A DNA stretch of 64,000 nucleotides, taken from Chloroflexota bacterium (GTDB taxonomy: Bacteria; Chloroflexota; Anaerolineae; Anaerolineales; VGOW01). How positions within the stretch are numbered: the stretch's first letter is position 1; every line of letters begins with the position of its first letter. A program made the translations under genes and the position numbers. The notes beneath the pieces were generated by a model. It made no database searches. It worked only from the letters and a program-made list of their open reading frames with translations, and was not told the origin of the DNA. Positions 1 through 64,000 of the stretch are shown here, in pieces. The stretch spans positions 14,217-78,216 of the forward strand of contig JACPWC010000071.1 of the NCBI GenBank assembly GCA_016197225.1, in the 5' to 3' direction.

Positions 1-1
1 A

Positions 2-958
2 CCGACGTTTTCACAAGCCTGCGCGACTTCAGCGCGCGTGATCGGGAGCGCGGCCTACGAAGTGGAAGCCGGGGACGGCGGGGGAAACGTTGTTCTATGC
101 CTCACCGCCGACCGCACCTCAAACGGGCCGCACCTGACGTACCCGAATCCTGCCAACCCCGGCGGCAAGCCCGACGCCGAAGACTGGGTGTGGGACAATT
201 TCAACTGCGACCCCTTCGCCCGCAATGCGATGATTGAGACGGCGGAAAACGTGGCCCGCGAACAAGAGATCACGGCTCAAGAACAACACGAAGTGATGTT
301 GATGCGCTACGGCCAATATCAAGAGTCGCTCAAAGACGAGGCGGCTTTCCACAAAAAGTATATGGTCACGCCGGTTGAGGTGAATCCATCCGGCAAAAAA
401 GTGGTCGCCACCGTGAAAGACGATGAAGGCGTGTTCCCAACCACCGCTGAAGGACTGGCGAAGCTCAAGCCGGTTGTGCCGAACGGCACGGTCACATTCG
501 GGGCGCAAACCTACCCCGCCGATGGCAACGCCGGAATGATCGTCACTTCGAAAGAGCGGGCGGCTGAACTCAGCCGTGATCGCCAGGTCGAAATTCAAAT
601 TCTCAGCTTCGCCCAGGGGCGAGTGAAGAAGGGCTTCATGCCGATGGCGAATGTTCCGGCGGCACAGCAGGCGCTTGAACAGGCGGGCATCTCGATCAAT
701 AATGTGAAGGCCATCAAGACTCACAACCCGTTCGCGGTGAACGACATCTACTTCTCGCGCGAGATGGGCGTGAGGAAGGAAGCGATGAACAACTACGGCT
801 CGTCGCTTATCTGGGGCCACCCGCAGGGGCCAACCGGGATGCGGCTGATTATGGAATTGATCGAAGAGCTGGTTCTGCTCGGCGGCGGCTACGGGTTGTT
901 CACCGGCTGCGCGGCGGGCGACACGGCGGCGGCGGTGGTGGTGAAGGTGGGAAGTTAG
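2..958 (+). CDS. thiolase-family acyl-CoA acetyltransferase, 5' end cut by the window edge
   Basis: The frame is open from nt 2. Upstream residues FSQACATSARVIGSAAYEV resemble the thiolase nucleophile-Cys region. The C-terminus has GHPQGPTGMRL and GLFTGCAAGD, which are thiolase C-terminal signatures. Confidence 0.85.
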   Translation, partial: PTFSQACATSARVIGSAAYEVEAGDGGGNVVLCLTADRTSNGPHLTYPNPANPGGKPDAEDWVWDNFNCDPFARNAMIETAENVAREQEITAQEQHEVMLMRYGQYQESLKDEAAFHKKYMVTPVEVNPSGKKVVATVKDDEGVFPTTAEGLAKLKPVVPNGTVTFGAQTYPADGNAGMIVTSKERAAELSRDRQVEIQILSFAQGRVKKGFMPMANVPAAQQALEQAGISINNVKAIKTHNPFAVNDIYFSREMGVRKEAMNNYGSSLIWGHPQGPTGMRLIMELIEELVLLGGGYGLFTGCAAGDTAAAVVVKVGS

Positions 959-988
959 AGATTAGAGAATTGGAGATTGGAGATTGCA
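954..988. repeat. heptamer tandem array (TTAGAGA/TTGGAGA units) spanning the thiolase stop codon and the next gene start
   Basis: Sequence gttagagattagagaattggagattggagattgcag has 7-nt periodicity and contains the TAG stop at 956-958 plus several GGAG cores. Confidence 0.8.
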
Positions 989-1909
989 GTGGACGAAGTG
1001 CATGTAGTGACTGGCGCGTTTGGGTACACCGGGCGATATATCACCCGGCGGTTGCTGGCGAGGGGAATCACGGTCAAAACGTTGACCGGCCACCCTGACC
1101 GCCCCAACCCCTTTGGCGATCAGGTGAGCGCCATGCCGTTCAACTTCGACAAGCCCGCTGAGTTGACGAAGAGTCTCGAAGGCGCGAGCGTGCTGTACAA
1201 CACTTACTGGGTGCGCTTCTCGCACGGACAGAACACGCACGAGCGGGCGGTTGCCAACACCCAGACTCTGATCCGGGCCGCTGAAGAAGCGGGCGTGAAA
1301 CGCATGGTTCACGTCAGCATCGCCAAGCCGTCGCTGGACTCGACGCTCCCCTACTATCGCGGCAAGGCGATTATGGAGCAGACTTTGCGCGAGTCAAAAC
1401 TCTCGTATGCCATCTTGCGCCCGACCGTGCTGTTCGGCGTTGAGGCAGGCGAGGACGTGCTCATCAACAACATTGCCTGGCTCCTGCGGCGTTTCCCGGC
1501 GTTCGCCATCCCCGGCGCGGGCGGCTACAAACTCCAGCCAATCTACGTCGAAGACCTGGCCGACCTTGCCGTTAGCGTCGGCCAACAATCAGAAAATGTG
1601 GTCATCAACGCCGTTGGCCCGGAGATATTCACTTTCGATGAACTGGTGCGGTTGGTTGCCAAAGCAGTCAACAGCCGGGCGTGGATCGTCCACGTGCCGC
1701 CGGGTCTGGCGCTGGCTCTGGCTCAATTGATCAGCCTGCTCGTCGGGGACGTGATGCTGACCGGCGACGAAGTGGCCGGGTTGATGGGCGATCTGCTCTT
1801 CGTCGATTCGCCGCCGCCGGGCCAGAAGCGCCTGAGCGAGTGGCTGGCCCAAAACGCGAAGGAAGTCGGCGCGCGTTATGCTTCCGAGTTGGGGCGGCAT
1901 TTCAAATAG
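977..1909 (+). CDS. NAD(P)-binding NmrA/atypical-SDR-like protein (epimerase/dehydratase fold)
   Basis: N-terminal Rossmann motif VTGAFGYTGRYI and a length of about 300 aa. The start is uncertain (TTG 977 or GTG 989/998). Confidence 0.7.
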   Translation: MEIAVDEVHVVTGAFGYTGRYITRRLLARGITVKTLTGHPDRPNPFGDQVSAMPFNFDKPAELTKSLEGASVLYNTYWVRFSHGQNTHERAVANTQTLIRAAEEAGVKRMVHVSIAKPSLDSTLPYYRGKAIMEQTLRESKLSYAILRPTVLFGVEAGEDVLINNIAWLLRRFPAFAIPGAGGYKLQPIYVEDLADLAVSVGQQSENVVINAVGPEIFTFDELVRLVAKAVNSRAWIVHVPPGLALALAQLISLLVGDVMLTGDEVAGLMGDLLFVDSPPPGQKRLSEWLAQNAKEVGARYASELGRHFK

Positions 1910-1925
1910 AGATTGGAGGTTGGAG
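1907..1925. repeat. short TTGGAGR heptamer array covering a stop codon, SD and start context
   Basis: tagagattggaggttggag lies directly before ATG 1926. It includes the TAG stop of the upstream gene and GGAG cores. Confidence 0.7.
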
Positions 1926-2333
1926 ATGACGAGACCCATCCGTGTGCTTATTTCCAAACCCGGACTCGACGGCCACGACCGGGGGGCCAAGGTGGTGGCG
2001 ATTGCCCTGCGTAATGCTGGGTTTGAAGTCATCTACACCGGCCTGCATCAAACTGTCGATCAAATTGTCGAAGCGGCAACGCAGGAAGATGCGGACGTGA
2101 TCGGCCTCTCGGTCCTCTCCGGCGCTCACTTGCCGATTGCGCGAAAGTTGATGGCGAAATTGCGCGAGGCCAAAATGGATGACGCGCTGGTGATGGTCGG
2201 CGGCAATATCCCGGAGCGCGACGTTGCGCCGCTGAAAGAATTGGGTGTGGCCGGCGTCTTCCCCACCGGAAGCAGTTTTGACGCTATCGCCGCCTTCATC
2301 CGCGAGCGAGCAGGCGAAACAGCAAACATATAA
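1926..2333 (+). CDS. B12-binding small subunit/domain of a methylmalonyl-CoA-mutase-family enzyme
   Basis: RVLISKPGLDGHDRGAKVVAIALRNAGFEVIYTG ... VIGLSVLSGAH ... VMVGGNIP matches the canonical DxHxxG/SxL/GG cobalamin-binding domain. Confidence 0.9.
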   Translation: MTRPIRVLISKPGLDGHDRGAKVVAIALRNAGFEVIYTGLHQTVDQIVEAATQEDADVIGLSVLSGAHLPIARKLMAKLREAKMDDALVMVGGNIPERDVAPLKELGVAGVFPTGSSFDAIAAFIRERAGETANI

Positions 2334-2345
2334 GTGGAGAAAACT

Positions 2346-3164
2346 ATGAACACGGAAATGTTGAAAATCGGCGGCGATTCAATCGCCATCTATCAGAGCC
2401 AGGGCAAAGGGCCGGCGGCGCTGCTCGTCCACGGCAACTCCTGCTCAAGCCGGTCGTATCAACGCCAGCTTGAGGGCGCGTTCGGCGAGAAGTTCCGGCT
2501 GGTGGCAATGGACTTGCCCGGCCACGGGCAATCGTCGCCCGCGTCCGACCCGGCGACCTATTCCCTGCCCGGTTACGCCGAAGTCGTGGTGGAAGTCGCC
2601 AAACAACTCGGCCTGGCCGAAGCCGTGTTTGTAGGCTGGAGTTTGGGCGGGCATATTGTGTTGGAAGCGAGCGGTCAACTGCCAAAGGCCGCCGGCTGGA
2701 TGATTTTCGGCGCGCCGCCGCTGGCGTTTCCTCCGGCGATGGCCGAGGCCTTCCTGCCCAACCCGGCGGTGGCGGTCGGCTTCAAGCCCGACCTGACCGA
2801 CGAGGAAGCGGCGGCTTACGCCGCCTCGTTTTTCAAGCCGGGCACGCCAACTCCCGATTCGTTTTTGGAAGATATTCGCCGCACGGATGGCCGGGCGCGA
2901 TTGGGGCTGGGCGGCAGTATTCGCCCGGACGGTTATAAAGATGAGGTTGAAATTGTGGCCAATCTCTCGGTGCCGTTGGCAATTCTTCACGGCGAGCACG
3001 AGCAACTCGTCAACCGAGCCTACATCAGCGCCTTGAAAATGCCTGGCCTCTGGCGCGGCGCAGTCCAAATTGTCGGCGACGCCGGACACGCGCCTCACTG
3101 GGAGCAACCGGATCAGTTCAACTCGCTCCTTGAAGCGTTCCTGCTGGAAACGGCCAAACGATAA
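2346..3164 (+). CDS. alpha/beta-fold hydrolase
   Basis: GWSLGGH nucleophile elbow, HGNSCSS near the N-terminus, and GDAGHAPHWEQP near the C-terminus. GTG 2334 is an alternative start. Confidence 0.8.
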   Translation: MNTEMLKIGGDSIAIYQSQGKGPAALLVHGNSCSSRSYQRQLEGAFGEKFRLVAMDLPGHGQSSPASDPATYSLPGYAEVVVEVAKQLGLAEAVFVGWSLGGHIVLEASGQLPKAAGWMIFGAPPLAFPPAMAEAFLPNPAVAVGFKPDLTDEEAAAYAASFFKPGTPTPDSFLEDIRRTDGRARLGLGGSIRPDGYKDEVEIVANLSVPLAILHGEHEQLVNRAYISALKMPGLWRGAVQIVGDAGHAPHWEQPDQFNSLLEAFLLETAKR

Positions 3165-3174
3165 AGGTCGGCCA

Positions 3175-3342
3175 TGCTGTGTGGTCGCCAATGCCACCGG
3201 CTGTGTGGAGGTCTGCACCAGAGTCTACCCGTACACTGCCTGGCGCGTGCCGTGGATTAACAACGGCTTCGAGGATGCGGCGGCCACCATTAGCGGAGTC
3301 GAAACCGCATATAAAGCCATAAAGCGACGCGGCGATCTCCCG
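3175..3342 (+). pseudogene. remnant of a 2-oxoacid:ferredoxin oxidoreductase beta (TPP-binding) subunit
   Basis: CCVVANATGCVEVCTRVYPYTAWRVPWINNGFEDAAATISGVETAYKA resembles the conserved ATGC...YP.TAW.VPWIH..FEN.AA..SG block of PorB/KorB-type subunits. Only about 55 codons are present, with no N- or C-terminal remainder. Confidence 0.45.
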
Positions 3343-3447
3343 GCGCGGAAGGCCATTGAAGCCCGCGTGCCGGGGAAGGCAAAGGAGATCAATCGCCGGG
3401 TGTTTGAAAGAGGGGGAGGCGTTGAAATAAGCAGGCACTCGGCGGCG

Positions 3448-3654
3448 CTAAACCGTCACCGACTCAGAGCGCATGGAGGCCTTTACCAGGCCTGAGAGAA
3501 ATTCGCTGGCGCGGAGTATTTCGAGCAGAACCGGGCGGTCATCCGGATCGAGGTGGAGAATAAGGGAGCCCACATGTTCGGCGTGGTCAATCGTGGCGGA
3601 AGCATCCAGCTCGATGGTCAGGATGTCTTCTTCACGGTCGTAGCTAACTTTCAT
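3448..3654 (-). CDS. DUF2283-like small protein (putative antitoxin partner)
   Basis: 68 aa. MKVSYDREEDILTIELD...ILHLDPDDRPVLLEIL is typical of DUF2283. It overlaps the upstream DUF4258-like gene by 11 nt. Confidence 0.7.
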   Translation of the reverse strand: MKVSYDREEDILTIELDASATIDHAEHVGSLILHLDPDDRPVLLEILRASEFLSGLVKASMRSESVTV

Positions 3655-3913
3655 ATCGCTGCCTCCTGCCCGGGTAAAATGTGATTATGACTTTATCATC
3701 GCCTTCAATACGAAATACTACCCGGAGAACATGCTTTTCGTCAAAACCTTTTTGGGCTACTGGCGGGTCTTGGTCGGTTTCGACTTTATCAGGCGCATTG
3801 ACGGTATCAATGACCTGAGCCTCTGTTACCACAAACTTGTGGCGGGCGAGTATTTCGAACTTTTCCCGCGCATGTTGGGTGAAACGGACGGCCATTGACA
3901 ACGATTGTATCAC
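3644..3913 (-). CDS. DUF4258-like small protein (putative toxin partner)
   Basis: 89 aa. The FTQHAREKFEILARHKF...VVFRIEGDDKVIITFYP pattern is typical of DUF4258, and it is paired with DUF2283. Confidence 0.65.
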   Translation of the reverse strand: MIQSLSMAVRFTQHAREKFEILARHKFVVTEAQVIDTVNAPDKVETDQDPPVAQKGFDEKHVLRVVFRIEGDDKVIITFYPGRRQRYES

Positions 3914-3930
3914 AACGGTGAGAGGAAGTT

Positions 3931-5523
3931 ATGCCCGACAAAAATCGTGATGTGATTCTAGAATCAGGCATCCCCGTCAAACCCGTTTACGGGCCGGAAG
4001 ACCTCAAGGAGGCTGACGGCATTGGCGGGCCGGGCGAATTCCCGTTCACGCGCGGAATCCATCCGCTCATGTATCGCGCCCGCCCGTGGACGATGCGCCA
4101 GTATGCCGGCTTCGGCACGCCCGCCGAGACCAACGAGCGCTTCAAGTTCCTCATCGGCAACGGGCAGAACGCGCTTAACGTCGCCTTCGATCTGCCGACG
4201 CAGATGGGATTGGACTCCGACGACCCGCTGGCCGAGGGCGAAGTGGGGCGGGTGGGGATGGCGGTGGACACGTTGGCGGACATGGAGACCGCCTTTGACG
4301 GCATCCCCATCGAGAAAATCAGCGTCTCGCTCACCATCAACGCCGTGGCCGCGCCAATTATGGCGATGTATCTCGTCGTGGCCGAGAAGCATGGCGTCCC
4401 GCTCACTGACGTTCGCGGGACTTCGCAGAACGACATTCTCAAAGAATACATAGGGCGCGGAGCGTGGATTTTCCCGGTGGAGCACGGCATCCGGCTGGTG
4501 ACGGACACGATTGAGTTCTGCGCCAAGCAAGCGCCGAAGTATTACCCGGTGAGCGTGTGCGGCTATCACATCCGCGAGTCGGGCGCGAACCCGGTGCAGG
4601 AGATCGCTTACGCTTATTGCATCGCCCGCGCCTACATTCGCGAAGCGCTGGGGCGCGGCCTGAACGTGGACGACTTCGCCGAACGGCTCTCGTTCAACTT
4701 CGACATCTTCGGCAACCTCTTCGAACAGGTGGCAAAATTTCGGGCGGCGCGCAAGCTGTGGGCCAAAATTCTGCGCGACGAGTTCGGGGCGCAGAAGCCG
4801 GGCACGATGCAGATGAAGATGATCGCCGGGGGCGGCGGCGGCGGCCTGACCATTGAACAACCGGAAAACAATATCGTGCGCGGCGCGTATTACGCCCTCA
4901 TCTCCGCCCTCTCCGGCGCGCAAACGATGGCCCTGTGTTCATACGACGAAGCCTACACCATCCCCACTGAGAAGGCGGCGTTGATTTCCCTGCGGACGAT
5001 GCAAATTCTGGTGGAAGAGATGGGATTGTGTGACACCGCCGACCCGCTGGGCGGCTCCTACTATGTCGAATGGCTGACGAACGAAATGGAGCATCGCATC
5101 GCCGCCGAGATGAAGCGCGTGGACGGCGAGATGGGCGGCATTGTTCGCGCCGTGAGCGAGGGCGCGGTGCAACGCGAGGTGGCGCATCAGGCCTTGAAGG
5201 TTGAGCAAGGGTTGCAGGACGGGACGATTCCCAAAGTCGGCGTCAACCGGTATCGAATGAATGAAGAAAGCCGCGACGTTGAATTGCACGACTACAAACC
5301 GGAGCAGGCCGAAGACGCCATCCGCCGACTCAGCGCCGTTCGCGCCAGCCGCGATTCACAGGCAGTGGCCTCGGCGCTGGAGAAAGTGCGCGAGGCGGCG
5401 GCGGACGGCCAGAACGTGATGCCGGCGATGATGGACGCTGTGCGGGCTTACGCAACGCTGGGCGAGATCACCAAGACGTTGAAGGAAGTGTTTGGCGTGT
5501 TTCGAGAGCCGGTGCGGTTGTAA
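3931..5523 (+). CDS. methylmalonyl-CoA-mutase-family catalytic (TIM-barrel) large subunit, without a B12 domain
   Basis: FPFTRGIHPLMYRARPWTMRQYAGFGT, NALNVAFDLPTQMGLDSD and YHIRESGANPVQEIAY are hallmark mutase blocks. The 530-aa protein ends before any cobalamin-binding domain. Confidence 0.9.
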   Translation: MPDKNRDVILESGIPVKPVYGPEDLKEADGIGGPGEFPFTRGIHPLMYRARPWTMRQYAGFGTPAETNERFKFLIGNGQNALNVAFDLPTQMGLDSDDPLAEGEVGRVGMAVDTLADMETAFDGIPIEKISVSLTINAVAAPIMAMYLVVAEKHGVPLTDVRGTSQNDILKEYIGRGAWIFPVEHGIRLVTDTIEFCAKQAPKYYPVSVCGYHIRESGANPVQEIAYAYCIARAYIREALGRGLNVDDFAERLSFNFDIFGNLFEQVAKFRAARKLWAKILRDEFGAQKPGTMQMKMIAGGGGGGLTIEQPENNIVRGAYYALISALSGAQTMALCSYDEAYTIPTEKAALISLRTMQILVEEMGLCDTADPLGGSYYVEWLTNEMEHRIAAEMKRVDGEMGGIVRAVSEGAVQREVAHQALKVEQGLQDGTIPKVGVNRYRMNEESRDVELHDYKPEQAEDAIRRLSAVRASRDSQAVASALEKVREAAADGQNVMPAMMDAVRAYATLGEITKTLKEVFGVFREPVRL

Positions 5524-5528
5524 GAGTA

Positions 5529-5600
5529 AACAGTAACCAGTGAACAGTCAGCAGCAGTGTTCACTGTTCACTGATGACTGTTCACTATTCACTCCTCATG
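5529..5600. repeat. GTTCACT/GTGAACA heptamer array with internal inverted repeat
   Basis: aaacagtaaccagtgaacagtcagcagcagtgttcactgttcactgatgactgttcactattcactcc. The pair cagtgaacag / ctgttcactg forms an inverted repeat. Confidence 0.8.
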
Positions 5601-6776
5601 CCTTTGCTCTCCTCTCTCACCGTCCTCTCTCTCGAACAAGCCACGACTCTCCCGTTCCTAACTCAGCGTTTAGCGCGGGAAGGAGCGCGAGTGATTCGCA
5701 TCGAGACTCCGGGGCGCGGCGACCCGAACCGCTATGTGGGCAAAAAGTTCCTCGATGAAGACGGCATGGCCAGTTACTTCCTGCCGAACAACTGCGGCAA
5801 GCAAGCCATCACCCTCAACCTCGCCGAAGCCGAAGGCCGCTCAATCCTTCAATCTCTAATCTCTAATCTCCCCGTAGACATCTTCGCCACCAACAACCGC
5901 CCGTCCAGTTATCACAAACTTGGCATTGACTACGAGACTATCAAGACCATCCGACCAAACATCATCTGGCTCGGCACCACCGGCTTTGGCCCGGACTCGG
6001 ACGAAGCGGCCTACGACCCGGTTCTGCAAGCCCGCGCCGGTTGGATGGACTTGACCGGCGAACCGGACGGCTCACCGCTCGTCTTTGGCTTGCCGATGGT
6101 TGATCTTGGCGCATCTGAGCACGCTTACGGCGCGTTGATGAAAGCACTGTACCGACGCGCCGTGACTGGCGAAGGAAGCCGAATTGATATTTCCATGTTC
6201 CGGTCAACCGTCTCCTGGATGGCAAGCCCGATCATGCTCACCGCCCTCGGCGAACGGGTGACCCGACGCGGCAACACTCACCAGTTTTTCGCCCCGGCCT
6301 CGGTTTACCCGACTCGCGATGGCTACGTTTACGTGGCCGTCGGCAATGACCGGCAGTGGGAGGCCATCACCAAACTGCCCGGCTTCGAGTCGCTGGCCGA
6401 CGAAACGTATCAACGCAACGCGGGCCGAATCGCCGATGTGGAGAAACTGAACCGGCGACTCGCCGACTGCACCCGAACCATGAGCGTCGCCGATCTCGCA
6501 ACCGCCCTGAACAGCATTGGCGTGCCAATTGCCAAAGTGAACACGCTCCGAGACGTGCTGGAAGACCCTCTGCTGAAAAAGGAATTTACCAACGTTCGCG
6601 ATGAGAGAAGCGGCACAGAAGTGATCCTGCCACCGCTGGCTGAGGCCGGGGTAATTCGTGAATTGCCCCTACGCTTCCCGCCGCGCCTCGGCGAACACAA
6701 CGAGGCGATTTACGGCGAAGCGCTCGGCTTCGATTCCCGAAAAATCGCCAGCCTGAAAGAACACGGTATCATCTGA
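5598..6776 (+). CDS. family III CoA-transferase (CaiB/BaiF-like)
   Basis: LTVLSLEQATTLPFLTQRLAREGARVIRIE is an N-terminal CoA-transferase III pattern, with GFGPDS and a ~390-aa length. ATG 5598 was chosen over the longer ORF start at 5574. Confidence 0.8.
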   Translation: MPLLSSLTVLSLEQATTLPFLTQRLAREGARVIRIETPGRGDPNRYVGKKFLDEDGMASYFLPNNCGKQAITLNLAEAEGRSILQSLISNLPVDIFATNNRPSSYHKLGIDYETIKTIRPNIIWLGTTGFGPDSDEAAYDPVLQARAGWMDLTGEPDGSPLVFGLPMVDLGASEHAYGALMKALYRRAVTGEGSRIDISMFRSTVSWMASPIMLTALGERVTRRGNTHQFFAPASVYPTRDGYVYVAVGNDRQWEAITKLPGFESLADETYQRNAGRIADVEKLNRRLADCTRTMSVADLATALNSIGVPIAKVNTLRDVLEDPLLKKEFTNVRDERSGTEVILPPLAEAGVIRELPLRFPPRLGEHNEAIYGEALGFDSRKIASLKEHGII

Positions 6777-6826
6777 TCACCGTTCACCGTTCACTGATCA
6801 CTGATTACTGTTCACTGGAGACTGAG
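6774..6826. repeat. GTTCACY/GATCACT heptamer array
   Basis: tgatcaccgttcaccgttcactgatcactgattactgttcactggagac covers the stop codon of the CoA-transferase and ends with a GGAG before ATG 6828. Confidence 0.8.
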
Positions 6827-6827
6827 A

Positions 6828-8903
6828 ATGCGATTGGGAATTGACGTCGGCGGCACCTTCACCGACTTTGTTTTGCTCGACGATGCCACCGGGCAGGTCA
6901 ACACCTACAAGTGCCTCACCACGCCCCGCGATCCCTCGGACGCGATTGAAGAAGGCGTTCGCGGGCTGGCCGATCAGGTTCCCGATCACGTCGAACGGCT
7001 GGAAGAGATTATTCACGGCACGACGCTGGTCATCAACGCCATCATTGAGCGCAAAGGCGCGCGCACCGGCTTGATTACGACCCAGGGCTTTCGCGACGTG
7101 CTGGAACTCGGGCGCGAGATTCGTTACGCGCCCTACGATGTCTTCGCCGAAGTCCCGGAGCCGCTCGTTCCCCGCCACCGCCGACTGGAAGTGGTCGAGC
7201 GCCTGCGCGCCGACGGGACTGTCGTGAGGCCGCTTGATGAATCAGAAGCGCGGGAGACAGTGCGGGCGCTGAAAGAGATGGACGTTGAGTCCATCGCCGT
7301 CTGTTTGCTCAACTCATTCGAGAACCCGGCGCACGAACTGGCCCTCAAACGACTCATCTGTGAAGAATTTCCATCGGCTTCTGTTTCAATTTCATACGAA
7401 GTCCTGCCGCAAATCCGCGAATACGAGCGCACCAGCACCACCGTCACCAACGCCTACGTCAAACCGCTCACCGAAAAATATCTGCGGGCGCTCTACAACC
7501 GGCTGGCCTCGCTCGGCTTCAGCGGACGGCTGTTCATCATGCTGTCCAGCGGCGGAGTCACCTCTGCGGAAACTGCCGCCGAGTTTCCCGTCCGCATTAT
7601 CGAGTCCGGGCCGACGGCGGCGGTCATCGCCGGGCAATACTACAGCCGCCTGTTCAATTTGCCGGAAATGTTCTGCTTCGACATGGGCGGCACCACGGCC
7701 AAGTCGTGTTTGATTCAGGAAGGCATCGCCGGGGTTGTGCCGACGTTTGAAGTGGGGCGCGTCCAACGCTTCATGAAGGGAAGCGGCCTTACCATTCAAG
7801 TGCCGGTTGTAGACTTGATGGAGATCGGCGCGGGCGGCGGGAGTATCGCCCGCATGAGCCGCCTCGGCACTTTGCAAGTGGGGCCGCAGAGCGCGGGCGC
7901 GGAGCCGGGGCCGATTTGCTACGGTCGCGGCGGCGTTGAGCCAACCGTCACCGACGCCGATTTGCTGTTGGGCTATCTCGACGCCGATTACTTTCTCGGC
8001 GGCACAATGAAGCTGGATGTTGAGGCGGCCAAACATGGGATCGAAGAACGAGTCGCCAAACCGCTGGGCGTGTCTTATCTTCAAGCCGTGTGGGGCATTC
8101 ACGACCTGATCAACGAGACGATGGCCGCCGCCGCCAAGACGCACATCGCCGAGCGCGGCGGCAACCCGCAGGTGGTCACCGTCGCCGCCTTTGGCGGGGC
8201 GGGGCCGGTTCACGCTTACGGGCTGGCGCGCAAGCTCGGCGCGCCGCGCCTCATTGTTCCGCCCAACGCCGGAGTCGGCTCGGCGCTGGGATTCTTCACC
8301 GCCCCACGCGCCTTCGATCTGGTTCGGAGTCACAAAGCGCCTGTTCTGTCGGCGGACTTTGCGGAGATCGAATCGTTGTTCCGCGAGATGGAGGCCGAAG
8401 GCGAACGCACGTTGCGGAAGGCAGGCGCGGAGGGCGCGATTGAGTTTTTGCGTTCGGTGGATGCGCGGTTTATTGGGCAAGGTTCGGAAACGAATCTGCC
8501 GATTCCCGAACGCGATTTCACGATGCTGACTCTGGCGGACGTGCGCCGCCGCTTCGACGAAACGTATAGCCACTTGTACGGGCGCACGTATCCCGAGTCG
8601 CCAGTTGAGTTTGTCAACTTCCGGGTGCGGGCCAGTTTGCCGGTGCGGTTGCTGGAATTGCCGCGATTGCAAAACAGGAGTGGGCGCGTTCAAGACGCGA
8701 TCAAAGGCGAACGCAGAGCATTTTCCGGCCTCGCCCGCGACTTCATCCCCTTCACCGTGTACGACCGCTACAAGTTATTCCCCGGCGCGACGTTCTCCGG
8801 CCCGGCCATTGTCGAAGAGCGCGAGTCAACCGTCATCATCGGCGAAGAGGCGAGGGTGAGGGTGGATGAGTTTGGATTCTTGTGGATTGATTTGAAAGAA
8901 TAG
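6828..8903 (+). CDS. hyuA: hydantoinase/oxoprolinase A-type subunit (HyuA/acetone-carboxylase-beta-like)
   Basis: MRLGIDVGGTFTDFVL N-terminal ATPase motif, DMGGTTAK, and a 691-aa length, followed by a HyuB-type gene. Confidence 0.85.
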   Translation: MRLGIDVGGTFTDFVLLDDATGQVNTYKCLTTPRDPSDAIEEGVRGLADQVPDHVERLEEIIHGTTLVINAIIERKGARTGLITTQGFRDVLELGREIRYAPYDVFAEVPEPLVPRHRRLEVVERLRADGTVVRPLDESEARETVRALKEMDVESIAVCLLNSFENPAHELALKRLICEEFPSASVSISYEVLPQIREYERTSTTVTNAYVKPLTEKYLRALYNRLASLGFSGRLFIMLSSGGVTSAETAAEFPVRIIESGPTAAVIAGQYYSRLFNLPEMFCFDMGGTTAKSCLIQEGIAGVVPTFEVGRVQRFMKGSGLTIQVPVVDLMEIGAGGGSIARMSRLGTLQVGPQSAGAEPGPICYGRGGVEPTVTDADLLLGYLDADYFLGGTMKLDVEAAKHGIEERVAKPLGVSYLQAVWGIHDLINETMAAAAKTHIAERGGNPQVVTVAAFGGAGPVHAYGLARKLGAPRLIVPPNAGVGSALGFFTAPRAFDLVRSHKAPVLSADFAEIESLFREMEAEGERTLRKAGAEGAIEFLRSVDARFIGQGSETNLPIPERDFTMLTLADVRRRFDETYSHLYGRTYPESPVEFVNFRVRASLPVRLLELPRLQNRSGRVQDAIKGERRAFSGLARDFIPFTVYDRYKLFPGATFSGPAIVEERESTVIIGEEARVRVDEFGFLWIDLKE

Positions 8904-8907
8904 CTGT

Positions 8908-9105
8908 CACCGCAAAGACGCAAAGAGCGCAAAGAAGATCACAAAGTCTCTTTTGTTTATCTTAGCGGCCTTCGCGGGCAGTGTCCCTGTATAGGGCAGG
9001 TGTGTTTTTTTTGTGCGCGAAAGGCCTTGAAAACAAGCTGTTTCGCAAGCGCCAAAAGGCTACCTGCCCGTTATAGGGCCACTACCCCTTCGCGCCTTCG
9101 CGGTG
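8908..9105. repeat. CGCAAAG-type palindromic intergenic element (MITE/REP-like)
   Basis: The left end is caccgcaaagacgcaaagagcgcaaagaag. The right end, cttcgcgccttcgcggtg, is its approximate reverse complement. There is an internal partial inverted repeat (ccctgtatagggcaggt / acctgcccgttataggg). Confidence 0.6.
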
Positions 9106-9121
9106 AAACAGGTTTTGTTCG

Positions 9122-10792
9122 ATGAGCAACTTTGACCCCGTCACCCTCGAAATCCTCTGGCGTCGCCTGCTCTCCATCGTGGACGAAGCCGACGCCGCCG
9201 TGGCCCGCACCGCCTTTTCCAGCCTGCTGCGGGACGCTCATGACTACACCTGCATGTTCACCGACCGGCGCGGGCGCGAACTGGCGCAAGGCTCGTTTGC
9301 CACGCCCGGCCAGTCGGGGGCGATGGCGATTGGAATCAAGAAACTGGTGCAAAGCCTGCCAGCTGATTCGTTTGAGCCCGGCGACGCCTTCATCACCAAC
9401 GACCCCTGGGCGCTGGCCGGCCACCTCAACGACGTTTGCGTCCTCAGCCCGATCTTTTATCGCGATCAACTCACCGCCTTCACCGCCTGCGTCCTCCACC
9501 ACGCCGACATTGGCGGGCGGGTGGCCTCGGATAATCACGACGTGTTCGAGGAAGGTCTGTTCATTCCGCTCGTCAAACTTTACGACGGTGGCAAGTTGAA
9601 CGAGGCGGTGATGGACATGATCCGCTGGAATGTAAGAACGCCGGAGCAGGTCATCGGCGACATCCGCTCGCAGATCGCCGCCAACCACGTCTGTGCCGAG
9701 CAAGTGTGCAAGATGCTGGCCGAATACAATTTAGATGGCTTGGACGATCTGGCCGACGAGATCATCGGTCGCAGTGAACGAAGCATTCGCGAGTCCATCG
9801 CCAAAGTGCCGCCCGGCGTTTACCGGGCCGAAGGCATCATCGAGCAGATGCGCGGAGCGGGCCGCGCCGACCTGATCATCAAGTGCGCGATTGAAGTCGC
9901 CGGGAGCGACATCAAAGTTGATCTTACCGGTTCATCGCCGCAAGTGGACTGGGGCGGCAACGTCGTCTACAACTTCACCTACGCCTACGTCCACATGGCC
10001 GTCAAGAGCATCTTCGATCCCGACCTCCCCAACAACGACGGGAGCGCCGCGCCGATTCAATTGACGGCCCCTGAGGGCACGGTGGTCAACTGCAAATTTC
10101 CGGCGGCGGTCGCGGCCCGAATGCAGATCGGCCACTTCATGACCGAGATCATCTACCGCGCGCTGGCGGGGGCATTGCCGAATCGAGTCGTCGCCGGAAG
10201 CGGCGGCACACCGGCGACGATGCAAGTTTTCTACGGACGACGCAATACGGGGCAGCCGTTTCATGCCGTGTTGATCCGGGGCGGCGGCCTCGGCGCGGGC
10301 GGCGCCCGCGACGGTGAAGGCTGTTTCATCTTCCCGGCCAACGGCGCGAACACTCCGGTCGAAATTTTAGAGAGCGACTCGCCGCTCGTCGTCGAACGAC
10401 GCGAACTGCTGACGGACTCAGGTGGCCCCGGCAAACAGCGTGGGGCGCTTGGGCGGCGGGAAGTGTTCCGTGTTCCTGATGACGACTATGCCCCTCAGCC
10501 GCCGGTGAATCTTGGAATCCAGTCGGGCCGTTTTCGAATCCCGCCGGAGGGATTATTCGGCGGCCAACCCGGAGCCAAAGCCCAATTTCTGGTCAACGGC
10601 CAAACCGGCAATCCCTACGGCCTCACCCGCCTCAAACCGGGCGATGTCGTCATCATGGACGCGGCGGGCGGCGGCGGCAACGGCAATCCAAAAGATCGGG
10701 AGCGTGATCAAGTGATTCGCGACGTGCGCGACGGCAAAGTGAGTCGTGAGAGCGCGTTGAAGGATTACGGAGTCGAGATCGCCGATGTGTAA
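9122..10792 (+). CDS. hyuB: hydantoinase B/oxoprolinase-type subunit
   Basis: DPVTLEILWRRLLSIVDEA start, DPWALAGHLNDV, 556 aa, and pairing with the HyuA gene. Confidence 0.85.
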   Translation: MSNFDPVTLEILWRRLLSIVDEADAAVARTAFSSLLRDAHDYTCMFTDRRGRELAQGSFATPGQSGAMAIGIKKLVQSLPADSFEPGDAFITNDPWALAGHLNDVCVLSPIFYRDQLTAFTACVLHHADIGGRVASDNHDVFEEGLFIPLVKLYDGGKLNEAVMDMIRWNVRTPEQVIGDIRSQIAANHVCAEQVCKMLAEYNLDGLDDLADEIIGRSERSIRESIAKVPPGVYRAEGIIEQMRGAGRADLIIKCAIEVAGSDIKVDLTGSSPQVDWGGNVVYNFTYAYVHMAVKSIFDPDLPNNDGSAAPIQLTAPEGTVVNCKFPAAVAARMQIGHFMTEIIYRALAGALPNRVVAGSGGTPATMQVFYGRRNTGQPFHAVLIRGGGLGAGGARDGEGCFIFPANGANTPVEILESDSPLVVERRELLTDSGGPGKQRGALGRREVFRVPDDDYAPQPPVNLGIQSGRFRIPPEGLFGGQPGAKAQFLVNGQTGNPYGLTRLKPGDVVIMDAAGGGGNGNPKDRERDQVIRDVRDGKVSRESALKDYGVEIADV

Positions 10793-10813
10793 GTGACGTA
10801 GCGAGCGCATGAA

Positions 10814-11971
10814 ATGATACGCAAAGTTTTGGCCGCCATCGCCAAATTCATCGCCTTTGTGCTGGCAGTGTTGGCGGTGATTGTGGCAGTAGCGGCGCTG
10901 CCGCTCTTCAACGTCGGCCTGCACCTGTTCAGCCCGGACGTGTATAAACGCGCTTTGGCGGCGCAGAACATTTACGACCGTCTCCCGGCGCTGGCGGCTG
11001 AACAACTCGATCTGCAACTCCATTACACCGGGCCGGGCCTCGAAGAGGGGGGCGAGGGCCAGGCCTCCACTCCAGAACCCGGCAGTGGCCCGCCGCCCAT
11101 GTTCCAAAATATTAGCCGGGCCGGCTGGGAACAACTTTTGTCTACCCTGTTGCCAGCCGACTGGCTGAAAACTCAGACCGAGAGCGCGCTTGATCAGACG
11201 TTTGCCATGCTGGATTCGACTGATCCCGACTCGAAAGTCACTATATCGCTGGTTGAATTAAAAGCGCATGTCGGCGGCGAGGCCGGGGTGGCCGCCTTTC
11301 TACAATTAGTGCGCGCTCAGCCGCCCTGCTCGCAGGAAGAATTGTTGGGGTGGGGCGGCGCGGCGGAGGCCGCCTTGCCCATCTGTCGCCCGCCGGAGGA
11401 AATTCTCACGGCGGCCACCCCGCAGATTCAAGCAATGCTGGCTGCGGTCGTGGTGGGTCTTCCCGATGAGGCTGATCTAGCCCAGACATTCGCGGGCGGC
11501 GGCGAGAGCGAGCAAGGCGAGTCTTCTGTTCCAAATTCCGGTGAGCCGCAACCGGATCCGCGAACGACTCTACGGTTGATCCGGCTTGGTCTGCGCTTGA
11601 GTCCGTCCCTCCCGCTCGTTCTACTGTTGCTGGTTGCGCTTTTCGGCGCGCGCTCGCGCAAGGCGTTACTGCGCTGGTGGGGCATCCCATTGCTGGTGGC
11701 CGGCCTCATCGGCGTGATTGAAGCATTGACATTAGTGCCAGCCATGCAGGCAGGTTACGCCACATTTGCCGCCGACAAAATCCCGCTGTACCTCTCAGAA
11801 AGTTTTGTGCAGGCCGGGCTGGATGTGGCTTTGCGCCTCGGACAGACGCTTGCGTGGTGGATTGGAAGCGAAGCTGTGCTGATCGGGTTGAGCGGCCTGG
11901 TGATGGTGGCCGGGTCGCGGTTACAGGCACAGCCCGCGAAAAGCACGCGAACTGCTCCCACAGCTTCTTAA
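10814..11971 (+). CDS. membrane protein of unknown function
   Basis: N-terminal TM helix (FIAFVLAVLAVIVAVAALPLF) and several C-terminal TM helices. I recognise no family. Confidence 0.5.
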   Translation: MIRKVLAAIAKFIAFVLAVLAVIVAVAALPLFNVGLHLFSPDVYKRALAAQNIYDRLPALAAEQLDLQLHYTGPGLEEGGEGQASTPEPGSGPPPMFQNISRAGWEQLLSTLLPADWLKTQTESALDQTFAMLDSTDPDSKVTISLVELKAHVGGEAGVAAFLQLVRAQPPCSQEELLGWGGAAEAALPICRPPEEILTAATPQIQAMLAAVVVGLPDEADLAQTFAGGGESEQGESSVPNSGEPQPDPRTTLRLIRLGLRLSPSLPLVLLLLVALFGARSRKALLRWWGIPLLVAGLIGVIEALTLVPAMQAGYATFAADKIPLYLSESFVQAGLDVALRLGQTLAWWIGSEAVLIGLSGLVMVAGSRLQAQPAKSTRTAPTAS

Positions 11972-12013
11972 TGGGATATGACGGCCAAACGCCGATTAAA
12001 CTGGGAGAAAAAT

Positions 12014-12036
12014 GTGATATATTTGCCGTATATCAC
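12014..12036. promoter_or_regulatory. AT-rich inverted repeat upstream of the dehydrogenase/ETF operon (candidate operator or promoter element)
   Basis: GTGATATA-tttgccg-TATATCAC is a perfect 8-bp inverted repeat about 45 nt upstream of ATG 12082, in an otherwise GC-rich genome. Confidence 0.25.
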
Positions 12037-12081
12037 TGTCGCACTTGTCGCCAGGCATCAAAATAAAAAGGAGTATCTCCC

Positions 12082-14598
12082 ATGAGTTCATTCCCAAACC
12101 AAGCAAACGTCGTCATCATCGGGGCCGGCATTGTCGGCAACAGCATGGCCTACCACCTGGCCCGGCTGGGCTGGAAGGACATTGTGTTGCTGGACAAAGG
12201 GCCTCTGCCCAACCCCGGCGGTTCCACCGGCCATGCTTCAAACTTCATTTTCCTCACCGACCACTCCAAAGAAATGACCAAGTTCACGTTGGACAGCGTG
12301 AAGCAATATAGAGAATTGGATGTGTTTATTCAGAGCGGCGGCATTGAGGTGGCCCGCACCACCGAACGCGCTGAAGAACTCAAGCGCCGCCTCGCCGCCT
12401 CCAAGTCGTGGGGCATTGAGTCGGAGTTGATCTCGCCGGCGCGGGTGAAGGAACTCGTGCCGTATGTCAACGATAAGATCATCCTCGGCGGTTTCTACAC
12501 GCCCGGCATCGGCACAGTGGACTCCTTGCGCGGCGGCACGCTCATGCGCGAGAAGGCGCAAGCGATGGGCGCTCTGCAAGTGTTTGCCAACACCGAAATT
12601 TTGGGCGTCGAAACCCAAAATGGCCGCGTGCGCGGCATCAAGACCAGCCGGGGCGACATCAAAGCGGAAGTGATAGTCGTGTGCTGTGGCATCTGGAGTC
12701 CGCGCATTGCCCGCATGGCCGGCGCATCCATCCCGCTCACGCCCGCCGTCCACCAGATGATCAGCGTGGGGCCGGTGCCGCTCTTCGCCAACACCAAAGG
12801 CGAGATCGAATATCCCATCATCCGCGACATGGACACCAACGGTTACGAGCGTCAGCACGGCAGCGATCTGGAAGTCGGCTCGTACGATCACCGCCCGATC
12901 CTGATGGAACCCGATGACATCCCGCCGAACGAAAAAGCGGCGCTCTCCCCGACCGAGATGCCGTTCACCAAAGAGGATTTCGATCCGTCGCTGGAGCGGG
13001 CGTTGGAACTGATCCCCGACATTTTGGCCGACGAAAAAGTGGGCATCCGCTACGCCATCAACGGCTTACTCTCGCTCACGCCCGACGGCTTCCCGCTCCT
13101 CGGCGAGACGCCCGAAGTGAAAGGGCTGTGGGCAGTGTCCGCCATTTGGATCAAGGAAGCGCCCGGCATCGCCCGCGCGGTGGCCGAGTGGATGACGAAC
13201 GGCCAGCCGGAGATTGACCCGAGCAGTTCAGACATCGCCCGCTTCTATGGCCATCAGAAAACCAAGACCCACGTCAACGCCCGCACCGCCGAAGGCTTCA
13301 ACAAGACTTACGGCATTGTGCATCCGCGTGAGCAGTGGGCGTCCAACCGTTACGTGCGAACCAGCCCGCTCTTCGAGCGTCAGAAGGCGCTGGGCGCTGT
13401 TTTCTTTGAAGCGATGGGCTTCGAGCGCCCGCAGTGGTACGAGTCCAACACTAAACTGCTGGCGAAGTACGGCGAGCAGGTGATGCCGCGCAAGTACGAG
13501 TGGGACGGGCGCTGGTGGTCGCCCATCATCAACGCCGAGCATTTGGCGATGCGCGAAAGCGTGGGCATGGTTGACCTCTCGGCCTTCGCCATTTTCGACG
13601 TGACCGGCCCGACTGCGCTCGACTACATTCAAAAGATGGCCGTGGCGCAGATGGATGTTCCGGTGGGCCGCGTGGTTTACACGCCATTGCTGAACGTGGC
13701 CGGCGGCATCAAGTCCGATCTGACCATCATGCGCCTCAGTCAGAATCACTTCCGCGTGGTCACCGGCGTCTTCGACGGGCCGCGCGACAAGAAGTGGTTC
13801 GCCGATCACTTGCCCGCCGACGGCTCAACCCAACTGAGCGATGTCAGTTCGGCCTGGACGACGATTGGCATGTGGGGGCCGAATGCCCGCAAGCTGGTGC
13901 AGTCGGCCACCGAACACGACATGTCGCACGCCGCCTTCCCCTTTGCCACCTGCCAACAAGTGGACTTTGGCCCGATCCGCGCCATCGCTTCGCGCATTTC
14001 TTACGTGGGCGAACTGGGCTGGGAAATTTACGCGCCGATGGAACAGGCCGGGCGCTTGTGGGATATTTTGTGGGAAGCGGGGCAACAGTTCAACGTCGCT
14101 CCGGTAGGCATCGGCGTCTACGGCACAACCGCCCGTCTGGAGAAATCCTATCGCCTGTACGGCAACGAACTGGAGTTGGAATACAACCTGGTCGAGGCCG
14201 GCCTGGCCCGGCCACAGGTGAAGCCCCAGGACTTCGTCGGCAAGGAAGCGTATCTCAAGCAACGAGGCGGGCAACCTGCCGCCATCCTCTGCACGCTCAC
14301 CGTGGACGACAACACTTCCAAGTCCGGCTTCAAGCGCTACATGCAAGGCCGCGAACCGATCCTCACGCCCGACGGCAAACCGATTGTGGACGCACATGGC
14401 CGCGGCTCGTACGTCACCAGCGCCGGCTCCGGCCCCTCCATCGGCAAGACCATCCTCATGAGCTACCTGCCGCCGCAACACGCCAAAGTCGGCGCGAGCC
14501 TCATGGTCGAATATTTCAACGAGCATTACCCGGTGACCGTGGCCGCCGTTGGCCCGACGCCGGTGTTTGATCCGAAGAATGAAAGAATGAAGGGTTGA
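12082..14598 (+). CDS. dimethylglycine/sarcosine-dehydrogenase-like flavoprotein (FAD oxidoreductase fused to a GcvT aminomethyltransferase fold)
   Basis: VVIIGAGIVGNSMAYHLA dinucleotide-binding motif, 838 aa, and a C-terminal half with GcvT-like blocks (VGMVDLSAF, GELGWEIY). ETF genes follow immediately. Confidence 0.85.
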   Translation: MSSFPNQANVVIIGAGIVGNSMAYHLARLGWKDIVLLDKGPLPNPGGSTGHASNFIFLTDHSKEMTKFTLDSVKQYRELDVFIQSGGIEVARTTERAEELKRRLAASKSWGIESELISPARVKELVPYVNDKIILGGFYTPGIGTVDSLRGGTLMREKAQAMGALQVFANTEILGVETQNGRVRGIKTSRGDIKAEVIVVCCGIWSPRIARMAGASIPLTPAVHQMISVGPVPLFANTKGEIEYPIIRDMDTNGYERQHGSDLEVGSYDHRPILMEPDDIPPNEKAALSPTEMPFTKEDFDPSLERALELIPDILADEKVGIRYAINGLLSLTPDGFPLLGETPEVKGLWAVSAIWIKEAPGIARAVAEWMTNGQPEIDPSSSDIARFYGHQKTKTHVNARTAEGFNKTYGIVHPREQWASNRYVRTSPLFERQKALGAVFFEAMGFERPQWYESNTKLLAKYGEQVMPRKYEWDGRWWSPIINAEHLAMRESVGMVDLSAFAIFDVTGPTALDYIQKMAVAQMDVPVGRVVYTPLLNVAGGIKSDLTIMRLSQNHFRVVTGVFDGPRDKKWFADHLPADGSTQLSDVSSAWTTIGMWGPNARKLVQSATEHDMSHAAFPFATCQQVDFGPIRAIASRISYVGELGWEIYAPMEQAGRLWDILWEAGQQFNVAPVGIGVYGTTARLEKSYRLYGNELELEYNLVEAGLARPQVKPQDFVGKEAYLKQRGGQPAAILCTLTVDDNTSKSGFKRYMQGREPILTPDGKPIVDAHGRGSYVTSAGSGPSIGKTILMSYLPPQHAKVGASLMVEYFNEHYPVTVAAVGPTPVFDPKNERMKG

Positions 14599-14656
14599 GA
14601 GAGAAAAGAGAAAAGAGAATTGGAGAATTAGAGAATTCTCTAATCCTCCAATTCTC
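14599..14656. repeat. palindromic form of the GAGAATT/GGAGAAT heptamer array
   Basis: The 19-nt arms are gagaattggagaattagag (14615-14633) and ctctaatcctccaattctc (14638-14656). They match 18/19 as an inverted repeat around AATT and are preceded by gagagagaaaagagaaaagag. Confidence 0.8.
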
Positions 14657-14667
14657 TATTACCTGTC

Positions 14668-15432
14668 ATGAACATTTTAGTTTGCGTCAAACGTGTCCCG
14701 GCGGCGGGCGGCAAGATGTCGCTGACGGCGGACGAACAGGACATTGAAACGCGCTACTTCAGCTTCACAGTCAGCCCGCACGAAGAATGCGCGATTGAAG
14801 AAGCGGTGCGGTTGATTGAGGCGCACGGCGGAAGCTCGACTGTGCTGACGCTCGGCCCCGAGGTTGCCACCGAGCAATTGCGCGAAGGCATGGCGCTTGG
14901 CATCGAGCGGGCCATCCTGCTGGAAACCGATGGCCGCGAGTGGGATGGCGGGGCAACAGCGGGGGCTATCGTCGAGGCCGTTCGGGCGCAAGAGGCGGCT
15001 GGACACAAGTTCGATCTTCTGCTCTTCGGCAACGAGGCGGCGGACTCGGGCGGCTATCAAGTCGGCATCCGCGTCGCCCACGCCCTCGACTTGCCGTGCG
15101 TCACCGGAGTCAAAGAGTTGAAGATTCGGGATGGCAAGGCCGTTGCCAAACGGCAGGCCGGCGGCGGCTGGGACATTTTTGAAGTTCCCCTGCCCGCCGT
15201 CATCAGCGTGAAAGAGGGCATCAACCTGCCGCGCTATCCGTCTCTGCCGGGCCGCCTCAAAGCCAAGAAGAAGCCCATCGAACGCCTCACCCCAACCTGG
15301 CCCGGAAACGGTTTGGAAAAGATTCGACTCAAACTGCCCGCCGAGCGCGATCATCAAGTTGAGATTTTGGGCAAAGGCCCGGAAGCGGCGGTGAAGGCCG
15401 TTGAGTTGTTGCAAAGATTGGGAATGGTATGA
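14668..15432 (+). CDS. etfB: electron transfer flavoprotein beta subunit
   Basis: MNILVCVKRVP start and EtfB-typical length and blocks. It overlaps the etfA start. Confidence 0.9.
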   Translation: MNILVCVKRVPAAGGKMSLTADEQDIETRYFSFTVSPHEECAIEEAVRLIEAHGGSSTVLTLGPEVATEQLREGMALGIERAILLETDGREWDGGATAGAIVEAVRAQEAAGHKFDLLLFGNEAADSGGYQVGIRVAHALDLPCVTGVKELKIRDGKAVAKRQAGGGWDIFEVPLPAVISVKEGINLPRYPSLPGRLKAKKKPIERLTPTWPGNGLEKIRLKLPAERDHQVEILGKGPEAAVKAVELLQRLGMV

Positions 15433-16403
15433 CCATGATTCTCGGATTGATAGAACACGACCGTGGCAAGTTGAACGACCTGTCGCTTGAGATGCTGACG
15501 TTTGGCCGCCGACTCGCCAATCAACTTGGTTCTACGCTTGAGGCCGTTTTGATCGGCGAGGCCGCCCGCCCGTTGGCCGAGCGGCTTCAGGCTTACGGTG
15601 TTTCGACCGTTTATCTCGTGCAACATGATCGACTCGACGATTACGCTCCCGAAGCCTGGGCGGGGAGTCTGGTGGAAGTGATGATGGCGGCCAAGCCGCA
15701 GATCGTGATCGCGCCCGGAAGCGATCGTGGCAACGAAGTGATGGCTCACGTGGCCGCTCGAAGCAACTTGCCAATGGCCGCCAACTGCACTGGAGCTTTG
15801 CCGGGCGATCCATTCATTGTGACTCGCGTGCGCTGGGGCGGCAGTCTTCTGGAAGAAGCCCGGCTGGGCGGCGAAGTGAAACTGCTGACGGTTTCGCCGC
15901 ACGCCCTTGTTGCCGAAGAAGCGCCCGCGGCTGAGCTGACGATCAACACCATCACCCCGTCTCTCGCCGACAAAGATTTTCGGGTGCGGGTCACGGGCCG
16001 GGTTGAGGCGGGCGAAGGCAAAATCTCGCTGGCCGAAGCCAAAGTGGTGGTGGGCGGCGGGCGCGGCGTGGGCAGCGCCGAAGGCTTCAAGAAGCTTGAA
16101 GAGTTGGCCGGACTGTTGGGCGCGGCGGTCGGTTGCTCGCGCGCGGTGACAAGCCTGGGCTGGCGGCCACACGCCGACCAGATCGGCCAGACGGGAACCC
16201 GCATCGCGCCAGAGATTTACATCGCCTGCGGTGTGAGCGGGGCTACGCAACACCTTGTTGGCTGTCAGGGGGCCAAGCGCATCTTAGCCATCAACACCGA
16301 CCCCGAGGCGACTATCATCGCCAAAGCCAATTACGCCATCATCGGCGACCTGCACGAGGTGCTTCCGGCGTTGAGTGAGGAGGTTAGGAAGGTGAGGAAG
16401 TAG
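15429..16403 (+). CDS. etfA: electron transfer flavoprotein alpha subunit
   Basis: The C-terminal FAD-binding block is VVVGGGRGVGS...GQTGTRIAPEIYIACGVSGATQHLVG...[10 protein letters not shown]. Confidence 0.9.
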   Translation: MTMILGLIEHDRGKLNDLSLEMLTFGRRLANQLGSTLEAVLIGEAARPLAERLQAYGVSTVYLVQHDRLDDYAPEAWAGSLVEVMMAAKPQIVIAPGSDRGNEVMAHVAARSNLPMAANCTGALPGDPFIVTRVRWGGSLLEEARLGGEVKLLTVSPHALVAEEAPAAELTINTITPSLADKDFRVRVTGRVEAGEGKISLAEAKVVVGGGRGVGSAEGFKKLEELAGLLGAAVGCSRAVTSLGWRPHADQIGQTGTRIAPEIYIACGVSGATQHLVGCQGAKRILAINTDPEATIIAKANYAIIGDLHEVLPALSEEVRKVRK

Positions 16404-16477
16404 GCGGGCGCGGGAAGCTGCTTTGAATGTAGAATAAAGGCGTATTACGCAACCCAGAACGATAAGCGGAGACCCCA

Positions 16478-16684
16478 ATGGAAGTCGTAACTGTTTCGCC
16501 AAAGTTTCAGGTCGTCATCCCCCTCAGTGTCCGGCAGTCACTCGGCCTCAAGCCCGGCCACAAAGTACAGGTCATCTTGTACGAAGGCCGGATTGAGCTG
16601 ATCCCGCTCAAGCCCATCAAGAAGATGCGCGGCTTTCTCAAAGGCATTGATACGACGATTGAGCGCGAAGCCGACCGCGTATGA
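16478..16684 (+). CDS. vapB: AbrB/SpoVT-fold antitoxin (VapB-like)
   Basis: 68 aa. VSPKFQVVIPLSVRQSLGLKPGHKVQV is a typical AbrB-type swapped-hairpin motif. It has a 4-nt overlap with the PIN gene. Confidence 0.8.
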   Translation: MEVVTVSPKFQVVIPLSVRQSLGLKPGHKVQVILYEGRIELIPLKPIKKMRGFLKGIDTTIEREADRV

Positions 16685-17058
16685 ACGTCGTTGACTCATC
16701 GGGCTGGCTGGAATACCTGGCCGAAGAGCCAAACGCGGATTTTTTCGCGCCCGCCATTGAGAATACAGCCGAGTTGATTGTGCCTTCCATCAGCGTCTAC
16801 GAAGTGTTCAAGCGCATCAGCCAACAACGCGATGAGCATACGGCACTCCAGGCAACGGCGCTAATGATGCAAGGCCAAGTCATTCCTTTGGATATTTCGA
16901 TTGCGTTGAGCGCGGCGAAAACCTCAGTAGCACTGTCTCTGCCGATGGCGGATAGTGTGATCCTGGCGACGGCGCGCGCTTTTGGCGCGACCCTGTGGAC
17001 GCAAGATGAGCACTTCAAGAGCGTTGAAGGGGTGCGCTACATCGCCAAGAAGAAATAA
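16681..17058 (+). CDS. vapC: PIN-domain ribonuclease toxin (VapC-like)
   Basis: 125 aa. It has an N-terminal VVDSSGWLEY acidic motif and later D/E residues (ADSVILATA, TQDEHF) in PIN-like spacing. Confidence 0.8.
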   Translation: MNVVDSSGWLEYLAEEPNADFFAPAIENTAELIVPSISVYEVFKRISQQRDEHTALQATALMMQGQVIPLDISIALSAAKTSVALSLPMADSVILATARAFGATLWTQDEHFKSVEGVRYIAKKK

Positions 17059-17083
17059 CGGCGACAACGCCGCCGAGTTGTGG

Positions 17084-17211
17084 AGCGCATCTTAGCCATC
17101 AACACCGACCCCGAGGCGACTATCATCGCCAAAGCCAACTACGCCATCATCGGCGATCTGCATGAGGTGCTTCCGGCGTTGAGCGCGGGGATTAAGAAGG
17201 TGAAGAAGTAA
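17084..17211 (+). repeat. displaced duplicate of the etfA 3' end (direct repeat of 16276-16403)
   Basis: Hand alignment gives 118/128 identical nt. The copy reads in frame as [41 protein letters not shown]-stop, against ...PALSEEVRKVRK-stop in the intact gene. Confidence 0.9.
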
Positions 17212-17300
17212 GTGGGGTGGCTTTGGGATATAAAGTGGAATTGTTATCCCGAAGCCTTGATTTGGTAGCTTCCCTGTAGCCGAAAGTTTCGTGAGGTCTC

Positions 17301-18473
17301 ATGAGTTGGTTGGATCTGTTGCAAACGGTCATTGATAATTTGCGAGACGGGTTCGAACGCCGCGAACAACCCATCCAAAATTCAAATGACCATCGCATGC
17401 GCCCATTAACACGAGATGATGTCATAAAGATGATTCAGCAGAATGGTGGCTCAGAAGGTTTAGACCTATCCAAATGTGATCTGTCGGGAGCGGATTTACG
17501 CAATCTGAGTCTGCGCGGGGTCATATTTGGCAGATGTGATTTTGTAACCACAGGATACGGCGCAAACCTGGTAGGCGCTACCTTTACCGACTCCGACCTG
17601 ACGCGAGCTAATCTGACGCATACAAACCTTCAAGATGCCGGTTTTTGGGAAGCCAATCTCTATGAAGCATCATTGTTTGCGGCTCAAGCTCAGAATGCAC
17701 ATTTTGGTCGAGCTGATCTGAGGCGAGCCGACTTGTATGGTTGTCAATTAGGCGGCGCTAATTTGTGGTACGCTCGTTTGGAGGAAGCCAACCTCGCAAC
17801 TGCTAGACTCGCCGACGCCTTAGTTACAGGCGTTCAATTGGGTGATTTTCTATTACAGGAAAAGCAGAAAGACTATGAAGAATACTTCGAACGTTGGTAT
17901 GCAAGAGACCTGCCAGCCAAGTATCGAGAACGCCACCTGAAACTCAGGTATCACGAAGCCACCGAAATATATATGAATCTCAAGAACGCCTACTTGTCAC
18001 ATGGGCGCTACAAGGAAGCAAGTCGGGCATATATCAATGAGCGTCTATCAAGGCGGGCGACTTGTGCCCCATGGCGAGCGAAAGCATATTACAGCACCGA
18101 ATGGAATAGTAGCATTTTGAGAAAACTTTGGTTCTACCCCAAATATTTCGTTACATGGATTTTGGATTGGTTGGCAGACTTGCTGTGTGGTTATGGCGAA
18201 AAACCTCTTCGCACCGTGCTATGGGCGGGCGTTATTCTACTGGCATTCCCTCTCCTATTTGCCTTGTCAGGTGGTGTTGTTTCGCGGAGTGGACAAATGA
18301 CGTGGCTGGATTACTTGAACTACAGTTTGGGAACTTTCACTACGATAGGGTTTAGCCAATTCGAAGCCCAAACGCCTTTAGCGCAAGTTCTGACCAGTAT
18401 CGAAGCCTTGCTCGGTATTTCCACTTTGGCATTACTAATGTTTACTTTAGGCAATCGTATCAGTCGGTCGTAG
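17301..18473 (+). CDS. pentapeptide-repeat protein fused to a two-TM, K+-channel-like pore domain
   Basis: Runs of A(D/N)LxG-type pentapeptides (CDLSGADLRNLSLRGVIF...ANLVGATFTDSDLTRANLTHTNLQDAGFWEANLYEASL). C-terminal TM helices flank LGTFTTIGFSQF, which resembles a pore-helix/selectivity-filter motif. The region is visibly AT-richer. Confidence 0.7.
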   Translation: MSWLDLLQTVIDNLRDGFERREQPIQNSNDHRMRPLTRDDVIKMIQQNGGSEGLDLSKCDLSGADLRNLSLRGVIFGRCDFVTTGYGANLVGATFTDSDLTRANLTHTNLQDAGFWEANLYEASLFAAQAQNAHFGRADLRRADLYGCQLGGANLWYARLEEANLATARLADALVTGVQLGDFLLQEKQKDYEEYFERWYARDLPAKYRERHLKLRYHEATEIYMNLKNAYLSHGRYKEASRAYINERLSRRATCAPWRAKAYYSTEWNSSILRKLWFYPKYFVTWILDWLADLLCGYGEKPLRTVLWAGVILLAFPLLFALSGGVVSRSGQMTWLDYLNYSLGTFTTIGFSQFEAQTPLAQVLTSIEALLGISTLALLMFTLGNRISRS

Positions 18474-18498
18474 GGAATTTGAAATCGCCACCTAGCCC

Positions 18499-18620
18499 CA
18501 ATACGGTTCGGTTAAGCCGTATCGGGGCTTGCCCGCTTGAAGTTTCGCCAAGTTTATAGCCAAAATCGCGATGTTTTCAGCCAAATCCAACGGATGTGAT
18601 CTGCTAACCGAACCGTATTG
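18499..18620. mobile_element. 122-bp MITE-like element with perfect 16-bp terminal inverted repeats and a 10-bp target-site duplication
   Basis: The TIRs are caatacggttcggtta (18499-18514) and taaccgaaccgtattg (18605-18620). They are flanked by direct repeats cacctagccc at 18489-18498 and 18621-18630. There is no ORF inside. Confidence 0.75.
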
Positions 18621-18694
18621 CACCTAGCCCGCGAATGCAGGTGCTGTTGGGCAAGCTACATCGGATGAACAACTCTATCCCCTCCGAACTCAAA

Positions 18695-19129
18695 ATGACC
18701 TCCCCCTTCAAATTCTTCACCCCCCTCAAAGTCCGCTTCAACGAAACCGACCTGCAGGGCCACGTCAACTTTGCCCACTATCTCACCTATTTCGACGTGG
18801 GCGCGACCGAGTACATGGCCGCCATCGGTTACGACTACGACGCTTTGCTGGCCGAGGGTGTTGACCTGCTGTACGCCGAGTCGCACTGCAATTACAAATC
18901 GCCGGTCAAGTGGCCCGAAACTTTGCGAATTCACACCCGCATCGCCGAACTTGGCCGCCGCAGTCTGCGCTACGAATTTGACGTTCGGGCCGAGCAGGAC
19001 GGACGGCAAGTGGCCACCGGCCACATCATCGCCATCATCGCCGAGCGCGGGACGTGGGCCGAACGGGAAGTGCCGGCCAAACTCCGGCAGGCGGTTACAA
19101 ACTACGAAAACAAGGAGATTACACAATGA
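18695..19129 (+). CDS. 4-hydroxybenzoyl-CoA-thioesterase-family (YbgC-like hotdog) acyl-CoA thioesterase
   Basis: VRFNETDLQGHVNFAHYLTYFD ... LYAESHCNYKSPVKWPETLRI is the typical hotdog thioesterase pattern. The start is either ATG 18695 or 18665. Confidence 0.8.
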   Translation: MTSPFKFFTPLKVRFNETDLQGHVNFAHYLTYFDVGATEYMAAIGYDYDALLAEGVDLLYAESHCNYKSPVKWPETLRIHTRIAELGRRSLRYEFDVRAEQDGRQVATGHIIAIIAERGTWAEREVPAKLRQAVTNYENKEITQ

Positions 19130-20086
19130 ATTCAACAGCAGATGTCGTCGTCATCGGCGGCGGAGTCATGGGCGCGAGCACGGCGTTCCGGCTGGCCGAG
19201 CGTGGGCTAAAGGTGACGCTGGTGGAGAAGAGTTTCCTGGCCGGCGGCACCACCGGCAAATCGTCGGCCATTGTTCGTCAGCATTACTCAAATGAGACCA
19301 CGGCTCGCATGGCGCTGTTCGCCCTGAGCATCTTCCAAAACTTTGCCGAGGCCACCGGCGGCGAGTGCGGCTACATGCCGGTTGGCTTCGTGGTGCTGGC
19401 CTCGGCGAACGATCGCGAAGGACTGGCGGCCAACGTGGCGATGCAGCAGAGCGTGGGCATCAACACTCGCCTGCTCTCAGCCGAAGAAATTCGCGAAATC
19501 GCGCCCGGAATGGCCCAATGCAAAACTGTTCTCAATAAAAAGGCTTTTCTATTTGTGCACAAGTGTCAAAATACAGTTTTTTAAAAGTTTTATTCTTCCA
19601 TATTTTGACTATTGTGCCGCGCCTCACGTTTTCGTTGACTTCCCCAACGTCGCCTACTTCCGCCCTGAAACCGGCGGCATGACCCTGGTGGGTTCAGTCG
19701 ATCCGGTCGAGGCCGACGATCGCGCCAACCCGGACAGCTACAACGAGCGGGTTGACTTTGAGTTTGTGGCCGACTCTGGAACCAAGCTGGCGCGGCGCTT
19801 TCCGTGCATGGAGCGCGGCGTGAGCCGCGGCGGCTACGCCGGCATTTATGACGTAACGCCGGACTGGCATCCGGTGATTGACGAAGTTCCGGCTGGCAGC
19901 GGATTCTTCGTCGCCGCCGGGCACAGCGGGCACGGTTTCAAATTAAGCCCCGCCGTCGGAGTGATGGTGGCCGACCTTGTTACCGGCCAGCGCACCGAAG
20001 GCCTTGACCCAACTTTGTTCCGCTTTGCGCGTTACGCTGAAGGCCGGCCTGTGCGCGGACGATATGACTATGGTATTGCGGGTTAG
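19126..20086 (+). pseudogene. DAO/sarcosine-oxidase-beta-family FAD oxidoreductase, disrupted (frameshift plus internal replacement)
   Basis: The N-terminal part (DVVVIGGGVMGASTAFRLAERG...EEIREIAPGM, frame 1) runs into stops at 19582. The C-terminal part (VAYFRPETGGMTLVGS...GHSGHGFKLSPAVG, frame 2) resumes near 19640. About 100 aa of the central domain is absent, and an AT-rich ~110-bp filler sits between the parts. Confidence 0.75.
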
Positions 20087-20136
20087 GCGACTGCTTCGCT
20101 TGATGAGTGAAAAACAGCGACCGCCGGGCTGAAACG

Positions 20137-20234
20137 CTCAGAGCCTGTTTGAAAATTGCTCAAAGCCCGCGTCCTCGCGGGCGTTCCCAACCGCGAGGAC
20201 GCGGTTGGGGAGCATTTATTAAACAGGCTCTCAG
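20137..20234. repeat. nested palindromic element upstream of an orphan gene
   Basis: The outer stem is agagcctgttt / aaacaggctct. The inner stem is a perfect 13 bp, cgcgtcctcgcgg (20168-20180) / ccgcgaggacgcg (20191-20203). An alternative pairing is cccaacc / ggttggg. Confidence 0.6.
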
Positions 20235-20285
20235 GAGGGATATAATGCGGGTTAGGCGCAACGTGCCAAAACCGGAGAGGCAAGC

Positions 20286-21554
20286 ATGGCCAAAACAACT
20301 TCAACCCGCCACACCCCCTTCAACCTCAACAGCTTTTTCAAGCAACTCAACATTCCCGAACCGGAACGGGCGCTCGTAGCCGACTGCCTGGCGCGCGGCC
20401 TCGAGCACTATTACCAGCACATTTACGGCTACAACAAATATGGCCGCCGCCCCGACTTCTTGATTCCGGAGCGCATGCACGAACCTTATATCTTCGGTTT
20501 CGGCGCGGTGGAAGTCGTGCGGCTTGAGACCCTGTCGCAGGAAACGCGGCTGAAGATCACCCAATATGCGTTTCAACAAATTGACGCCAATGCCGAGTAC
20601 GGCACGCCGCACGGTCTGCCGGTGATGATCAGCTACCTGGCCGGCCTGGGCCAGCTCGACCCGGCCAGCTTTCGCTCGCTGATGATCGCCGCCGACTTTG
20701 GCGGCCCGCTCTTCGACGACTGGGAACTGATGGAAGTGCGCCGCCTGTTCGAGTGGCTGATCGCCAAGGCCGACATCCCGGAGCCAGAGCGGCTGTGGTG
20801 GCTGTGGCATCTGTGCGTCAATTGCGAGTCAACGCAAATGTGCCGCTCCCTGGCCGAAGTGCTGTTGACCGACACAAAGCTTTCCAAAGCCGGCAAGCGC
20901 GCCCTGTGTGAAGCCTGGCTGGCCGACGCTCCGGTCGGCAAGCCGCCGGCTCAGTGGGAAGCCATGCAAGCCCTGTTGAGCGGCAACGTGGACGCCTTCA
21001 CCGCCCACGCCGCCGAGGCCGGTCTGCCCGTCTCTGGAACCCTGCCCACCCGTGAAGCCATCGAGGCCGAATACGACTCGGCCCTGGACGCCTTGATGGC
21101 CGACGACGACAAAGCTTTCGACACGCCCACCTCCATCCACCTCTTCCGAAAAATGCTGGTCGGGCCGCTGGGGCTGGTGGTCCTCACGCCCGGCGCGTTG
21201 AAACGAGCCGCCATCTCGGCTTTGCCCAGCCTGGGCCAGTCGCCGCTCAAAGTGTGCCAGCAGTATCTCGGCTCGGCCAGGGAATACTATGCCGACACTA
21301 TCAATCAAGGCGTGGCCGACGTGATTCGCGCTTACCACCACAAGATGACGGGCGAGGAAATCAAGACCCTGATTGAGCGCGGCCTCAAAGTGGGCGCGGT
21401 GCCCACCCGCAAAACCTTTTATCAACTGGGGGCTGACCTTCTCGGCGAAAAGTTTATGAAGCGGGCGGCGCGCGACAGCGCCAAGTCCATCCGCGAGTGG
21501 GCGGCAAGGAAAACCGAAAGCGCCCCCAAAAAGAGGCGGGTCACCCGTGTCTAA
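20286..21554 (+). CDS. hypothetical protein (422 aa), no recognisable domain
   Basis: A long ORF with ordinary amino-acid composition and a basic C-terminal tail (KKRRVTRV). The antisense ORFs are Arg/Gly-rich artefacts. Confidence 0.5.
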   Translation: MAKTTSTRHTPFNLNSFFKQLNIPEPERALVADCLARGLEHYYQHIYGYNKYGRRPDFLIPERMHEPYIFGFGAVEVVRLETLSQETRLKITQYAFQQIDANAEYGTPHGLPVMISYLAGLGQLDPASFRSLMIAADFGGPLFDDWELMEVRRLFEWLIAKADIPEPERLWWLWHLCVNCESTQMCRSLAEVLLTDTKLSKAGKRALCEAWLADAPVGKPPAQWEAMQALLSGNVDAFTAHAAEAGLPVSGTLPTREAIEAEYDSALDALMADDDKAFDTPTSIHLFRKMLVGPLGLVVLTPGALKRAAISALPSLGQSPLKVCQQYLGSAREYYADTINQGVADVIRAYHHKMTGEEIKTLIERGLKVGAVPTRKTFYQLGADLLGEKFMKRAARDSAKSIREWAARKTESAPKKRRVTRV

Positions 21555-21593
21555 TCGCTTCACATTTGATTCATCAAGGAGCTTCCCCTTTTT

Positions 21594-22733
21594 ATGACTC
21601 TTCCCTCTCCAGCTTTTGTCAAAGGGTTGGCCGGCGTGGTCGCCGCCCAAACTGCCCTGTCGTCGGTGGACGGCGCCAACGGCGTGCTCACTTATCGCGG
21701 CCTCAACATCCACGACCTGGCCGGAAATGTTGAATACGAAGAAGTTGTGCATCTATTGCTTTACGGAACGCTTCCCACCCAGGCGCAGTTGACCACCCTC
21801 AAAAAGGAACTGGCCGCCAACCGCAAACTCCCTAAAGCCGTTCTCGACCTGATCCGGTCTGCGCCCAAAAAAGCCGTGCCCATGGATACCCTGCGCACGG
21901 TCATCTCGGCCCTGGCGCTTCACGAAAAAGATGTAGACGATATTTCGCTGGAGGCCACGCGCCGCAAGGGCCTCCGCCTCACGGCCCAAATGGCAACCGT
22001 CGTGGCCGCCATCCAGCGCGCCCGCAAAGGCAAAGAGATTCTCAATCCTAAGCCGGGCTTGAGCCACGCCGAGAATTTTCTCTACATGCTTCACGGCGAA
22101 AAGCGAAACCGGCTTGAGAACGAGACGATGAACTTGTATTTCGTTCTGCTGGCCGATCACTCGCTCAACGCCTCGACCTTCACCGCCCGCGTCGTGTCGT
22201 CCACCAACGCCGACTTGCACGCCGCCGTCACCGCCGCGCTGGGCGCACTCAAGGGCAACCTGCACGGCGGCGCGGCAGAAGCCACCATGAACACGCTGTT
22301 GGAAATCGGTGCGATTGATAAAGTCAATCCTTTCGTGGACAACGCCTTTGCCAACAAACGCAAAATCATGGGCATCGGCCACCGCATTTACAAGCACGGC
22401 GACCCGCGCGCCCGGCACTTGCTGGAGTGGGCGCGCAAGATGGAAACCGCCGAAGGCAAGGGCAACAATTACGTGGACATGGCTCTGGCGGTGGAGCAGG
22501 CCGTCTTGCGTCATCGCGAGTTGTACCCGAACGTAGACTTTTTCTCCGCGCCTTTGCTCTACTATCTCGGCGTCCCGACGGACTTGGACACCTGTGTGTT
22601 CGCCGTCTCCCGCGTGGCGGGCTGGGCGGCGCACGTGATCGAGCAGTACAACGACTCGGCTCTGATCCGGCCGGCCGCGCAGTACACCGGCCCGGCAGAA
22701 CAGGCGCTTGTGTCAATTGAAGATCGGAAGTAA
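21594..22733 (+). CDS. citrate synthase / 2-methylcitrate synthase family
   Basis: LADHSLNASTF and GIGHRIYKHGDPRA active-site blocks, 379 aa. Confidence 0.9.
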   Translation: MTLPSPAFVKGLAGVVAAQTALSSVDGANGVLTYRGLNIHDLAGNVEYEEVVHLLLYGTLPTQAQLTTLKKELAANRKLPKAVLDLIRSAPKKAVPMDTLRTVISALALHEKDVDDISLEATRRKGLRLTAQMATVVAAIQRARKGKEILNPKPGLSHAENFLYMLHGEKRNRLENETMNLYFVLLADHSLNASTFTARVVSSTNADLHAAVTAALGALKGNLHGGAAEATMNTLLEIGAIDKVNPFVDNAFANKRKIMGIGHRIYKHGDPRARHLLEWARKMETAEGKGNNYVDMALAVEQAVLRHRELYPNVDFFSAPLLYYLGVPTDLDTCVFAVSRVAGWAAHVIEQYNDSALIRPAAQYTGPAEQALVSIEDRK

Positions 22734-22742
22734 TCTAAGGCC

Positions 22743-23048
22743 ATGACGAATCCATCCTTTCCCTCCAACTCCGACGAACTCGTGCGGCTGATCCAGGACG
22801 CCGCTTCGGGCGCGATCGCGCCTGAAATGTTCCTCAGGCTTTTCCGCGAAACGCACGAAGTGCTGGAGAGGGCCGGACGAGTGAGATACGCCTCTAAAGA
22901 ACAGGCCCGTTTGATCTGGGATGTGTTGTGGGATATGGAGTATTGCTCGCCCGACCCCTCGAAAGAGGCCAGGCCGGGTGACTGGCACACGGCGGATCAC
23001 CTGATGAAAACGGTGAAGCACACCGCAGAGAAGCTGGCAAAGTTGTGA
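22743..23048 (+). CDS. hypothetical small protein (101 aa)
   Basis: The ORF ends just before a strong hairpin terminator. I recognise no family. Confidence 0.4.
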   Translation: MTNPSFPSNSDELVRLIQDAASGAIAPEMFLRLFRETHEVLERAGRVRYASKEQARLIWDVLWDMEYCSPDPSKEARPGDWHTADHLMKTVKHTAEKLAKL

Positions 23049-23057
23049 AAGAAAAAC

Positions 23058-23089
23058 GCCCGAAGGTTCATAACCTTCGGGCATTTTTT
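23058..23089. terminator. bidirectional rho-independent-type terminator between convergent genes
   Basis: An 11-bp stem gcccgaaggtt / aaccttcgggc with a 3-nt loop. An A-run lies upstream and a T-run (tttttt) downstream. Confidence 0.75.
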
Positions 23090-23092
23090 GTT

Positions 23093-26059
23093 TCACCATT
23101 CTGCAAGTTTCCAGATTTCCGGTTGCCATTTGCTGGTATTCGCGCCAACGCCGGCCTCGACGCCAATTTCGGCGAACAGGACGACGGCTCGTTTGAGATG
23201 TTGCATGGCGGCTTCGGTTTGGCCGTCGGTGTGTAAAAGATCGGCCAGGTTGTTGTGCAGAGCCGCTTCGCGGTGACGGTCGCCCTGCGAAGCGCACAAC
23301 TTCAAGGCCCGTTCAGTGAGCGTGATTGCAGTCGCCGTCTGTTCATTAGCCCCAAAGGCCAGCGCCAGATTATTCAATGCCGCCGCCTGCGCGCCCGTGT
23401 CGCCCAAAGTTTCGGCCAGCGCCAGGCTACGCTCAAGATGAAGTTGAGCAGTCGGGAGGTCGGCCTGACTGCTGGCGAGAATGCCGAGAATGTTGTGCGC
23501 TTGCGCCAGCGCCCGCTGGTCGCCGCCGGCCTCGGCCAGCGTCAGCGCCTGCCGAGCCAGATCGAGCGCCCGCTCTGTTTGACCTCGATGATGAGCGGTG
23601 AGACTCCAGTCGGCCAGAACACGGGCGCGGCCACCTTGAGAACCGTCCACGCCGAACGCCGCCAGCGCGGCCTCAAAATGGCGCTCGGCCAGTTCCCCAT
23701 CACCACGTCGTTCGTAAACATTGCCCAGTTTGTGTTCCAGTTCGGCCAGCGCCTCGAGTGAGCCGAGCGCCGCCGCCGTCTGGTAACTCGTCAGGGCAAC
23801 GCCGTATTCGCCGGCCAGCGTTTGCAGATCGCCAATCGCTTCGTGCAGGGCGGTGGGATCAGGATGGCCTAAGGCCAGCGCCGAGCGATAGTGCGAGAGG
23901 GCTTCGGCATTGGCATACAGCTTGCGGGCGTGGTCGCCCGCCAGTTTGTAGTAGTGGGCGGCTTCGGCGTTGCGACCGCCCAGCCGGTAGTGCAAGGCAA
24001 CCTGGCCGGCGAGCGGCCCGGGCGGCGTTTGAGCGCGGGCGCGCGAGGTGAGGGCTTCGGCCACGCGCCGGTGCAGGAGCCGGCGGCGGGCGAGGCTGGT
24101 TTCGTCGTAAACCAGGGCGCGCAGTTTGTCATGGCCGAAGTCATACGTCAGCGCGCCGTCGCCGCCGCCCACTTCGTGGACGAGACCGCGCGCGATCAGA
24201 GATTCCAGTCCGGCCACCGTTTCTTCGTCACTGCGGCCACTGGCAACTTGCAGAGTGTCGAAGTCAAACGAGCGCCCGATGACGGCGGCGGCGCCGAGCA
24301 ATTGTCTGCCGGCGTCGTCAATTATTGCCAGGCGCGAGTGAAGCAGGCCGCGCACACCTTCGGGCAGAGGCCACTCGGCCTCAGGCCCGCCGCCGCCCAG
24401 CGCCGCCAGATATTCGACGAGAAAGAGCGGGAGGCCTTCGGTCTCGTGGTACAGCCGCTCCGCAATCCGGCTTTCGGGCGCGGACTTCATCGTTAGTTGA
24501 ACCAGTTCTGCGACTGCGGATTGGCTGAGCCGCGAGAGCGAGAGCAGGTGGGCCAGCCCGGCCCGTTGCGATTCGGCCAGCGCCTGACGCAGGCGATGCC
24601 CGGTCGGCACCTGCTCGTCGCGCCACGTTCCCAGCAGGCACAGGCGATGGCCGCGCAGGCGGCGCGCCAGGTAGGCGAAGAGGTCCAGCGAGGCCTCGTC
24701 AATCCAGTGGAGGTCGTCCAGAAAAACGACGGTGGGCAAGTCGTTTCCCAACGCCAGCAAAATCTGGGTGATGCTTTCAAAGAAGCGGCTTTGCGCGCCG
24801 GGGCTGTCGAGAGGCGGTGTGGGCGGCAGGTCGCTCCTCAGGTTAGCCAGGTCAGGCAACAGCCGGGCGGCCTCGCTCAACCAGTGTGGCTCCAATGACT
24901 CAAGCCGGGCGGCAATGGCCGGTTGCCTCAGCGCCGATTGCAGGGCTTCGAGGAAGGGGCCATAGGCCAGGTTGCGTTCGCCTTCGTAGCAACGGGCGGG
25001 GAGCGTGGTCGCGCCTTGAGCCTGCGCCCGCTCGATGAAGGCCTCTGCCAGTCGCGTCTTGCCGATCCCAGCTTCACCCTCTATCACGATCAACGCGCCG
25101 TCCGCGCTCTGAGAGGCATACTGATTTTGCAAGGCGGCAACTTCGGCGGAACGACCGATGAGGGGGAGGTTAGAGGTTAGAGGCTGGAGGTTAGAAGTTA
25201 GAGGTTGGAGATTGGACGCCTGAACTACGGCGGGAAGTTGGACGCCTGAACTACGGCGGGAAGTTGGGATTTGGGATTTGGGGCTTGGAGTTTCCGTCGT
25301 CGGGCGGTTCTCTTTGATAGCCTCGTACAGCCGCGTCGTCTCTTCCAGCGGCGGCACGCCGAGTTCTTCGTCAAGAATTCGCGCACACTCCTGATACTGG
25401 CGCAGGGCGGCGGCGCGTTGCCCGGCGCAATCATACAACGACATGAGCCAGCGGTGAGCCGGTTCGTGCATCGGGTCGAGGGAGAGCCAGCGCCGAGCGT
25501 GGGCAATGGCGGCGTCCACTTCGCCGGCTGTGCTGTGACACTTCACCAGCCGTTCCAAAGCGTCGGCCAGTTCGCGGCGCAGTCCTTCACTCTGAAAAAA
25601 TTGCCAGTCGTCGAAGGCGGGGCTGTCGCGCAGGCTGAAGCCGGCCAGGAAGTCGTCGTGGTAAAGCGTCACTGCCTCAGAAAGGGGATGGACGCAACGC
25701 GGGCAGGGGTCGTGAGGCGGGTGACCGTGAGTCCGGCAATCGGCCAGGCGGCGGTGAAACTCGGCCACGTCCACCCAGGCCGCCCCCGTCTCCAAATTCA
25801 CCGCCTCCCGCTCAATCCTCAATCCTTCTCCATCCAGCGCCTTATTCAACACCGAGAGAGTGCGGCGCAGGGCGGCGTGCGCTTTGGCCTCGTCGGCGTC
25901 AGGCCAGAAGAGGGTTGCCAGGCGCTCGCGGCTGTGCAGTTCGCCCGTCACCGCCAGGTAGACGGCGAGGGCGGTGGCTTTGCGCGTGTCCACTTCGATG
26001 GGTGCGCCGTCGAGTTCGACGCGGGGCGAGCCGAGGAGGTGAAAAGCAAGCCGGGGCAT
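23093..26059 (-). CDS. SARP/BTAD-family transcriptional activator fused to an AAA/STAND ATPase and TPR repeats (AfsR-like)
   Basis: N-terminal LLGSPRVELDGAPIEVDTRKATALAVYLA is a winged-helix motif, and a BTAD region follows. The Walker A is IEGEAGIGKTRL, and the C-terminal TPR-like repeats are rich in LGNVYERRGD/AHNILGIL patterns. Confidence 0.85.
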   Translation of the reverse strand: MPRLAFHLLGSPRVELDGAPIEVDTRKATALAVYLAVTGELHSRERLATLFWPDADEAKAHAALRRTLSVLNKALDGEGLRIEREAVNLETGAAWVDVAEFHRRLADCRTHGHPPHDPCPRCVHPLSEAVTLYHDDFLAGFSLRDSPAFDDWQFFQSEGLRRELADALERLVKCHSTAGEVDAAIAHARRWLSLDPMHEPAHRWLMSLYDCAGQRAAALRQYQECARILDEELGVPPLEETTRLYEAIKENRPTTETPSPKSQIPTSRRSSGVQLPAVVQASNLQPLTSNLQPLTSNLPLIGRSAEVAALQNQYASQSADGALIVIEGEAGIGKTRLAEAFIERAQAQGATTLPARCYEGERNLAYGPFLEALQSALRQPAIAARLESLEPHWLSEAARLLPDLANLRSDLPPTPPLDSPGAQSRFFESITQILLALGNDLPTVVFLDDLHWIDEASLDLFAYLARRLRGHRLCLLGTWRDEQVPTGHRLRQALAESQRAGLAHLLSLSRLSQSAVAELVQLTMKSAPESRIAERLYHETEGLPLFLVEYLAALGGGGPEAEWPLPEGVRGLLHSRLAIIDDAGRQLLGAAAVIGRSFDFDTLQVASGRSDEETVAGLESLIARGLVHEVGGGDGALTYDFGHDKLRALVYDETSLARRRLLHRRVAEALTSRARAQTPPGPLAGQVALHYRLGGRNAEAAHYYKLAGDHARKLYANAEALSHYRSALALGHPDPTALHEAIGDLQTLAGEYGVALTSYQTAAALGSLEALAELEHKLGNVYERRGDGELAERHFEAALAAFGVDGSQGGRARVLADWSLTAHHRGQTERALDLARQALTLAEAGGDQRALAQAHNILGILASSQADLPTAQLHLERSLALAETLGDTGAQAAALNNLALAFGANEQTATAITLTERALKLCASQGDRHREAALHNNLADLLHTDGQTEAAMQHLKRAVVLFAEIGVEAGVGANTSKWQPEIWKLAEW
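25165..25290. repeat. composite repeat block inside the SARP gene: GGTTAGA heptamers, a 26-bp tandem duplication and TTGGGAT heptamers
   Basis: ggaggttagaggttagaggctggaggttagaagttagaggttggagattgg is followed by ttggacgcctgaactacggcgggaag twice (25212-25237 and 25238-25263), then ttgggatttgggatttgggg. On the minus strand it encodes SNLQPLTSNLQPLTSNLP. Confidence 0.85.
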
Positions 26060-26158
26060 CTCGATTGCATTGTACTCGAAAAGTGATTCCGTAACGCCTG
26101 CCGTAACGTTGCCGGAATGCGCGTTGTGTAAAGTGGAAGCAGATTAACGGAGGCAACT

Positions 26159-26614
26159 ATGGTCAAAGAACAGAGTCGAGAAACGACAATGGGCGATGCG
26201 GCGGTGGACGGCCTGCTGGCCGGTGGAATGGCCGGGGTGTTGATGGCGGTTTATTTGGCAGTGGCCGGCCTGACCTGGGGAGACGGAATCGGCGTGACGC
26301 TGGGCCATTTCGATCCAGGGGCAACCGCCTCGCCGGTGGTGGGCGTGATCTCCCACCTGGCCGTGTCGGGCGTGTACGGGGCGTTGTTCGGGGTCGGGTG
26401 GCGGCTCGTTGCCCGTCTCTGGCAACGTTTGTCGGCCTATGCCTGGCTGGGCGGGCTGGCCTTCGGGCTGGCGCTGTGGGGGCTGGCCGGCGTCGTTCTC
26501 CTGCCGGGTGCGGCCTCAGCCCTCAGAGCCGTGCCGCCTCTCCATTTTGTCATCGCCCACATTGTCTACGGCTTGACGCTTGGCATCGGATTGTCCATGC
26601 GACAGCATGAATGA
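26159..26614 (+). CDS. small polytopic membrane protein
   Basis: About four hydrophobic helices (e.g. GLLAGGMAGVLMAVYLAVAGL). No family recognised. Confidence 0.5.
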   Translation: MVKEQSRETTMGDAAVDGLLAGGMAGVLMAVYLAVAGLTWGDGIGVTLGHFDPGATASPVVGVISHLAVSGVYGALFGVGWRLVARLWQRLSAYAWLGGLAFGLALWGLAGVVLLPGAASALRAVPPLHFVIAHIVYGLTLGIGLSMRQHE

Positions 26615-26713
26615 CTGGCTAAGACCTGCCAGGTCTGGTCGAAAGTTCGGCAAAACTTAAAGCTGGCAAGACCCGGCAGGTCTTCCAGATAGTTGCTCAG
26701 GAGGCAAACTAAA

Positions 26714-27694
26714 ATGATCGCAAACATCCTCATCTTTCTCGTTCTGATTGTTCTCACCATCGGCGCGGGCTGGCTGACGTGGCGGGTCGTGCGGGCCAAA
26801 CGGCTGTGGGTGAAGATCGCCGGCGGGCTGGGAGCCGGACTGCTCACGCTGATTCTGACCGCCGTCTCGTTCGCGGGCGGCAAAGGCATCGCCATTCTTT
26901 ATTTCCCCGGCGCAAAACCCGCGTCCGATCTCAAAGTGGAAGGCACGCCGGAGCAAATCGCGCGCGGCGAGTATCTAGCGGACATCGGCTGTGTGGGTTG
27001 TCACGGCCAGGTGGATGCCGACGGAAAGCCTACCGAAAAGTTTCCGCTCTCCGGCGGCTATAACATTGCAGAGGCGGAGGGCTTCGGTTTTGTCGGTCAA
27101 CTCGCCACCGAGAACCTGACCCCCGGCGGCAAGCTGGCGAGCTACAGCGACGGCGAACTGTTCCGCGCCATCCGGCACGGGGTGAATAAAGACGGCCAGT
27201 CGCTCGGTTTCATGTCCCTCCTGCCCTTCGGCCAGATGAGCGACGATGATACGAAGGCCGTCGTCGCCTTCCTGCGCTCTCAGCCCGCTGTCACCCTCAG
27301 CAACCCAACCGGCGATAACATCAACTTCGTCGGCGCTCTGCTGTTTGGTGCGGGCATGTTCCCCAGCCCGGAGCCAAAACCAGATTCCATCACCGCGCCG
27401 CCCGCCGGCCCGACGGCAGACTACGGCAAGTACGTTGCCACCTTTGGCGAGTGCCGGGGCTGTCACGGCCCGGATGTCACCGGGGTGGAAGCCTCCTCGT
27501 TAGGCCCGGCGGTTCCCAACCCGCGCCCGTTCATATCCACCCTGACGGCTGAACAGTTCGTCGAAACCATGCGCAGCGGCACGCGGCCCAACGGCGTTGC
27601 CTTCCCCGAAACCATGCCCTGGCAGAACGCCTCGAAGATGAGCGACGACGATCTGGCCGCGTTGTACGCCTATCTCACCGCGCCGGTTAAGTAA
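26714..27694 (+). CDS. membrane-anchored dihaem c-type cytochrome
   Basis: N-terminal TM helices and two CxxCH motifs (CVGCHG, CRGCHG). AGGAGG lies 9 nt upstream of ATG 26714. Confidence 0.8.
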   Translation: MIANILIFLVLIVLTIGAGWLTWRVVRAKRLWVKIAGGLGAGLLTLILTAVSFAGGKGIAILYFPGAKPASDLKVEGTPEQIARGEYLADIGCVGCHGQVDADGKPTEKFPLSGGYNIAEAEGFGFVGQLATENLTPGGKLASYSDGELFRAIRHGVNKDGQSLGFMSLLPFGQMSDDDTKAVVAFLRSQPAVTLSNPTGDNINFVGALLFGAGMFPSPEPKPDSITAPPAGPTADYGKYVATFGECRGCHGPDVTGVEASSLGPAVPNPRPFISTLTAEQFVETMRSGTRPNGVAFPETMPWQNASKMSDDDLAALYAYLTAPVK

Positions 27695-27752
27695 GGGCGA
27701 AGCATGCTTCGCCCCAACAGACCCGAAGGGTCTCCAAGACCCTTAGGGTCTT
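27695..27752. repeat. triple hairpin block (terminator/REP-like)
   Basis: The first is gggcgaag-catg-cttcgccc, a perfect 20-nt palindrome. The other two are agaccc-gaa-gggtct and aagaccc-tta-gggtctt. Confidence 0.65.
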
Positions 27753-27784
27753 CAACACACTCAACTCAAAAAGGAGACTTCACA

Positions 27785-28219
27785 ATGAACAAACTCAAGT
27801 GGTGGTTTCGCATCGTCGGAGCGTTCTATCTGCTCCTGGCGCTGATGAACATGTACGGCATGTTTATCAACCGTCAATTTTTCGCCAGCGTAATCCCGTT
27901 CCCCGCGGATGAGTTCGCAGTCAAGGCATTTGTGGACGGGTGGTCTCCCTTCGCATTCGAGATATTGGGGATAGCCACGTTCATGCTCTGGGCGTCGCGT
28001 GACCCGCTCAAGTATCTCGGCGCGGTCTGGCTCATCGTCTGGCTCGAACTCCTTCACGGGGTTGTGGATGATGTGTACTTGATTGCCAACGGGTATGACG
28101 CCGTGGGCTACCTCGTTTTCATCGTCGTTCACCTGATCATCATCGGCACGGGGGTCATGTTCACGCGGCAGGCGTCAGTCCAAACACCGGCTCGCGCATC
28201 AGTTCCGATGAAGGCTTAG
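27785..28219 (+). CDS. small membrane protein (four TM helices)
   Basis: ATG 27785 is preceded by aaaggagac. The N-terminus MNKLKWWFRIVGAFYLLLALMN is hydrophobic. Confidence 0.55.
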   Translation: MNKLKWWFRIVGAFYLLLALMNMYGMFINRQFFASVIPFPADEFAVKAFVDGWSPFAFEILGIATFMLWASRDPLKYLGAVWLIVWLELLHGVVDDVYLIANGYDAVGYLVFIVVHLIIIGTGVMFTRQASVQTPARASVPMKA

Positions 28220-28235
28220 TGCTTCGCTATAGAAA

Positions 28236-28299
28236 CCCTGCGGAGCAAGCATCCCCAGATGCGGCGCAGGCCGCAGAAGGGGATGCAGACTCCGCAGGG
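28236..28299. repeat. three-tier nested palindrome
   Basis: The three stems are ccctgcggag / ctccgcaggg (10 bp), gcatcccc / ggggatgc (8 bp) and tgcggc / gccgca (6 bp), all perfect and concentric. Confidence 0.7.
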
Positions 28300-28322
28300 A
28301 TTAAATTGCGGGAGTCTAAACG

Positions 28323-29669
28323 ATGACCCTCGATGCCGAACTTGCCTCAGCGACGCGCCTGCAGGGTCGTTGGCTCACAGCGGCCCGCGCGGTGTGGGCG
28401 GCCGTATTTGTCTTCTCGGTGGCCGTTTTCCTCGTCGCCCTGCCAGCGCGCTATGCCCAACTGCTATCACCCGAGGATGAAATCAGGGATGGGATGACGC
28501 GCCTCGGTTTTTCGCCAGAGATTGTTGAACAGTATGGGAGCGAGGCCGCCATGCGCGCGGTCTTGTCCCAGCTTAGCCTGCCGGAGACGGGGTATGCCGT
28601 TTTCAATGTAGCCCTCGAAGGGGGCGTGGCATTAGTGTACATCGTCGTCGCGCTAATGATCTACTGGCGCAAATCCGATAGCCTGATGGGGCTTTTCACC
28701 TCCCTGTTCCTGGTCACTTTCGGCGTCGCCGGGAGTTCTTACCTTTTGATACCGCTCGAAGTGCGGCATCCGGCCGGATTCTACCTGGTGGCGGTAGTGG
28801 CTACCCTGGCCTATTCGATGCTGCCGCCGTTTTTCTATCTCTTCCCCGATGGGCGTCTGGTGCCCTATTGGGCGTGGATTCCGGCCGGGTTTTGGGCGGG
28901 CACAACCTTTTTCTGGAATTTTTTACCCCGCTCGCCATTAAATCCAACCAGTTGGCCGCTCTGGCTTTTTTTCCTGTATTTGCTCTTGCTTTGGGGATCA
29001 ACAGTCGTTGCCCAAATCTATCGCTACCGGCGCGTTTCGAGCATGGCCCAGCGCCAACAAACCAAGTGGGTGGTGTTCGGTTTTGGGCTGATGATTTTAC
29101 TGATCCTTCCTCCCTACATGATTCTCCCCGGTTTGTTACCGAACGTCGCGCCCGAAACGGTTTATTCAATACTGTCACCCGTACAAACCCTGGCAATGAG
29201 CATCATCCCGATTGCGCTTGCCATCAGCATCCTCCGTTACCGCCTGTGGGACATTGACATCCTCATCCGCAAAACGCTGGTGTACTCGGTGCTGACCGGT
29301 GCCCTCGCCCTCACTTACTTTGGCAGTGTCGTCATTCTGCAAAGCCTTTTCACCGCCGTCACCGGCCAGCAGTCGCCGGTCGTCGTCGTCCTCTCTACCC
29401 TCGCCATCGCCGCGCTGTTCTTCCCGCTCCGCAAGCGCGTGCAGGACACGATTGACCGCCGCTTCTACCGCAAGAAGTACGACGCCGCCAAAACACTCGC
29501 CGACTTCGCCGCGACCTGCCGCGACGAGACCGACCTGGAGAAGTTGACGGCTCGGCTAGTGGAAGTGGTGGAGGAGACGATGCAGCCGGAGAGTGTGAGC
29601 CTGTGGCTGACTTTAAATAAAGTGAGCTCAGCGAATCCGCACAACGAGCGTACTGAGCAGGAGAGATAG
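28323..29669 (+). CDS. polytopic membrane protein, paralog 1 of a four-member family with a conserved cytoplasmic C-terminal module
   Basis: A variable multi-TM N-terminal part is followed by YRYRRVSSMAQRQQTKWV, LRYRLWDIDILIRKTLVYS, DRRFYRKKYDAAKTLADFAATCRDETDLEKLTARLVEVVEETMQPESVSLWL. Confidence 0.75.
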   Translation: MTLDAELASATRLQGRWLTAARAVWAAVFVFSVAVFLVALPARYAQLLSPEDEIRDGMTRLGFSPEIVEQYGSEAAMRAVLSQLSLPETGYAVFNVALEGGVALVYIVVALMIYWRKSDSLMGLFTSLFLVTFGVAGSSYLLIPLEVRHPAGFYLVAVVATLAYSMLPPFFYLFPDGRLVPYWAWIPAGFWAGTTFFWNFLPRSPLNPTSWPLWLFFLYLLLLWGSTVVAQIYRYRRVSSMAQRQQTKWVVFGFGLMILLILPPYMILPGLLPNVAPETVYSILSPVQTLAMSIIPIALAISILRYRLWDIDILIRKTLVYSVLTGALALTYFGSVVILQSLFTAVTGQQSPVVVVLSTLAIAALFFPLRKRVQDTIDRRFYRKKYDAAKTLADFAATCRDETDLEKLTARLVEVVEETMQPESVSLWLTLNKVSSANPHNERTEQER

Positions 29670-29700
29670 GGTGAGGTTGAAACGAGTAAGGGGAAGCCAG

Positions 29701-30120
29701 TTAAAGTTCTGGCGGATGGTAACCGGCTTGAACCCAAAGAGCGCGGGCGCGCACGCGCAGTTCGTCGTTGAGCGACAGGGCCTGAACAGTCGCGCGGCCT
29801 ATCGCCGTCAGGCCAAGGATATGGACGCTTTGCTCATCCCAAGCGAAATGTCCGGCCCACGTTTGCGTTCGAGGGTTGTAGAGGGGAACGGCCTCGCCCG
29901 TTTGAGGATCAGCGGCTTCGGTCAGAACGCCTTTGGCTTCGTTGCACAGGCGGCACGAGAGCCACAAGTTCTCTTCGGCGTCGGACCCGCCGCGCGCTTT
30001 GGGGGTGAGGTGTTCGAGGGTGAGGGGGATGCCGCTGACAACTTCCTGCGTGTGGCAATAGCCGCAGCAATGGCGGGCTTGCGCGGCGACTCGTTGGCGC
30101 AGAGCCACAGAGACCGTCAT
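29701..30120 (-). CDS. HNH endonuclease
   Basis: CCGYCHTQEVVSGIPLTLEHLTPKARGGSDAEENLWLSCRLCNEAKG contains the CxxC...H...N...CxxC HNH/zinc-finger pattern. Confidence 0.85.
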   Translation of the reverse strand: MTVSVALRQRVAAQARHCCGYCHTQEVVSGIPLTLEHLTPKARGGSDAEENLWLSCRLCNEAKGVLTEAADPQTGEAVPLYNPRTQTWAGHFAWDEQSVHILGLTAIGRATVQALSLNDELRVRARALWVQAGYHPPEL

Positions 30121-30539
30121 GCCGCCAAACTCAGTTCGGCGAGTGTTGGCAGGTGGTAGCCGCGCCGCTTGAGGAGAACAGCGGCGTAGCCTTTGCGAAA
30201 GGTCAACGCATCGGCTTCTTGGCGAAGCGAGTCGAGTTTGGCTTGTTCAGCCTCGCTCAAGAGCGATGCCTTCTTCTTGTCGAGCAGGGCTTCGTATTCG
30301 GCCCACCGTTCGGCGGGCAGACGGCGACGGGACTCTTGAATGAGTTCAGTCTCGCTCATGGATAAGAGCGGGTAGACGTCGGGCTGGTAGGCGGGCGGAA
30401 TCTCTTCGAGGAGCGGCGGCAGACTGTGCGACAGGCTTTGCTCGACGATCACATCCACTGGTTGATGGGCAAGTTCCGCCGCTTGCTTGAGGTGGTTATA
30501 GGTCGCATCGGAGAGTTTGACAGTGAGCGTCTGAGTCAT
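30117..30539 (-). CDS. small helical protein with an RHH-like N-terminus, translationally coupled to the HNH gene
   Basis: TLTVKLSDATYNHLKQAAELAHQP resembles a ribbon-helix-helix strand-helix start. It has a 4-nt overlap with the HNH gene. Confidence 0.5.
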   Translation of the reverse strand: MTQTLTVKLSDATYNHLKQAAELAHQPVDVIVEQSLSHSLPPLLEEIPPAYQPDVYPLLSMSETELIQESRRRLPAERWAEYEALLDKKKASLLSEAEQAKLDSLRQEADALTFRKGYAAVLLKRRGYHLPTLAELSLAA

Positions 30540-30682
30540 TGTATGTTCATCATCCTTGCTGGGGATTATAGCATGAGCGGCGTGGCGATAAATGCGACAC
30601 CTGGCCGACTTCGCCGCGAATGATCATAAATCTTTACATTCTTTGCGGCCTGGCGTCTTTGCGTTGAATTACGGAGGGGAAA

Positions 30683-32458
30683 ATGGAAAAGCAGATGAAT
30701 CTCAAACTGGAAGACGGCTCTCGCGTAGCAGTGATGGGCGGTGGCCCGGCGGGGTCGTTCTTCGCCTACTTCCTGCTCGACATGGCTGAACGTGCCAAGC
30801 TGAGCCTTCGCGTGGACATCTACGAGCCGCGCGATTTCACCGTTCCCGGCCCACTCGGGTGTAATATGTGCGGCGGCATCATCTCCGAGTCGCTGGTGCA
30901 GATGCTGGCCGCCGAGGGCATCAACTTGCCGCCCACCATCGTCCAGCGCGGTATCTCGGCCTACATGTTGCACACCGACGCGGGCAGTGTTCGCATCGCC
31001 ACGCCGCTGGAGGAGAAGCGCATCGGGGCAGTGTATCGCGGCCCTGGCCCGCGCGGCATCAAGGAACTCAAGTGGGGCAGTTTCGACGGCCACCTGCAAT
31101 CGCTGGCCCGGCAGAAGGGCGCGAACGTGATCCGGGCGCGGGTCGAGGAGGTGAGCTGGCAGGACGGCAAAGTGGCGGTCAAGGGCAAAGGCGGCGCGCC
31201 GGAAGTCTACGACCTGCTGGCGGTGACGGCGGGCATCAACACCGCCGCCGCCAAACTCTTTGAGAAGTTGAATCTGGCTTACAAGCCGCCGAAGACGACC
31301 AAGACCTTCATCCGCGAATACTATCTGGGCGAAGAGACGATTGGGAAAGTCCTCGGGAACGCAATGCACGTCTTCCTGCTCAACATCCCCCGGCTGGAGT
31401 TCGCCGCCATCATCCCCAAAGGCGACTACGTGACGACCTGCCTGCTGGGTGAGGACATTGACAACGATTTGATCCAATCCTTCCTGAACTGCCCCGAGGT
31501 CAAGCGCATCATGCCGCCGGAATTGAATCTGGAGCAGGGGGCGTGCCAGTGCCAGCCGCGCATCGCCACCGAGGGCGCGGTTCAGCCGTTCGGCGACCGC
31601 ATCGTCTTCATCGGCGATTGCGGGGTGACGCGGCTGTACAAGGACGGCATCGGGTCGGCTTATCGCACCTCGAAGGCCGCGGCCACAACCGCCGTCTTCG
31701 AGGGTATCTCCGCTAATGACTTTCGCAAGCACTACCTGCCTGCCTGCCGGGCCATCGAATTCGACAACGCCATCGGCAAGATCGTCTTCCTGGTCACGCG
31801 GCTGATTCAGGAGCGGGGCTTCGCGCGGCGGGCGGTGGTGCGCATGACGGCGGACGAACAGCAGAGGCCAGGCAGTCGGCGGCGCATGAGCACCGTGCTG
31901 TGGGATATGTTTACCGGGAGCGCGCCCTACAAAGAAATCTTTTTGCGGACTCTGCATCCGGCATTCTGGCTGCGGTTGAGCTGGGATTTGTTGGTCTCGC
32001 TTCTGCCTGCCAGCGCCGGTTCGCAAGCCGAGGCGGGTGAGCGCCGCCAGGAGTTACCTATGAATTCCGGAGCCTTAGGCAAGGTCTTTGAACCCGGCGA
32101 CATCCTCTTTCGCCAGGGCGAGGTCGGCCAATGTATGTTTGTCATTCAGGAAGGGCAGGTGGCAATCGTGCAGGAACACGAGGGCGAAGAGATTTTTCTG
32201 GGCGTGCGCAGCGCCGGCGAGTTTTTGGGCGAAATGGCGATTTTTGAAGCCGAGCCGCATTCGGCGACGGTGCGCGCCCTGAGTCAGGTGCGCGTGCTGA
32301 CGGTGGATCAGAAAAACTTTCAGCGGCGCATTCACGAAGACCCGTCGCTGGCCTATCGTCTCTTCAAACTCATGTCGCGCCGTATCCGCGAGTTGGGCCA
32401 GGAGAAAGCCCTGCTGAGCAAGGAGATTGACCGGCTGAGCGAGGGGAGGGCGGAATGA
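30683..32458 (+). CDS. FAD-dependent oxidoreductase (geranylgeranyl-reductase-like) fused to a C-terminal cyclic-nucleotide-binding domain
   Basis: The N-terminal VAVMGGGPAGSFFAYFLL matches GxGxxG. The C-terminal ~120 aa (FRQGEVGQCMFVIQEGQVAIV...FLGEMAIF...RSATVRAL) is a cNMP-binding beta-barrel pattern. Confidence 0.75.
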   Translation: MEKQMNLKLEDGSRVAVMGGGPAGSFFAYFLLDMAERAKLSLRVDIYEPRDFTVPGPLGCNMCGGIISESLVQMLAAEGINLPPTIVQRGISAYMLHTDAGSVRIATPLEEKRIGAVYRGPGPRGIKELKWGSFDGHLQSLARQKGANVIRARVEEVSWQDGKVAVKGKGGAPEVYDLLAVTAGINTAAAKLFEKLNLAYKPPKTTKTFIREYYLGEETIGKVLGNAMHVFLLNIPRLEFAAIIPKGDYVTTCLLGEDIDNDLIQSFLNCPEVKRIMPPELNLEQGACQCQPRIATEGAVQPFGDRIVFIGDCGVTRLYKDGIGSAYRTSKAAATTAVFEGISANDFRKHYLPACRAIEFDNAIGKIVFLVTRLIQERGFARRAVVRMTADEQQRPGSRRRMSTVLWDMFTGSAPYKEIFLRTLHPAFWLRLSWDLLVSLLPASAGSQAEAGERRQELPMNSGALGKVFEPGDILFRQGEVGQCMFVIQEGQVAIVQEHEGEEIFLGVRSAGEFLGEMAIFEAEPHSATVRALSQVRVLTVDQKNFQRRIHEDPSLAYRLFKLMSRRIRELGQEKALLSKEIDRLSEGRAE

Positions 32459-33756
32459 CTTTCGAATCCAACACAACCCTGCGCCCGCCGTGGCTCAACG
32501 TCGCGCGCGCCGCCTGGATCGCCCTGTCACTCAGCGCGCTTATCGTGTTCACCATCGGCACGTTCAATCAACTGCAAGGACCGCTGCCGAGCTGCACCAC
32601 GCCGGGCACCGAGTGCGGTCCGTGGTCGATCAGTCAAGAGGATATTCAATTGGGGCAGCAGTTGGGCATGTCAGGACAGCTCTTGTTTCTGATCGCGACT
32701 GCGGTGTTGTGGGTCCCGCGGCTGGGCTATATTTTCGTCGCCGGGATTATTTTCTGGCGCAAGTCAGACGATTGGATGGCATTAGCGTTATCTTTGCTGC
32801 TGACGCTAGGGATCACCGAGGGTATCACCGACGTCGGTGTGCTGTTGCCGCTGCAATCTACGGTCTACGCGCTGTCCATCGCACTCTTTGTGCTATTGCC
32901 CTTTGTTTTTCCGAACGGACGTTTTGTGCCGCGCTGGATGCGCTGGCTGGTTCTGCCCATATGGCTGGCGTGGTTGGCTTCAATGGTCTGGACGCAGCTA
33001 CTTGGCCTGGTCAGCCTGATTTGGTTTGTTCCGGCGGCGTACGCCGTGGTCCACCGCTATCGGCGCGTCTTCAACGCGGTGGAACAGCAGCAGACCAAAT
33101 GGGTGATGGGTGGGCTGTTAAGTTCGTTCGTGGCGTTTGTGCCCATATTGTTCAGCTCGTTCGTTTTTCCGCCGACGCAGTCCACCCCCGATCGGCTCGC
33201 GTTCATGTTTCTGGTGTATGTCCCGGTTTATGTGGGCGTATCGTTGCTGGTGCCCATCTGCATCGGCGTGGCTATCTTCCGCTATCGGATGTGGGACATC
33301 GACGTCATCGTTCGCAAGACGCTGGTGTACTCGGTGCTGACCGGCGCGCTCGCCCTCACTTACTTCGGCAGTGTTGTCATTCTGCAAGGCCTCTTCACCG
33401 CTATCACCAGCCAGCAGTCGCCGGTCGTCCTTGTCCTCTCCACCCTCGCCATCGCCGCCCTGTTCTTCCCGCTTCGCAACCGGGTGCAGGATTTCATTGA
33501 CCGCCGCTTCTACCGCAAGAAGTACGACGCGGCCAAAACGCTGGCCGATTTCGCCGCCACCTGCCGCGACGAGACGGATTTGGACAGGTTGACGGCGCGG
33601 CTGGTGGAAGTGGTGCAAGAGACAATGCAGCCGGAGAGTGTGACGTTGTGGCTAAAAGATTCCAACGCAAAGCCTGCCCCTTCGGCAAGCTCAAGGCAAG
33701 CTCTGAGCCTAATGTGCTCGTTGAGAAGCTTGTTATCGTCGAAGCGAAGGCCGTGA
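32455..33756 (+). CDS. polytopic membrane protein, paralog 2
   Basis: It shares HRYRRVFNAVEQQQTKWV, FRYRMWDIDVIVRKTLVYS and DRRFYRKKYDAAKTLADFAATCRDETDLDRLTARLVEVVQETMQPESVTLWLKDSNAKP. Its ATGA overlaps the stop of the upstream FAD/cNMP gene. Confidence 0.75.
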   Translation: MTFESNTTLRPPWLNVARAAWIALSLSALIVFTIGTFNQLQGPLPSCTTPGTECGPWSISQEDIQLGQQLGMSGQLLFLIATAVLWVPRLGYIFVAGIIFWRKSDDWMALALSLLLTLGITEGITDVGVLLPLQSTVYALSIALFVLLPFVFPNGRFVPRWMRWLVLPIWLAWLASMVWTQLLGLVSLIWFVPAAYAVVHRYRRVFNAVEQQQTKWVMGGLLSSFVAFVPILFSSFVFPPTQSTPDRLAFMFLVYVPVYVGVSLLVPICIGVAIFRYRMWDIDVIVRKTLVYSVLTGALALTYFGSVVILQGLFTAITSQQSPVVLVLSTLAIAALFFPLRNRVQDFIDRRFYRKKYDAAKTLADFAATCRDETDLDRLTARLVEVVQETMQPESVTLWLKDSNAKPAPSASSRQALSLMCSLRSLLSSKRRP

Positions 33757-33890
33757 CTGTGTACAATCCGATCTTTGAAGCTCAAGCCCTGACTTATCTG
33801 CGCCTGCTCGACTTGCGGCTAGCACTCGTCATCAACTTCGGCGAGAAACTTGTAAAGAACGGTATCCATCGTGTCGTCAACGGCCTGTGA
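33708..33890 (+). pseudogene. C-terminal fragment of a GxxExxY-family (PD-(D/E)XK-like) protein
   Basis: LVEKLVIVEAKAVTVYNPIFEAQALTYLRLLDLRLALVINFGEKLVKNGIHRVVNGL matches the C-terminal half of GxxExxY proteins (VElKa...aQl.nYL...GLLiNFg...). The N-terminal half, including the GxxExxY motif itself, is missing. Confidence 0.65.
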
Positions 33891-33906
33891 AACACCAAAG
33901 AACAAT

Positions 33907-34015
33907 CCTTGCGCCCTTGCGTTAAAAGCTTTAACGCAAAGTCGCAAAGACGCCAGGGCGCAAAGAAATAGATAAAAGACCTTTGCGTTCTCTGCGTCCT
34001 CGCGTCTTTGCGTTA
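33907..34015. repeat. CGCAAAG-type palindromic element
   Basis: ccttgcgcccttgcgttaaaagctttaacgcaaagtcgcaaagacgc ... gcgtcctcgcgtctttgcgtta. The terminal motifs are TAACGCAAAG / CTTTGCGTTA. Confidence 0.75.
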
Positions 34016-34029
34016 GAAAGAGACATTGA

Positions 34030-36768
34030 GTGACTGACACAGATCTCAAGCAACCTGGCGCCCTCATCGGTGGCCGTTACCGGCTCGGCGAGCGCCTGGG
34101 GCGGGGCGGCATGGCCGAGGTCTACAAGGCCTACCAGGAAAGCCTCGATCGCCACGTCGCCATCAAGTTCATGCACGCCTTCCTGGCCGAAGACCCGCAG
34201 TTCCAACAGCGCTTCCAGCGTGAGGCCCGCAGTGTCGCCGCCCTGCATCATCCCAACATCGTCCAGGTCATTGACTTCGACTGGGCCGAGGGCGCGGCTT
34301 ACATGGTGATGGAGTTCATTGACGGCCTCACCCTCGACGCGCGTTTAGCCGAACTGGCCGAACGCAAAGAGCGCCTGCCGCTCGCCGAAGCCGTCCGCGT
34401 CGTCCGCGACGCCGCTCACGCCCTCAGTTACGCCCACGCCCGCGACATCGTCCACCGCGACATCAAGCCGGCCAACATCATGCTCGAACGACAGGGCCGC
34501 GTCATCCTCACCGACTTCGGCCTGGCTAAGCTCATGTCGGCCTCGCGCTTCACCACCTCCGGGGCCATCCTGGGCACGCCCGCTTACATGGCCCCCGAGC
34601 AGGCGCTGGGGCAGGCGGGCGATAAACGGGTGGACATTTACGCCCTCGGCGTCCTCCTCTACGAACTGGTCACCGGTCAACTCCCCTTTGAGGCCGACTC
34701 GGCCATCGCCCTCATCCTCATGCACCTCAACCAGGCCGCCGCCCCCCCGCGCACCCTCAACCCCGACCTGCCCGAAGGCCTGGAGCAAGTCATCCTCAAG
34801 GCCATGAGCAAACGGCCCGAAACCCGCATTCAATCCGCCGACGAACTGGCGGCGCATCTCAACTTTTTCCTCTCGCCGACGAGCGCCGCGCCCCCCGATC
34901 TGGCCGCCGCTCCCTCCGTCAACCTCCGCCCCTTGCCGCCGCACAACCTGCCCGCCCAGCCCACTTCGTTCATTGGCCGCCAACAGGAACTTTCTGAAGT
35001 GTGCGCGCTCCTCCGCCAGCCTGAGGTGCGTCTGGCGACTCTCACCGGCCCGGGCGGCGCGGGCAAGACCCGCCTCAGTTTGCAAGTCGCCAGCACCCTC
35101 CTGCCCGAATTTGCCGACGGCGTCTTCTTCGTTCCTATCGCCGAGATTCGCGAACCCGATTTCGTCATCACCGCCGTTGCCCAGGCCCTCGGCGTCAAAG
35201 AAGGCGAACGCGCACTACTCGATCACCTCAAGGCGCACTTACAATCCCGGCAAGTCTTGTTGGTGCTGGACAACTTCGAGCAAGTGTTGGAAGCCGCGCC
35301 ACTCATCGCCGAGTTGCTAATTGCTTCACCGGGCTTGAAAGTGCTGGCGACCAGCCGCGCCGCCTTGCGCGTCTATGGCGAACACGAATTCCCTGTGCCG
35401 CCGCTGGCCGTGCCTGATCTGAATCAACTGACTTCGCCGGGTGCGGAAGGGGCCGCCGACCTGACTCGATACACCGCCATTTCTCTCTTCGCCGAGCGCG
35501 CTCAGGCGGTGAAACCCAACTTCACCCTCACCCACGACAACGCGATCACGGTTGCTCAAATTTGCGCCAAACTCGACGGCCTGCCTCTGGCCATCGAACT
35601 GGTTGCGCCGCGCATCAAATTGCTTTCTCTCTCGGCCATCCTCAACGGCCTCGACAGCCGTCTCAAACTGCTCACCGGCGGCGCGCGCGATCTCCCGGCC
35701 CGCCAGCGCACCCTGCGCGGCGCGATTGACTGGGGCTACAATCTGCTCGAAGAAGACGAGCGGATTCTGTTTGCGCGGCTGGGGGTGTTCAGCGGCGGCT
35801 TCACCCTGGAGTCCGCCGAGGCGGTTCTGGGAGCAGAGCCGGTCAACCCTGAATACTCGATCCTCGACGGCCTCACCGTCATGGTAGATAACAGTCTTCT
35901 ACGTCAGACCGAAACCGCCGCCGCCGAGCCGCGCTTTACAATGTTTGAAACCATCCGCGAGTATGCGCTTGAAAAATTGCAGGCGGGCGGCGAACTGGCG
36001 CGCTATCAGACTTTGCATGCAACGCACTACCTGGCGCTGGCCGAGGCCGCCGCGCCGCAACTTCAGGGCCGCGATCAAATTGCCGCTCTCAACCAGTTTG
36101 AAGCCGAGCATCACAATCTCATCGCCGCGCTGGCCGGGTCGCTCGCGCGCCGCAGTCTGCCCACTGTTCTTCGCCTCGGCAGCGCCCTGTGGCGTTTCTG
36201 GCTTTTGCGCGGCCACCTCAGCGAAGGCCTCAAATGGCTGGACGAGATTCGGGCGCTGGCCCGCGAACATCCGTCGCCCGATCCTGTTCCGCTCGCTCGC
36301 GCCCTGTACGGCGTGGCCGCGCTCCATAACGAACGCGGCGACACGGCCACGGCTTCGGCATTGTTTGAGGAGAGTCTGACTCTATTCAAGCAGGCCGGCG
36401 CGGCGAGTGGGGCCGCTTACGCGCAAAACGATCTCGGCGCTTCGCTGTTGGCCCAAACGCGCACTGAAGAGGCGACGGCTCTGTGTGAGGCAAGTCTCGC
36501 CGCTTTCAAAAAAATGGGCGATGATTGGGGGACGGCCAGCGCGTTGACCAACCTCGGTCTGGCCGCCCTCTCGCGTGGCGACGCGGCCCGGGCCACGCAG
36601 TTGTGCCAGGAGAGCTTGAGTCTGTTTCAAAAGCTGGGCGACCGCTGGGGCATGGCCCTGGCCCTGAATAACTTAGGGTTGGCCGCCTTGCCGCAGGGCG
36701 ACCATGACCGCGCCAGCACCCTGGTGGAAAGCGGCCTGGCGCTGATACGCGAATTGGGAAGTAGATAA
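34030..36768 (+). CDS. Ser/Thr protein kinase fused to a STAND/AAA ATPase and TPR repeats
   Basis: Hanks kinase motifs are present (GRGGMAEVYKA, HRDIKPANIM, DFGLAK, APE). The Walker A is LTGPGGAGKTRL, the Walker B LLVLDNFEQ. C-terminal TPR-like repeats include ALNNLGLAAL and ALTNLGLAAL. Confidence 0.9.
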   Translation: MTDTDLKQPGALIGGRYRLGERLGRGGMAEVYKAYQESLDRHVAIKFMHAFLAEDPQFQQRFQREARSVAALHHPNIVQVIDFDWAEGAAYMVMEFIDGLTLDARLAELAERKERLPLAEAVRVVRDAAHALSYAHARDIVHRDIKPANIMLERQGRVILTDFGLAKLMSASRFTTSGAILGTPAYMAPEQALGQAGDKRVDIYALGVLLYELVTGQLPFEADSAIALILMHLNQAAAPPRTLNPDLPEGLEQVILKAMSKRPETRIQSADELAAHLNFFLSPTSAAPPDLAAAPSVNLRPLPPHNLPAQPTSFIGRQQELSEVCALLRQPEVRLATLTGPGGAGKTRLSLQVASTLLPEFADGVFFVPIAEIREPDFVITAVAQALGVKEGERALLDHLKAHLQSRQVLLVLDNFEQVLEAAPLIAELLIASPGLKVLATSRAALRVYGEHEFPVPPLAVPDLNQLTSPGAEGAADLTRYTAISLFAERAQAVKPNFTLTHDNAITVAQICAKLDGLPLAIELVAPRIKLLSLSAILNGLDSRLKLLTGGARDLPARQRTLRGAIDWGYNLLEEDERILFARLGVFSGGFTLESAEAVLGAEPVNPEYSILDGLTVMVDNSLLRQTETAAAEPRFTMFETIREYALEKLQAGGELARYQTLHATHYLALAEAAAPQLQGRDQIAALNQFEAEHHNLIAALAGSLARRSLPTVLRLGSALWRFWLLRGHLSEGLKWLDEIRALAREHPSPDPVPLARALYGVAALHNERGDTATASALFEESLTLFKQAGAASGAAYAQNDLGASLLAQTRTEEATALCEASLAAFKKMGDDWGTASALTNLGLAALSRGDAARATQLCQESLSLFQKLGDRWGMALALNNLGLAALPQGDHDRASTLVESGLALIRELGSR

Positions 36769-36771
36769 GCC

Positions 36772-38025
36772 ATGAAAAAACTGGAAGTTGTTCCTAACCC
36801 CTGGCTCCGCCTCATGCGCTACGCGTGGGTTGTGACGGCTGTGCTGGCGTTCGGCATTCTCATCGCCGCCCTGCCACACTACTACGCCAGAGTCCTGGTG
36901 GAGGCGGCCAACCAGCTCGTGGACGGGCCGCCCGAGTTCGTCTTCGCGATGGATTTCATCGGCACGTTTGCTTCCGTTCTCGCCGCGGTCGTCTCCCTTG
37001 CCGTCGCGGTTCTGCTGTTCAGGCGCAAAGCGCGCGACGGCATGGCGCTGTTCCTGTCATTCTTTCTGCTCGGCTACGGCACGATGATGGCGGGGCCGCT
37101 GGAAGCGCTTTTTGATTTTGGCGGCCCGGGCAGTGAGTTTGCCCTGCTGGCCCAGACCGGTCTGCTGACGGCGCCAATGATTGCCTTCGGTTTCCTTTTT
37201 CCGAACGGGAGATTTGTCCCGCGCTGGAGCCGGGGCCTCCTGGTCATCTCGCTTTTTCTCCTGCCACTGCTGGCCTCGACGCCGGTGAGCCAATGGTTTT
37301 CGACCCCCACGCCCGCGACCCTCGTGGGCGAATTCGGTCTGGGGGCGCTCCTCCTCGCGGCGCTCGGCGCGCAAGTCCACCGCTATCGCCGGGTGTCGAA
37401 TTTCGACGAGCGCCAGCAGACGAAATGGGTGCTGTATGGCTTCGTGCTTTTCTTTGCCCTGATAGTTGTCTTGACGATCCCGTACTCGATCTTGGAGGCC
37501 ATCCCGAAAGGCAGGCGCATTCCCTGGTGGGGGCCTCTGAACGGCGCGCTGTGGTGGCTCTCGTTGTGTGTTCTGCCCGTTTCGATTGCGCTGGCCATTC
37601 TGCGGCATCGCCTGTACGACATTGACATCCTCATCCGCCGCACCCTGCAATACTCGGTGTTGACCGGCCTGCTTGCCTTCACCTACTTTGGCAGTATCGT
37701 CGTCCTGCAAAGTATTTTCACAGCAGTCACCGGCCAGCAGTCGCCGGTCGTCCTCGTCCTCTCCACTCTCGCCATCGCCGCCCTGTTCTTCCCGCTTCGC
37801 AACCGGGTGCAAGATTTCATTGACCGCCGCTTCTTTCGCAAAAAGTACGACGCGGCTAAAGTCATCGCCGAGTTCGCCGCCACCTGCCGCGACGAGACGG
37901 ATTTGGATAAACTGACAGCACGGCTGGTGGAAGTGGTAGACGAGACGATGCAACCTGAAAGTGTGACGCTGTGGCTAAAAGACTCTAACGCAAAGCCGCA
38001 AAGGCGCGAGGGCGCAAAGGAATGA
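36772..38025 (+). CDS. polytopic membrane protein, paralog 3
   Basis: HRYRRVSNFDERQQTKWV, LRHRLYDIDILIRRTLQYS, DRRFFRKKYDAAKVIAEFAATCRDETDLDKLTARLVEVVDETMQPESVTLWLKDSNAKP. It starts 3 nt after the kinase stop. Confidence 0.75.
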   Translation: MKKLEVVPNPWLRLMRYAWVVTAVLAFGILIAALPHYYARVLVEAANQLVDGPPEFVFAMDFIGTFASVLAAVVSLAVAVLLFRRKARDGMALFLSFFLLGYGTMMAGPLEALFDFGGPGSEFALLAQTGLLTAPMIAFGFLFPNGRFVPRWSRGLLVISLFLLPLLASTPVSQWFSTPTPATLVGEFGLGALLLAALGAQVHRYRRVSNFDERQQTKWVLYGFVLFFALIVVLTIPYSILEAIPKGRRIPWWGPLNGALWWLSLCVLPVSIALAILRHRLYDIDILIRRTLQYSVLTGLLAFTYFGSIVVLQSIFTAVTGQQSPVVLVLSTLAIAALFFPLRNRVQDFIDRRFFRKKYDAAKVIAEFAATCRDETDLDKLTARLVEVVDETMQPESVTLWLKDSNAKPQRREGAKE

Positions 38026-38060
38026 AAAGAATCTTTGCGACCTTGCGTCTTTGCGTTAAA
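37986..38060. repeat. CGCAAAG-type palindromic element overlapping the last codons and the stop of paralog 3
   Basis: taacgcaaagccgcaaaggcgcgagggcgcaaaggaatgaaaagaatctttgcgaccttgcgtctttgcgtta. The TGA stop at 38023-38025 lies inside the element. Confidence 0.8.
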
Positions 38061-38071
38061 GGTTTAACCTG

Positions 38072-39349
38072 ATGAATACAATTGCCTCCGAATCAAATAC
38101 GACGCTGCGCCCGCCCTGGGTTCACCTGGCACGCGCCGCCTGGATTCTCATAAGCCTTGCCACGCTTACACTGTTCCTCGTCGGCACGGTGAAAACCATT
38201 CGCGCGCCCTTGCCCAGCTGCATAGCCCCCGATGCCGCCTGCACGCAGGTATTCATCAGCCGCGAAGACGCGCAGATTGCCGAACAAATGGGGCTGCCGA
38301 TCCCATTATTCGCCGTCACTCTGGCATTAGCGATTGTTGCCCGGCTGAGCCTGGTCGTGGTAGGCATCATCATCTTCTGGCGCAGGTCGGATGACTGGGT
38401 GGCGATGATGCTGTCCGGCTCGCTGATGACGACTCTGATTGAGGGCGGGTTTGGAAATATGGGCGTGCTTAATGTCGCCATTGCCTTGTTGTTTGCAATT
38501 GGGGCTGCGCTCTTTAATCCGCTCCCGTTCGTGTTTCCCAATGGACGTCCCGAGCCGCGCTGGACACGTTGGATTGTCATTCCACTCACAGCTGGGTTTA
38601 CCCTCACGAGTCTGGCGGCTTATTTTTCGCCGCAATGGGCGGGGCCGAATGCCGCCTTGACCATTATCTGGGTCACCCTTTCGCTTTATGCGATGGTCTA
38701 TCGCTACTTCCGCGTCTCGAACGCGGTAGAGCGCCAGCAGACGAAGTGGGTGCTGCTTGGTTTGTCAGCCACTTTCGTCGTTGGGATTAATTACGTTGTC
38801 AGTAACTCCATTTTTCCCTCGTCGCAGCCCTCGCCCACCCGAATCACCGGGTTATTGATCGGCTTGGCGCTCTATCTGGGGGGCTATGGTTTTTTCGCTT
38901 TCTCTATGGGCGTGGCCATGCTCCGCTACCGGCTGTGGGACATTGACCTCCTCATCCGCCGGACGCTCATCTACTCGATTCTCTCTGGCCTCCTCGCTCT
39001 CACTTACTTCGGCAGTGTGGTGGTTTTGCAAGGCATTTTTACTGCCATCAGCGGCCAATCGTCCGCCGTCAGCATTGTCATTTCCACCCTCACCATCGCC
39101 GCCCTGTTCTTCCCGCTTCGCAACCGCGTGCAGGATTTCATTGACCGCCGCTTCTATCGCAAGAAGTACGACGCGGCCAAGACGCTGGCCGAGTTCGCCG
39201 CGACCTGCCGCGATGAGACGGATTTGGACAAGTTGACGGCGCGGCTGGTGGAAGTGGTGGACGAGACGATGCAACCGGAGAGTGTGGCCTTGTGGCTGAA
39301 GCCGACCGAGACCGCGATCTCCAGGAAAGGGATCAACGATCAACGATGA
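38072..39349 (+). CDS. polytopic membrane protein, paralog 4
   Basis: Its N-terminus is alignable with paralog 2 (SNTTLRPPW...ARAAWI...PLPSC...IIFWRRSDDW). The C-terminal module is LRYRLWDIDLLIRRTLIYS ... DRRFYRKKYDAAKTLAEFAATCRDETDLDKLTARLVEVVDETMQPESVALWL. Confidence 0.75.
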   Translation: MNTIASESNTTLRPPWVHLARAAWILISLATLTLFLVGTVKTIRAPLPSCIAPDAACTQVFISREDAQIAEQMGLPIPLFAVTLALAIVARLSLVVVGIIIFWRRSDDWVAMMLSGSLMTTLIEGGFGNMGVLNVAIALLFAIGAALFNPLPFVFPNGRPEPRWTRWIVIPLTAGFTLTSLAAYFSPQWAGPNAALTIIWVTLSLYAMVYRYFRVSNAVERQQTKWVLLGLSATFVVGINYVVSNSIFPSSQPSPTRITGLLIGLALYLGGYGFFAFSMGVAMLRYRLWDIDLLIRRTLIYSILSGLLALTYFGSVVVLQGIFTAISGQSSAVSIVISTLTIAALFFPLRNRVQDFIDRRFYRKKYDAAKTLAEFAATCRDETDLDKLTARLVEVVDETMQPESVALWLKPTETAISRKGINDQR

Positions 39350-40824
39350 CGAACATTATTGTAGTTGGCGGCGGGCCGGCAGGTGTCACCGCCGCCCTGC
39401 GCGCCCGCGAACTGGGCGCAAACGTGACCCTGGTAGAACGCGGACGACTCGGCGGTGTTTGCACCAACGACGGTTGCGCGCCGACGCGGGTGCTGGCCAA
39501 AGCGGCCCGTCTCGTCCGCGAGGCCGAACAGTTTGGCGATTACGGGCTGATCGGCCAGCCGCCCACTGTGGACCTGGCCGAATTGCTGGCGCGAGTCCAG
39601 CAAACGATCTACCGCCTGCAAGAGAAGAAGCAACTGCTCAGCCACCTGGAAGAGGCCGGGGTTAAAGTGCTGGCGGAGGTTGGCGAAGCGCGTTTCGTGG
39701 ACGCGCACACGCTGGTCCTTGCCGGTAGTAACGACTTTAGTCGTTCGCCAGCGACTGAAGTCGCTACTACAATACTGAAAGCTGATAAGTTCATTCTCTG
39801 TGTCGGCGGCCATGCCCGACGATTGAATTTCCCCGGCAGTGAATATGCCCTCACACACAGCGACGTGTGGACGATGCGGAGTCTGCCACGCTCGGTCGCC
39901 GTCGTCGGGGCGGCGGCCACCGGTTGTCAACTGGCTTCTATCCTCGCCGCTTTCGGCGCGCAGACTCACTTACTTGATCTCGCGCCCCGCATCCTGCCCG
40001 CCGAGGATGAAAATGTGTCGGCGGAGATCGCAAATGGTTTTCGGAAACACGGGATCAAGATCATTACCGGCATCGGCGGCGTCCACCAGATTGACAAGAT
40101 CGGGTCGGGACTCTGCCTCCACTACAAATCCGGCGCCGACGTTCTCTCCCTGGAAGTGGAAGCGGTCATCATGGCGACCGGTTGGGCCGGCAACGTTGAA
40201 AGGTTGAATGCCGAAGCGGCGGGTATCAAGACCGAACACGGTTACGTGGTAGTGGACGATTTTCTGCGTTCGACCGCGCCGCACATCTTTGCCGCCGGCG
40301 ACATCACCGGGCGGATGATGCTGGTGCAGAGCGCCGGTTACGAAGCGCGGGTGGCCGCCGAGAACGCCGTGCTGGGCCTGGCGCGCAAATACGAACATCG
40401 GATCGTGCCGCACGGCGGCTTCACCGACCCAGAATACGGCAGTGTGGGCTTCACCGAAGCGCAGGCGCGGGCCGCCGAGCCGGATTGCGTTGTGGCGCGA
40501 GTGTCTTACGCCGAACTGGATCGGCCCGTGATTGATGGCCGCCCGGACGGGTTCTGCAAGCTGATTGTTTCGCGAGCCACGCGCCAACTGTTAGGCGCAC
40601 ACGTCGTCGGCGAGCAGGCGGTGGAAGTCGTACAATTGATTGCCACCGGCATGGCGGCCGGACTGCAAATCGAGCAGTTAGCCGAACTGGAACTGGCCTA
40701 CCCGACCTTCACCGAAATCGTCGGCCTGGCGGCGCGGCAGTCCGCACACGAATTGGCGGTGACCCCGCTCGCGCCGCACTGGCGCGCTCTCGGCCAACGA
40801 AGCGCTTTAACGCAAGGACGCTAA
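39346..40824 (+). CDS. pyridine-nucleotide-disulfide oxidoreductase family flavoprotein (dihydrolipoyl-dehydrogenase/mercuric-reductase-like)
   Basis: IIVVGGGPAGVTAALRA, a GGVCTNDGCAPTRVL redox-Cys region, a second Rossmann VAVVGAAATGCQLA, AAGDITG, and a dimerisation-domain ELAYPTFTE. ATG 39346 overlaps the stop of paralog 4. Confidence 0.8.
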   Translation: MTNIIVVGGGPAGVTAALRARELGANVTLVERGRLGGVCTNDGCAPTRVLAKAARLVREAEQFGDYGLIGQPPTVDLAELLARVQQTIYRLQEKKQLLSHLEEAGVKVLAEVGEARFVDAHTLVLAGSNDFSRSPATEVATTILKADKFILCVGGHARRLNFPGSEYALTHSDVWTMRSLPRSVAVVGAAATGCQLASILAAFGAQTHLLDLAPRILPAEDENVSAEIANGFRKHGIKIITGIGGVHQIDKIGSGLCLHYKSGADVLSLEVEAVIMATGWAGNVERLNAEAAGIKTEHGYVVVDDFLRSTAPHIFAAGDITGRMMLVQSAGYEARVAAENAVLGLARKYEHRIVPHGGFTDPEYGSVGFTEAQARAAEPDCVVARVSYAELDRPVIDGRPDGFCKLIVSRATRQLLGAHVVGEQAVEVVQLIATGMAAGLQIEQLAELELAYPTFTEIVGLAARQSAHELAVTPLAPHWRALGQRSALTQGR

Positions 40825-40918
40825 GATGCAAAGGCGCAAGGGAAATAAATGGGACGCAGATGAACACAAATTTCCGCAGATAAATCGAAAAATCTGCGTA
40901 AATCTGCGAAATCTGCGG
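40807..40918. repeat. composite CGCAAGG/CGCAGAT palindromic element overlapping a gene 3' end
   Basis: ttaacgcaaggacgctaagatgcaaaggcgcaaggg ... cgcagatgaacacaaatttccgcagataaatcgaaaaatctgcgtaaatctgcgaaatctgcgg. The TAA stop of the oxidoreductase (40822-40824) lies inside it. Confidence 0.7.
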
Positions 40919-40979
40919 ATAAGCCCGTAACGCTCTTCGTAACGATCCGCAAACGCTTATCCTGTAGACTGGAGTTGAA

Positions 40980-42599
40980 ATGACCACTTTACTGAGATCT
41001 TTCTGGCAAACGCTGACCGGTCAAAGCCAACCGGCGGCAACCGAGACGCCTCAACAGCCGGCGGCCCAACCGGCCCGCCCGGTCAAGGCGCTCACCCTTG
41101 AAATTGCGCCCAACGACCCGCTGGCGGTCTATTTCCAGAGTTCGCCCGGCACAGTGGAGATCGAACGACTCAATATGGACTCGCCCGCGCTGAAAGTGTT
41201 GAAGGCGGCCCGGGTCAAACTGATAGTGCCGCTGGTCAGCCAGGGTGAACTCATTGGCGTGGTCAGCCTCGACCATCGCCGCAGTGAGCAGGACTATTCC
41301 AGCGACGACCGCGGGCTGTTGAGCAACCTGGCCACGCAGGCCGGGCCGGCGGTGCGCGTGGCGCAACTGGTGCGCCAGCAACAACTCGAAGCGCAAGCCC
41401 GTGAACGGTTGGAACAGGAATTGCGCGTCGCGCGCCTGATCCAGCAAACGCTTCTGCCTAAAGAATTACCCGCCCTGGCCGGCTGGAACGTGGCCGCCTA
41501 TTACCAACCCGCGCGCTCGGTGGGCGGCGACTTTTACGACTTCATCTATTTGCCCGATGGCCGCCTGGGTCTGGTGATCGGCGATGTCACCGACAAAGGC
41601 GTACCGGCGGCCCTGGTCATGGCCACCGCCCACGCGCTCTTGCGCACGGCCGCCCTCCAATTCGACACCCCCGGGCAAGTGCTGGCGCAAGTCAACAACC
41701 TGATCTGCCCCGACATCCCGCCCAAGATGTTCGTCACCTGCCTGTACGCCATCCTCGACTCGACCACTGGGCGCTTGCACTACGCCAACGCCGGCCACGA
41801 TTTGCCCTATGCCTGGTCGGGCGCCGGCGCAACCGAACTGCGTGCGCGCGGGATGCCGCTCGGCCTGATGTCGGGCATGAACTACGAAGAAAAAGAAAAG
41901 ATGATCGCCCCCGGCGAGAGCATCCTTTTCTACAGCGACGGCCTGGTGGAAGCCCACAATGCCCGGCGCGATATGTTCGGGTTCCCGCGCCTGGGGCGGC
42001 TGGTTGGCGAACACAAGGGCGGCGCGAGCGTGATTGAATTTTTGCTCGACGAACTCAAAACCTTCACCGGCCCGGACTGGGAACAGGAAGACGATACGAC
42101 GATGGTGGTCGTTCAACGTGGTGAAGCAGAGGATGGGGGGGAAGCCGCCTCCTGGCAAACCATTGCCGCCTTTACTGTCCCCAGCGAACCCGGCAACGAA
42201 CGTGAAGCCATGCAACGCGTGGCCGAGGTAGTGAAGGACCTGAACCTGCCCTCGGCCCGTTTTGAAAAATTGAAGACGGCAGTGGCCGAAGGCACGATGA
42301 ACGCCATCGAGCACGGCAACCAGAACCGGCCCGACCTGAACGTGGAAATCGCCGTGTTAGTGTCGGCGGCCCGGGACGCGTTGGCGGTGCGCATCACCGA
42401 TCACGCTCTGGCTGGCAACAAGCCGGTGGCGGCGGCCACCCCCGATCTGGACGCCAAGCTGGCCGGCCTGCAAACGCCGCGCGGCTGGGGGTTGTTCCTC
42501 ATCGAGAAGATGGTGGACAAGATGAACGTGATCAGCAACGAGGCGCACCACACCCTCGAACTCATCGTAACTCTTCAAGGAGACGGGCATGCCCAATAA
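40980..42599 (+). CDS. GAF - PP2C (SpoIIE/RsbU-type) phosphatase - HATPase_c (RsbW/SpoIIAB-like kinase) fusion protein
   Basis: PP2C blocks GGDFYDF, VIGDVTDKGVPAAL and YSDGLVEA. The C-terminal block NAIEHGN ... RGWGLFLIEKMVDK is typical of anti-sigma Ser kinases. Confidence 0.8.
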   Translation: MTTLLRSFWQTLTGQSQPAATETPQQPAAQPARPVKALTLEIAPNDPLAVYFQSSPGTVEIERLNMDSPALKVLKAARVKLIVPLVSQGELIGVVSLDHRRSEQDYSSDDRGLLSNLATQAGPAVRVAQLVRQQQLEAQARERLEQELRVARLIQQTLLPKELPALAGWNVAAYYQPARSVGGDFYDFIYLPDGRLGLVIGDVTDKGVPAALVMATAHALLRTAALQFDTPGQVLAQVNNLICPDIPPKMFVTCLYAILDSTTGRLHYANAGHDLPYAWSGAGATELRARGMPLGLMSGMNYEEKEKMIAPGESILFYSDGLVEAHNARRDMFGFPRLGRLVGEHKGGASVIEFLLDELKTFTGPDWEQEDDTTMVVVQRGEAEDGGEAASWQTIAAFTVPSEPGNEREAMQRVAEVVKDLNLPSARFEKLKTAVAEGTMNAIEHGNQNRPDLNVEIAVLVSAARDALAVRITDHALAGNKPVAAATPDLDAKLAGLQTPRGWGLFLIEKMVDKMNVISNEAHHTLELIVTLQGDGHAQ

Positions 42600-42936
42600 C
42601 ACACTATCCACAAGCGTGCGCCAGGCAAACTCAACTGCGATTATTGACTTGCGCGGCGAGATCAATTCCTTTGCCGAAGAAGTTCTGAACAACGCCTATA
42701 CCGAAGCCAACCAGGCCCATCCTAAAATTATCCTGCTCAACTTCAGCGGCGTAGACTACATCAACAGCACCGGCATCGCCCTCATCGTCGGCCTGCTGGC
42801 GCAAGCGCGCAAGTCGGGCCAGCGGTTGTTCACCACCGGCCTGAGCAGTCACTATGTCGAAATCTTCCAGATCACCCGGCTGTCCGATTTCATGAACATC
42901 TATCCCGACGAGGCCAGCGCCCTCGCGGCCCAGTAA
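42589..42936 (+). CDS. STAS-domain anti-sigma-factor antagonist
   Basis: 115 aa. IIDLRGEINSFAEEVL...LNFSGVDYINSTGIALIVGLL has the conserved phosphorylatable Ser context (INSTG). Confidence 0.85.
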   Translation: MPNNTLSTSVRQANSTAIIDLRGEINSFAEEVLNNAYTEANQAHPKIILLNFSGVDYINSTGIALIVGLLAQARKSGQRLFTTGLSSHYVEIFQITRLSDFMNIYPDEASALAAQ

Positions 42937-43033
42937 TTTTCGATTTAGGATTTTAGATTTTTGATTACGGATATGACGGCTCCCTCCCGACGGAAGCGGT
43001 TGTCAATCCAAAATCCCCAATCCGAAATCCAGA
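42937..43033. repeat. imperfect inverted arrays of GGATTTT/GATTTAG-type heptamers
   Basis: The left arm is ttttcgatttaggattttagatttttgatt. The right arm is caatccaaaatccccaatccgaaatc, roughly 70 percent complementary by eye. Confidence 0.6.
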
Positions 43034-43399
43034 ATGAGGAATGCCATGACCCCGGCTAAAGCGACTCTCACCGTGCGTTCACTTAATAGCCACGCCAGTG
43101 TGGTGGACATCAAAGGCGACATCACCGCCGCCGCCGAGGCGGCCTTGTCGGATGCTTACACTCAGGCCACCGCCGCCGGTGCGCGCATCATCATCCTGAA
43201 TTTCAGCGGCCTCGAATACATGAACAGTTCCGGCATCGGCCTGCTGGTGACTCTGCTCGTGCGCGCCAACCGGCAAAAGCAACACCTGCTGGCCTGCGGC
43301 CTGAGCCAGCACTACCAGCAGATTTTTGAGTTGACCCGCCTCAACGAAGCTATCGGCATCTTCAATACCGAAGCCGATGCAATCGCCACGGCTGGCTGA
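43034..43399 (+). CDS. STAS-domain anti-sigma-factor antagonist (second copy)
   Basis: VVDIKGDITAAAEAAL...LNFSGLEYMNSSGIGLLVTLL. ATG 43046 is an alternative start. Confidence 0.85.
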   Translation: MRNAMTPAKATLTVRSLNSHASVVDIKGDITAAAEAALSDAYTQATAAGARIIILNFSGLEYMNSSGIGLLVTLLVRANRQKQHLLACGLSQHYQQIFELTRLNEAIGIFNTEADAIATAG

Positions 43400-43413
43400 T
43401 CAATGGAGAACGC

Positions 43414-44184
43414 ATGAGCACCCAATCCTCCTCTCTTCCCGAAGACGAGAATCCCCACGTCGCCTCGTGGGCTGTGCCGGTCACTAAACTCAAAACCGAG
43501 GACGTCCCGCGCGAGGCCGTCAACCTGAACGTGGATGGCCGCCGCCTCACCGGGCCGCTCAAAGGCTTTGGGCAGATGTGGCAGAAAACCTACTCGGTGC
43601 GCCTGCCGGGCGTCCAACAATCGCCTGCCGACATCATCAACATTTGGAAGAAGAACTTTGGCAGTTTCTGGCAGAAGGGCAACCGCTTTTATGGCTCCAT
43701 CATCGGCATTGCGCCGGGCGAAGTGGCCCTGCTCAACCTGGCCGGGCCGGGCGGCATGACCGGCCCCGGCGGCGCGCCCCTCATCTCCACCGGCGTCCTG
43801 GTCATCTACGCCGACGACGTCTCTTTCAGCTTCATGACGCCCGAAGGCCACATGTTTGCCGGCATGATCACCTTCAGCGCCCACGAAGACGAAGATGGCC
43901 CGGTGGCGCAAATCCAGGTTCTCATCCGCGCCAACGATCCTGTCTACGAACTTGGCTGTCGCCTCGGCGTCGTCCACAAGACTGAAGACACGCACTGGCA
44001 TGCCACACTCACCAATCTGGCAACCCACCTCGGCGCGCAGAACATCAAAGTCGGGCAGAAGAACACGCTTGTAGATCCGCGCGTGCAGTGGAGCGAAGCG
44101 AAGAACGTCTGGCACAACGCCGCCCTGCGCACGGCGCTGTACATGCCGCTGACGCTGACCAGGAAAGTTTTCAAACGCGGCTGA
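43414..44184 (+). CDS. hypothetical protein (256 aa)
   Basis: A long ORF with normal composition immediately after the STAS genes. I cannot place the family with confidence. Confidence 0.5.
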   Translation: MSTQSSSLPEDENPHVASWAVPVTKLKTEDVPREAVNLNVDGRRLTGPLKGFGQMWQKTYSVRLPGVQQSPADIINIWKKNFGSFWQKGNRFYGSIIGIAPGEVALLNLAGPGGMTGPGGAPLISTGVLVIYADDVSFSFMTPEGHMFAGMITFSAHEDEDGPVAQIQVLIRANDPVYELGCRLGVVHKTEDTHWHATLTNLATHLGAQNIKVGQKNTLVDPRVQWSEAKNVWHNAALRTALYMPLTLTRKVFKRG

Positions 44185-44186
44185 AA

Positions 44187-44268
44187 GACTTCGACGCCAA
44201 GACGCAGGGACGCAAAGGAATGAAAAAGAAACCTTGCGCCCTTTGCCCCTTGGCGGCTTTGCGTCAAA
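44187..44268. repeat. CGCAAAG-type palindromic element
   Basis: gacttcgacgccaagacgcagggacgcaaaggaatgaaaaagaaaccttgcgccctttgccccttggcggctttgcgtc. It shares the core gcaaaggaatgaaaa(a)gaa with the copy at 37986-38060. Confidence 0.7.
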
Positions 44269-44275
44269 CCACCCT

Positions 44276-45691
44276 ATGCCTATTTACGACGCCATCATCG
44301 TCGGCGCCGGCCCCAACGGGCTGGCCGCCGCCATTACCCTCGCCCGGGCCGGGCGCAAAGTGCTGGTGCGCGAAGCCGCTTCCACCATCGGCGGCGGCTC
44401 CCGCTCCGCCGAACTGACTCTGCCCGGTTTCGTCCACGACGTGTGCGCGGCCGCCCATCCTCTTGGATTGGCCTCCCCGTTTTTCCGGTCGTTGTCATTG
44501 AGTGAATTCGGCCTGGAATGGATCCAGCCGTCAATTCCTGTGGCTCACCCGTTTGACGACGGCACGGCGGCAGTGCTGGATCGGTCGCTTGAAGCCACGG
44601 GCGACTCGCTCGGCGCAGATTCAAAAACCTATCAACGCTTGATGAAACCGCTCGTGGCGGACTGGGAAAAGATCATGCGCGAGTTTCTCGGCCCGTTGCG
44701 CTTTCCGCGCTACCCGCTGGCCATGACTCGCTTTGGCCTGCTGGCGATCTGGCCCGCCCGGACTCTGGCTCAGACTCTCTTTCGGGGCGGGCGGGCCAGG
44801 GCCTTGTTCGCCGGGTTGGCCGCCCACTCGATCCAACCGTTGGAGCGCCCACCCACCGCCGCCTTCGGCTTCATGCTCGGCATCCTCGGCCACGCCGTCG
44901 GCTGGCCGGTCGCCAAAGGCGGCTCGCAATCCATTGTGAACGCGATGGCGGCTTATCTTCGTTCGCTGAGCGGCGAGATCGTCACTGATGCGCGAGTGGA
45001 CTCGGTGGATGAGTTGCCGTCCGCCCGCGCTGTTCTTTTTGATGTGACCCCGCGCCAGTTCCTGCATCTGGCAAAGGATCGCCTGCCGGCGTCGTATCGC
45101 AACACGCTGGAGCGGTATCGTTACGGGCCGGGGGCCTTTAAGATTGACTTTGCCTTGAGTGAGCCGATCCCGTGGAAAGCTGAAGCATGCCGACGCGCCG
45201 GCACGGTGCATCTGGGCGGCACGCTTGAGGAAATTGCCGCTTCCGAAAGCGCCGTGTGGCGGAACGAAACCGCCGAGCGGCCTTACATCTTGCTGGCCCA
45301 GCAGAGTCTATTCGATTGCTCACGCGCGCCGCAGGGCCAGCACACGGCCTGGGCTTACTGCCACGTGCCACATGCCTCCACCGTTGACATGACCGAACGC
45401 ATCATTGCCCAAATCGAGCGCTTCGCGCCGGGCTTTCGCGATTGCATTCTGGCGCATCACTCTCATTCGACAAAAGTGATGGAGCAATACAACCCCAACT
45501 ACATCGGCGGCGACATCACCGGCGGGGTGCAGGATTTTGGCCAACTCTTCACCCGTCCCACGTGGCATTTTCCGCCTTACGCCACTCCAGCCCGCGGCCT
45601 CTATCTTTGCTCGGCTTCCACCCCGCCGGGCGGCGGCGTGCACGGCATGTGCGGCTACTTTGCGGCGCAGACGGCCTTGCGCGATGAAAGG

Positions 45692-45697
<6 letters not shown>
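44276..45697 (+). CDS. phytoene-desaturase-family (CrtI-like) NAD(P)/FAD-dependent oxidoreductase
   Basis: [31 protein letters not shown] is a dinucleotide-binding motif. The protein is ~470 aa and has the C-terminal block [16 protein letters not shown] typical of this family. Confidence 0.75.
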
Positions 45698-47365
<1,668 letters not shown>

Positions 47366-47520
47366 AATGGTGTGGTTGCTTACAGGGTGAGGTGTGGTCT
47401 GATTCCGAATGTGGGATATTATACCGCTCAGTGTGGGTAACATCTTGTAGAGGGGTGTTGGCCTGTAGAGCAACTTATCGAGTGGCTTTCCCAGGCACAA
47501 GCTTGGGCATATAATTCAGC

Positions 47521-48651
47521 GTGATGGTATCCAAACATAAGCTAGAAGAAGTAACAGCCAAGAGTCTCCGTCGGAAGATACTCGCGCATTTTAAGCAGGT
47601 AAAACAATCCGACTCGGAGGAGACAAAAGATTCCCTCCGCGCTTTGCATGAGCCAGCCGTTCAAGTCGAACTGCTCAAAAACCAAAAGTGGATTAAGGCT
47701 AATTATCCCAAGTATTCTAAGTATTTTGCAGACGGCATTGATATGGCCCCTGCAAAAATTAAACCTATTCTGATAGAAGTCAATGACGAGCATTGGGCCA
47801 ATCTTTTTCGTCTTGCACGGCTAACGTGGTCTTTACCATTTACACGGGGTTACGGCAGACGGCTAAGATATGTTTTACTGGATGAAGCCAACGAAAAATT
47901 AATTGGCGTTCTTGGTCTACAGTCCCCTCCACTTGATTTTCCTGTACGTGACAAGCTATTCAACTACCCGGAAGGGCGAAAAATTGAGCTTGTAAATCAA
48001 ACGATGGATATATACACGCTAGGCGCAATCCCCCCTTACAATCGGTTGTTGGGCGGGAAATTAGTTGCGCTGACCGCCGCATCAAACGAAGTTAGGCAGG
48101 CTTACAGTAAAAAATACACCGGGGCAGTTACCGAAATTGATAAACGGACTTTGCCAGCAAGACTCGTTGCCCTCACTACAACAAGCGCCTATGGAAGAAG
48201 CAGCATCTATAACAGACTAAACTACAACAACCGTGCCATAGCATATTCAATCGGTTACACGGAAGGATATGGCAGTTTCCATCTCGCGCCTTTGTACCCT
48301 TTGGTCTGCGAGTTTCTAGAGAAATCAGGAGAAGTTATACGGGGCGGCTTTGGGGTTGGCCCTCGCATCATGTGGCAAAACTACAAACGGGTTTTTAGCC
48401 TGCTTGACCTGCCAAGCCAATTACTCAAGCATGGCGTAAGGCGCGAGGCTTTTCTGTTTCCACTAAGTTCTAATCTAGAAAACTATATGAGCGGAAAAGC
48501 ATCTCGCCCCGTTTACTATCACCAATCGTTTCAAGACCTAGTAGATTGGTGGTGCGAACGGTGGCTATTGCCGAGAGCCGACAGAGTCGACGGTTGGCAC
48601 GCTTGGGATAAAGAACAAATTGAGCATTTGCTCACTTTGAAGAAATCATGA
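47521..48651 (+). CDS. DUF4338-like protein (the domain found in Druantia DruA), first gene of a three-gene operon
   Basis: RGYGRRLRYVLLDEANEKLIGVLGLQSPPLDFPVRD ... IYTLGAIPPYNRLLGGKLVALTA ... LTTTSAYGRSSIYNRL follows the DUF4338 pattern as I recall it. The region is AT-richer than its flanks. Confidence 0.6.
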   Translation: MMVSKHKLEEVTAKSLRRKILAHFKQVKQSDSEETKDSLRALHEPAVQVELLKNQKWIKANYPKYSKYFADGIDMAPAKIKPILIEVNDEHWANLFRLARLTWSLPFTRGYGRRLRYVLLDEANEKLIGVLGLQSPPLDFPVRDKLFNYPEGRKIELVNQTMDIYTLGAIPPYNRLLGGKLVALTAASNEVRQAYSKKYTGAVTEIDKRTLPARLVALTTTSAYGRSSIYNRLNYNNRAIAYSIGYTEGYGSFHLAPLYPLVCEFLEKSGEVIRGGFGVGPRIMWQNYKRVFSLLDLPSQLLKHGVRREAFLFPLSSNLENYMSGKASRPVYYHQSFQDLVDWWCERWLLPRADRVDGWHAWDKEQIEHLLTLKKS

Positions 48652-49790
48652 ATGCTAATTTCGACCGCCCTTTTGCCGATTTGCCATCGGCGCTTGTTGA
48701 CGAAGTGCTACAGCGCACTCAGGAAGTGGGAAAAGCCCTTCTGGACTCATTCCATGAATTGCAATCACAGAAGGCCGCCCGCCGCAATCAACTGACAGAC
48801 TCAAAGCTATTGGGCCGCGAATCTGATTTTGAGTATGGCATCATCCCGACAACTTGTGGAATAGATGGAGCATTTGCCATTGAGCGATTATTGGCTATTG
48901 ACTTGATAGCGGTGGCAGCGGTTGCTATGGAGGGACTGACCCCGCCGTCAGAAAACCGTTTCTGGCCTGAACCGCGCCATCAGGTTTTGATTGAAACCGA
49001 GTCGCACGACCCCGACACCGGAACAATAGCGAGAGCCTTGATGATGGGGATGGAGTTAAGCCTAGCCGTACAAGCCCCTCATGAAGTTGTTTTTCTTGAT
49101 GGGTCGCTGACCACTCCAATCATCTTCTTCAATCAAGCACTGAACAAAATACAGGAAGCAGAACATTTGAAAACTTCGCAGGAGTTTCTGGCCCGTGCGA
49201 AGGACATTTTGGAAGCCTATCAGGCAATACTCAAAGCGCACCGTTCCGACAAGTATTGGGTGGCTATCCCTAAATACACTACTCGTCGTGAAATAGGAGA
49301 AATATCGCAGTGGCCAGAGTCACAAGATGACCGTTCTATTTTGACTGGCATCCTAGAGCCAGGAGAAATTACCCAACCAGTTGAGTTGAAAAAGCCTGAA
49401 AAGCCTTGGCATTTGAATACTAACCCTATTAAGGCCAAGGGTGTGGCGGAACTCGCCGACGACATCACAAATCGCTTGTATGAAATTCAGGTGGTGTATT
49501 ACCGGCCATATCCTTGGTTGCCTGCTTTGCGCCTTGAAATGAGTCGCGCGGTTGCCAAAACCCCCGCTAGACTTGCAAGCGTGTTACATGCTATCAAACA
49601 TCAATGCGGCGCACCCGCAATGATGGAACCTTACCCGCTTTATATGGCTGACCGTATGGTTAAGTCGCTTGCAACAGCCATCCCAACGTTTAGACAAATT
49701 ACAAGCCAGCACATGGCCGAGGCATATCAAGGCGATGTCGCAGATATATTCCTTGGGCTTCACGGATATCGAACTGAAACAGGTAGATGA
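48648..49790 (+). CDS. nurA: NurA-like nuclease
   Basis: GIDGAF (Asp73) and VVFLDGSLTTP (Asp151) match the NurA catalytic DG/DGSL motifs. ATGA overlaps occur at both gene boundaries. Confidence 0.65.
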   Translation: MNANFDRPFADLPSALVDEVLQRTQEVGKALLDSFHELQSQKAARRNQLTDSKLLGRESDFEYGIIPTTCGIDGAFAIERLLAIDLIAVAAVAMEGLTPPSENRFWPEPRHQVLIETESHDPDTGTIARALMMGMELSLAVQAPHEVVFLDGSLTTPIIFFNQALNKIQEAEHLKTSQEFLARAKDILEAYQAILKAHRSDKYWVAIPKYTTRREIGEISQWPESQDDRSILTGILEPGEITQPVELKKPEKPWHLNTNPIKAKGVAELADDITNRLYEIQVVYYRPYPWLPALRLEMSRAVAKTPARLASVLHAIKHQCGAPAMMEPYPLYMADRMVKSLATAIPTFRQITSQHMAEAYQGDVADIFLGLHGYRTETGR

Positions 49791-51622
49791 CTATGACACA
49801 CGATACTTCTAGCCACGTTGACAAACTGATAGACCAGTCTGAGCGAATCGGAGTTATAGGTTCGCCATCTTCAACGAATGAGTTGGCCCTAGACATTATG
49901 GGCGGGGCAGTCAGCAAAAAACTCGTTGGTGAGTTGGCTTTATTGCGGTATCTGCAAGATAACAGTCCTCACTATGCCCTCGGCCAAATCACCGAAGTGA
50001 CGTTGCGAAACGTGTGGCACGAAGACCCTACGATGCGGAGTCTCATTAGGCAACGCGGGCGTATTGACGCTGTTAGCGAACGCCAAGACACCCATCAAGG
50101 CGAAATGCTCATCAGTGCTGTGTTTGCCGGAGGAGCCAATGGTTATAGGCCAAGCATTCTTGGCACAGTTCCAGCCACCGGAACGCCCATTCATTTAGTT
50201 GATGATGGCGTACTCAATGAACTGCTATCACCTTATCGACAGCAGTTGTTTTACCTCGGCAAGGTATACGGTTCTACTCCCAACCTGCCCTTATGGTTTA
50301 AGCATTTTGACACAGGGCCAGATGGAGCAGGCGAGGCCTATCACCTCGGCATCTTCGGCAAGACTGGCTCAGGCAAATCAGTTTTGGCGAAAATGATATT
50401 GCTGGCCTATGCGCGTTATCCAAAGATGGCTATGCTGGTCATTGACCCGCAGGGAGAATTTGCAAAGGAAGCCAAAGGCGAGTCGGTGCTTGGGCAATTC
50501 ACTTTACCGACTAAAACCGTACTCAATCAACTCAACAAGTCAACCCAAGTTTACAGCGTCCGCGACCTTATACTCGACCGATGGGAACTCTTTGAGCAAA
50601 TACTTACTGAGTCGCGATTCTTTCGAGAACTTCAAATTATGACTCGCGACAAGGCGGAGTTAGCGTCCGGCCAACTCATTTTGGAAATGCAGAAGGCCAA
50701 GTTAACTCTGGCGAAGTTGCATGAGCGAAGCAGCTTTGACCGCGCTTGGGCATTACTAAAACAGGATAAGGTGCAGAACAAAATCTATGCAAAGGAAGGA
50801 GCAGCGGCTGAGAGATTCGCTGAAGCTATACAAGAAGCCGACCCTGATGAGATATATCGAACAATCTGGCTACCTGTTGCTCAACTTTTCAGGGAAGACC
50901 GAAAGAGTGCGCGGAAAGTTGAAGCCCTTTTGCGCGGCTTATTTGACCCAGAGAAAGACCGCCGTCCTCTTGTAGTAATTGACCTGTCAATTGAGCAGGC
51001 TATATCGCTGGGTGGTAGTAGCAGTTTAGGGCCATTGTTTAACGAAGAAGCGCAATCCGAGCAATCCGTAGAGGTGCTGTGGAACGAGACAATCCAGGCT
51101 TTGGTGATTAAGCGTCTGCTGGAGGGTATTCGCAGAACCGCTGAAGAAGCCTACAAACAGAACCGAAGTCTCAATACACTTGTCTTGATAGATGAAGCAC
51201 ACCGACTCGCCCCACGCGAAGAACCTGAAAATGACCAGAAAAAAAGCGTTAGGGGCATATTGATTGACGCAGCCCGAACCACGCGCAAGTATGGCGTGGG
51301 CTGGATGTTCATAAGTCAAACCTTGTCTAGTCTGCATCGGGAGATTCTGGAACAATTGCGTATTTTTTTCTTTGGCTTTGGGTTGGGCATGGGGTCAGAG
51401 TTCAAGGCCCTCAGCGAGTTAGTTGGCGGGCGAAGCAAAGCCCTTGACCTGTATCAATTATTCCGCGACCCTCACTCATCGTTTGATACATCATCGCGAG
51501 AATATTCATTCATGACGATTGGGCCAGTATCGCCTTTGTCCTTTTCGGGAACGCCTTTATTCCTGAGCAGTTTCAATAAGTCAGACGACTTTTTGAAGGC
51601 GAATGGCTTGGATAAGCCATAG
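49787..51622 (+). CDS. herA: HerA/DUF87-family hexameric ATPase (FtsK-HerA superfamily)
   Basis: N-terminal barrel-like region (IGVIGSPSSTNELALDI...ALGQITEV), Walker A GIFGKTGSGKS, Walker B LVLIDEAHRLAP, and RKYGVGWMFISQTLSSL. Confidence 0.8.
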   Translation: MTMTHDTSSHVDKLIDQSERIGVIGSPSSTNELALDIMGGAVSKKLVGELALLRYLQDNSPHYALGQITEVTLRNVWHEDPTMRSLIRQRGRIDAVSERQDTHQGEMLISAVFAGGANGYRPSILGTVPATGTPIHLVDDGVLNELLSPYRQQLFYLGKVYGSTPNLPLWFKHFDTGPDGAGEAYHLGIFGKTGSGKSVLAKMILLAYARYPKMAMLVIDPQGEFAKEAKGESVLGQFTLPTKTVLNQLNKSTQVYSVRDLILDRWELFEQILTESRFFRELQIMTRDKAELASGQLILEMQKAKLTLAKLHERSSFDRAWALLKQDKVQNKIYAKEGAAAERFAEAIQEADPDEIYRTIWLPVAQLFREDRKSARKVEALLRGLFDPEKDRRPLVVIDLSIEQAISLGGSSSLGPLFNEEAQSEQSVEVLWNETIQALVIKRLLEGIRRTAEEAYKQNRSLNTLVLIDEAHRLAPREEPENDQKKSVRGILIDAARTTRKYGVGWMFISQTLSSLHREILEQLRIFFFGFGLGMGSEFKALSELVGGRSKALDLYQLFRDPHSSFDTSSREYSFMTIGPVSPLSFSGTPLFLSSFNKSDDFLKANGLDKP

Positions 51623-51678
51623 AGAGTCAAACCATAGTATGGAGTAGCCTACCAATTGCCCCAGGATAGGAGTTCGCT

Positions 51679-51897
51679 ATGACCCTTGCAGAAATTCTCC
51701 CCACCGTCCAGCAACTGCCGGCGCAAGACAAACTCAGGCTGATTCGTATTCTCGCTGAAGAACTGGACGCCAAAACCGAGGCTGTTTTTCCATTTCAACC
51801 CAACAGGATTTACTATCTGCCCACTCCTTACAATTCGTTTGGAACTGGCCGAAAACTGATGGACGCCATGAAGCTGGCTGATAATCGCAAGAACTGA
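51679..51897 (+). CDS. small addiction-module-component-like protein (72 aa)
   Basis: ILPTVQQLPAQDKLRLIRILAEELD resembles the N-terminal helix of putative addiction-module antitoxin components. AGGAG lies upstream. Confidence 0.45.
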   Translation: MTLAEILPTVQQLPAQDKLRLIRILAEELDAKTEAVFPFQPNRIYYLPTPYNSFGTGRKLMDAMKLADNRKN

Positions 51898-51906
51898 ACG
51901 CTAACC

Positions 51907-52536
51907 GTGAACATGCAAGCCACCCCACCCTCCATTTGGGATGTGTATCAGGAAGGGAGCCGTTTCTTTATGAAGGAAGGCGATGTCTACGAAACGCTTC
52001 GCGCCCTGGCAACCCGGTTGAGGGAAGAGGGGCTGGAGTACGCGCTGATCGGCGGCCTGGCCCTGGCGGCGCACGGCTACCGCCGTTTCACCGAAGACGT
52101 GGACATTCTGATGACGCCTGAGACATTGCGCCTTTTCAAGGAGAAATTTGTCGGGTTGGGGTATTTGCCGGCCTTTGCCACCGCCTCAAAATCTTTCCGC
52201 GACACGCGCACCGGCGTCAAGGTCGAAGTGATGACGACCGGTGAGTATCCGGGCGACGGCAAACCGAAACCGGTGGCGTTTCCTGATCCGGTTTTGGCCC
52301 GCGTGGAGCGGGACGGCTTGTGGGTTTTGGCGTTGGAGAAGCTCGTCGAACTCAAGCTGGCTTCCGGCCTCTCGGCCTCCCACCGGCTCAAAGACCTGGC
52401 CGACGTTCAGGAATTGATCGCCATCTTGAAACTGCCGCTGGAGTTGGCCGGGCAGTTGGATGCCAGCGTCCGCGCCGAGTATCAACGGCTCTGGCAGGGC
52501 GCGCAAACCGCCCCGCCTGAGGAAGGGATGTCATAG
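51907..52536 (+). CDS. nucleotidyltransferase-fold protein (minimal NTase, GG...DxD)
   Basis: YALIGGLALAAHGYRRFTEDVDILM matches the G[GS]-x(9-13)-DxD minimal nucleotidyltransferase signature. The start is GTG 51907 or ATG 51913. Confidence 0.6.
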   Translation: MNMQATPPSIWDVYQEGSRFFMKEGDVYETLRALATRLREEGLEYALIGGLALAAHGYRRFTEDVDILMTPETLRLFKEKFVGLGYLPAFATASKSFRDTRTGVKVEVMTTGEYPGDGKPKPVAFPDPVLARVERDGLWVLALEKLVELKLASGLSASHRLKDLADVQELIAILKLPLELAGQLDASVRAEYQRLWQGAQTAPPEEGMS

Positions 52537-52577
52537 CCTCTGCAGTAAGAAACACATGATATTTGTCATTTGTTTGA

Positions 52578-52607
52578 AGCGCCCTCACCGTGAGGGCGCT
52601 TTTTTTA
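52578..52607 (+). terminator. rho-independent terminator
   Basis: agcgccctca-ccg-tgagggcgct is a 10-bp perfect stem, followed by ttttttt. Confidence 0.8.
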
Positions 52608-52625
52608 TTCCCGGCCCGGCCTGAA

Positions 52626-52641
52626 TATGACGATTGTCATA
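52626..52641. promoter_or_regulatory. perfect 16-bp palindrome upstream of nosZ (candidate Crp/FNR-family operator)
   Basis: TATGAC-GATT-GTCATA has 5-4-5 geometry like FNR/Crp half-sites and lies about 86-101 nt upstream of the nosZ ATG. A Crp/FNR regulator is encoded at 60608-61306. Confidence 0.35.
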
Positions 52642-52726
52642 CGCTCCGATTGTGTTTTAAGGAACAATCTGGGGCATATCGGTTATTCAAGCGATTCGCT
52701 TTTCTCACAACCCCAAGGAGGCTTCT

Positions 52727-54715
52727 ATGAAAAAAGTATTGACAACACTGTTAGCGCTGGTCACCCTGCTGGTGGCCTGCAGTGGCGGCAAGCCGGCCGC
52801 CACCCCGGCCACGAGCGGCCTGCCCGCCGACGCGGCGGCCATTGCCGCCGCCCGTGGCCTGACCCAGGACGACATCGCTGCCGCCCTCAAGACCTACACC
52901 CCCTCCGGCCAGCTCGACCCCTACATCATGTTCGCTTCGGGCGGGCAGGGCGGCCAGGTGCTGGCCATTGGCGTGCCGTCCATGCGCATCCTCAAGCTCA
53001 TCGGCGTTTTCACCCCCGAACCCTGGCAAGGCTACGGTTTCGGCGGGTCGAGCGACAAGGTCATCGAGGGCGGCTACATGCCGAACGGCGATGAACTCAA
53101 GTGGGGCGACACTCATCACCCCAACCTGTCGGAGACCAAAGGTGAGTACGACGGGCAGTTCCTCTTCATCAACGACAAGGCCAACGCCCGCCTGGCGGTG
53201 ATTGACCTGCGCGACTTCGAGACCAAGCAGATCATCAAAAACCCCAACGCCATCAACGACCACGGCGGCGCGTTCGTCACCCCCAACACCGAGTACGTCA
53301 TCGAAGGCCCGCAATATGCCGCCCCGCTCGGCTTTGAGTATGCGCCCATTGACGAGTATCAGAACAAGTATCGCGGCCTGATCACCTTCTGGAAATTTGA
53401 CCGGGCCAAGGGCCGGGTGGACGAATCCCAGTCCTTCCAGATTGAACTGCCGCCCTACTGGCAAGACCTGTGCGACGCCGGCAAAGGCGTGAGCGAGGGC
53501 TGGTTCTTCTGCAACTCGTTCAACACCGAATTGGCCACCGGCGGCGTGGAACTGGGCAACCCGGCCTTCGAGGCCGGCACGACCAAGAACGACGTGGACT
53601 ATCTGCACATCGTGGACTGGAAGAAGGCCGAGCAGGTCTTCAAGGGCGGGGACGTAGAAAAGCTGAACGGGATCGCCGTCATCAGCATGGAGACCGCCAT
53701 CAAGGAAAACATCCTCTACTTCGCCCCCGAGCCGAAGAGTCCGCACGGCGCGGACGTGACCCCCGGCGGCGAGTTCATCGTCGTCGGCGGCAAGCTCGAC
53801 CCGCACGTGACGATCTACTCCTTCGACAAGATCAAGGCCGCCATCGAAGCCGGCGGTTTGGAGACCGACTCCTACGGCGTCCCCGTCATCCCGCTCGACA
53901 AGGTGATGGAAGCCCAGGTTGAACTCGGCCTCGGCCCGCTTCACACCGTCTACGACGACAAGGGTTACGCCTACACCTCGCTCTTCCTGGACTCGGCGGT
54001 GGCCCGCTGGACTCTCGGCGGCCCGTACGCCGACAAGCACCCTGAAGAACCGTGGACGCTCGTCCAGAAACTGCCCGTGCAATACAACATCGGCCACATC
54101 GCGGCGGCAGAAGGCGACACCGCCTCGCCCGATGGCGGCTACGTAGTGGCCCTCAACAAGTGGAGCATTGACCGCTTCGCCAACGTCGGGCCGCTCCTGC
54201 CGCAAAACTTCCAACTGGTGGACATCGCCCAGACCGGCGATCAGATGAAAGTGATCTACGACATGCCCATCGGCATGGCCGAGCCGCACTACGCTCAGAT
54301 CATCAAGGCCGACAAACTGCACCCATTCGAGGTCTACCCCGAAATTGGTTGGAACCCGGAGACGATGAGCGTTGACCCGAACGCCATCACCGACGCGGCC
54401 CAGGCCCGGGTGGAACGCAACGGCAACAACGTTGAAATCTGGACGGCAGTCGTGCGGTCTCACTACACGCCAGAGCACGTTGAAGTCAACAAAGGTGATC
54501 ACGTGGTCTGGCACTTCACCAGCCTTGAGCGCCAGCGCGACGCGACACACGGCTTTGGCCTCTCCGGCTACAACATTAATCTCAGCCTTGAGCCAGGCGA
54601 AGCACAGACCATTGAGTTCGACGCCAACAAGGCCGGCACCTTCACCTTCTACTGCACCGAGTTCTGCTCGGCCCTGCATCTGGAGATGATCGGGTACTTC
54701 TTAGTCAAACCGTAA
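52727..54715 (+). CDS. nosZ: nitrous-oxide reductase, Sec/lipoprotein-type (clade II-like)
   Basis: The C-terminal CuA site is FYCTEFCSALHLEMIGYF. Seven-bladed-propeller His-rich blocks are present (e.g. GDTHHP, NDHGGAF). The N-terminus MKKVLTTLLALVTLLVACSGG carries a lipobox and no twin-arginine motif. Confidence 0.9.
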   Translation: MKKVLTTLLALVTLLVACSGGKPAATPATSGLPADAAAIAAARGLTQDDIAAALKTYTPSGQLDPYIMFASGGQGGQVLAIGVPSMRILKLIGVFTPEPWQGYGFGGSSDKVIEGGYMPNGDELKWGDTHHPNLSETKGEYDGQFLFINDKANARLAVIDLRDFETKQIIKNPNAINDHGGAFVTPNTEYVIEGPQYAAPLGFEYAPIDEYQNKYRGLITFWKFDRAKGRVDESQSFQIELPPYWQDLCDAGKGVSEGWFFCNSFNTELATGGVELGNPAFEAGTTKNDVDYLHIVDWKKAEQVFKGGDVEKLNGIAVISMETAIKENILYFAPEPKSPHGADVTPGGEFIVVGGKLDPHVTIYSFDKIKAAIEAGGLETDSYGVPVIPLDKVMEAQVELGLGPLHTVYDDKGYAYTSLFLDSAVARWTLGGPYADKHPEEPWTLVQKLPVQYNIGHIAAAEGDTASPDGGYVVALNKWSIDRFANVGPLLPQNFQLVDIAQTGDQMKVIYDMPIGMAEPHYAQIIKADKLHPFEVYPEIGWNPETMSVDPNAITDAAQARVERNGNNVEIWTAVVRSHYTPEHVEVNKGDHVVWHFTSLERQRDATHGFGLSGYNINLSLEPGEAQTIEFDANKAGTFTFYCTEFCSALHLEMIGYFLVKP

Positions 54716-54738
54716 TCAGAGCCGAAGACATGGAGATC

Positions 54739-54772
54739 GGGAGACAAGGAGATTAACTTCTCCTTGTCTCCC
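54739..54772 (+). other. perfect 14-bp stem-loop just after nosZ, with no T-run
   Basis: gggagacaaggaga-ttaact-tctccttgtctccc. It could act as an RNA-stabilising or attenuating hairpin between nosZ and the next gene. Confidence 0.55.
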
Positions 54773-54806
54773 CTGCTCCCCTACTCCCTGTCTCACGAGT
54801 AAACCC

Positions 54807-55499
54807 ATGAAGCAGTTCTTCTCCCTCGACCCCGACGTCAAAGTCCTCCTCCCCGACGGCAGTACCCGCCGCCTGACGGATTATCTTTTCCCCAGCGCCC
54901 TGCTCATGCTGGCCGCGTTGATGCTGATGATCTCGATGTTCCTGCCCTACTGGAGCATGACGATGACAGCCCCGCAGTATCCCAAAGGCCTGAAGGTGGA
55001 TGTGTACGTCAATCATCTCGAGGGCGACATGCGCGAGATTGACGAACTCAATCACTACCTGGGCCTGCCGCCGCTCGACGAGGGCGGCCAGTTTGAACGC
55101 TCGATCTCCATTTTCTCGATTGTGGCCCTCGGCCTGCTGTTGATCGCCGGAGTGTTCATTCACAATCAATGGGCCGGCGTGCTGGCCCTGCCCGTCCTCG
55201 GTTTCCCCGTCGTCTTCGTGGCCGACCTCTGGTACATCCTTTATCACTACGGTCACAGCATTGACCCCGACTCGGCGCTGGGCGACGCTATCCAGCCTTT
55301 CACCCCGCCCATCATCGGCATTGGCAAAGTCGCCCAGTTCGGCACTGTCGCCAATTTCACCGCCGGCTTCTACCTGGCGATTGCCGCCATCGTCGTGATG
55401 CTCGTCGGCCTGTGGTTCCACCGCGCCGCCTACAAACCGATTGTGGACGCCCGCAAGAAAGTGGGCAGTGATCAGTTGCCAGTTATCAGTAATTCGTGA
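54807..55499 (+). CDS. integral membrane protein in the nosB position of clade II nos clusters
   Basis: 230 aa with four or more hydrophobic helices, located directly between nosZ and nosD. The family assignment rests on position only. Confidence 0.5.
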   Translation: MKQFFSLDPDVKVLLPDGSTRRLTDYLFPSALLMLAALMLMISMFLPYWSMTMTAPQYPKGLKVDVYVNHLEGDMREIDELNHYLGLPPLDEGGQFERSISIFSIVALGLLLIAGVFIHNQWAGVLALPVLGFPVVFVADLWYILYHYGHSIDPDSALGDAIQPFTPPIIGIGKVAQFGTVANFTAGFYLAIAAIVVMLVGLWFHRAAYKPIVDARKKVGSDQLPVISNS

Positions 55500-55518
55500 G
55501 CGACAAGTGAGTCGAGCA

Positions 55519-57906
55519 ATGAAACTGTCTATGCCGGGAATCATGGGGGTCGTGTTGGCAATATTGCTTGGCGCGTTGCCAACTACAGCGGCTCCGTCTG
55601 CCACTGATCACTCTTCACTGTTCACTGATCACTTGATTGTTTCCCCCTCCGGCCCCTACACCACCATTGAAGCCGCCCTGGCCGACGCCGGCGACGGCGA
55701 CACCGTCGAAGTTCACGGCGGCGCGTACCCGGCACTCGTGATCGCAAAATCGGTGACGCTGGTTGGGGTGGATTGGCCGGTGATTGACGGCGGCGGACAG
55801 GGCACGGTCGTCATGCTCAACGCGCCCGGCATCGTCTTCAAAGGGTTCCATGTGCGCGGCAGCGGCGTCGAGCCGGATCGCGACCACGCCGGCATCACCC
55901 TCACCGCGCCGGATATCACGGTTGAAGGCAATCGTTTGAGCGACGTGCTCTTTGGCGTCTTCGTCGAGCAGGCCGACGGGGCTGTGGTGCGCGGCAACGA
56001 CATTGCCAGCAAAGCCCAGTACGACTCGGGCCGCAAAGGCGACGGCATTCGGGTCTGGTACAGCAAGGATGTCATCGTCGAAGGCAACCACGTTCACGAC
56101 GCCCGCGACGTGGTGTTGTGGTACGCCGAAAACATCGTCGTGCGCGACAACCTCATCGAAGGCGGGCGCTACGGCCTGCATCTGATGTACTGCAACAACT
56201 CGCAGGTGGAAGGCAACCGGGTGCTGAACAACTCGGTGGGCGTTTACACCATGTACTCCAGCAACGTGATCCTGCGCGACAACGACATTCGCGGCCAGCG
56301 CGGGCCGAGCGGTTACGCCCTCGGCTTCAAAGACGCCGACTTTGTCGAAGTGACCGGCAACGTGGTGGTGGACAACCGCGCCGGAATTTTCGTGGACGGC
56401 ACGCCATTCAACCCCCAAAGCTGGGGCCGCTTCACCGACAACATTTTCGCCTTCAACGACGTGGGGGCGATCCTGCTCACTGCCGTGCGCGGCAACACGT
56501 TTGAGAACAACACCTTCTGGGAGAACGTGGAACAGGTTGCACAGCAGGGCGGTGGCCACCCCGGCGAAAATGTCTGGCGGGGCAACTACTGGAGCGATTA
56601 TGCCGGTTTCGACGTTGACGGCGACAACCTGGGCGAGTCGCCTTACACCTCCGAACGTTTCTTTGAAAGCCTGACCGATCGCGAGCCGATGTTGCGCGCT
56701 CTCATCTACAGCCCGGCGGCGCAAACCATCGAGTTCGCCGCGTCCTCATTTCCCATTATCAAGCCCCAACCCAAATTAGTGGATGAGTCGCCGCGCCTGC
56801 AACCCGCAATCATTCCGGCCTCGGCCATCGCCCCGAAGAAACCGGCCCTGCCCATGACTCTGCTGGGGGTCGCTATATTTGCCGTTGGCATCCTGTTCGG
56901 CGCTTTGGCTTTTATGAACCGCAAAGAAAACACAAAAGGGCATCACCCTATGGCAACTCAAACCCCACCCGAAACCGCTGTGCGCGTTGAGGGCCTGATC
57001 AAACGCTACGGCAAGACGGCGGCCCTGAACGGCGTTTCGTTCACGGCCCGCCCCGGCGAGGCGCTGGCCCTGTGGGGCGAAAACGGCGCCGGCAAGACTA
57101 CCCTAATCAAAGCCCTGCTCGGCCTCATCGAGTTTGAAGGCGACGTTTCCATTCAGGGCTGTGATGTGCGTCGGAACGGCAAGGCCGCCCGCCGCAACAT
57201 CGGCTACGTGCCACAAGAGGCGATCTTTTATGATATGACCGTTCAGGCGACGATGGAGTTTTATGCCCGGTTGAAAGAAAGAAAAGAGATGAGAGATGAG
57301 AGATTGGAGATTGAGCAATCTCTCGTCTCTCATCTCTCATCTCCCATAGAACGTATTCCGGCCTTGCTCGAACGCCTCGGCCTGAGCGAGCACGCTCGTA
57401 AACCCGTGCCCGCCCTCTCCGGCGGCCTCAAGCAACGGCTGGCGCTGGCGGTGGCTCTGCTGTCCGACCCGCCCGTGCTTCTGCTCGACGAGCCGACGGC
57501 CAACCTCGACGCTAAAGCGCGGCGCGACTACCTGGCTCTGTTGGGGACGCTTCGCAAAGAGAAGAAGACCATCATCTTCGCCTCGCACCGCATCGAAGAA
57601 GTGGAAACGCTGGCCGACCGGGTGGTCGTCATGGAGGCCGGTCGGGTGGTTGAGACGCTCAACCCCGGCGAAGTCCGTTTGCGGCTCGCGCCGGATGTTG
57701 AACTCACCCTGTGGGTCGCCGATGGCGAACGTCCCCGCGCCCTGGCCTGCTTTGAGAGCAACGGCCTCAACGCTCACCTTAACGGGCGCGGAACCGTCGT
57801 CGTCCGTGTAGACCCGCAAAACAAATTGCAACCCCTGAGCCTGCTGGCCGAGCAGGGCATCTCGGTGCTGGACTTTGAAGTGGAGCGAGGCCGTTTGTGG
57901 AATTGA
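55519..57906 (+). CDS. nosD/nosF: apparent NosD - TM helix - NosF fusion (periplasmic beta-helix copper-insertion protein fused to the ABC ATPase)
   Basis: The signal peptide is MKLSMPGIMGVVLAILLGALPTTAAP. Parallel-beta-helix repeats follow (GNRLSDVLFGVFV, GNHVHDARDVVLWY, GNRVLNNSVGVYT, GNVVVDNRAGIFV). The TM helix is LPMTLLGVAIFAVGILFGALAFM. ABC motifs are GENGAGKTT, LSGGLKQRL and LLLDEPTANLD. No stop codon separates the two parts. Confidence 0.75.
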   Translation: MKLSMPGIMGVVLAILLGALPTTAAPSATDHSSLFTDHLIVSPSGPYTTIEAALADAGDGDTVEVHGGAYPALVIAKSVTLVGVDWPVIDGGGQGTVVMLNAPGIVFKGFHVRGSGVEPDRDHAGITLTAPDITVEGNRLSDVLFGVFVEQADGAVVRGNDIASKAQYDSGRKGDGIRVWYSKDVIVEGNHVHDARDVVLWYAENIVVRDNLIEGGRYGLHLMYCNNSQVEGNRVLNNSVGVYTMYSSNVILRDNDIRGQRGPSGYALGFKDADFVEVTGNVVVDNRAGIFVDGTPFNPQSWGRFTDNIFAFNDVGAILLTAVRGNTFENNTFWENVEQVAQQGGGHPGENVWRGNYWSDYAGFDVDGDNLGESPYTSERFFESLTDREPMLRALIYSPAAQTIEFAASSFPIIKPQPKLVDESPRLQPAIIPASAIAPKKPALPMTLLGVAIFAVGILFGALAFMNRKENTKGHHPMATQTPPETAVRVEGLIKRYGKTAALNGVSFTARPGEALALWGENGAGKTTLIKALLGLIEFEGDVSIQGCDVRRNGKAARRNIGYVPQEAIFYDMTVQATMEFYARLKERKEMRDERLEIEQSLVSHLSSPIERIPALLERLGLSEHARKPVPALSGGLKQRLALAVALLSDPPVLLLDEPTANLDAKARRDYLALLGTLRKEKKTIIFASHRIEEVETLADRVVVMEAGRVVETLNPGEVRLRLAPDVELTLWVADGERPRALACFESNGLNAHLNGRGTVVVRVDPQNKLQPLSLLAEQGISVLDFEVERGRLWN
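57286..57343. repeat. 28-nt imperfect inverted repeat (GAGATGA/GGAGATT heptamers) embedded in frame in the NosF ATPase region
   Basis: The arms gagatgagagatgagagattggagattg (57286-57313) and caatctctcgtctctcatctctcatctc (57316-57343) are complementary at 25/28 by hand alignment. They encode EMRDERLEIEQSLVSHLSS. Confidence 0.85.
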
Positions 57907-57975
57907 GGGGACGCAGATGAACGCAGATGAACACAGATTTGGAATCACGATCCGTGTGCATCGGTGAAAATCCGT
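57905..57975. repeat. CGCAGATGAA-type repeat element
   Basis: gaggggacgcagatgaacgcagatgaacacagatttggaatcacgatccgtgtgcatcggtgaaaatccgtgcc. It is related to the CGCAGAT arrays at 40850-40918. Confidence 0.6.
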
Positions 57976-57985
57976 GCCTGAAAAA

Positions 57986-58813
57986 ATGGAATTGACACTG
58001 CTCTGGACGATTGCTCAACGTGAACTGCGCGAGAGCTTGCGCAACAAGTGGCTGGCCTTTTACGCCGTCGGTTTTGCGGCGCTGGCCTTTGCCCTCTCGC
58101 AAGCCAGCCAGGCCTCCGCCGGCTATAGCGGCCTCGGCGGCTTTGGTCGCACCGCCGCCAGCCTCGTCAACGCCCTCCTGCTCTTCGTGCCACTGCTCGG
58201 CCTCAGCGTGGGCGCGGGCGCGCTGGCCGGAGATCGCGAACGGGGAACCTTGATGTACCTGCTGGCCCAGCCGGTGAATCGCGCCGAAGTATTCTTTGGC
58301 AAAGCATTAGGGGCCGGGTTGGCCGTCACTGCCGCCCTGGCCGTCGGCTTCGGGTTGGCGGCCATTGCCCTGTCGTCAACCGGCGACGGCGACCCCTCAG
58401 TCTTTCTCGCCCTCACCGGCTACACCGTCCTGCTGGCGCTGGCCTCGCTGGGCTTCGGCTTCGTCATCAGCGCCCTCACTCGCAAAAGCGCAACAGCCGT
58501 CGGCGCTTCGCTGTTACTGTGGCTGGGGCTGGTCTTCTTCGGCGACCTGAGTGTGGTGGGCGCAACCCTGACTCTGCGCCCAACCCCGGCCATGCTCCTC
58601 AGCATGTTGCTCGTTAACCCTCTGCAAGCCTTCAAGCTGGGCGCGATCTACAGTCTGCGAGCCACGCTCGACACGCTGGGCGCGGCCGGCCAATATGCCA
58701 CGTACCGCTTCGGCGAAAGCCTGCCCTTCCTGCTCGCCGGCCTGCTTCTTGCCTGGATCGTTCTCTCATTCGGCATTGCCTTTGCCACCTTCAGCCGTCG
58801 AGGCGACTTATGA
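57986..58813 (+). CDS. nosY: ABC-2-type permease NosY
   Basis: Six predicted TM helices and a position after the nosF module. The N-terminus ELTLLWTIAQRELRESLRNKW is typical of ABC-2 permeases. GTG 57974 is an alternative start. Confidence 0.8.
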   Translation: MELTLLWTIAQRELRESLRNKWLAFYAVGFAALAFALSQASQASAGYSGLGGFGRTAASLVNALLLFVPLLGLSVGAGALAGDRERGTLMYLLAQPVNRAEVFFGKALGAGLAVTAALAVGFGLAAIALSSTGDGDPSVFLALTGYTVLLALASLGFGFVISALTRKSATAVGASLLLWLGLVFFGDLSVVGATLTLRPTPAMLLSMLLVNPLQAFKLGAIYSLRATLDTLGAAGQYATYRFGESLPFLLAGLLLAWIVLSFGIAFATFSRRGDL

Positions 58814-59328
58814 AGACTGATTTTCAAGTGTCAAATGTCATAAATAACTTGTCACATTTGACGTTTGATCTTTCACGCCTCCCACTGTACTTTTTGCTGA
58901 TGGGCCTTTTGCTTTCCGCCTGTAGCTCCAATTCCAACGAACCCCAACCGCCGGAAATTCTTTACGGCCAGGACCTGTGCGACGCCTGCGGCATGATCAT
59001 TGACGACGCCCGCTTTGCCGCCGCCACCCTGCTCACCAGCGGCGAGTTCCGCAAATTCGACGAGATTGGCGACATGATGATTTATCACATGGAGCACCCG
59101 GAAGAACAGGTGCAGGCCTATTTCGTCCACGACTACAAATCTGAAGCGTGGATTCGCGGCGAGACGGCGTTCTTTGTGGAAGGCGATATCACGACTCCGA
59201 TGGGCGGCAGTATCGTCGCCTTTGAAGATCAAACCGAGGCCAAAGCTTTCGCCGCAGAAGTGAATGGCAAAGTATTCACCCTCTACGACTTGCGTGTGGA
59301 AGCTCACCTGGCCGTGCATGGAGGATAA
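58810..59328 (+). CDS. nosL: NosL copper-chaperone lipoprotein (copy 1)
   Basis: Lipobox LLSACSS, CDACGMIIDDARFAA, and FDEIGDM are NosL signatures. Confidence 0.8.
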   Translation: MKTDFQVSNVINNLSHLTFDLSRLPLYFLLMGLLLSACSSNSNEPQPPEILYGQDLCDACGMIIDDARFAAATLLTSGEFRKFDEIGDMMIYHMEHPEEQVQAYFVHDYKSEAWIRGETAFFVEGDITTPMGGSIVAFEDQTEAKAFAAEVNGKVFTLYDLRVEAHLAVHGG

Positions 59329-59337
59329 GGACTGAAA

Positions 59338-59904
59338 ATGTATCGTTGGATATGCGTCTTATTGCTTGCCGGAAGTCTGCTCACCGCCTGCGGCGGCGGG
59401 GCCGCCGCCACCCCTACAGTGGAGCCGCCGACGGCCACCCCGTTGCCGCCCACGCCCACGTCGCCGCCGCCCACCGCCACCGCCGAGCCGGCAACGCCGC
59501 CGGAGATCAACTACGGCCACGACTTCTGCGACGAGTGCAACATGATCATCGGCTACGACAAGTTCGCCGCCGCCACCATTCTCACCAGCGGCGACTCGCA
59601 CAAGTTCGACGAAGTCTCAAACATGCTCTTCTATCACCTCAAGCATCCCGACGAGCAAGTGCGGGCCTGGTTCGTTCACGACTACGCCAGCAAGACGTGG
59701 ATCAGAGGCGAAACGGCCTTCTACGTGCAAGGCGCCGCGATCATCACCCCGATGAACGACGGCATCATCGCCTTCGAGCAGGAGGCCGACGCTCAGGAAT
59801 ATGCCGTCACCAAGAACGGCGACGTCTTCACCTTTGAAGAAATCCAACTTGTTGCTCAACAACTATTGCAGGCCAAAGAAGCCACTGCCTCGCCTGCGCC
59901 CTAA
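59338..59904 (+). CDS. nosL: NosL copper-chaperone lipoprotein (copy 2, with a Pro/Thr-rich linker)
   Basis: Lipobox LLTACGGG, a PT-rich spacer, CDECNMIIGYDKFAA, and FDEVSNM. Confidence 0.8.
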   Translation: MYRWICVLLLAGSLLTACGGGAAATPTVEPPTATPLPPTPTSPPPTATAEPATPPEINYGHDFCDECNMIIGYDKFAAATILTSGDSHKFDEVSNMLFYHLKHPDEQVRAWFVHDYASKTWIRGETAFYVQGAAIITPMNDGIIAFEQEADAQEYAVTKNGDVFTFEEIQLVAQQLLQAKEATASPAP

Positions 59905-59934
59905 CCTTCAATTCAATAATTCAGGAGACCCACA

Positions 59935-60327
59935 ATGAAAGTTCGACTACTCACCATTTTTTCTCTGCTTCTCGCAGGCGCCTTGATCATCGCCGCCTGT
60001 GGCGGCGGCGGCCCGGCGGCCACCCCCACGCCCGAAGGCCCCGCCGGCGACGCCGTGGCCGGCAAAGCCAAGTTCGAAACCACCTGCACCACCTGTCACG
60101 GCCCGGATGCTAAAGGCCTGCCCGGCCTCGGCAAAGACCTGACGGCCAGCGAGTTTGCCAAAGGCCTTTCGAATCAGGAATTGGTTGACTTCCTGCTGGT
60201 TGGCCGCCCGGCGAGCGACCCGCTCAACACCACCGGCGTTGACATGCCGCCCAGAGGCGGCAACCCGGCCTTCACCGATCAAGACCTGGTTGACATCATG
60301 ACTTACATTCGCACCTTGCAACAGTAA
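59935..60327 (+). CDS. monohaem c-type cytochrome lipoprotein
   Basis: Lipobox IIAACGGG, a single CTTCHG haem motif and a distal Met region (VDMPPRGG). Confidence 0.8.
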   Translation: MKVRLLTIFSLLLAGALIIAACGGGGPAATPTPEGPAGDAVAGKAKFETTCTTCHGPDAKGLPGLGKDLTASEFAKGLSNQELVDFLLVGRPASDPLNTTGVDMPPRGGNPAFTDQDLVDIMTYIRTLQQ

Positions 60328-60359
60328 TTCTGAAAACGAAAGAGGAACGGGGAGCTGTC

Positions 60360-60623
60360 ATGGCGGAACCGAATCACCCTTTGAATCAGTGGCGAATTGA
60401 CCCGGTCACGGGCCTGCCGCTCCCCGATCCTTTTCCCGAATACATTCACTGCCCGCACTGCGGCGAGTCGGAAGTTGAGGTCTTCTGTTATCAAACCAGC
60501 GTGAAGTGCCACAACTGCGGCAAGGAGATTCCACATACGCGCCCGCCCGGTTGCGGCGCCTACCCTTTTTGCAAACGGGGCGAGCCGTCGAAGGACGAGA
60601 AGCCGCCTCAAGAAGGAGGGTGA
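60360..60623 (+). CDS. small zinc-ribbon protein (87 aa)
   Basis: CPHCGESE...CHNCGKE forms a CxxC-x16-CxxC pattern. A GAGG-like SD lies upstream. Its 3' end overlaps the convergent Crp/FNR gene by 16 nt. Confidence 0.45.
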   Translation: MAEPNHPLNQWRIDPVTGLPLPDPFPEYIHCPHCGESEVEVFCYQTSVKCHNCGKEIPHTRPPGCGAYPFCKRGEPSKDEKPPQEGG

Positions 60624-61306
60624 GCCTGTCGGCGCAATTTTTCCACGTCGGTGATGACGAGGTAGCCGCCGCGCCGGGTTTCGATCAGCCCCTGAGCGCG
60701 AAAACGGGACATGGTACGGATGGCTGTCTCCAACGTCGTTCCGGCCATGTCGGCTAAATCCTGTCGCGAAAGTGAGATGGTAATCAGAACTCCGTCGGCC
60801 TCGGCCCGGCCCACCCGGTCGGCCAGCTTGAGCAGGATGTGAGCCATGCGCCGCTCCACCTTCTCGCCGGCCAAAATCTGCAGGCCCATCATCGAGTGCA
60901 AACGCATGCCCAACATGCGGATGAGTTTGAGCGTTGTGGCGGGTTGCGTGGTTAGAAACTGAGCATACGCGGCGCTGGGCAGGCTCACCGTTTCCACCTC
61001 GTCCATAGCTTTGGCCGTGGCCGGGTGGCGGGGCATGAACAGCACCGCGCCGCCAAAGACCTCGCCCGGCGAGATCATTTCCAGAATCACCTCGCGCCCG
61101 GCGTCTTCGTGATAGACGATCTTCACCCGGCCCTGCCGCACCAGCCACACCCGGTCGCACTCATCGCCCTGATAAAAGATGGCCGCCTCGCGCTCGAAAT
61201 GATCGACGCGGGCCTGACCGGCTAGCGAGGCCAGGTCTTGTTCGACAAGATCGGCAAACAACGGCAGTCGCCGGAGCAGTTCGATAATCTGGGAAGCGGC
61301 CAGCAT
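60608..61306 (-). CDS. Crp/FNR-family transcriptional regulator
   Basis: An N-terminal cNMP-binding-like barrel (FYQGDECDRVWLVRQGRVKIV...GEVFGG) and a C-terminal HTH (SRQDLADMAGTTLETAIRTMSRF). Confidence 0.85.
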   Translation of the reverse strand: MLAASQIIELLRRLPLFADLVEQDLASLAGQARVDHFEREAAIFYQGDECDRVWLVRQGRVKIVYHEDAGREVILEMISPGEVFGGAVLFMPRHPATAKAMDEVETVSLPSAAYAQFLTTQPATTLKLIRMLGMRLHSMMGLQILAGEKVERRMAHILLKLADRVGRAEADGVLITISLSRQDLADMAGTTLETAIRTMSRFRAQGLIETRRGGYLVITDVEKLRRQAHPPS

Positions 61307-61360
61307 ACGGATGTAAAGCGATTATATCGCATCAGCCCTCACAACAGCCCGGAGCCTTTC

Positions 61361-61693
61361 ATGGAAAAACCCTATTCACATCTTGTTCTTGGCGAGCAAT
61401 TCCCCGACCTCCCCGCCGACAGCATTCTGAGCCGGACGATCTACGGCGACGAGCAGGTGAAGGCGGTGCTGTTCAACTTTGCCGCCGGGCAGGAGCTTTC
61501 GGAACATACGGCGGCCATGCCGGCCATCATTCACATTCTGCAAGGTGAAGCAAAGCTCACGCTTGGCGGTGAGGCGCTGGAGGCCCGCGCCGGAACCTGG
61601 GTGCGCATGGCGGCCAATTTGCCGCACAGCCTGCTTGCTAAAACGCCGGTGACGATGTTGCTATTGATGTTGAAAACACCCGGAGGGAAATGA
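61361..61693 (+). CDS. cupin-domain protein
   Basis: ~110 aa. FNFAAGQELSEHTAAMPAIIHILQGEAKLTLGGE...GTWVRMAANLPHSL has cupin motif spacing. Confidence 0.7.
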   Translation: MEKPYSHLVLGEQFPDLPADSILSRTIYGDEQVKAVLFNFAAGQELSEHTAAMPAIIHILQGEAKLTLGGEALEARAGTWVRMAANLPHSLLAKTPVTMLLLMLKTPGGK

Positions 61694-62787
61694 GACGCGA
61701 GCATCTTCCGTTGATGGTCCTGGCCGGGCTGACTCTGTTGGCCGGGCTGTGGGCCGGGTTGAACCGCCTCGGCTGGGGGTTGCCGCCTCTGCGCCCAACC
61801 GCTCACGGCCCGCTGATGATCTCCGGCTTCCTCGGTGCCCTCATCAGCCTGGAGCGCGCCGCCGCCTTTGGCCGCCGCTGGCCTTACGCCGCGCCTGCGC
61901 TCGCGCTCGCCGGAGTCGTCCTGCTCCTCGCCGGCGCGCCCGCCCCGGTTTATCAAAGCCTGATTCTTCTGGGTAGCCTGTTTCTGCTCACCGCCTTCCT
62001 CGTCACCTATCATCGGCACTACGGCTTCAAGCTGGAATGGGCCGCGGCCACCATGTCGCTGGGCGCGTTGTGCTGGGTGGCGGGCAACCTGGCCTGGCTC
62101 GTCGGGCGGCCCCTCTTTCAAGTGTCGCCCTGGTGGATCGGCTTCCTCATGCTCACCATTGCCGGAGAGCGGCTGGAGTTGGCGCGAGTGTTATTGCTCC
62201 GCCGCGCCTCGCTGATCATGTTTGCCCTCAGCGTCGCTGTTTTCTTCGGCGGCTTGCTGGTCTCGTTGAGCTTCTTCGCTCGCGGCCTGCAGCTAAGCGG
62301 CTTCGGCCTGGTCATGCTCGGCTTGTGGCTGCTCCGCTTCGACGTGGCTCAGAAGACCGTCCGGCAAAGCGGCCTGACTCGTTTCATCGCCGCCTGTCTT
62401 CTGCCGGGCTATGCCTGGCTCGTGGCCGCCGGGGCGTTGTGGGTTGCCTGGCCGGCCTACTTTGTGGCCGGGTCGGCCTACGATGCCATGTTGCACATGA
62501 TTCTGGTTGGCTTTGTGTTCTCGATGATCTTCGGCCACGCGCCCATCATCGTCCCCGCCATTCTGAATTTGCCTATCACTTACCGCCCCGCGTTCTATCT
62601 GCACCTCATTTTGCTCCATGCCTCGCTCGTTCTGCGCGTGTCGGGCGACATTGCCGCCCTGCCGGCGCTCAGATTATGGGGCGGCCTGCTCAACGTCACA
62701 GCCATCTTGCTCTTCATTGGCAACACTATCCTGGCAACACGAAAACAGACCTCAGGCGCCCGCTCGGCGAAGACCTCTGAGGTGTGA
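61690..62787 (+). CDS. polytopic membrane protein (about 10-12 TM helices), function unknown
   Basis: Hydrophobic throughout, with conserved-looking His residues (MLHMILVGFVFSMIFGHAPII). Its ATGA overlaps the cupin gene. An NnrS-like role is conceivable in this context but is not supported by motifs I can verify. Confidence 0.55.
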   Translation: MRREHLPLMVLAGLTLLAGLWAGLNRLGWGLPPLRPTAHGPLMISGFLGALISLERAAAFGRRWPYAAPALALAGVVLLLAGAPAPVYQSLILLGSLFLLTAFLVTYHRHYGFKLEWAAATMSLGALCWVAGNLAWLVGRPLFQVSPWWIGFLMLTIAGERLELARVLLLRRASLIMFALSVAVFFGGLLVSLSFFARGLQLSGFGLVMLGLWLLRFDVAQKTVRQSGLTRFIAACLLPGYAWLVAAGALWVAWPAYFVAGSAYDAMLHMILVGFVFSMIFGHAPIIVPAILNLPITYRPAFYLHLILLHASLVLRVSGDIAALPALRLWGGLLNVTAILLFIGNTILATRKQTSGARSAKTSEV

Positions 62788-62874
62788 GTCCTTCACGAGC
62801 TAATCTCCGTAGCGGGCCTCAACCTTACGCTCGAAGAAGTGGAAAGCATCTTCGCTCCGCAACCTCGGCGCTGT

Positions 62875-63813
62875 CTACGTCTCCTGCACAAACCGGATGA
62901 CCCTTTCGGCAACTTCCTGCGCTTTGTCTTCAGCGAGAAAGTGGTTGGCGTCAGCCAAGATGTGAACGCGCTCCGGCGGCACGCGCAGGTCGCGGGCGAA
63001 CTGCACCGGAATCTTGGCATGGTTGAGCACCGGGTCTTTCTTGCCCCAGAGGATGGTCGCCGGGACGTTCAGGCGTTTGAGAGCCGCTTGCCAGCGCGGC
63101 ATTTGGGCGAAGACGAAATCGAAATTGCTTACAAATTGCTGGAACGGGCGTGTAGCGCCCTCATTCATGGGGAGCCAGTAGCCCTCGGCCGCGGCGGAAT
63201 TAATCACCTCGGGGTGGCCGGTGAACTCCTTGATGAACGACGCCATCATCATCGGCCCCATCAGCTTACCGCTCATCATACTCAACATCATCGGGCCTAG
63301 CGGACTCATCATCATCTTAATCATCGCCGGGGGCTGGAAGCCATCTGTGTAGGCGGATGTGTTGAGAATGACGAGGCGGGCAACGCGCCCGGGCGCGCGA
63401 TCCACTATCTCCCAAGCCCAGGGGCCGCCAAGGTCATGCACCACGAGCGTAGCTTTATCCACGCCGATTTTGTCGAGCAGGGCGGTGACACGCCGGGATT
63501 GCTTATCGAGGGTGTATTCGCTCAGGTCGGCGGGCTTGTCGCTGGCGCCCCAGCCGAGCAGGTCGGGCGCGATGACGCGCAAGTTAGCGACGGTGAGGTG
63601 CGGGATAACTTTGCGCCAGAGCCACGAGTTGGTGGGCATGCCGTGCAGAAGCACAACTGGCTCGCCGTCGCGCGGGCCTTCGTCCACATAAGCGATGTGG
63701 CCGCCTTCCACTTGCGCTTTCTTCAAGCGGGCGCGGTGCTCGGCCACAGTCTGCGGGATGTGGTCGGCAGTGGGCGATTGAGCGCGGAGGGAATCAACAG
63801 TCGGTGTGGTCAT
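62875..63813 (-). CDS. alpha/beta-fold hydrolase (haloalkane-dehalogenase-like)
   Basis: VVLLHGMPTNSWLWRKV and VVHDLGGPWAW (nucleophile Asp context). AAGGAG precedes ATG 63813. Confidence 0.8.
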   Translation of the reverse strand: MTTPTVDSLRAQSPTADHIPQTVAEHRARLKKAQVEGGHIAYVDEGPRDGEPVVLLHGMPTNSWLWRKVIPHLTVANLRVIAPDLLGWGASDKPADLSEYTLDKQSRRVTALLDKIGVDKATLVVHDLGGPWAWEIVDRAPGRVARLVILNTSAYTDGFQPPAMIKMMMSPLGPMMLSMMSGKLMGPMMMASFIKEFTGHPEVINSAAAEGYWLPMNEGATRPFQQFVSNFDFVFAQMPRWQAALKRLNVPATILWGKKDPVLNHAKIPVQFARDLRVPPERVHILADANHFLAEDKAQEVAERVIRFVQET

Positions 63814-63926
63814 GGTCAGGGTCTCCTTAATTGAAATTTGATGGCAACAGGGTAACGCCGAAATCGGTTGGACCGTGTCCACCGGCCGGTTGAATAGGGG
63901 AGGTTGAATTAGGTGATGCCGCTTAC

Positions 63927-64000
63927 TTAAAGGAGGCCATGTTCTCGCGCCCGCCCCACTGCCTCGATACGGTTGCGGACGGAGAGTTTGCCGTAAATAC
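63927..64000 (-). CDS. C-terminal end of a LuxR/NarL-type HTH protein (partial, continues beyond the window)
   Basis: The minus-strand translation IYGKLSVRNRIEAVGRAREHGLL-stop is the canonical end of the LuxR-type HTH. Confidence 0.6.
   Translation of the reverse strand, partial: IYGKLSVRNRIEAVGRAREHGLL

Follow-up and report, generated by a model that had tools for sequence, protein, structure and literature searches.

How do two consecutive gene junctions come to consist of tandem heptanucleotides that hold both the stop codon of one gene and the likely ribosome-binding site of the next? The question arises from a 64,000-nt stretch of DNA (the window), for which the original prediction described heptamer arrays at a thiolase/SDR and an SDR/B12 junction and proposed that they supply the stop codon and the Shine-Dalgarno (SD) core as ready-made spacers. 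The sequence and TRF agree that two consecutive junctions are made of 7-nt units lying exactly between stop and start; by Pfam, the products of the genes concerned are a thiolase, an NAD(P)H-binding SDR and a B12-binding-domain protein. The features of the two focal junctions are as follows.

954-988, plus strand: family-A heptamer array (TTAGAGA/TTGGAGA) of approximately 4.5 units, including one of 8 nt, which forms the entire thiolase/SDR spacer
956-958, plus strand: thiolase stop codon TAG, within the first array unit
979-982, plus strand: GGAG core 6 nt 5′ of GTG-989, likely SD
989-1909, plus strand: NAD(P)H-binding SDR/NmrA-like gene, with its start (GTG-989) inferred from the N-termini of homologues (MSETHVVTG)
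1907-1925, plus strand: family-A heptamer array, which forms the entire SDR/B12 spacer and includes the SDR stop codon TAG (1907-1909)
1915-1919, plus strand: GGAGG core 6 nt 5′ of ATG-1926 of the B12-binding-domain gene (1926-2333), likely SD

The spacers proper, 959-988 (30 nt) and 1910-1925 (16 nt), are 100% TTRGAGR heptamers. The sequence of 954-988 is GTTAGAG ATTAGAG AATTGGAG ATTGGAG ATTGCA, while that of 1907-1925 is TAGAGAT TGGAGGT TGGAG, followed by the ATG at 1926. As had been claimed, the units hold both upstream TAG codons together with GGAG(G) cores, and the start-proximal usable core lies 6 nt from the start at both junctions. Additional GGAG cores are located at 972-975, 7 nt 5′ of ATT-983 (the SDR start annotated by NCBI), and at 1922-1925, abutting ATG-1926. 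TTRGAGR corresponds to the GAGATTR family, and its TAGAG and TGGAG versions are interconverted by one A/G transition. TRF assigned a period of 7 to both arrays (958-986, 4.0 copies, 86% matches, score 42; 1909-1927, 2.7 copies, score 31). The second array is weak by itself, falling under the score cut-off of our own period scan; nevertheless, it was counted with the first because they share a common unit family. Exact matches to the two-unit pattern TTRGAGRTTRGAG number 6 in the window (0.02 expected), rising to 13 (0.28 expected) when one mismatch is allowed. An Rfam scan of the full window at gathering thresholds gave no match, and thus no rRNA; accordingly, the arrays do not belong to any known RNA family. 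The two focal arrays have the same orientation, which ruled out that they pair with each other.

Of 55 genes in the window, 26 have a GGAG 3-11 nt 5′ of an early start, most often at 6 nt, and SD use was deduced from this placement instead of from the 16S 3′ end of the host. Neither focal array has predicted RNA structure (z of -0.1 and +0.8), the array being unpaired in both cases. Judging from sequence, the 3′-proximal GGAG(G) of each array probably serves as the ribosome-binding site of the downstream gene. The start of the SDR gene is ambiguous between ATT-983 (NCBI annotation) and GTG-989 (homology). Exact-protein look-ups of the SDR with the TTG-977 and M+GTG-989 starts gave no match because NCBI annotates the ATT-983 start, while the look-up of the B12-domain protein succeeded. 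Start annotation within such arrays is unreliable, as the NCBI ATT start inside the array illustrates.

The focal arrays belong to a wider excess of period-7 repeats. At a score of at least 10, the window contains 11 period-7 arrays versus 0.18 in dinucleotide shuffles (maximum of 2), an approximately 60-fold excess, while periods 5, 6, 8, 9 and 10 give 0-3 arrays. Overall, dispersed arrays amount to 11-15 in this 64-kb window versus 0.2-1.4 in shuffles. In 1.17 Mb of related loci, period 7 accounts for 45 arrays versus 5-27 at the other periods. Besides the focal pair, we localized the following arrays in the window.

5522-5593, plus strand: inverted pair, (AACAGTR)n then (CACTGWT)n, covering 70 of the 74 nt of the MCM/CoA-transferase spacer
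5851-5870, minus strand: reverse family-A array (three copies of AATCTCT) in the CoA-transferase gene, translated QSLISNL
6768-6817, plus strand: ATCACYG/TTCACYG array from the CoA-transferase stop codon TGA (6774-6776) to the SD of the hydantoinase A gene, covering 41 of 51 spacer nt
14600-14660, plus strand: family-A-like AGAGAAA/GGAGAAT units and then their complement, covering 61 of 69 spacer nt before etfB
25166-25282, plus strand: family-A (GAGGTTA)n, a 26-nt duplication and (TTGGGAT)n, 117 nt in total
39331-39347, plus strand: (GATCAAC)2.4 abutting and overlapping the ATG (39346) of a gene for a pyridine-nucleotide disulphide oxidoreductase
42936-43030, plus strand: inverted arrays (GATTTWG ... 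AAATCCN) between two STAS-domain genes, directly after a TAA stop codon
55602-55633, plus strand: (CACTGWT)n in a NosD-like ORF, just past an apparent N-terminal hydrophobic (signal-like) segment
57285-57347, plus strand: 63-nt family-A forward-then-reverse hairpin, in frame, in a NosF-like ABC ATPase gene

In the first 15 kb, arrays make up 80-100% of five co-directional stop-to-start spacers, with units that differ by junction, and at least five stop-to-start spacers besides the focal two are filled by other heptamer units. The distance to the start is 0-10 nt for 954-988, 1907-1925, 5555-5593, 6768-6817, 14600-14660 and 39331-39347, and the 42936-43030 array ends 15 nt from the start. By base density, arrays occupy 3.2% of intergenic and 0.44% of coding DNA, an enrichment of at least 7-fold; their placement relative to gene boundaries is thus non-random, as the original prediction implied. 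Genes were called by a GC3>GC1>GC2 rule, as longest-ORF calling picked antisense shadow ORFs. Because this rule fails in a low-GC3 block (47.5-51.6 kb), it gives too large an intergenic fraction (14%), and the true enrichment is at least as high as stated. Nevertheless, a repeat with a period indivisible by 3 is expected to be enriched in intergenic DNA in any case.

The arrays located inside ORFs leave the frame open and lie in apparently permissive segments, namely, a linker between BTAD and AAA domains, a segment following a signal-like sequence and a segment of an ABC ATPase. A 988-aa regulator encoded on the minus strand holds the 25166-25282 array, in frame and reversed, in its BTAD/AAA_16 linker (aa 259-298). 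Relative to the genes that contain them, the family-A arrays of the window at 5851-5870 and 25166-25216 both run in reverse. The same bias holds in metagenome loci, where 19 ORF-internal arrays are reverse (stop-free) versus 5 forward. We also considered the QSLISNL-encoding array as an insertion and rejected this interpretation: alignment with PDB homologues shows only 2 additional aa, and the segment largely overlies a homologous helix. In-frame array insertions mean new peptide segments in real enzymes.

Comparison of orthologous junctions in relatives indicates how the focal arrays arose. The SDR/B12 junction is identical, base for base, in the Logan assembly of SRR12113391 (L001), a run that may be the source sample of the MAG itself, and is thus not the artefact of one assembler. 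Each junction variant of the relatives is likewise identical in 2-3 separate assemblies or samples (L002=L202; L203=L204=L205; L207=L208=L209). Short repeats can be mis-assembled in metagenome bins, and an assembly or sequencing artefact in low-complexity DNA would be the most trivial explanation; given these reproduced junctions, arrays (19-35 nt) far shorter than sequencing reads and intact flanking frames, we regard its probability as negligible.

The thiolase/SDR spacer is graded in length (L207-L209, 9 nt; L206, 17 nt; L002, 23 nt; window, 30 nt). The window and L002 differ by exactly 7 nt, although the whole series follows multiples of 7 only approximately and the SDR/B12 spacers of the same two differ by 33 nt, a number not divisible by 7. 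The thiolase stop lies at the same codon in all six lineages examined and is TAG in four of them (window, L002, L206 and L207-L209), TAA in L203-L205 and TGA in L003. In L207, whose junctions have little or no array, the 9-nt thiolase/SDR spacer reads TAG AGATTAGCC ATG and lacks GGAG, whereas all the other orthologues (1-4 units) retain a start-proximal GGAG; a further junction of this relative reads ...CAGGAGAATTACAG ATG. L207 has a single copy of the start-proximal GGAGAAT-type unit at the SDR/B12 junction, and L206, L002 and the window have two to three. From these alignments, both the TAG stop and the start-proximal GGAGAAT thus appear to be older than the array expansion. Since both signals are present where there is little or no array, the array would have copied them rather than provided them, contrary to the proposal that the arrays supply the stop and the SD. 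Additionally, a phase-variable contingency repeat was ruled out, given that unit indels leave stop, frame and SD spacing unmoved.

Heptanucleotide tandem repeats have been recorded in cyanobacteria since 1990, and later in Beggiatoaceae, Bacteroidetes, Xanthomonas and Chloroflexus. The proposed likeness to the cyanobacterial STRR sequences of Calothrix, Anabaena and Nostoc is apt, as these are also dispersed, mostly intergenic 7-nt tandem units with several families per genome. Unlike the STRR hosts, however, the organism is not a cyanobacterium, as had been suspected: the closest genomes are Anaerolineales/Chloroflexota MAGs, and NCBI labels the source proteins Chloroflexi/Chloroflexota bacterium. 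The STRR consensus sequences are CCCCAGT (STRR1), TTGGTCA (STRR2) and CAACAGT (STRR3). The focal TTRGAGR is not among these consensuses and differs in carrying a stop triplet and an SD core. The AACAGTR family of the window is identical at 6 of 7 positions to STRR3, and TGACCAA, found in an unrelated heptamer hairpin that has replaced the spacer in the L203 lineage, is the complement of STRR2.

Other heptamer systems share different aspects of the locus. The TAACTGA repeats of Beggiatoaceae, cyanobacteria and Bacteroidetes (MacGregor 2015, PMC4679880) occur as 2-6 direct copies within a few nt of starts, are stop-rich in forward orientation, have reverse copies inside ORFs and are patchily distributed across phyla, as here. 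TTGGAGA, however, is itself a correctly spaced SD, while TAACTGA hardly resembles one and most genes downstream of it have none; in addition, many of the arrays described here pair into hairpins. TAACTGA itself was met only once, inside the L203 spacer. In the same phylum, (GATAGRA)n of Chloroflexus aurantiacus (Subirana and Messeguer 2019, PMC6749651) is one heptamer family scattered over the genome, and its rotation TAGRAGA, close to TTRGAGA, holds TAG and, when R is G, GGAG. It differs at 1-3 positions of the unit and comes from the class Chloroflexia rather than Anaerolineae; PMC6749651 does not analyse the position of (GATAGRA)n relative to genes. GGGAATC of Xanthomonas and GGGGAYT of Nostoc (Rehm et al. 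2015, PMC4692102) share the intergenic excess of period 7, vary in length and sequence between close relatives at one junction, include some inverted repeats and resemble the TTGGGAT and GGATTTW arrays of the window. A G-quadruplex was proposed for those units, which the focal unit cannot form, and PMC4692102 ascribes no SD or stop role to them. A literature search returned no paper tying heptanucleotide tandem repeats to Chloroflexi by those words, and a search for the repeat strings themselves returned only one unrelated human-genetics paper.

Taken together, the focal junctions are probably STRR-like heptanucleotide simple sequence repeats that expanded by slippage at permissive sites, with the forward orientation doubling as an SD-bearing spacer. 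Slipped-strand mispairing would have repeatedly duplicated 7 nt between a pre-existing TAG stop and a GGAGAAT-type SD. Gain or loss of a unit in mid-array would leave the stop, the frames and the spacing between the last usable GGAG and the start codon unchanged, so that copy number could drift freely in operon-internal spacers, while a period indivisible by 3 would be purged from most coding DNA. The forward array may now act as an unstructured purine-rich leader in which the GGAG(G) located 6 nt before the start is the ribosome-binding site. The arrays would thus carry a stop and an SD from which they were built, and would not have been recruited as their providers. Heptameric repeats are over-represented intergenically in many bacteria, with polymerase slippage as the proposed cause, according to PMC4692102, which cites Mrazek 2007. 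Indels in 7-nt steps between strains, sites just 5′ of start codons and reverse copies inside ORFs have been reported for TAACTGA (PMC4679880), and (GATAGRA)n arrays for Chloroflexus aurantiacus (PMC6749651).

A more direct functional explanation is that TAG/GGAG units are kept by selection as a termination and re-initiation spacer, with several SDs in a row or a standby site through which the translation of consecutive genes is coupled. Consistent with this explanation, both junctions have a usable GGAG at exactly 6 nt from the start, the array RNA is predicted to lack structure, and the window, L002 and L206 all retain the start-proximal family-A unit before the B12-domain gene. The layout of stop, array, GGAG, 3-8 nt and start also recurs in relatives, in some metagenome contigs (L104 and L173 share it) and at approximately 8 viral-contig junctions. 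One 35-kb viral contig repeats GGAGATTGCG-ATG and stop-array-start junctions, and viral arrays show the forward stop-and-start layout 8 times versus 2 reverse, with 3-8 nt from GGAG to start. Nevertheless, a single SD is enough in L207, and the TAG stop is older than the array. Sister junctions of the same cluster use units without GGAG (5522-5593) or have a GGAG lying mostly outside the array units (6768-6817), and the L203 lineage exchanged its spacer for a heptamer hairpin of another kind. Reverse family-A arrays are located 5′ of genes with a separate SD (L002, 4390-4418; L203, 1746-1808), including fabG-like genes, where the SD is AAAGAGG. At co-directional junctions of metagenome contigs, we counted 10 forward versus 6 reverse arrays, and few arrays had a GGAG at SD distance; since the unit contains TTG, these array-to-start tests used only ATG and GTG starts with a GC-frame filter. 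We therefore consider a selected module unlikely. Of the proposed stop-plus-ribosome-binding spacers, what stands is that the arrays carry a TAG and a well-placed GGAG, while the notion of a dedicated ready-made device does not.

The arrays could also be cis-acting sites for a single-strand-binding protein (cold-shock, S1 or a CsrA-like GGA binder), one per unit, regulating downstream translation. They lie directly 5′ of starts, are single-stranded in predicted folds and have one unit conserved over distant taxa; in PMC4679880, CspB binding to heptamer repeats is reviewed and a post-transcriptional regulatory role is put forward. This explanation sits poorly with the many different units in one genome, with copy number and sequence that shift quickly between close relatives, and with the occurrence of both orientations, of copies inside ORFs and of stable hairpins, and we assign it a low probability.

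Beyond the window, family A was found in >120 metagenome contigs, in one Bacteroidota contig (L170), in other Anaerolineae (L027 and L050) and in 66 viral-contig stretches. Its copies also occur as hairpins, after genes and in frame inside ORFs. The hairpins at 5522-5593 (which lacks GGAG), 14600-14660 and 57285-57347 have predicted dG values of -29.8, -27.9 and -42.3 kcal/mol, respectively; the arrays of the family that do fold range from -28 to -42 kcal/mol. Inverted array pairs are purine-arm first by 41 to 1, with further counts of 48 to 6 and 12 to 1. The closest homologue found (89% local identity; 94% in a further alignment) lacks the 63-nt nosF hairpin, while homologues at 65-72% identity have family-A hairpins at the same codon.

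These observations bring in miniature mobile or templated elements, REP/REPIN- or MITE-like, that would be inserted by an enzyme or spread by phage, with the focal arrays as half-elements or remnants. The strict arm polarity, the nosF distribution and the presence of the family in Bacteroidota and in viral contigs, one of which has at least 7 arrays, all point in this direction. REP/REPIN sequences (PMC3116915) are also short intergenic palindromes of many copies, and the forward-then-reverse pairs form comparable hairpins. The focal arrays, in contrast, are direct repeats without a hairpin, and a 7-nt internal period is not a REP trait. The nosF site, compared with and without the insertion, shows no visible target-site duplication or fixed element ends, and the viral arrays lack any reverse arm. 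No RAYT-like gene was seen among the scanned ORFs, and no transposase domain among the 27 window ORFs scanned with Pfam (about half of the approximately 58 in the window). The graded unit numbers at orthologous junctions are what in situ expansion predicts. Consequently, we regard mobile elements as an improbable origin of the focal arrays.

Local slippage, our preferred explanation, accounts for the focal junctions and leaves several features aside. It does not explain the recurrence of the unit at unrelated sites of the window (5851, 25166 and 57285), in other taxa and in viral contigs, the purine-arm-first bias of inverted pairs, or the nosF hairpins present in homologues at 65-72% identity and absent from the closest one; it also leaves the period of 7 unaccounted for. 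It is conceivable, although rather unlikely, that (GAGATTR)n and its sister arrays are the footprint of an active sequence-selective writer or of a phage-carried miniature mobile element. If so, a cross-phylum process (Anaerolineae, Bacteroidota and viral contigs) would build purine-arm-first palindromes, colonise stop-to-start spacers and insert recurrently and in frame into certain protein loops, the nosF site being one, and the focal junctions would be elements domesticated as SD-bearing spacers. The strict arm polarity, the recurrent nosF site and the spread across phyla and viral contigs are testable handles on the mechanism.

Some bacteria are known to have an excess of 7-base repeats, and the focal arrays are one local case of it. 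To this, the locus adds a lineage of Anaerolineales with operon-internal spacers made up wholly of heptamer repeats, a graded series of orthologous spacers in which an array is seen growing from its stop/SD context, and a unit whose stop-like (TAGAG) and SD-like (TGGAG) forms differ by one transition.

The heptamer arrays that the original prediction placed at two consecutive gene junctions were borne out by sequence reading, TRF, pattern counts and an excess of period-7 arrays. The features concerned, with the genes identified by Pfam, are the following:

956-958, + strand: TAG stop codon of the thiolase gene
954-988, + strand: thiolase/SDR array, GTTAGAG ATTAGAG AATTGGAG ATTGGAG ATTGCA
1907-1909, + strand: TAG stop codon of the NAD(P)H-binding SDR/NmrA-like gene
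1907-1925, + strand: SDR/B12 array, TAGAGAT TGGAGGT TGGAG, followed directly by ATG
1926, + strand: ATG start codon of the B12-binding-domain gene

TRF assigned both stretches a period of 7 with the consensus GAGATTG, at 4.0 copies (score 42) for 954-988 and 2.7 copies (score 31) for 1907-1925; the latter is weak on its own and lies under the score threshold of our separate period scan. The two arrays share one unit family (family A, GAGATTR): the two-unit pattern TTRGAGRTTRGAG has six exact matches in the window versus 0.02 expected, and allowing one mismatch raises this to 13 versus 0.28 expected. Based on GC-frame-based gene calls, array makes up 100% of the spacers 958/989 and 1909/1926. 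Across the window, we identified 11 period-7 arrays with a score of at least 10. Dinucleotide-preserving shuffles had 0.18 such arrays (maximum 2), and periods 5, 6, 8, 9 and 10 gave 0-3 arrays each.

Other array-bearing junctions in the window
Spacer 5523/5598: array covers 70 of 74 nt
Spacer 6776/6828: array covers 41 of 51 nt
Spacer 14598/14668: array covers 61 of 69 nt
Spacer 42936/43046: array covers 57 of 109 nt
Before ATG 39346: 15-nt array abutting the start

The units at these non-focal junctions are AACAGTR/CACTGWT, ATCACYG, AGAGAAW, GATTTWG and GATCAAC, and most of them lack GGAG. Arrays occupy 3.2% of intergenic versus 0.44% of coding DNA, an enrichment that is a lower bound because gene calls fail in the low-GC3 block. 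Three ORFs at 47515-51622, with a GC3 of 0.46-0.51 against about 0.75 elsewhere in the window, encode DruA (PF14236, E 1.6e-77), a NurA-like protein and a HerA/DUF87-like ATPase; the block has the look of a defence island gained by horizontal transfer. Intergenic spacers hold further short-unit arrays, internally or terminally, at 8911-8935, 33934-34013, 37989-38056, 40890-40917 and 57911-57938. Their units include the 8-nt CGCAAAGR, which twice forms an inverted pair, and the 9-10-nt ACGCAGATGA with its complement AAATCTGCGT; the latter unit also adjoins family-A arrays in a metagenome locus (L150).

The host is non-cyanobacterial, as had been supposed: the nearest relatives of the SDR among GTDB genomes are Anaerolineales/Chloroflexota MAGs, and the B12 and SDR proteins, from a 212,747-nt contig, carry the NCBI label Chloroflexi/Chloroflexota bacterium. 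The junctions were also reproduced in separate assemblies. A separate Logan assembly of SRR12113391, a run that may be the source sample of the MAG itself, has the SDR/B12 junction without a single base change, and every junction variant in the relatives recurs in two or three separate assemblies or samples. This recurrence argues against the arrays being an artefact, which we consider extremely improbable.

Of the 55 window genes, 26 have GGAG at 3-11 nt from an early start codon on its upstream side, with a modal spacing of 6 nt. The same 6-nt spacing separates GGAG 979-982 from GTG-989 and GGAGG 1915-1919 from ATG-1926, and we infer from the sequence that each focal array acts as a ribosome-binding site. 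GTG-989 is supported as the SDR start by the N-termini of homologues (MSETHVVTG), while the NCBI annotation starts the SDR inside the array at ATT-983 (308 aa, MAVDEVH...). ATT-983 itself lies 7 nt past the previous GGAG, an illustration that every unit offers a Shine-Dalgarno (SD) sequence. Start codons called within arrays of this kind are unreliable. Both focal arrays, which are direct repeats, have no predicted structure (z -0.1 and +0.8), and such an unstructured, purine-rich leader would be compatible with efficient initiation. Since only the last usable GGAG matters, indels of whole units would be neutral for stop, frame and SD spacing. This neutrality argues against a phase-variation switch, which we had also considered.

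The most informative result is the comparison of orthologous junctions, with the relatives ranked by SDR amino-acid identity to the window.

Thiolase/SDR spacers, and sequences before the ATG at the SDR/B12 junction
Window (reference): thiolase/SDR 30 nt; SDR/B12 AGATTGGAGGTTGGAG
L002 (92%): thiolase/SDR 23 nt, TAG AGGTTGGAAGTTGGAGGTTGATG GTG; SDR/B12 AATTGGAGATTAGAG
L203-5 (89%): thiolase/SDR 60-nt different heptamer hairpin, TAACCAA TGACCAA TAACTGA / TCAGTTA GTGGTTA TTAGTTA TTGGTTA
L206 (80%): thiolase/SDR 17 nt, TAG AGGATCGGAGAATTGGC GTG; SDR/B12 ATTAGAGGATTGGAGAATTGGAA
L003 (79%): thiolase/SDR without a period-7 array
L207-9 (75%): thiolase/SDR 9 nt, TAG AGATTAGCC ATG; SDR/B12 (L207) a hairpin outside family A, then CAGGAGAATTACAG

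The thiolase stop has an identical position in all compared loci, as TAG in the window, L002, L206 and L207-9, TAA in L203-5 and TGA in L003. The thiolase/SDR spacer is exactly 7 nt longer in the window than in L002, and the MCM/CoA-transferase spacer measures 5 nt in L207 versus a 74-nt array spacer in the window. From the orthologous spacer series, the stop and a GGAGAAT-type SD would therefore be ancestral, and the array appears to be a lineage-specific inflation, by about one unit per step, of the few bases between them. Because TAGAG and TGGAG are one transition apart, a single family can hold both stop-like and SD-like versions. In the L203 hairpin (5941-6000), the unit TAACTGA is that of Beggiatoaceae, and TGACCAA is the complement of the cyanobacterial STRR2 unit.

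Four arrays in the window lie inside ORFs, and the reading frame is open in each. At 5851-5870, the focal unit appears as its reverse complement, (AATCTCT)3, read as QSLISNL in the CoA-transferase gene; PDB homologues align through this segment with no more than two extra residues. The 117-nt array at 25166-25282 is antisense to the gene for a 988-aa BTAD-AAA-TPR regulator and corresponds to residues 259-298, exactly between BTAD (96-248) and AAA_16 (299-475). Within this linker, 25212-25263 is a perfect direct duplication of the 26-mer TTGGACGCCTGAACTACGGCGGGAAG, between (GAGGTTA)n and (TTGGGAT)n, with no occurrence elsewhere in the window; TTGGACGC is also found behind family-A units in the SDR/B12 spacer of L002. 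In a NosD-like protein, the array at 55602-55633 comes directly after what appears to be a hydrophobic (signal-like) segment at the N-terminus.

The fourth array, 57285-57347, is a 63-nt (21-codon) in-frame hairpin of forward then reverse family-A units in a NosF-like ABC ATPase; when this protein is matched with Pseudomonas NosF (7o0y_B), the match breaks in two at query residues 110/133. P0244, the closest homologue that we found, lacks the segment (identity 89% locally and 94% over the alignment), and at the DNA level the window reads TTGAAA-GAAAGAAAAGAGATGAGAGATGAGAGATTGGAGATTGAGCAATCTCTCGTCTCTCATCTCTCATCTCCCATA-GAACGT versus TTGAAGCGGGTGAGTCTGAATCGT in L210. Several homologues of 65-72% identity have family-A hairpins of other sequence at this codon position, such as ATAGAGATTGGAGATTGGAGAT followed by CAATCTCCAATCTCCAATCTCC in L211. 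This suggests either that insertions hit the site repeatedly or that an old insertion was precisely lost more than once. In the window (55441-57906) and in L210, one ORF encodes both the NosD-like and the NosF-like part; in more distant relatives (L211/L213), these are separate genes with a 4-nt overlap.

Several arrays, the nosF one included, pair a forward run of units with a complementary run behind it, and strong hairpins were predicted at 5518-5600 (-29.8 kcal/mol, z -4.1), 14596-14668 (-27.9 kcal/mol, z -5.4) and 57280-57352 (-42.3 kcal/mol, z -7.5). In nearly all inverted pairs, on both strands, the purine-rich arm is 5′ and the pyrimidine-rich arm 3′ (window sites 5522-5593, 14600-14660, 57285-57347, 33934-34013 and 37989-38056; loci L082-L201), with 42936-43030 as the exception in the window. 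The purine arm came first in 41 family-A pairs versus 1 among the matches listed and, by arm composition, in 48 pairs versus 6 within seeded loci and in 12 versus 1 within unseeded loci.

An exact scan for GAGATTRGAGATTRGAGATT returned, among the matches listed, more than 120 metagenome contigs with a GC of 0.37 to 0.67, and also 66 stretches of IMG/VR viral contigs (L215-L280), which contain (GAGATTR)3. Named genomes with family A belong to Anaerolineales (L002), Anaerolineae (L027) and Ardenticatenaceae (L050). A low-GC contig, L170, belongs to Bacteroidota, its enolase being 94% identical to that of a Bacteroidetes MAG; at 2775-2804, it carries (GAGATTG)4 between two co-directional genes, reverse to them and ending 6 nt before the ATG. 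The unit therefore also exists outside Chloroflexota. This cross-phylum and viral spread, the nosF insertion and the arm polarity would fit a miniature mobile or templated element; graded expansion in situ and the lack of element ends speak against one, and we regard it as very unlikely.

Among the metagenome matches listed, 39 of 108 arrays are forward-then-reverse hairpins; of the non-hairpin arrays at co-directional junctions, 10 are forward and 6 reverse; of the arrays inside ORFs, 19 are reverse and 5 forward; and GGAG lies 6-8 nt from a start in two loci only (L104 and L173). In L002 and L203, reverse arrays accompany a separate AAAGAGG SD upstream of a fabG-like gene. No reverse arm was present in the 66 viral-contig stretches, where stop-array-start junctions were forward in 8 cases versus reverse in 2, with GGAG 3-8 nt from the start. 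The 35-kb contig IMGVR_UViG_3300031949_000113 (L226, L232, L259, L274, L277) has at least seven forward arrays, several of which make stop-array-GGAG-N6-ATG junctions, including ...GTAGTAGAGATTAGAGATTAGAGATTGGAGATTGCG ATG, the design of the focal junctions. The proposal that the arrays act as stop-plus-ribosome-binding spacers is thus supported in part: the SD-bearing configuration is recurrent but, by the orientation and spacing counts, far from obligatory. The viral junctions would favour a selected module that couples genes through multiple SDs, an explanation that we find unlikely given the reverse copies, the units without GGAG and the relatives with a single SD.

Arrays of GGGAATC in Xanthomonas and GGGGAYT in Nostoc vary in length between relatives, and some are inverted (PMC4692102). 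TAACTGA arrays, found just upstream of starts in Beggiatoaceae, cyanobacteria and Bacteroidetes, show 7-nt indels and reverse-oriented ORF-internal copies and lack SD character (PMC4679880). By analogy with the proposal made for those repeats, the arrays described here might be binding sites for a single-strand-binding regulator, which seems to us improbable. Chloroflexus aurantiacus carries (GATAGRA)n (PMC6749651), which, rotated to TAGRAGA, is near TTRGAGA and likewise contains TAG and GGAG.

Our preferred reading, which we consider probable although not secure, is that the arrays are STRR-like heptanucleotide simple-sequence repeats. Slipped-strand mispairing would expand a heptamer near the stop and SD, operon-internal spacers and permissive coding loops would tolerate the resulting arrays, and the 3′-proximal GGAG would serve as the SD. 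The focal arrays share the structure of known heptamer families but differ in unit sequence and, from STRR, also in host. Our literature search found no description of (GAGATTR)n, which we place among the known kind of heptamer repeats. What sets it apart is that the SD is the repeat unit itself.

Follow-up and report, generated by a model that had tools for sequence, protein, structure and literature searches.

A vapBC cassette between two copies of the etfA 3' end in a Chloroflexota genome: probable homology-guided insertion with no recombinase gene nearby

In the window analysed here (the whole 64,000-nt stretch of contig JACPWC010000071.1, from a metagenome-assembled Chloroflexota genome), a vapBC toxin-antitoxin cassette was found directly behind etfA, followed by a second, displaced copy of the etfA 3' end. 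The reading that we prefer, with a probability of roughly 0.6, is a recombinase-independent, homology-guided insertion of vapBC behind etfA, in which the donor would have supplied the 3' end now carried by the gene (copy A) and the sequence beyond the cassette (copy B) would be the displaced native end. The features of the locus and of the related loci used for comparison are collected in Table 1.

Table 1. Features of the etfA-vapBC locus in the window and of comparable insertions in other contigs
Feature	Position	Strand	Basis
etfA, intact, electron-transfer flavoprotein alpha subunit, 324 aa; target gene	15429..16403	+	ORF; Pfam ETF and ETF_alpha
Copy A: functional etfA 3' end, last 128 nt (stop TAG) plus 5 nt	16276..16408	+	Repeat search; alignment
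Left junction and truncated cassette leader	16409..16477	+	Alignment of six cassette copies; leader comparison
vapB antitoxin, 68 aa, AbrB/MazE fold	16478..16684	+	PF04014, E = 1.7e-7
vapC toxin, 125 aa, PIN domain	16681..17058	+	PF01850, E = 3.7e-16
Cassette right end: GC hairpin CGGCG-ACAA-CGCCG plus about 8 nt to junction 17083/17084	17059..17083	+	Hairpin search; cassette alignment
Copy B: displaced etfA 3'-end relic, open frame, stop TAA	17084..17216	+	Repeat search; alignment
Pentapeptide-repeat/ion-channel gene, low-GC stretch	17301..18473	+	Pfam Pentapeptide, Ion_trans_2
4HBT thioesterase gene, conserved right-hand neighbour	18635..19129	+	Pfam 4HBT; tblastn positions in relatives
L020: EcoO109I-type REase and N4/N6 MTase between etfA and a 232-nt relic			PF14511 (REase); PF01555 (MTase)
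L016/L087: secreted protein and M23 peptidase between etfA and a 173-177-nt relic			
L056/57/58: PPDK_N gene and vapBC, 101-nt repeat			
L062: PPDK_N gene and vapBC, 243-nt repeat			
L059: PIG-L gene and vapBC, opposite strand, 94-nt repeat			
L121: yjeF/nnr and vapBC, 215-nt repeat			

The product of etfA matches both Pfam families at E values of about 1e-30 to 1e-33, and more than 80 related loci share the gene order DMGDH-etfB-etfA. Its database copy (P0121, 322 aa) starts two residues later than the window ORF; exact-sequence look-ups of the window EtfA and VapC gave no match. An earlier note on this DNA had claimed that the last 128 nt of etfA (16276-16403) recur at 17084-17211, with frame and stop kept and with the divergence concentrated in the last 30 nt, and that the 680 bp between the copies carry only a vapB/vapC pair; all of this was borne out. 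The repeat search gave one direct repeat (16276-16408 vs. 17084-17216), 133 nt long, 92% identical and with a spacing of 808, and the alignment agreed, showing 118 of 128 identical positions over the coding part and zero indels. The other long repeats of the 64-kb window are only paralogous gene families, 74-84% identical, and the etfA-end repeat is not due to chance. The first 55 nt of the two copies are identical and are followed by three isolated synonymous third-position changes (AAT/AAC, GAC/GAT and CAC/CAT), the remaining seven differences all falling in the last 28 nt. The encoded tails are SEEVRKVRK in copy A and SAGIKKVKK in copy B, each ending in a stop codon at the same position. 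Copy B is also called mechanically as a 43-aa ORF with a GTG start (17080-17211). The similarity stops about 5 nt past the stop codon: local alignments of 17217-17340 with seven cassette leaders were no better than those of dinucleotide shuffles (p = 0.02-0.76), and the repeat therefore ends at this point rather than extending into the leader.

The inter-copy segment (16404-17083) contains vapB and vapC as its only genes. The PF01850 match spans residues 3-116 of VapC, and the acidic residues D5, E41, D91 and D109 are present, as read from the translation. The vapB stop and the vapC start overlap by 4 nt (ATGA, 16681-16684), as expected for translational coupling. With a PIN toxin and a coupled AbrB/MazE-type antitoxin, the pair is classified by its sequence as a type II VapBC module, in which VapB is predicted to neutralise VapC. 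The leader contains a TAGAAT hexamer (16430-16435), a palindrome, GCGTA-T-TACGC (16440-16450), and a GGAG motif (16468-16471). Hexamer and palindrome are nearly invariant across the cassette copies, the palindrome being seen in all of them; it is likely the VapB operator, in a putative promoter region. VapC has about 8000 homologues, many of them 85-91% identical, and the window VapB is 85-97% identical to the partners of VapC homologues on other contigs. Similarity to the other cassettes begins near 16417-16424 and stops about 12-17 nt past the vapC stop; a CGGCGGCG-like motif behind this stop occurs in other cassettes as well, and the hairpin at the right end is listed on the minus strand. 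Gene order, the 4-nt overlap, domain families, acidic PIN residues and promoter-region palindrome all fit chromosomal VapBC modules. The proteins are ordinary with respect to such modules, and the unusual part is the insertion scar. PADLOC gave no match for VapB, VapC or the channel gene, and the cassette DNA had no match in plasmid or phage collections.

To the right of copy B lies the channel gene, in a stretch with a GC content of 0.46-0.50 as compared to more than 0.60 in the flanks. It had no match in any related etfA locus compared and belongs to a variable region between etfA and the thioesterase gene, outside the cassette. Similarity to L001 and L064 resumes at about 18691. Both of these relatives have a single etfA end, which aligns to both window copies; other DNA separates it from the thioesterase gene. 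At the empty sites of the relatives L009/L075, L067, L068 and L069, the thioesterase gene follows etfA after about 0-60 nt; these fully empty loci are more distant. Neither a donor arrangement (etfA-vapBC without a relic) nor the empty-site allele of this exact genome was found among the loci compared, and an excised or circular form of the cassette was not encountered either. As had been stated earlier, no integrase is present: integrase and transposase domains were absent from the insert and from all ORFs scanned between 3931 and 29669. The 64-kb window contains no tRNA or tmRNA gene, which excludes tRNA-linked integration. An integron cassette was also rejected, since a general repeat search revealed no attC-kind inverted repeats flanking the insert and no integrase lies nearby.

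The same scar was observed behind etfA with other cargo. In other Chloroflexota metagenome-assembled genomes, a type II restriction-modification (RM) system or a peptidase locus lies between etfA and a relic of 173-232 nt. The cargo of L020 ends inside a dsrE-like gene fragment, and that gene neighbours the etfA-linked RM genes in L019 and L088; the cargo thus includes a piece of an adjoining donor gene. L092 provides a clean empty site for L016, as the sequence downstream of its etfA matches that downstream of the L016 relic. An orphan fragment of the target gene is found past the insert in both cases, as copy B in the window and, in L016, as a relic contiguous with the old downstream sequence. 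In the close pair L016/L087, identity is a mosaic across the whole locus (98-99%, then 54-97%), with mismatch clusters also inside etfA away from the repeat.

Conversely, the cassette was observed behind other genes. Close relatives of the vapBC cassette (76-90% nucleotide identity) lie behind a PPDK_N-domain gene, a PIG-L gene and yjeF/nnr, and the 3' end of each of these three genes recurs imperfectly past the cassette over 94-243 nt. The search for the same cassette beside other duplicated gene ends, proposed in the earlier note, was thus positive, and a gene-end duplication accompanied the vapBC relatives in four of the seven contexts that could be evaluated. Gene callers list the relics of L062 and L121 as second fragments within the Pfam family of the target gene. 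With respect to each other, L062 and L056 are 93.6% identical in vapBC and 94.7% in the leader, as compared to 71.2% in the PPDK_N gene; L121 and L061 are 91.6% identical in vapBC and 80.8% in yjeF. These identities indicate that the cassette is mobile with respect to its host gene but is still inserted at the end of the same gene. The leaders are truncated at different points across the copies, so that the cassette ends are not fixed, and the four target genes have no common core sequence. As to short microhomology, the L056 junction shows GAC..CGGCG.

The recurrence of the arrangement bears on the explanation that an assembler stitched together variants of the etfA end from two strains. The window comes from a metagenome-assembled genome, and repeats of 92% identity are typical spots for strain-level misassembly. 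Nevertheless, the junction between vapC and etfA position -128 needs spanning reads, the sequences sharing no k-mer there, and at least seven more contigs, from different projects and assemblers, show this architecture. An assembly or binning artefact is extremely unlikely, because there are 10 differences between the copies, no long k-mer of etfA is found at the junction and analogues exist in independent assemblies.

The two copies differ in their affinities. At the protein level, the last 43 residues of copy A are 97.7% identical to those of P0122 and P0123, and its 9-residue tail is identical to that of P0122, whereas the body of the window EtfA is 88.5-90.3% identical to every close relative and about 90% to P0122. 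Copy B is 92.5% and 88% identical to the single etfA end of L064 and L001, respectively; its tail is closest to the SAEI[KR][KR]VKK type of these two loci and is as diverged from its relatives as the gene body is. About nine variable residues, compared at the protein level, thus give moderate evidence that copy A, the end now on etfA, was imported, and the tail of copy B looks native. Two further proteins, P0125 and P0126, share 99.3% identity in the body but only 86% in the last 43 residues, and therefore this gene end recombines in the clade. No recombination breakpoint was found in the sliding-window identity of DMGDH-etfB-etfA with respect to L064 and L001.

Part of the data can be read in another way, namely as a true in situ long target duplication, in which only the cassette was inserted into a break behind etfA. 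The repair would have been illegitimate or replication-based (starting from a staggered break with long overhangs, for instance, or involving a microhomology-mediated template switch that re-copied the last 128 nt), and both copies would be resident, copy B having decayed since. Copies A and B share a TTA leucine codon that is absent from L001 and L064, and therefore, over the first 98 nt, each is the closest relative of the other; this derived state, together with a shared CTT and the 55 identical nucleotides at the start, is what such a duplication would leave. The PPDK_N loci point the same way. Here the repeat copies are identical at 82-85 of 101 positions within a genome and at 65-74 of 101 between genomes, so that both are specific to the host lineage and neither visibly travels with the cassette, which is itself 94% conserved; this counts against the import reading. 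In situ duplication is also the original reading of the RM cases, in which the repeat on the left resembles the one on the right more closely than either resembles the empty site (PMC2853133). It accounts poorly for the tail of copy A, where about four changes in 30 nt with respect to an L064-like ancestral state match another lineage exactly, and for the donor-gene fragment within the L020 cargo.

The substitution pattern divides the loci. In the window, copies A and B differ by 4 synonymous and 5 non-synonymous changes, which gives a pN/pS of 0.38; the values for L062 and L056 are 0.35 and 0.49. These are near the value of about 0.55 that would be expected if one copy were constrained and the other neutral, and for the window alone, as for these two loci, an in situ duplication with a decaying relic fits equally well. 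By contrast, pN/pS is 0.03 in L020 (26 of 29 differences at third positions), 0.07 in L016 and L087 and 0.12 in L121, which rejects the assumption that one copy has been neutral since the event in these four loci. Moreover, all eight relics keep an open frame, with no frameshift or premature stop at 8-15% divergence. The copies in L020, L016, L087 and L121 have therefore diverged as coding sequence, and in some loci the repeat copies clearly have their origin in two different lineages. On balance, we regard in situ duplication as unlikely.

The topology also resembles that left by a site-specific integrative element, that is, an attP-bearing cassette with a surrogate etfA end, inserted by a tyrosine or serine recombinase acting in trans. 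Integrase-less islands mobilised in trans exist, and the locus shows an attL/attR-like arrangement with a reconstituted gene end, a perfectly identical 55-nt block at the left of the repeat and a copy A tail that appears imported. Integrase-driven islands and prophages at the 3' ends of tRNA or protein genes share this order of reconstituted end, cargo and displaced native end. They differ from the present case in having an integrase, a conserved core and fixed ends. Here, no recombinase is encoded among the scanned ORFs, the cargo is only 0.7 kb and the several targets are unrelated; the repeats (94-243 nt) are unequal even at the same gene (101 vs. 243 nt, 173 vs. 232 nt), and unrelated cargo at etfA bears the same scar. 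A site-specific element is accordingly improbable. The earlier note had seen in the locus the signature of an integrating element that brings its own replacement gene end, as tRNA-targeting islands do. What stands of this is the intact etfA end, the displaced non-functional copy, the lack of an integrase in the scanned region and, on moderate evidence, the import of copy A; the analogy with tRNA islands and their integrases fails on the repeat lengths, the missing target core, the unfixed cassette ends and the unrelated etfA cargo.

Homology-guided insertion could have proceeded as follows. The incoming DNA would stem from a related bacterium, as a fragment, linear or circularised, in which the last ~130 nt of the donor etfA were joined to the cassette. 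Its pairing with the resident etfA end would lead to homologous recombination, either by a Campbell-type single crossover of a circle or by an "ends-in" event, and host recombination would thereby place a chromosomal vapBC addiction cassette about 5-20 nt past the etfA stop. The other boundary, where vapC and 25 further nucleotides meet etfA position -128 (17083/17084), would be an illegitimate junction formed once. The product would be an intact etfA with the donor tail, followed by the cassette and, beyond it, by the displaced 3' end of the resident gene as a dead relic. Recombination between copies A and B would delete the cassette, and post-segregational killing by the stable PIN toxin may select against this loss; such selection would explain why addictive cargo (toxin-antitoxin, restriction-modification) is found inside repeats of this kind. 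Homologous recombination between stretches of 100-240 nt that are 85-92% identical is inefficient, which counts against this mechanism.

Homology-facilitated illegitimate recombination (HFIR) and the displacement of gene 3' ends have reportedly been described by de Vries and Wackernagel (in 2002), Prudhomme et al. (in 2002) and Jackson et al. (in 2009). The event proposed here would have in common with HFIR a homology anchor in a conserved upstream gene and an illegitimate joining of the other end; as in displacement, the resident 3' part is pushed downstream as an orphan fragment, and no dedicated recombinase is involved. A long-anchor version, in which the whole etfA was imported, is not favoured, as the gene body is equally distant from all relatives (88.5-90.3%). 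The etfA body does not look imported, so the homologous tract would have been short. The Rhs, CDI and T6SS effector loci undergo a "C-terminal" or "sequential displacement" (Kirchberger et al., 2017, PMC5361080). There, the displaced ends encode different toxins, with immunity genes, and diversify weapons, whereas the ends in the window are homologous parts of a housekeeping gene with the payload between them.

The closest known counterpart is a class of RM insertions. Nobusato et al. are said to have described, in 2000 (Gene 259:99), the "insertion with long target duplication" of RM gene complexes. The window shares with this class a small addictive unit between direct repeats of tens to hundreds of bp, a repeat sequence that is single-copy in genomes without the insert, a variable repeat length, the lack of a transposase or integrase, and an insertion point at a gene 3' end, which the inserts of the class often adjoin or overlap. 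Such RM complexes carry no mobility gene and insert with long, variable target duplications (Furuta, Abe and Kobayashi, 2010, PMC2853133). The published definition asks for direct repeats longer than 30 bp (here 133 nt at 92%), a repeat that is single-copy in an insert-free relative (so in L064 and L001, although other DNA is present there), an insert of less than 20 kb without mobility genes (680 bp with only vapBC) and both R and M genes in the insert, which L020 contains and the window lacks (Furuta et al., 2010). The window is consequently a variant of the class and not a member under that definition; L020, with a type II RM system between 232-nt repeats, is a textbook case. The window differs in its cargo, a type II toxin-antitoxin pair, and in its host, a Chloroflexota bacterium. 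In addition, the repeats of the class are nearly identical, whereas those observed here are 84-92% identical, with almost only synonymous differences in several loci, which points to two lineages of origin and not to the duplication of one template. In Microcystis aeruginosa, a ParE/ParD-like module lies "fenced" between a pair of identical direct repeats of 152 bp (Klemencic et al., 2021, PMC7935541). It too is a toxin-antitoxin pair just past a gene stop, with long direct repeats and no mobility gene reported; unlike those in the window, its repeats are identical, intergenic and contain inverted repeats, and are not copies of the upstream coding end.

A more speculative possibility, which we find doubtful, is that the repeat pair itself is the mobility device of recombinase-less cassettes, which would travel as units composed of a gene end, an addiction module and a gene end. 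Such a unit would be excised by recombination between the repeats, or be taken up as linear DNA, and would re-enter at the orthologous conserved gene via RecA-mediated "ends-in" or Campbell recombination, the repeats being regenerated from host sequence. The relic would stay coding-like through repeated recombination with functional alleles, which would explain the open-frame relics that differ only at synonymous sites. If this were true, toxin-antitoxin and RM modules would spread between diverged Chloroflexota, aimed at conserved gene 3' ends, and a mechanism would be supplied for the RM life cycle proposed by the Kobayashi group (PMC2853133).

RM genes have been known since 2000 to insert with target duplications that are long and variable, a process that still lacks a mechanism; what is new here are type II toxin-antitoxin modules as cargo and Chloroflexota as hosts. 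The comparative set, with one cassette family at four gene ends and three kinds of cargo at one gene end, allows one to ask whether the target is duplicated or a surrogate gene end is imported by homologous recombination. In practical terms, the 43-aa ORF of copy B is to be annotated as a pseudogene fragment, and relic gene ends can be used as markers of the recent acquisition of addiction or defence genes in metagenome-assembled genomes. In Anaerolineae-like genomes, such genes have a hotspot downstream of etfA. The recurrence of the scar around this cassette and around RM genes in related bacteria suggests that selfish genes need not encode their own integrase to enter chromosomes.

A direct repeat of 133 nt (92% identity, spacing 808) was found by repeat search at the 3' end of etfA, and no second repeat of comparable quality is contained in the 64-kb window. 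The duplicated gene end described in the earlier note is real: when the copies were aligned, 118 of the 128 coding nucleotides were identical, with no indel. Copy A, the end of the functional etfA, and copy B, the displaced relic, show no differences in the initial 55 nt, then three isolated synonymous third-position changes; the remaining seven differences all fall within the final 28 nt. Copy A ends in SEEVRKVRK and the stop codon TAG, copy B in SAGIKKVKK and TAA, and similarity ceases about 5 nt past the stop codon. The 680 bp separating the copies hold vapB and vapC, which overlap by 4 nt and encode proteins that are in themselves ordinary. A continuation of the repeat into the cassette leader was rejected, the match being no better than that of shuffled sequence.

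Coordinates of features in the window and in related loci (L handles)
Feature	Locus	Position	Remarks
etfA 3' end, copy A	window	16276-16408	
vapB	window	16478-16684	PF04014
vapC	window	16681-17058	PF01850; four acidic PIN residues present
etfA 3' end, copy B	window	17084-17216	
Pentapeptide repeats fused to Ion_trans_2 channel domain	window	17301-18473	GC 0.46-0.50 (flanks >0.60)
Inverted repeat pair	window	18480-18514 / 18605-18639	35 nt
DAO-family FAD oxidoreductase gene	window	19054-20086	overlapping ORFs 19054-19584, 19343-20086
AT-rich segment in DAO gene	window	19519-19616	~98 nt, in place of ~313 nt in L001 (8178-8490)
DMGDH-etfB intergenic palindrome	window	14611-14660	25 nt, near-perfect
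GAGAATTGGAGA-type inverted repeats, related to the palindrome	window	949-979 / 5842-5872	
Hairpin 3' of DAO gene	window	20137-20234	44 nt
Four paralogous ORFs	window	28323-29669, 32455-33756, 36772-38025, 38072-39349	~420-450 aa
Intergenic motifs rich in GCAAAG/CTTTGCG	window	33928, 37982, 40804, 44180; also 30622, 33971, 38014, 44222	~40 nt
Restriction-modification genes	L019	4849-7600	
Restriction-modification genes	L088		
Restriction-modification genes	L020	5994-8374	
Relic	L016	8104-8276	
Relic	L087	8227-8403	
Relic	L020	8375-8606	
Relic	L121	4413-4624	

The window is part of a Chloroflexota MAG, and its DMGDH-etfB-etfA block, with etfA last, is conserved across more than 80 related loci. 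In L009/L075, L067, L068 and L069 the next gene after etfA, at about 0-60 nt, encodes a 4HBT thioesterase; in the window the distance is about 2.3 kb and includes vapBC, copy B and the low-GC pentapeptide/ion-channel gene. The closest relatives, L064 (EtfA 90% identity) and L001 (88%), have different, unrelated ORFs behind etfA, which makes the site a variable hotspot. Among the ORFs scanned (3931-29669) none carried an integrase or transposase domain, the window has no tRNA gene, and the cassette DNA gave no match in plasmid and phage collections.

The pentapeptide/Ion_trans_2 gene, which precedes the thioesterase gene and the inverted repeat pair, was not found in any related etfA locus and was probably acquired separately at this hotspot. 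The split DAO gene is either a pseudogene or the site of a small unrecognised insertion. The intergenic palindrome, the GAGAATTGGAGA-type repeats and the DAO hairpin are possibly REP-like or terminator elements, and the four paralogous ORFs have common 300-nt stretches of 79-84% identity.

VapC homologues at 85-91% identity are numerous, and their contigs were examined for context. The scar (intact gene, cargo and then a partial second copy of the gene's 3' end, the relic) was present in four of the seven evaluable vapBC contexts, a positive outcome for the search, proposed in the earlier note, for the same cassette with other gene-end duplications. Behind a PPDK_N-domain gene the relic measures 101 nt in L056/57/58 and 243 nt in L062, where the gene caller reports it as a second PPDK_N fragment; behind yjeF/nnr in L121 it measures 215 nt and is annotated as a Carb_kinase fragment; in L059 vapBC is adjacent to a PIG-L gene in convergent orientation, and the far side bears a 94-nt relic. 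The yjeF/nnr site of L061 retains a relic of only about 21 nt, and the MTase-YwiC, AXE1/DUF2298 and metK contexts show no repeat around vapBC. That the duplication is an artefact of assembly is hardly credible.

The cassette is mobile relative to the host gene. In fact, L062 and L056 share 93.6% identity in vapBC and 94.7% in the leader, but only 71.2% in the adjoining PPDK_N genes, and L121 and L061 share 91.6% in vapBC as compared to 80.8% in yjeF. The occurrence of the cassette at the same gene end within each pair suggests targeting via homology to that end. Both repeat copies of the PPDK_N pair are, however, host-lineage-specific. Neither simply moves with the cassette, and here lies the chief difficulty for any simple model.

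What is conserved among the cassettes is an expression unit, consisting of a TAGAAT hexamer, the palindrome GCGTA-T-TACGC, a Shine-Dalgarno sequence, vapB and vapC. The start of homology lies about 58 nt 5' of vapB in the window, as against about 100 nt in L048, L056 and L062, and its end 12-17 nt past the vapC stop. Repeat lengths span 94-243 nt, unequal even within one gene, and the four target genes have no common core sequence. These variable lengths, shifting ends and lack of a shared core speak against the integrating element, akin to tRNA-targeting islands, that the earlier note had proposed. A site-specific element mobilised in trans is likewise improbable, considering that boundaries vary and targets are multiple.

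The same scar is found at etfA with other cargo. In L020, an EcoO109I-type restriction endonuclease, an N4/N6 methyltransferase and a 106-aa ORF lie between etfA and a 232-nt relic (87.5% identity); in L016 and the related L087, the cargo ahead of a 173-177-nt relic (about 90%) is a secreted protein plus an M23 peptidase. L092 is the empty site for L016, its sequence behind etfA being that behind the L016 relic. Just before the relic, the L020 cargo closes with 66-130 nt from the end of a dsrE-like gene; L019 and L088 have this gene 3' of etfA too, past restriction-modification genes that differ from those of L020. It follows that the incoming DNA was an arbitrary stretch of donor chromosome and no defined element. 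In related MAGs, the position immediately after etfA is taken by two unrelated restriction-modification systems (L019 and L088; L020), and the junction is a hotspot for addiction/defence genes with allele substitution.

Synonymous and non-synonymous differences between intact and relic copies were counted by the Nei-Gojobori method at seven loci. In-place duplication with neutral decay of the relic predicts a pN/pS of about 0.55, and is rejected for L020 (26/3, pN/pS 0.03), L016 (13/3, 0.07), L087 (14/3, 0.07) and L121 (16/5, 0.12); these copies either diverged within functional genes of different genomes, or recombination keeps refreshing the relic. The values for L062 (11.5/13.5, 0.35), the window (4/5, 0.38) and L056 (5.5/10.5, 0.49) are compatible with both histories. 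True in-situ duplication, arising as the insert was joined by an illegitimate or replication-based event, is a rather unlikely explanation, though for the window itself it agrees with the divergence of the copies. All eight relics are free of frameshifts and premature stops, and indels are solely in-frame. The relics of L016, L087, L020 and L121 have open frames, differ from the intact copies almost only synonymously, and may owe this to recent heterologous origin, recombination refreshment or an unrecognised function; between the orthologous relics of L016 and L087 there are 9 synonymous changes and 2 non-synonymous ones.

As to which copy is native in the window, a TTA codon is common to copies A and B and absent from L001 and L064, and in the first 98 nt the two copies are each other's nearest. 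In the last 30 nt, copy B is closer to L001/L064, with 27/30 positions matching, than to copy A, with 23/30. At the protein level, the body of the window's EtfA (residues 1-279) shows 88.5-90.3% identity with each of the six closest relatives, and the last 43 residues are 97.7% identical to the EtfA relatives P0122 and P0123; the 9-residue tail of copy A is identical to that of P0122. L001, L064 and P0126 have SAEI-type tails, from which copy B has diverged about as far as the body has. The relatives P0125 and P0126 share 99.3% identity in the body but only 86% over the final 43 residues, which marks the etfA end as prone to recombination in this clade and indicates 3'-end replacement by recombination in a lineage without a known insert. 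Taken together, these comparisons are moderate evidence that the end of copy A is an import and that copy B represents the native end, now displaced.

The evidence best fits an insertion guided by homology, for which no recombinase of its own would be required. In this reading the etfA end and the cassette would have come together on a donor fragment or circle and recombined with the resident etfA end, the vapC/etfA(-128) junction being a one-time illegitimate join, so as to leave intact gene, cassette and relic. The window structure is of a kind with the 'insertion with long target duplication' known from restriction-modification genes (PMC2853133; PMC3874152), and the scar works like the 3'-end displacement at T6SS/Rhs loci, attributed to homology-facilitated illegitimate recombination (PMC5361080). 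In Microcystis, one toxin-antitoxin pair is fenced by identical intergenic repeats (PMC7935541); no account of a toxin-antitoxin cassette flanked by a duplicated housekeeping-gene end came up in a non-exhaustive literature search. The flanking repeats would allow deletion of the insert, and an addictive toxin-antitoxin or restriction-modification module would counter-select such deletion; counter-selection of loss would account for the type of cargo inside the scars. The recurrent scar, together with the evidence that the 'duplication' can be heterologous, makes the finding worth following up.

Follow-up and report, generated by a model that had tools for sequence, protein, structure and literature searches.

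Non-triplet repeats and frame usage in the predicted disordered linker of a Chloroflexota SARP-NOD-TPR regulator

Regulator architecture and repeat anatomy

The window analysed here, a 64,000-nt stretch of a Chloroflexota metagenome-assembled genome (MAG) consensus, a kind of sequence that can hide variants, carries on its minus strand a gene for a SARP-NOD-TPR regulator of 988 residues (23093–26059; open reading frame list and Pfam). In order of translation, the protein consists of a predicted winged-helix DNA-binding domain (wHTH, residues 1–95; 25775–26059), a BTAD domain (residues 96–248; 25316–25774; Pfam PF03704, E 2.9e-22), an inter-domain linker predicted to be disordered and unconserved (residues ~249–298; 25166–25315), a STAND/NOD P-loop NTPase domain (AAA_16, residues 299–475; 24635–25165; Pfam E 2.7e-28, Walker A motif GEAGIGKT) and a C-terminal TPR superhelix (residues ~681–966; 23162–24019; Pfam TPR_12 (6e-16), TPR_1 and TPR_MalT), all encoded on the minus strand. 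The wHTH assignment rests on a phmmer match to EmbR (2fez; regulator residues 3–261, E 6e-5) and on a fold match to AfsR, whose SARP domain (8k60_J, 8hvr_I) aligned with the AF2 model of the regulator in Foldseek at TM 0.71–0.73 over ~257 residues. Residues 1–95 were modelled at pLDDT 83–94, and despite the wHTH fold match no Pfam Trans_reg_C domain was detected in the regulator at E ≤ 0.01. The TPR region forms paired helices at pLDDT >90 in the AF2 model and is also matched by TPR proteins of the PDB (phmmer, Foldseek); the top Foldseek match of the regulator model was 6mfv, a STAND-TPR protein.

The regulator has the architecture of a large, AfsR-like SARP, with wHTH, BTAD and STAND NTPase domains followed by a TPR sensor. 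Large SARPs bind direct repeats that overlap the −35 region and so activate transcription. Full-length homologues of this fused architecture number in the thousands, across Chloroflexota and Rubrobacter, and the identical 988-residue protein is deposited as MBI3243238.1 in a MAG that bears the label Chloroflexi bacterium. Beside the gene lies a divergent operon (151-residue protein, cytochrome c and BphX-like protein), whose synteny is kept in the orthologous loci L001–L003 and L006. The regulator resembles actinomycete AfsR and other large SARPs (PMC10936776, PMC11301090) in its domain order, SARP fold, P-loop NOD and TPR sensor; unlike AfsR, it comes from a Chloroflexota host, is distant in sequence (EmbR E 6e-5) and carries linker repeats, which are undescribed for AfsR.

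An earlier, sequence-only reading of this DNA had placed a linker built of repeats between the BTAD domain (residues 96–248) and the ATPase (residues 299–475), and Tandem Repeats Finder (TRF) indeed called four arrays there, given for the plus strand. GAGGTTA is repeated 6.4 times at 25166–25210 with 81% matches, and the same stretch is also called as a 21-nt period repeated 2.2 times with 92% matches; a 26-nt unit is repeated 2.2 times at 25212–25267 with 100% matches and a score of 112, the highest in the window; and TTGGGAT is repeated 2.7 times at 25264–25282, again with 100% matches. The 26-nt tandem duplication that had been reported was recovered as two exact copies at 25212–25237 and 25238–25263. 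Its 21-nt core occurs twice in the window, both times in the linker, against an expectation of 0 from shuffles. A G-quadruplex motif lies on the plus strand at 25258–25283; such motifs were observed six times in the window, where ~3 are expected.

Read in the coding direction, on the minus strand, the repeat block begins with heptamer block A (25264–25291; ACTCCAA GCCCCAA ATCCCAA ATCCCAA), which is of TTGGGAT type on the plus strand and encodes TPSPKSQIP. Then come copy 1 of the 26-nt unit, CTTCCCGCCGTAGTTCAGGCGTCCAA (25238–25263), translated in frame A as (T)SRRSSGVQ, and copy 2 (25212–25237), identical to it in DNA and translated in frame B as LPAVVQAS(N). Within one protein, TSRRSSGVQ is thus followed by LPAVVQASN from the same 26 nt in a different frame; the third frame of the unit holds TAG. 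Heptamer block B (25163–25211; TCTCCAA CCTCTAA CTTCTAA CCTCCAG CCTCTAA CCTCTAA CCTCCCC) encodes NLQPLTSNLQPLTSNLP. In its units 1, 4 and 7, the in-frame triplet at the TAA position is CAA (25205–25207), CAG (25184–25186) and CCC (25163–25165), and the resulting coding period is 21 nt or 7 residues. The 7-residue, 21-nt protein repeat SNLQPLT, previously put at about 2.5 copies, is present ~2.4 times in the translation. Across the whole block the protein reads ASNLQPLTSNLQPLTSNLPL, and the ORF stays open, as had been claimed, with both flanking domains in one frame of a continuous 988 residues.

The heptamers had also been described as repeat-family DNA, a view upheld by the intergenic spacers of the window, which hold units of the same types. 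On the plus strand, the linker units are GGTTAGA, GGTTGGA, GATTGGA and TTGGGAT, and intergenic arrays of the GAGATTG, GTTAGAG and CAATCCA types lie at 958–986, 1909–1927, 14600–14637, 42936–43030 and 57285–57347, with spacer units GTTAGAGATTAGAGAATTGGAGATTGGAGATTG (958–986), TAGAGATTGGAGGTTGGAGATG (1909–1927) and CAATCCAAAATCCCCAATCC (43004–43030). The window contains ~15 period-7 arrays, mostly in spacers adjoining gene ends; some heptamer arrays also occupy permissive positions within further ORFs of the window.

Several other identities were considered for the block and rejected. An embedded structured RNA or DNA element was discarded because the fold z of the repeat region is −0.8, which is insignificant, and the window has no Rfam or tRNA matches. 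The 26-mer does not behave as a dispersed mobile element, since no further copy was found in the window or, outside the regulator linker, in 87 loci. Programmed ribosomal frameshifting was set aside given the single continuous ORF, which has no slippery site in register: CCCAAAT does not fit X XXY YYZ when read in the zero frame.

Linker length and reading frame among orthologues

Between orthologues, the linker proved to be the hotspot of length variation that the sequence-only reading had suspected. In six orthologous alleles, that of the window included, linker DNA measures 72, 84, 90, 105, 117 and 144 nt (the last in the window), each length being divisible by three, and the flanks are ~90% identical and nearly indel-free (DNA identity 82–92% on the N-terminal side and 88–91% on the C-terminal side, with 12 and 24 gapped columns). 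The linker breaks down into 46 + 52 + 46 nt in the window, 46 + 26 + 18 nt in L001 and 42 + 26 + 4 nt in L002. A MAFFT alignment of the window allele with L001 contains one 54-column gap, and these 54 nt equal one 26-mer plus four heptamers (28 nt), which bears out the proposal that the block as a whole is length-compensated. CCTCTAA units number two in L001 and six in the window and 26-mer copies one and two, with different counts in L002, in a comparison of orthologues that are ~10% diverged rather than of strains of one population. Block A is shared by L001, and its version in L002 (CTTCCAA CCTCCAA TTTCCAA) is 4 nt shorter.

Each of the two frames that adjoin in the window is found singly in other loci: L001 and L007 have one 26-mer copy, in frame A, and L002 (PPAVVQASN) and the distant homologue L020 (PPAALQASN; 66% identical in DNA) have one copy, in frame B. 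The orthologue DNA thus accounts for an ORF that remains open despite a 26-nt duplication, because each single-frame state exists and the net change is +54 nt. Between L002 and L020, 23 of the 26 positions of the unit are conserved, and the 45-nt interval scored around it exceeds the 95th percentile of the gene, which hints that frame B of the 26-mer may encode a weakly constrained motif and that the linker is perhaps not wholly sequence-independent. The linkers of L003 and L005 contain other non-triplet units, 8- and 16-mers of CCCACACC.

An exact look-up of the window protein and of protein P0001 in the contig index gave no record, and so no second DNA copy of the window allele. Scanning metagenome contigs with the 21-nt core yielded one contig (L007, of L001 type) and no copy-number variants, and scanning genome contigs with the regulator protein yielded relatives of ≤60% identity and no close orthologue. 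The loci of these relatives underlie our family-wide linker statistics. Non-triplet TRF arrays make up 9.1% of linker DNA compared to 0.57% of the remaining ORF in 62 family genes, a 16-fold enrichment, and most homologue linkers are free of heptamers. Linker length ranges from 25 to 95 residues among the 62 family members, and in the consensus of an alignment of 75 sequences no linker position reaches a majority residue. In the AF2 model, linker residues 256–294 have a pLDDT of ~30 (<50) and are without secondary structure, between flanks that are predicted confidently.

Probable slippage with compensated frameshifts, and competing explanations

We consider it highly probable that the linker is a sequence-tolerant disordered tether that evolves by replication slippage, its frame being kept by selection. 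The tether (25163–25291) would join the SARP module (wHTH and BTAD) to the NOD-TPR module of the AfsR-like regulator under a single constraint, namely that the frame be open and the modules joined in frame, with amino-acid identity immaterial. Heptamer repeats of a kind abundant in the intergenic spacers of the genome would flank a native 26-nt unit. Slippage would add or remove heptamers, with a frame change of ±1 per unit, and slippage between the CCAA microhomologies that border the 26-mer would duplicate it, for a change of +2. One lone slip would truncate the protein within a few codons, so that surviving alleles would carry paired events summing to a multiple of three, with the stretch between the paired events translated in another frame. 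Starting from an L001-like allele, the net change would be +26 +28 = +54 nt, so that the first 26-mer copy falls in frame A and the second in the putatively older frame B, and point substitutions would have erased the in-frame TAA of every third CCTCTAA unit to give the 21-nt (SNLQPLT) coding repeat.

In many large, GC-rich genomes, heptanucleotides are the commonest of the long simple-sequence repeats, and polymerase slippage is named as their cause, according to passages in PMC4679880 and PMC4692102 that cite Mrazek et al. 2007. When single slips of ±7 or ±26 nt were simulated in the regulator gene, all of them stopped within the linker, with products of 271–291 residues, and the simulated pairs of −26 and −7 nt, or of −26 and +14 nt, restored the full ORF. 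A one-step duplication of 54 nt was rejected because the extra 28 nt, of CCTCTAA type, do not duplicate the CCCAAAT-type 28 nt that lie upstream of it. Whichever event came first, the route must have passed through a frameshifted intermediate or consisted of one complex change. Repeat anatomy, frame usage, the length arithmetic among orthologues, the predicted disorder and the family-wide enrichment are direct results; slippage as the mechanism, the recency and order of its events and the absence of a sequence-specific function of the linker we infer.

The sequence-only reading went further and proposed slippage-driven on/off switching of the regulator, for which we found no evidence at the linker repeats. 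As a contingency locus, the linker would toggle by slippage between a full-length ATP-gated regulator and a truncated SARP of ~270–290 residues, either off or constitutive, a scenario that we regard as unlikely. It is favoured by the non-triplet units inside the ORF, by the simulation, in which every single slip stops in the linker and spares an intact wHTH and BTAD, and by the frame-shifting copy-number differences among orthologues, which mean that frameshifted intermediates must have existed. The isolated SARP domain of AfsR also activates transcription in vitro more than full-length AfsR (PMC10936776). Against switching, AfsR requires its NOD to function in vivo (PMC10936776); seven of seven distinct alleles, a small sample, are open through the linker; a search with the N-terminal 341 residues returned short or partial relatives only, none of them terminating in the linker; and the perfect tracts extend to only 2.2 × 26 nt and 2.7 × 7 nt, the 6.4-copy array being 81% pure. 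In-frame stops have been edited out of this array, indicating that selection has favoured full-length protein. P0121 is a partial allele of L006 type, open through the linker, and P0150 diverges inside the BTAD domain rather than the linker, its source probably being a chimeric or frameshifted contig of 1.3 kb.

Contingency loci are typical of host-adapted pathogens, whereas the host here is a free-living member of the Chloroflexota. The phase-variable loci of Neisseria, Haemophilus, Helicobacter and Campylobacter share with the linker in-ORF non-triplet repeats in which a change of one unit truncates the product, but they have long pure tracts with both on and off alleles, compared to the short or impure tracts of the linker, whose alleles are all on. 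Among the marks of a contingency locus, copy-number polymorphism was found, between orthologues; a long uninterrupted tract and out-of-frame alleles were not. Less probable still is that slippage would reversibly turn the ATP- and signal-gated SARP-NOD-TPR regulator into a constitutive stand-alone SARP activator, which, to judge from AfsR, would be more active than the whole protein, with the stop-rich heptamers serving as a clean truncation point; if true, this would amount to stochastic rewiring of a regulator rather than plain on/off switching, in free-living Chloroflexota.

We judge it very unlikely that a fossil intergenic spacer survives in the linker, its heptamers left over from the fusion of separate SARP and STAND genes by stop loss. 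The heptamer arrays of the window do lie mostly in spacers by gene ends and starts, and those in the linker match them in type, but the fusion itself is old and occurs widely, and together with the heptamer-less linkers of most homologues this indicates that the arrays entered or grew in a pre-existing linker; their occurrence at permissive sites inside other ORFs of the window also speaks against a leftover spacer. No more credible is an assembly or consensus artefact, for although the sequence is of MAG origin and tandem repeats are error-prone in assembly, typical reads and assembly k-mers are longer than the 52-nt structure, exactly these copy numbers are required for an intact ORF, the same 988-residue protein appears under NCBI and Logan sources, and the building blocks recur in orthologues of independent assemblies.

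Relation to known repeats and meaning for the family

Heptamers of this kind are known from large GC-rich bacterial genomes as long simple-sequence repeats (LSSR; Mrazek et al. 2007, cited in PMC4679880 and PMC4692102) and from cyanobacteria as STRR heptamers; examples are TAACTGA in Beggiatoaceae, GGGAATC in Xanthomonas and GGGGAYT in Nostoc. Like those of the window, they are arranged head-to-tail at many loci, mostly intergenic near gene ends, and vary in copy number between relatives. Some units in both have stops in several frames (PMC4679880, for TAACTGA), so that they survive in ORFs solely at permissive sites. The TTGGGAT unit of the linker is similar to the Nostoc and Xanthomonas heptamers, which carry G tracts. 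Unlike these repeats, the linker arrays sit in the middle of the ORF of a regulator, where stops were removed to leave a 21-nt coding repeat and where the arrays are part of a frameshift compensation. A full-text search of a limited literature set found no paper on such heptamers in Chloroflexota. Frameshifts within protein tandem repeats, and compensated ones in disordered regions (PMC12871928), likewise put the same repeat DNA into alternative frames, and the region tolerates this owing to its repetitive or disordered character; in the linker, unlike in those cases, both frames of the 26-nt unit stand side by side, and orthologues document each single-frame state.

The locus is a clear but fairly ordinary case of repeat-driven linker evolution. 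It leaves the view of SARP/STAND regulator function unchanged, unless the low-probability phase-variation reading is true. For annotation pipelines and MAG polishing, it means that such repeats should be left without "correction". It provides a natural and exceptionally well-documented example of non-triplet repeats remodelling a coding region without destroying it, in which a stop-bearing heptamer array has been converted into a 7-residue coding repeat. Within the SARP-NOD-TPR family, linker sequence serves poorly as a marker of phylogeny or function, and the linkers of Chloroflexota STAND regulators are preferred sites for simple-sequence repeats to land and grow.

The regulator and its predicted disordered linker

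The repeat block lies inside a minus-strand ORF (23093–26059) encoding a 988-aa protein, in which Pfam identifies a BTAD domain (aa 96–248), an AAA_16 domain (aa 299–475) and, C-terminal to the latter, TPR repeats. An AlphaFold2 model computed from a 75-sequence alignment reached a mean pLDDT of 86; the PDB entry closest to it in fold was 6mfv, a STAND-TPR protein, the first 257 residues matched the AfsR SARP domain (8k60_J and 8hvr_I, TM 0.71–0.73), and the regulator also matched EmbR at the sequence level. Together, these domain, fold and sequence matches justify the SARP-STAND label given in the sequence-only reading. An identical protein (MBI3243238.1) is deposited from a MAG labelled Chloroflexi bacterium. 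An operon at 26159–28219 (plus strand) is transcribed divergently from the regulator, of which it is the likely target; it encodes a 151-aa protein that matches no Pfam family, a c-type cytochrome and a BphX-like protein. Every orthologue with a long enough contig keeps the upstream part of this arrangement: the first two operon genes are conserved upstream of the close orthologue loci L001–L003 and L006, and the third position is taken by BphX-like or F420H2_quin_red genes.

The connection between BTAD and the NTPase domain (NOD) spans residues ~249–298. Within it, aa 256–294 are modelled with pLDDT <50 and no secondary structure between two confident flanks, and this stretch shows no majority residue in the 75-sequence alignment. 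Across 62 members of the regulator family, the equivalent segment measures 25–95 aa and has many P, S, T, A and Q residues, with non-triplet Tandem Repeats Finder (TRF) arrays making up 9.1% of linker DNA versus 0.57% of the remaining ORF.

This linker had been described as built from heptamers and a tandem 26-bp duplication, and the sequence at 25160–25295 agrees, with four TRF arrays present on the plus strand: GAGGTTA ×6.4 (25166–25210, 81% matches), a 21-nt period ×2.2 overlaying it at 25166–25210 (92%), an exact 26-nt unit ×2.2 (25212–25267, 100%) and TTGGGAT ×2.7 (25264–25282, 100%). The 26-mer array has the top TRF score of the 64-kb window (112), and its 21-nt core had no further occurrence in the window with up to 3 mismatches allowed, 0 being expected. 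On the gene strand, the linker consists of block A (ACTCCAA GCCCCAA ATCCCAA ATCCCAA), two copies of the 26-nt unit U (CTTCCCGCCGTAGTTCAGGCGTCCAA) and block B (TCTCCAA CCTCTAA CTTCTAA CCTCCAG CCTCTAA CCTCTAA CCTCCCC). A canonical G-quadruplex motif, GGGAAGTTGGGATTTGGGATTTGGGG (25258–25283, plus strand, the template strand of the gene), is composed of the end of the second 26-mer copy and the TTGGGAT array; 6 such motifs were observed across the window versus ~3 expected.

Repeat arrays elsewhere in the window

The window holds ~15 period-7 arrays, mostly in spacers adjoining gene ends, and sequence of the linker type recurs at 958–986, 1909–1927, 14600–14637 and 43004–43030. The intergenic heptamer arrays (958–986, 1909–1927, 5525–5593, 6768–6817, 14600–14637, 42936–43030) are varied, with the units GAGATTG, AGTAAAC, TGTTCAC, ATCACTG, AGAGAAA, ATTTTTG and CAATCCA, usually at gene starts or ends. 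A full-text literature search found no description of such heptamer repeats in Chloroflexota. Octamer arrays of (ACGCAAAG)n followed by the reverse complement (CTTTGCGT)n, at 33934–34013, 37989–38056 and also 8911–8935, form long imperfect intergenic hairpins that are REP- or terminator-like.

Some period-7 arrays lie in other ORFs, at apparently permissive places. AATCTCT ×2.9 (5851–5870) encodes QSLISNL in the family III CoA-transferase domain of ORF 5574–6776 (CoA_transf_3), a peptide similar to the SNLQ/SLISNL peptides that heptamers encode in two regulator linkers, that of the window and that of the family locus L024. ORF 55441–57906 (plus strand, 821 aa uninterrupted) contains a NosD part (PF05048, beta-helix) and a NosF-like ABC-transporter ATPase (PF00005), separated by a predicted transmembrane segment; it represents either a gene fusion or a pair of genes without an intervening stop. 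Here, CACTGAT ×4.6 (55602–55633) encodes ATDHSSLFTDHL immediately past the signal peptide, and an inverted pair, (AGAGATG)n then (ATCTCTC)n, at 57285–57347 encodes KEMRDERLEIEQSLVSHLSSPI in frame within the ABC-ATPase part, with the Q-loop region on one side and the signature motif on the other; it resembles an insertion derived from repeats in a domain that is normally compact. Separately, ~47500–51700, with co-directional ORFs 47521–48651, 48648–49790 and 49787–51622, has a GC content of 0.49 versus ~0.60 elsewhere and may have been horizontally acquired.

Two reading frames and linker length among orthologues

In the translated window ORF, copy 1 of U yields (T)SRRSSGVQ and copy 2 yields LPAVVQAS(N); different peptides from identical DNA mean that two frames, A and B, are used within one protein, and the third frame contains TAG. 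Our orthologue sample was small, comprising five close orthologues with DNA (87–89% protein identity) and one L001-type metagenome contig. Measured between the conserved anchors ...LYEAIKE and PL[IV]GRS, the window linker measures 144 nt, and those of L001, L002, L003, L005 and L006 measure 90, 72, 117, 105 and 84 nt, respectively. The length variation anticipated from the sequence was therefore found (72–144 nt), with indels nearly absent from the flanking domains, whose DNA identities are 82–92% and 88–91%.

Unit U is common to the window, L001 and L002, whose linkers partition as A 46 + U 52 + B 46, 46 + 26 + 18 and 42 + 26 + 4 nt; taken alone the segments are out of phase, and every sum is a multiple of three. 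The single U of L001 is read in frame A (TSRRSSGV) and that of L002 in frame B (PPAVVQASN), as in the distant locus L020 (66% DNA identity; PPAALQASN). Because L002 and L020 both use frame B, it is probably the older reading. Between L002 (3805–3822) and L020 (534–551), U is identical at 23 of 26 positions, against 66% for the whole genes, and encodes QPPAVVQASNV and QPPAALQASNV; a 45-nt window over U lies above the 95th percentile of the gene's windows in this comparison. U is wholly absent from L003, L005 and L006. Its conservation may reflect a weak frame-B peptide motif adjoining NOD, or mosaic ancestry.

A lone 54-column alignment gap sets the window allele apart from L001 and is accounted for by an additional U (26 nt) plus four additional heptamers (28 nt), bearing out the proposal that the repeat block as a whole is length-compensated. 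Duplication of 54 nt in one step does not fit, since the 28 added nt belong to the CCTCTAA type and are not copied from the upstream CCCAAAT-type sequence; at least two events are thus required, a 26-nt duplication and heptamer gains. The duplication is bounded on both sides by CCAA microhomology; one 21-nt gain is frame-neutral and one 7-nt gain adds +1, cancelling the +2 of the 26-mer, the order of duplication and heptamer events being one that we infer. Elsewhere in the family, heptamers of the ATCCCAA and CTCCAAC types are found at the equivalent position in L020 and L024. The linkers of L003 (3751–3867) and L005 (1178–1282) consist of GGGAGCAT 8-mers and CCCACACC 8- and 16-mers that are unrelated to those of the window and encode HPFTPTPPHTHTP-like peptides between ~90% identical flanks, indicating that sister lineages rebuilt the linker out of distinct non-triplet repeats.

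Frame continuity and probable slippage

In a pure CCTCTAA array, the TAA of one unit in three would fall in frame. The window array has CAA (25205–25207), CAG (25184–25186) and CCC (25163–25165) at this position in exactly units 1, 4 and 7, and units 2, 3, 5 and 6 retain TAA out of frame; this removal of stops explains why a period of 21 fits better than one of 7 (92% versus 81%). All simulated single slips of ±7 or ±26 nt stopped within the linker, giving products of 271–291 aa, and paired changes summing to a multiple of three regained the full ORF.

On/off phase variation through such slippage, suggested in the sequence-only reading, appears improbable. Compensated alleles do imply that frameshifted intermediates once existed, and a truncated product would be an intact SARP module; in AfsR this module surpasses the full-length protein in activity in vitro, although NOD is required in vivo (PMC10936776). 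However, each of the seven distinct alleles is open, a search whose hits were all short proteins contained no close relative that ends in the linker, the perfect tracts have few copies, and the long array has been edited so as to stay open. The narrower idea that a truncated SARP domain would act as a constitutive activator, by analogy with AfsR, is a little less probable still.

The best-supported reading of the linker is a slippage-evolved, sequence-tolerant disordered tether, whose DNA would change by replication slippage of heptamers and by microhomology-bounded duplication, with purifying selection acting solely to keep the frame continuous and free of stops. Among long simple-sequence repeats, those of seven nucleotides are described as the most abundant in many large GC-rich genomes, with polymerase slippage implicated, and stop-containing heptamers in ORFs as tolerated at permissive sites only, such as the junctions of modular proteins (PMC4679880, PMC4692102); alternative-frame translation of repeat DNA is a recognised source of variation (PMC12871928). 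As read from the window, which is a MAG consensus, the linker is a new, clean case of a known kind of event, in which coding simple-sequence repeats with compensated frameshifts make up a disordered linker.
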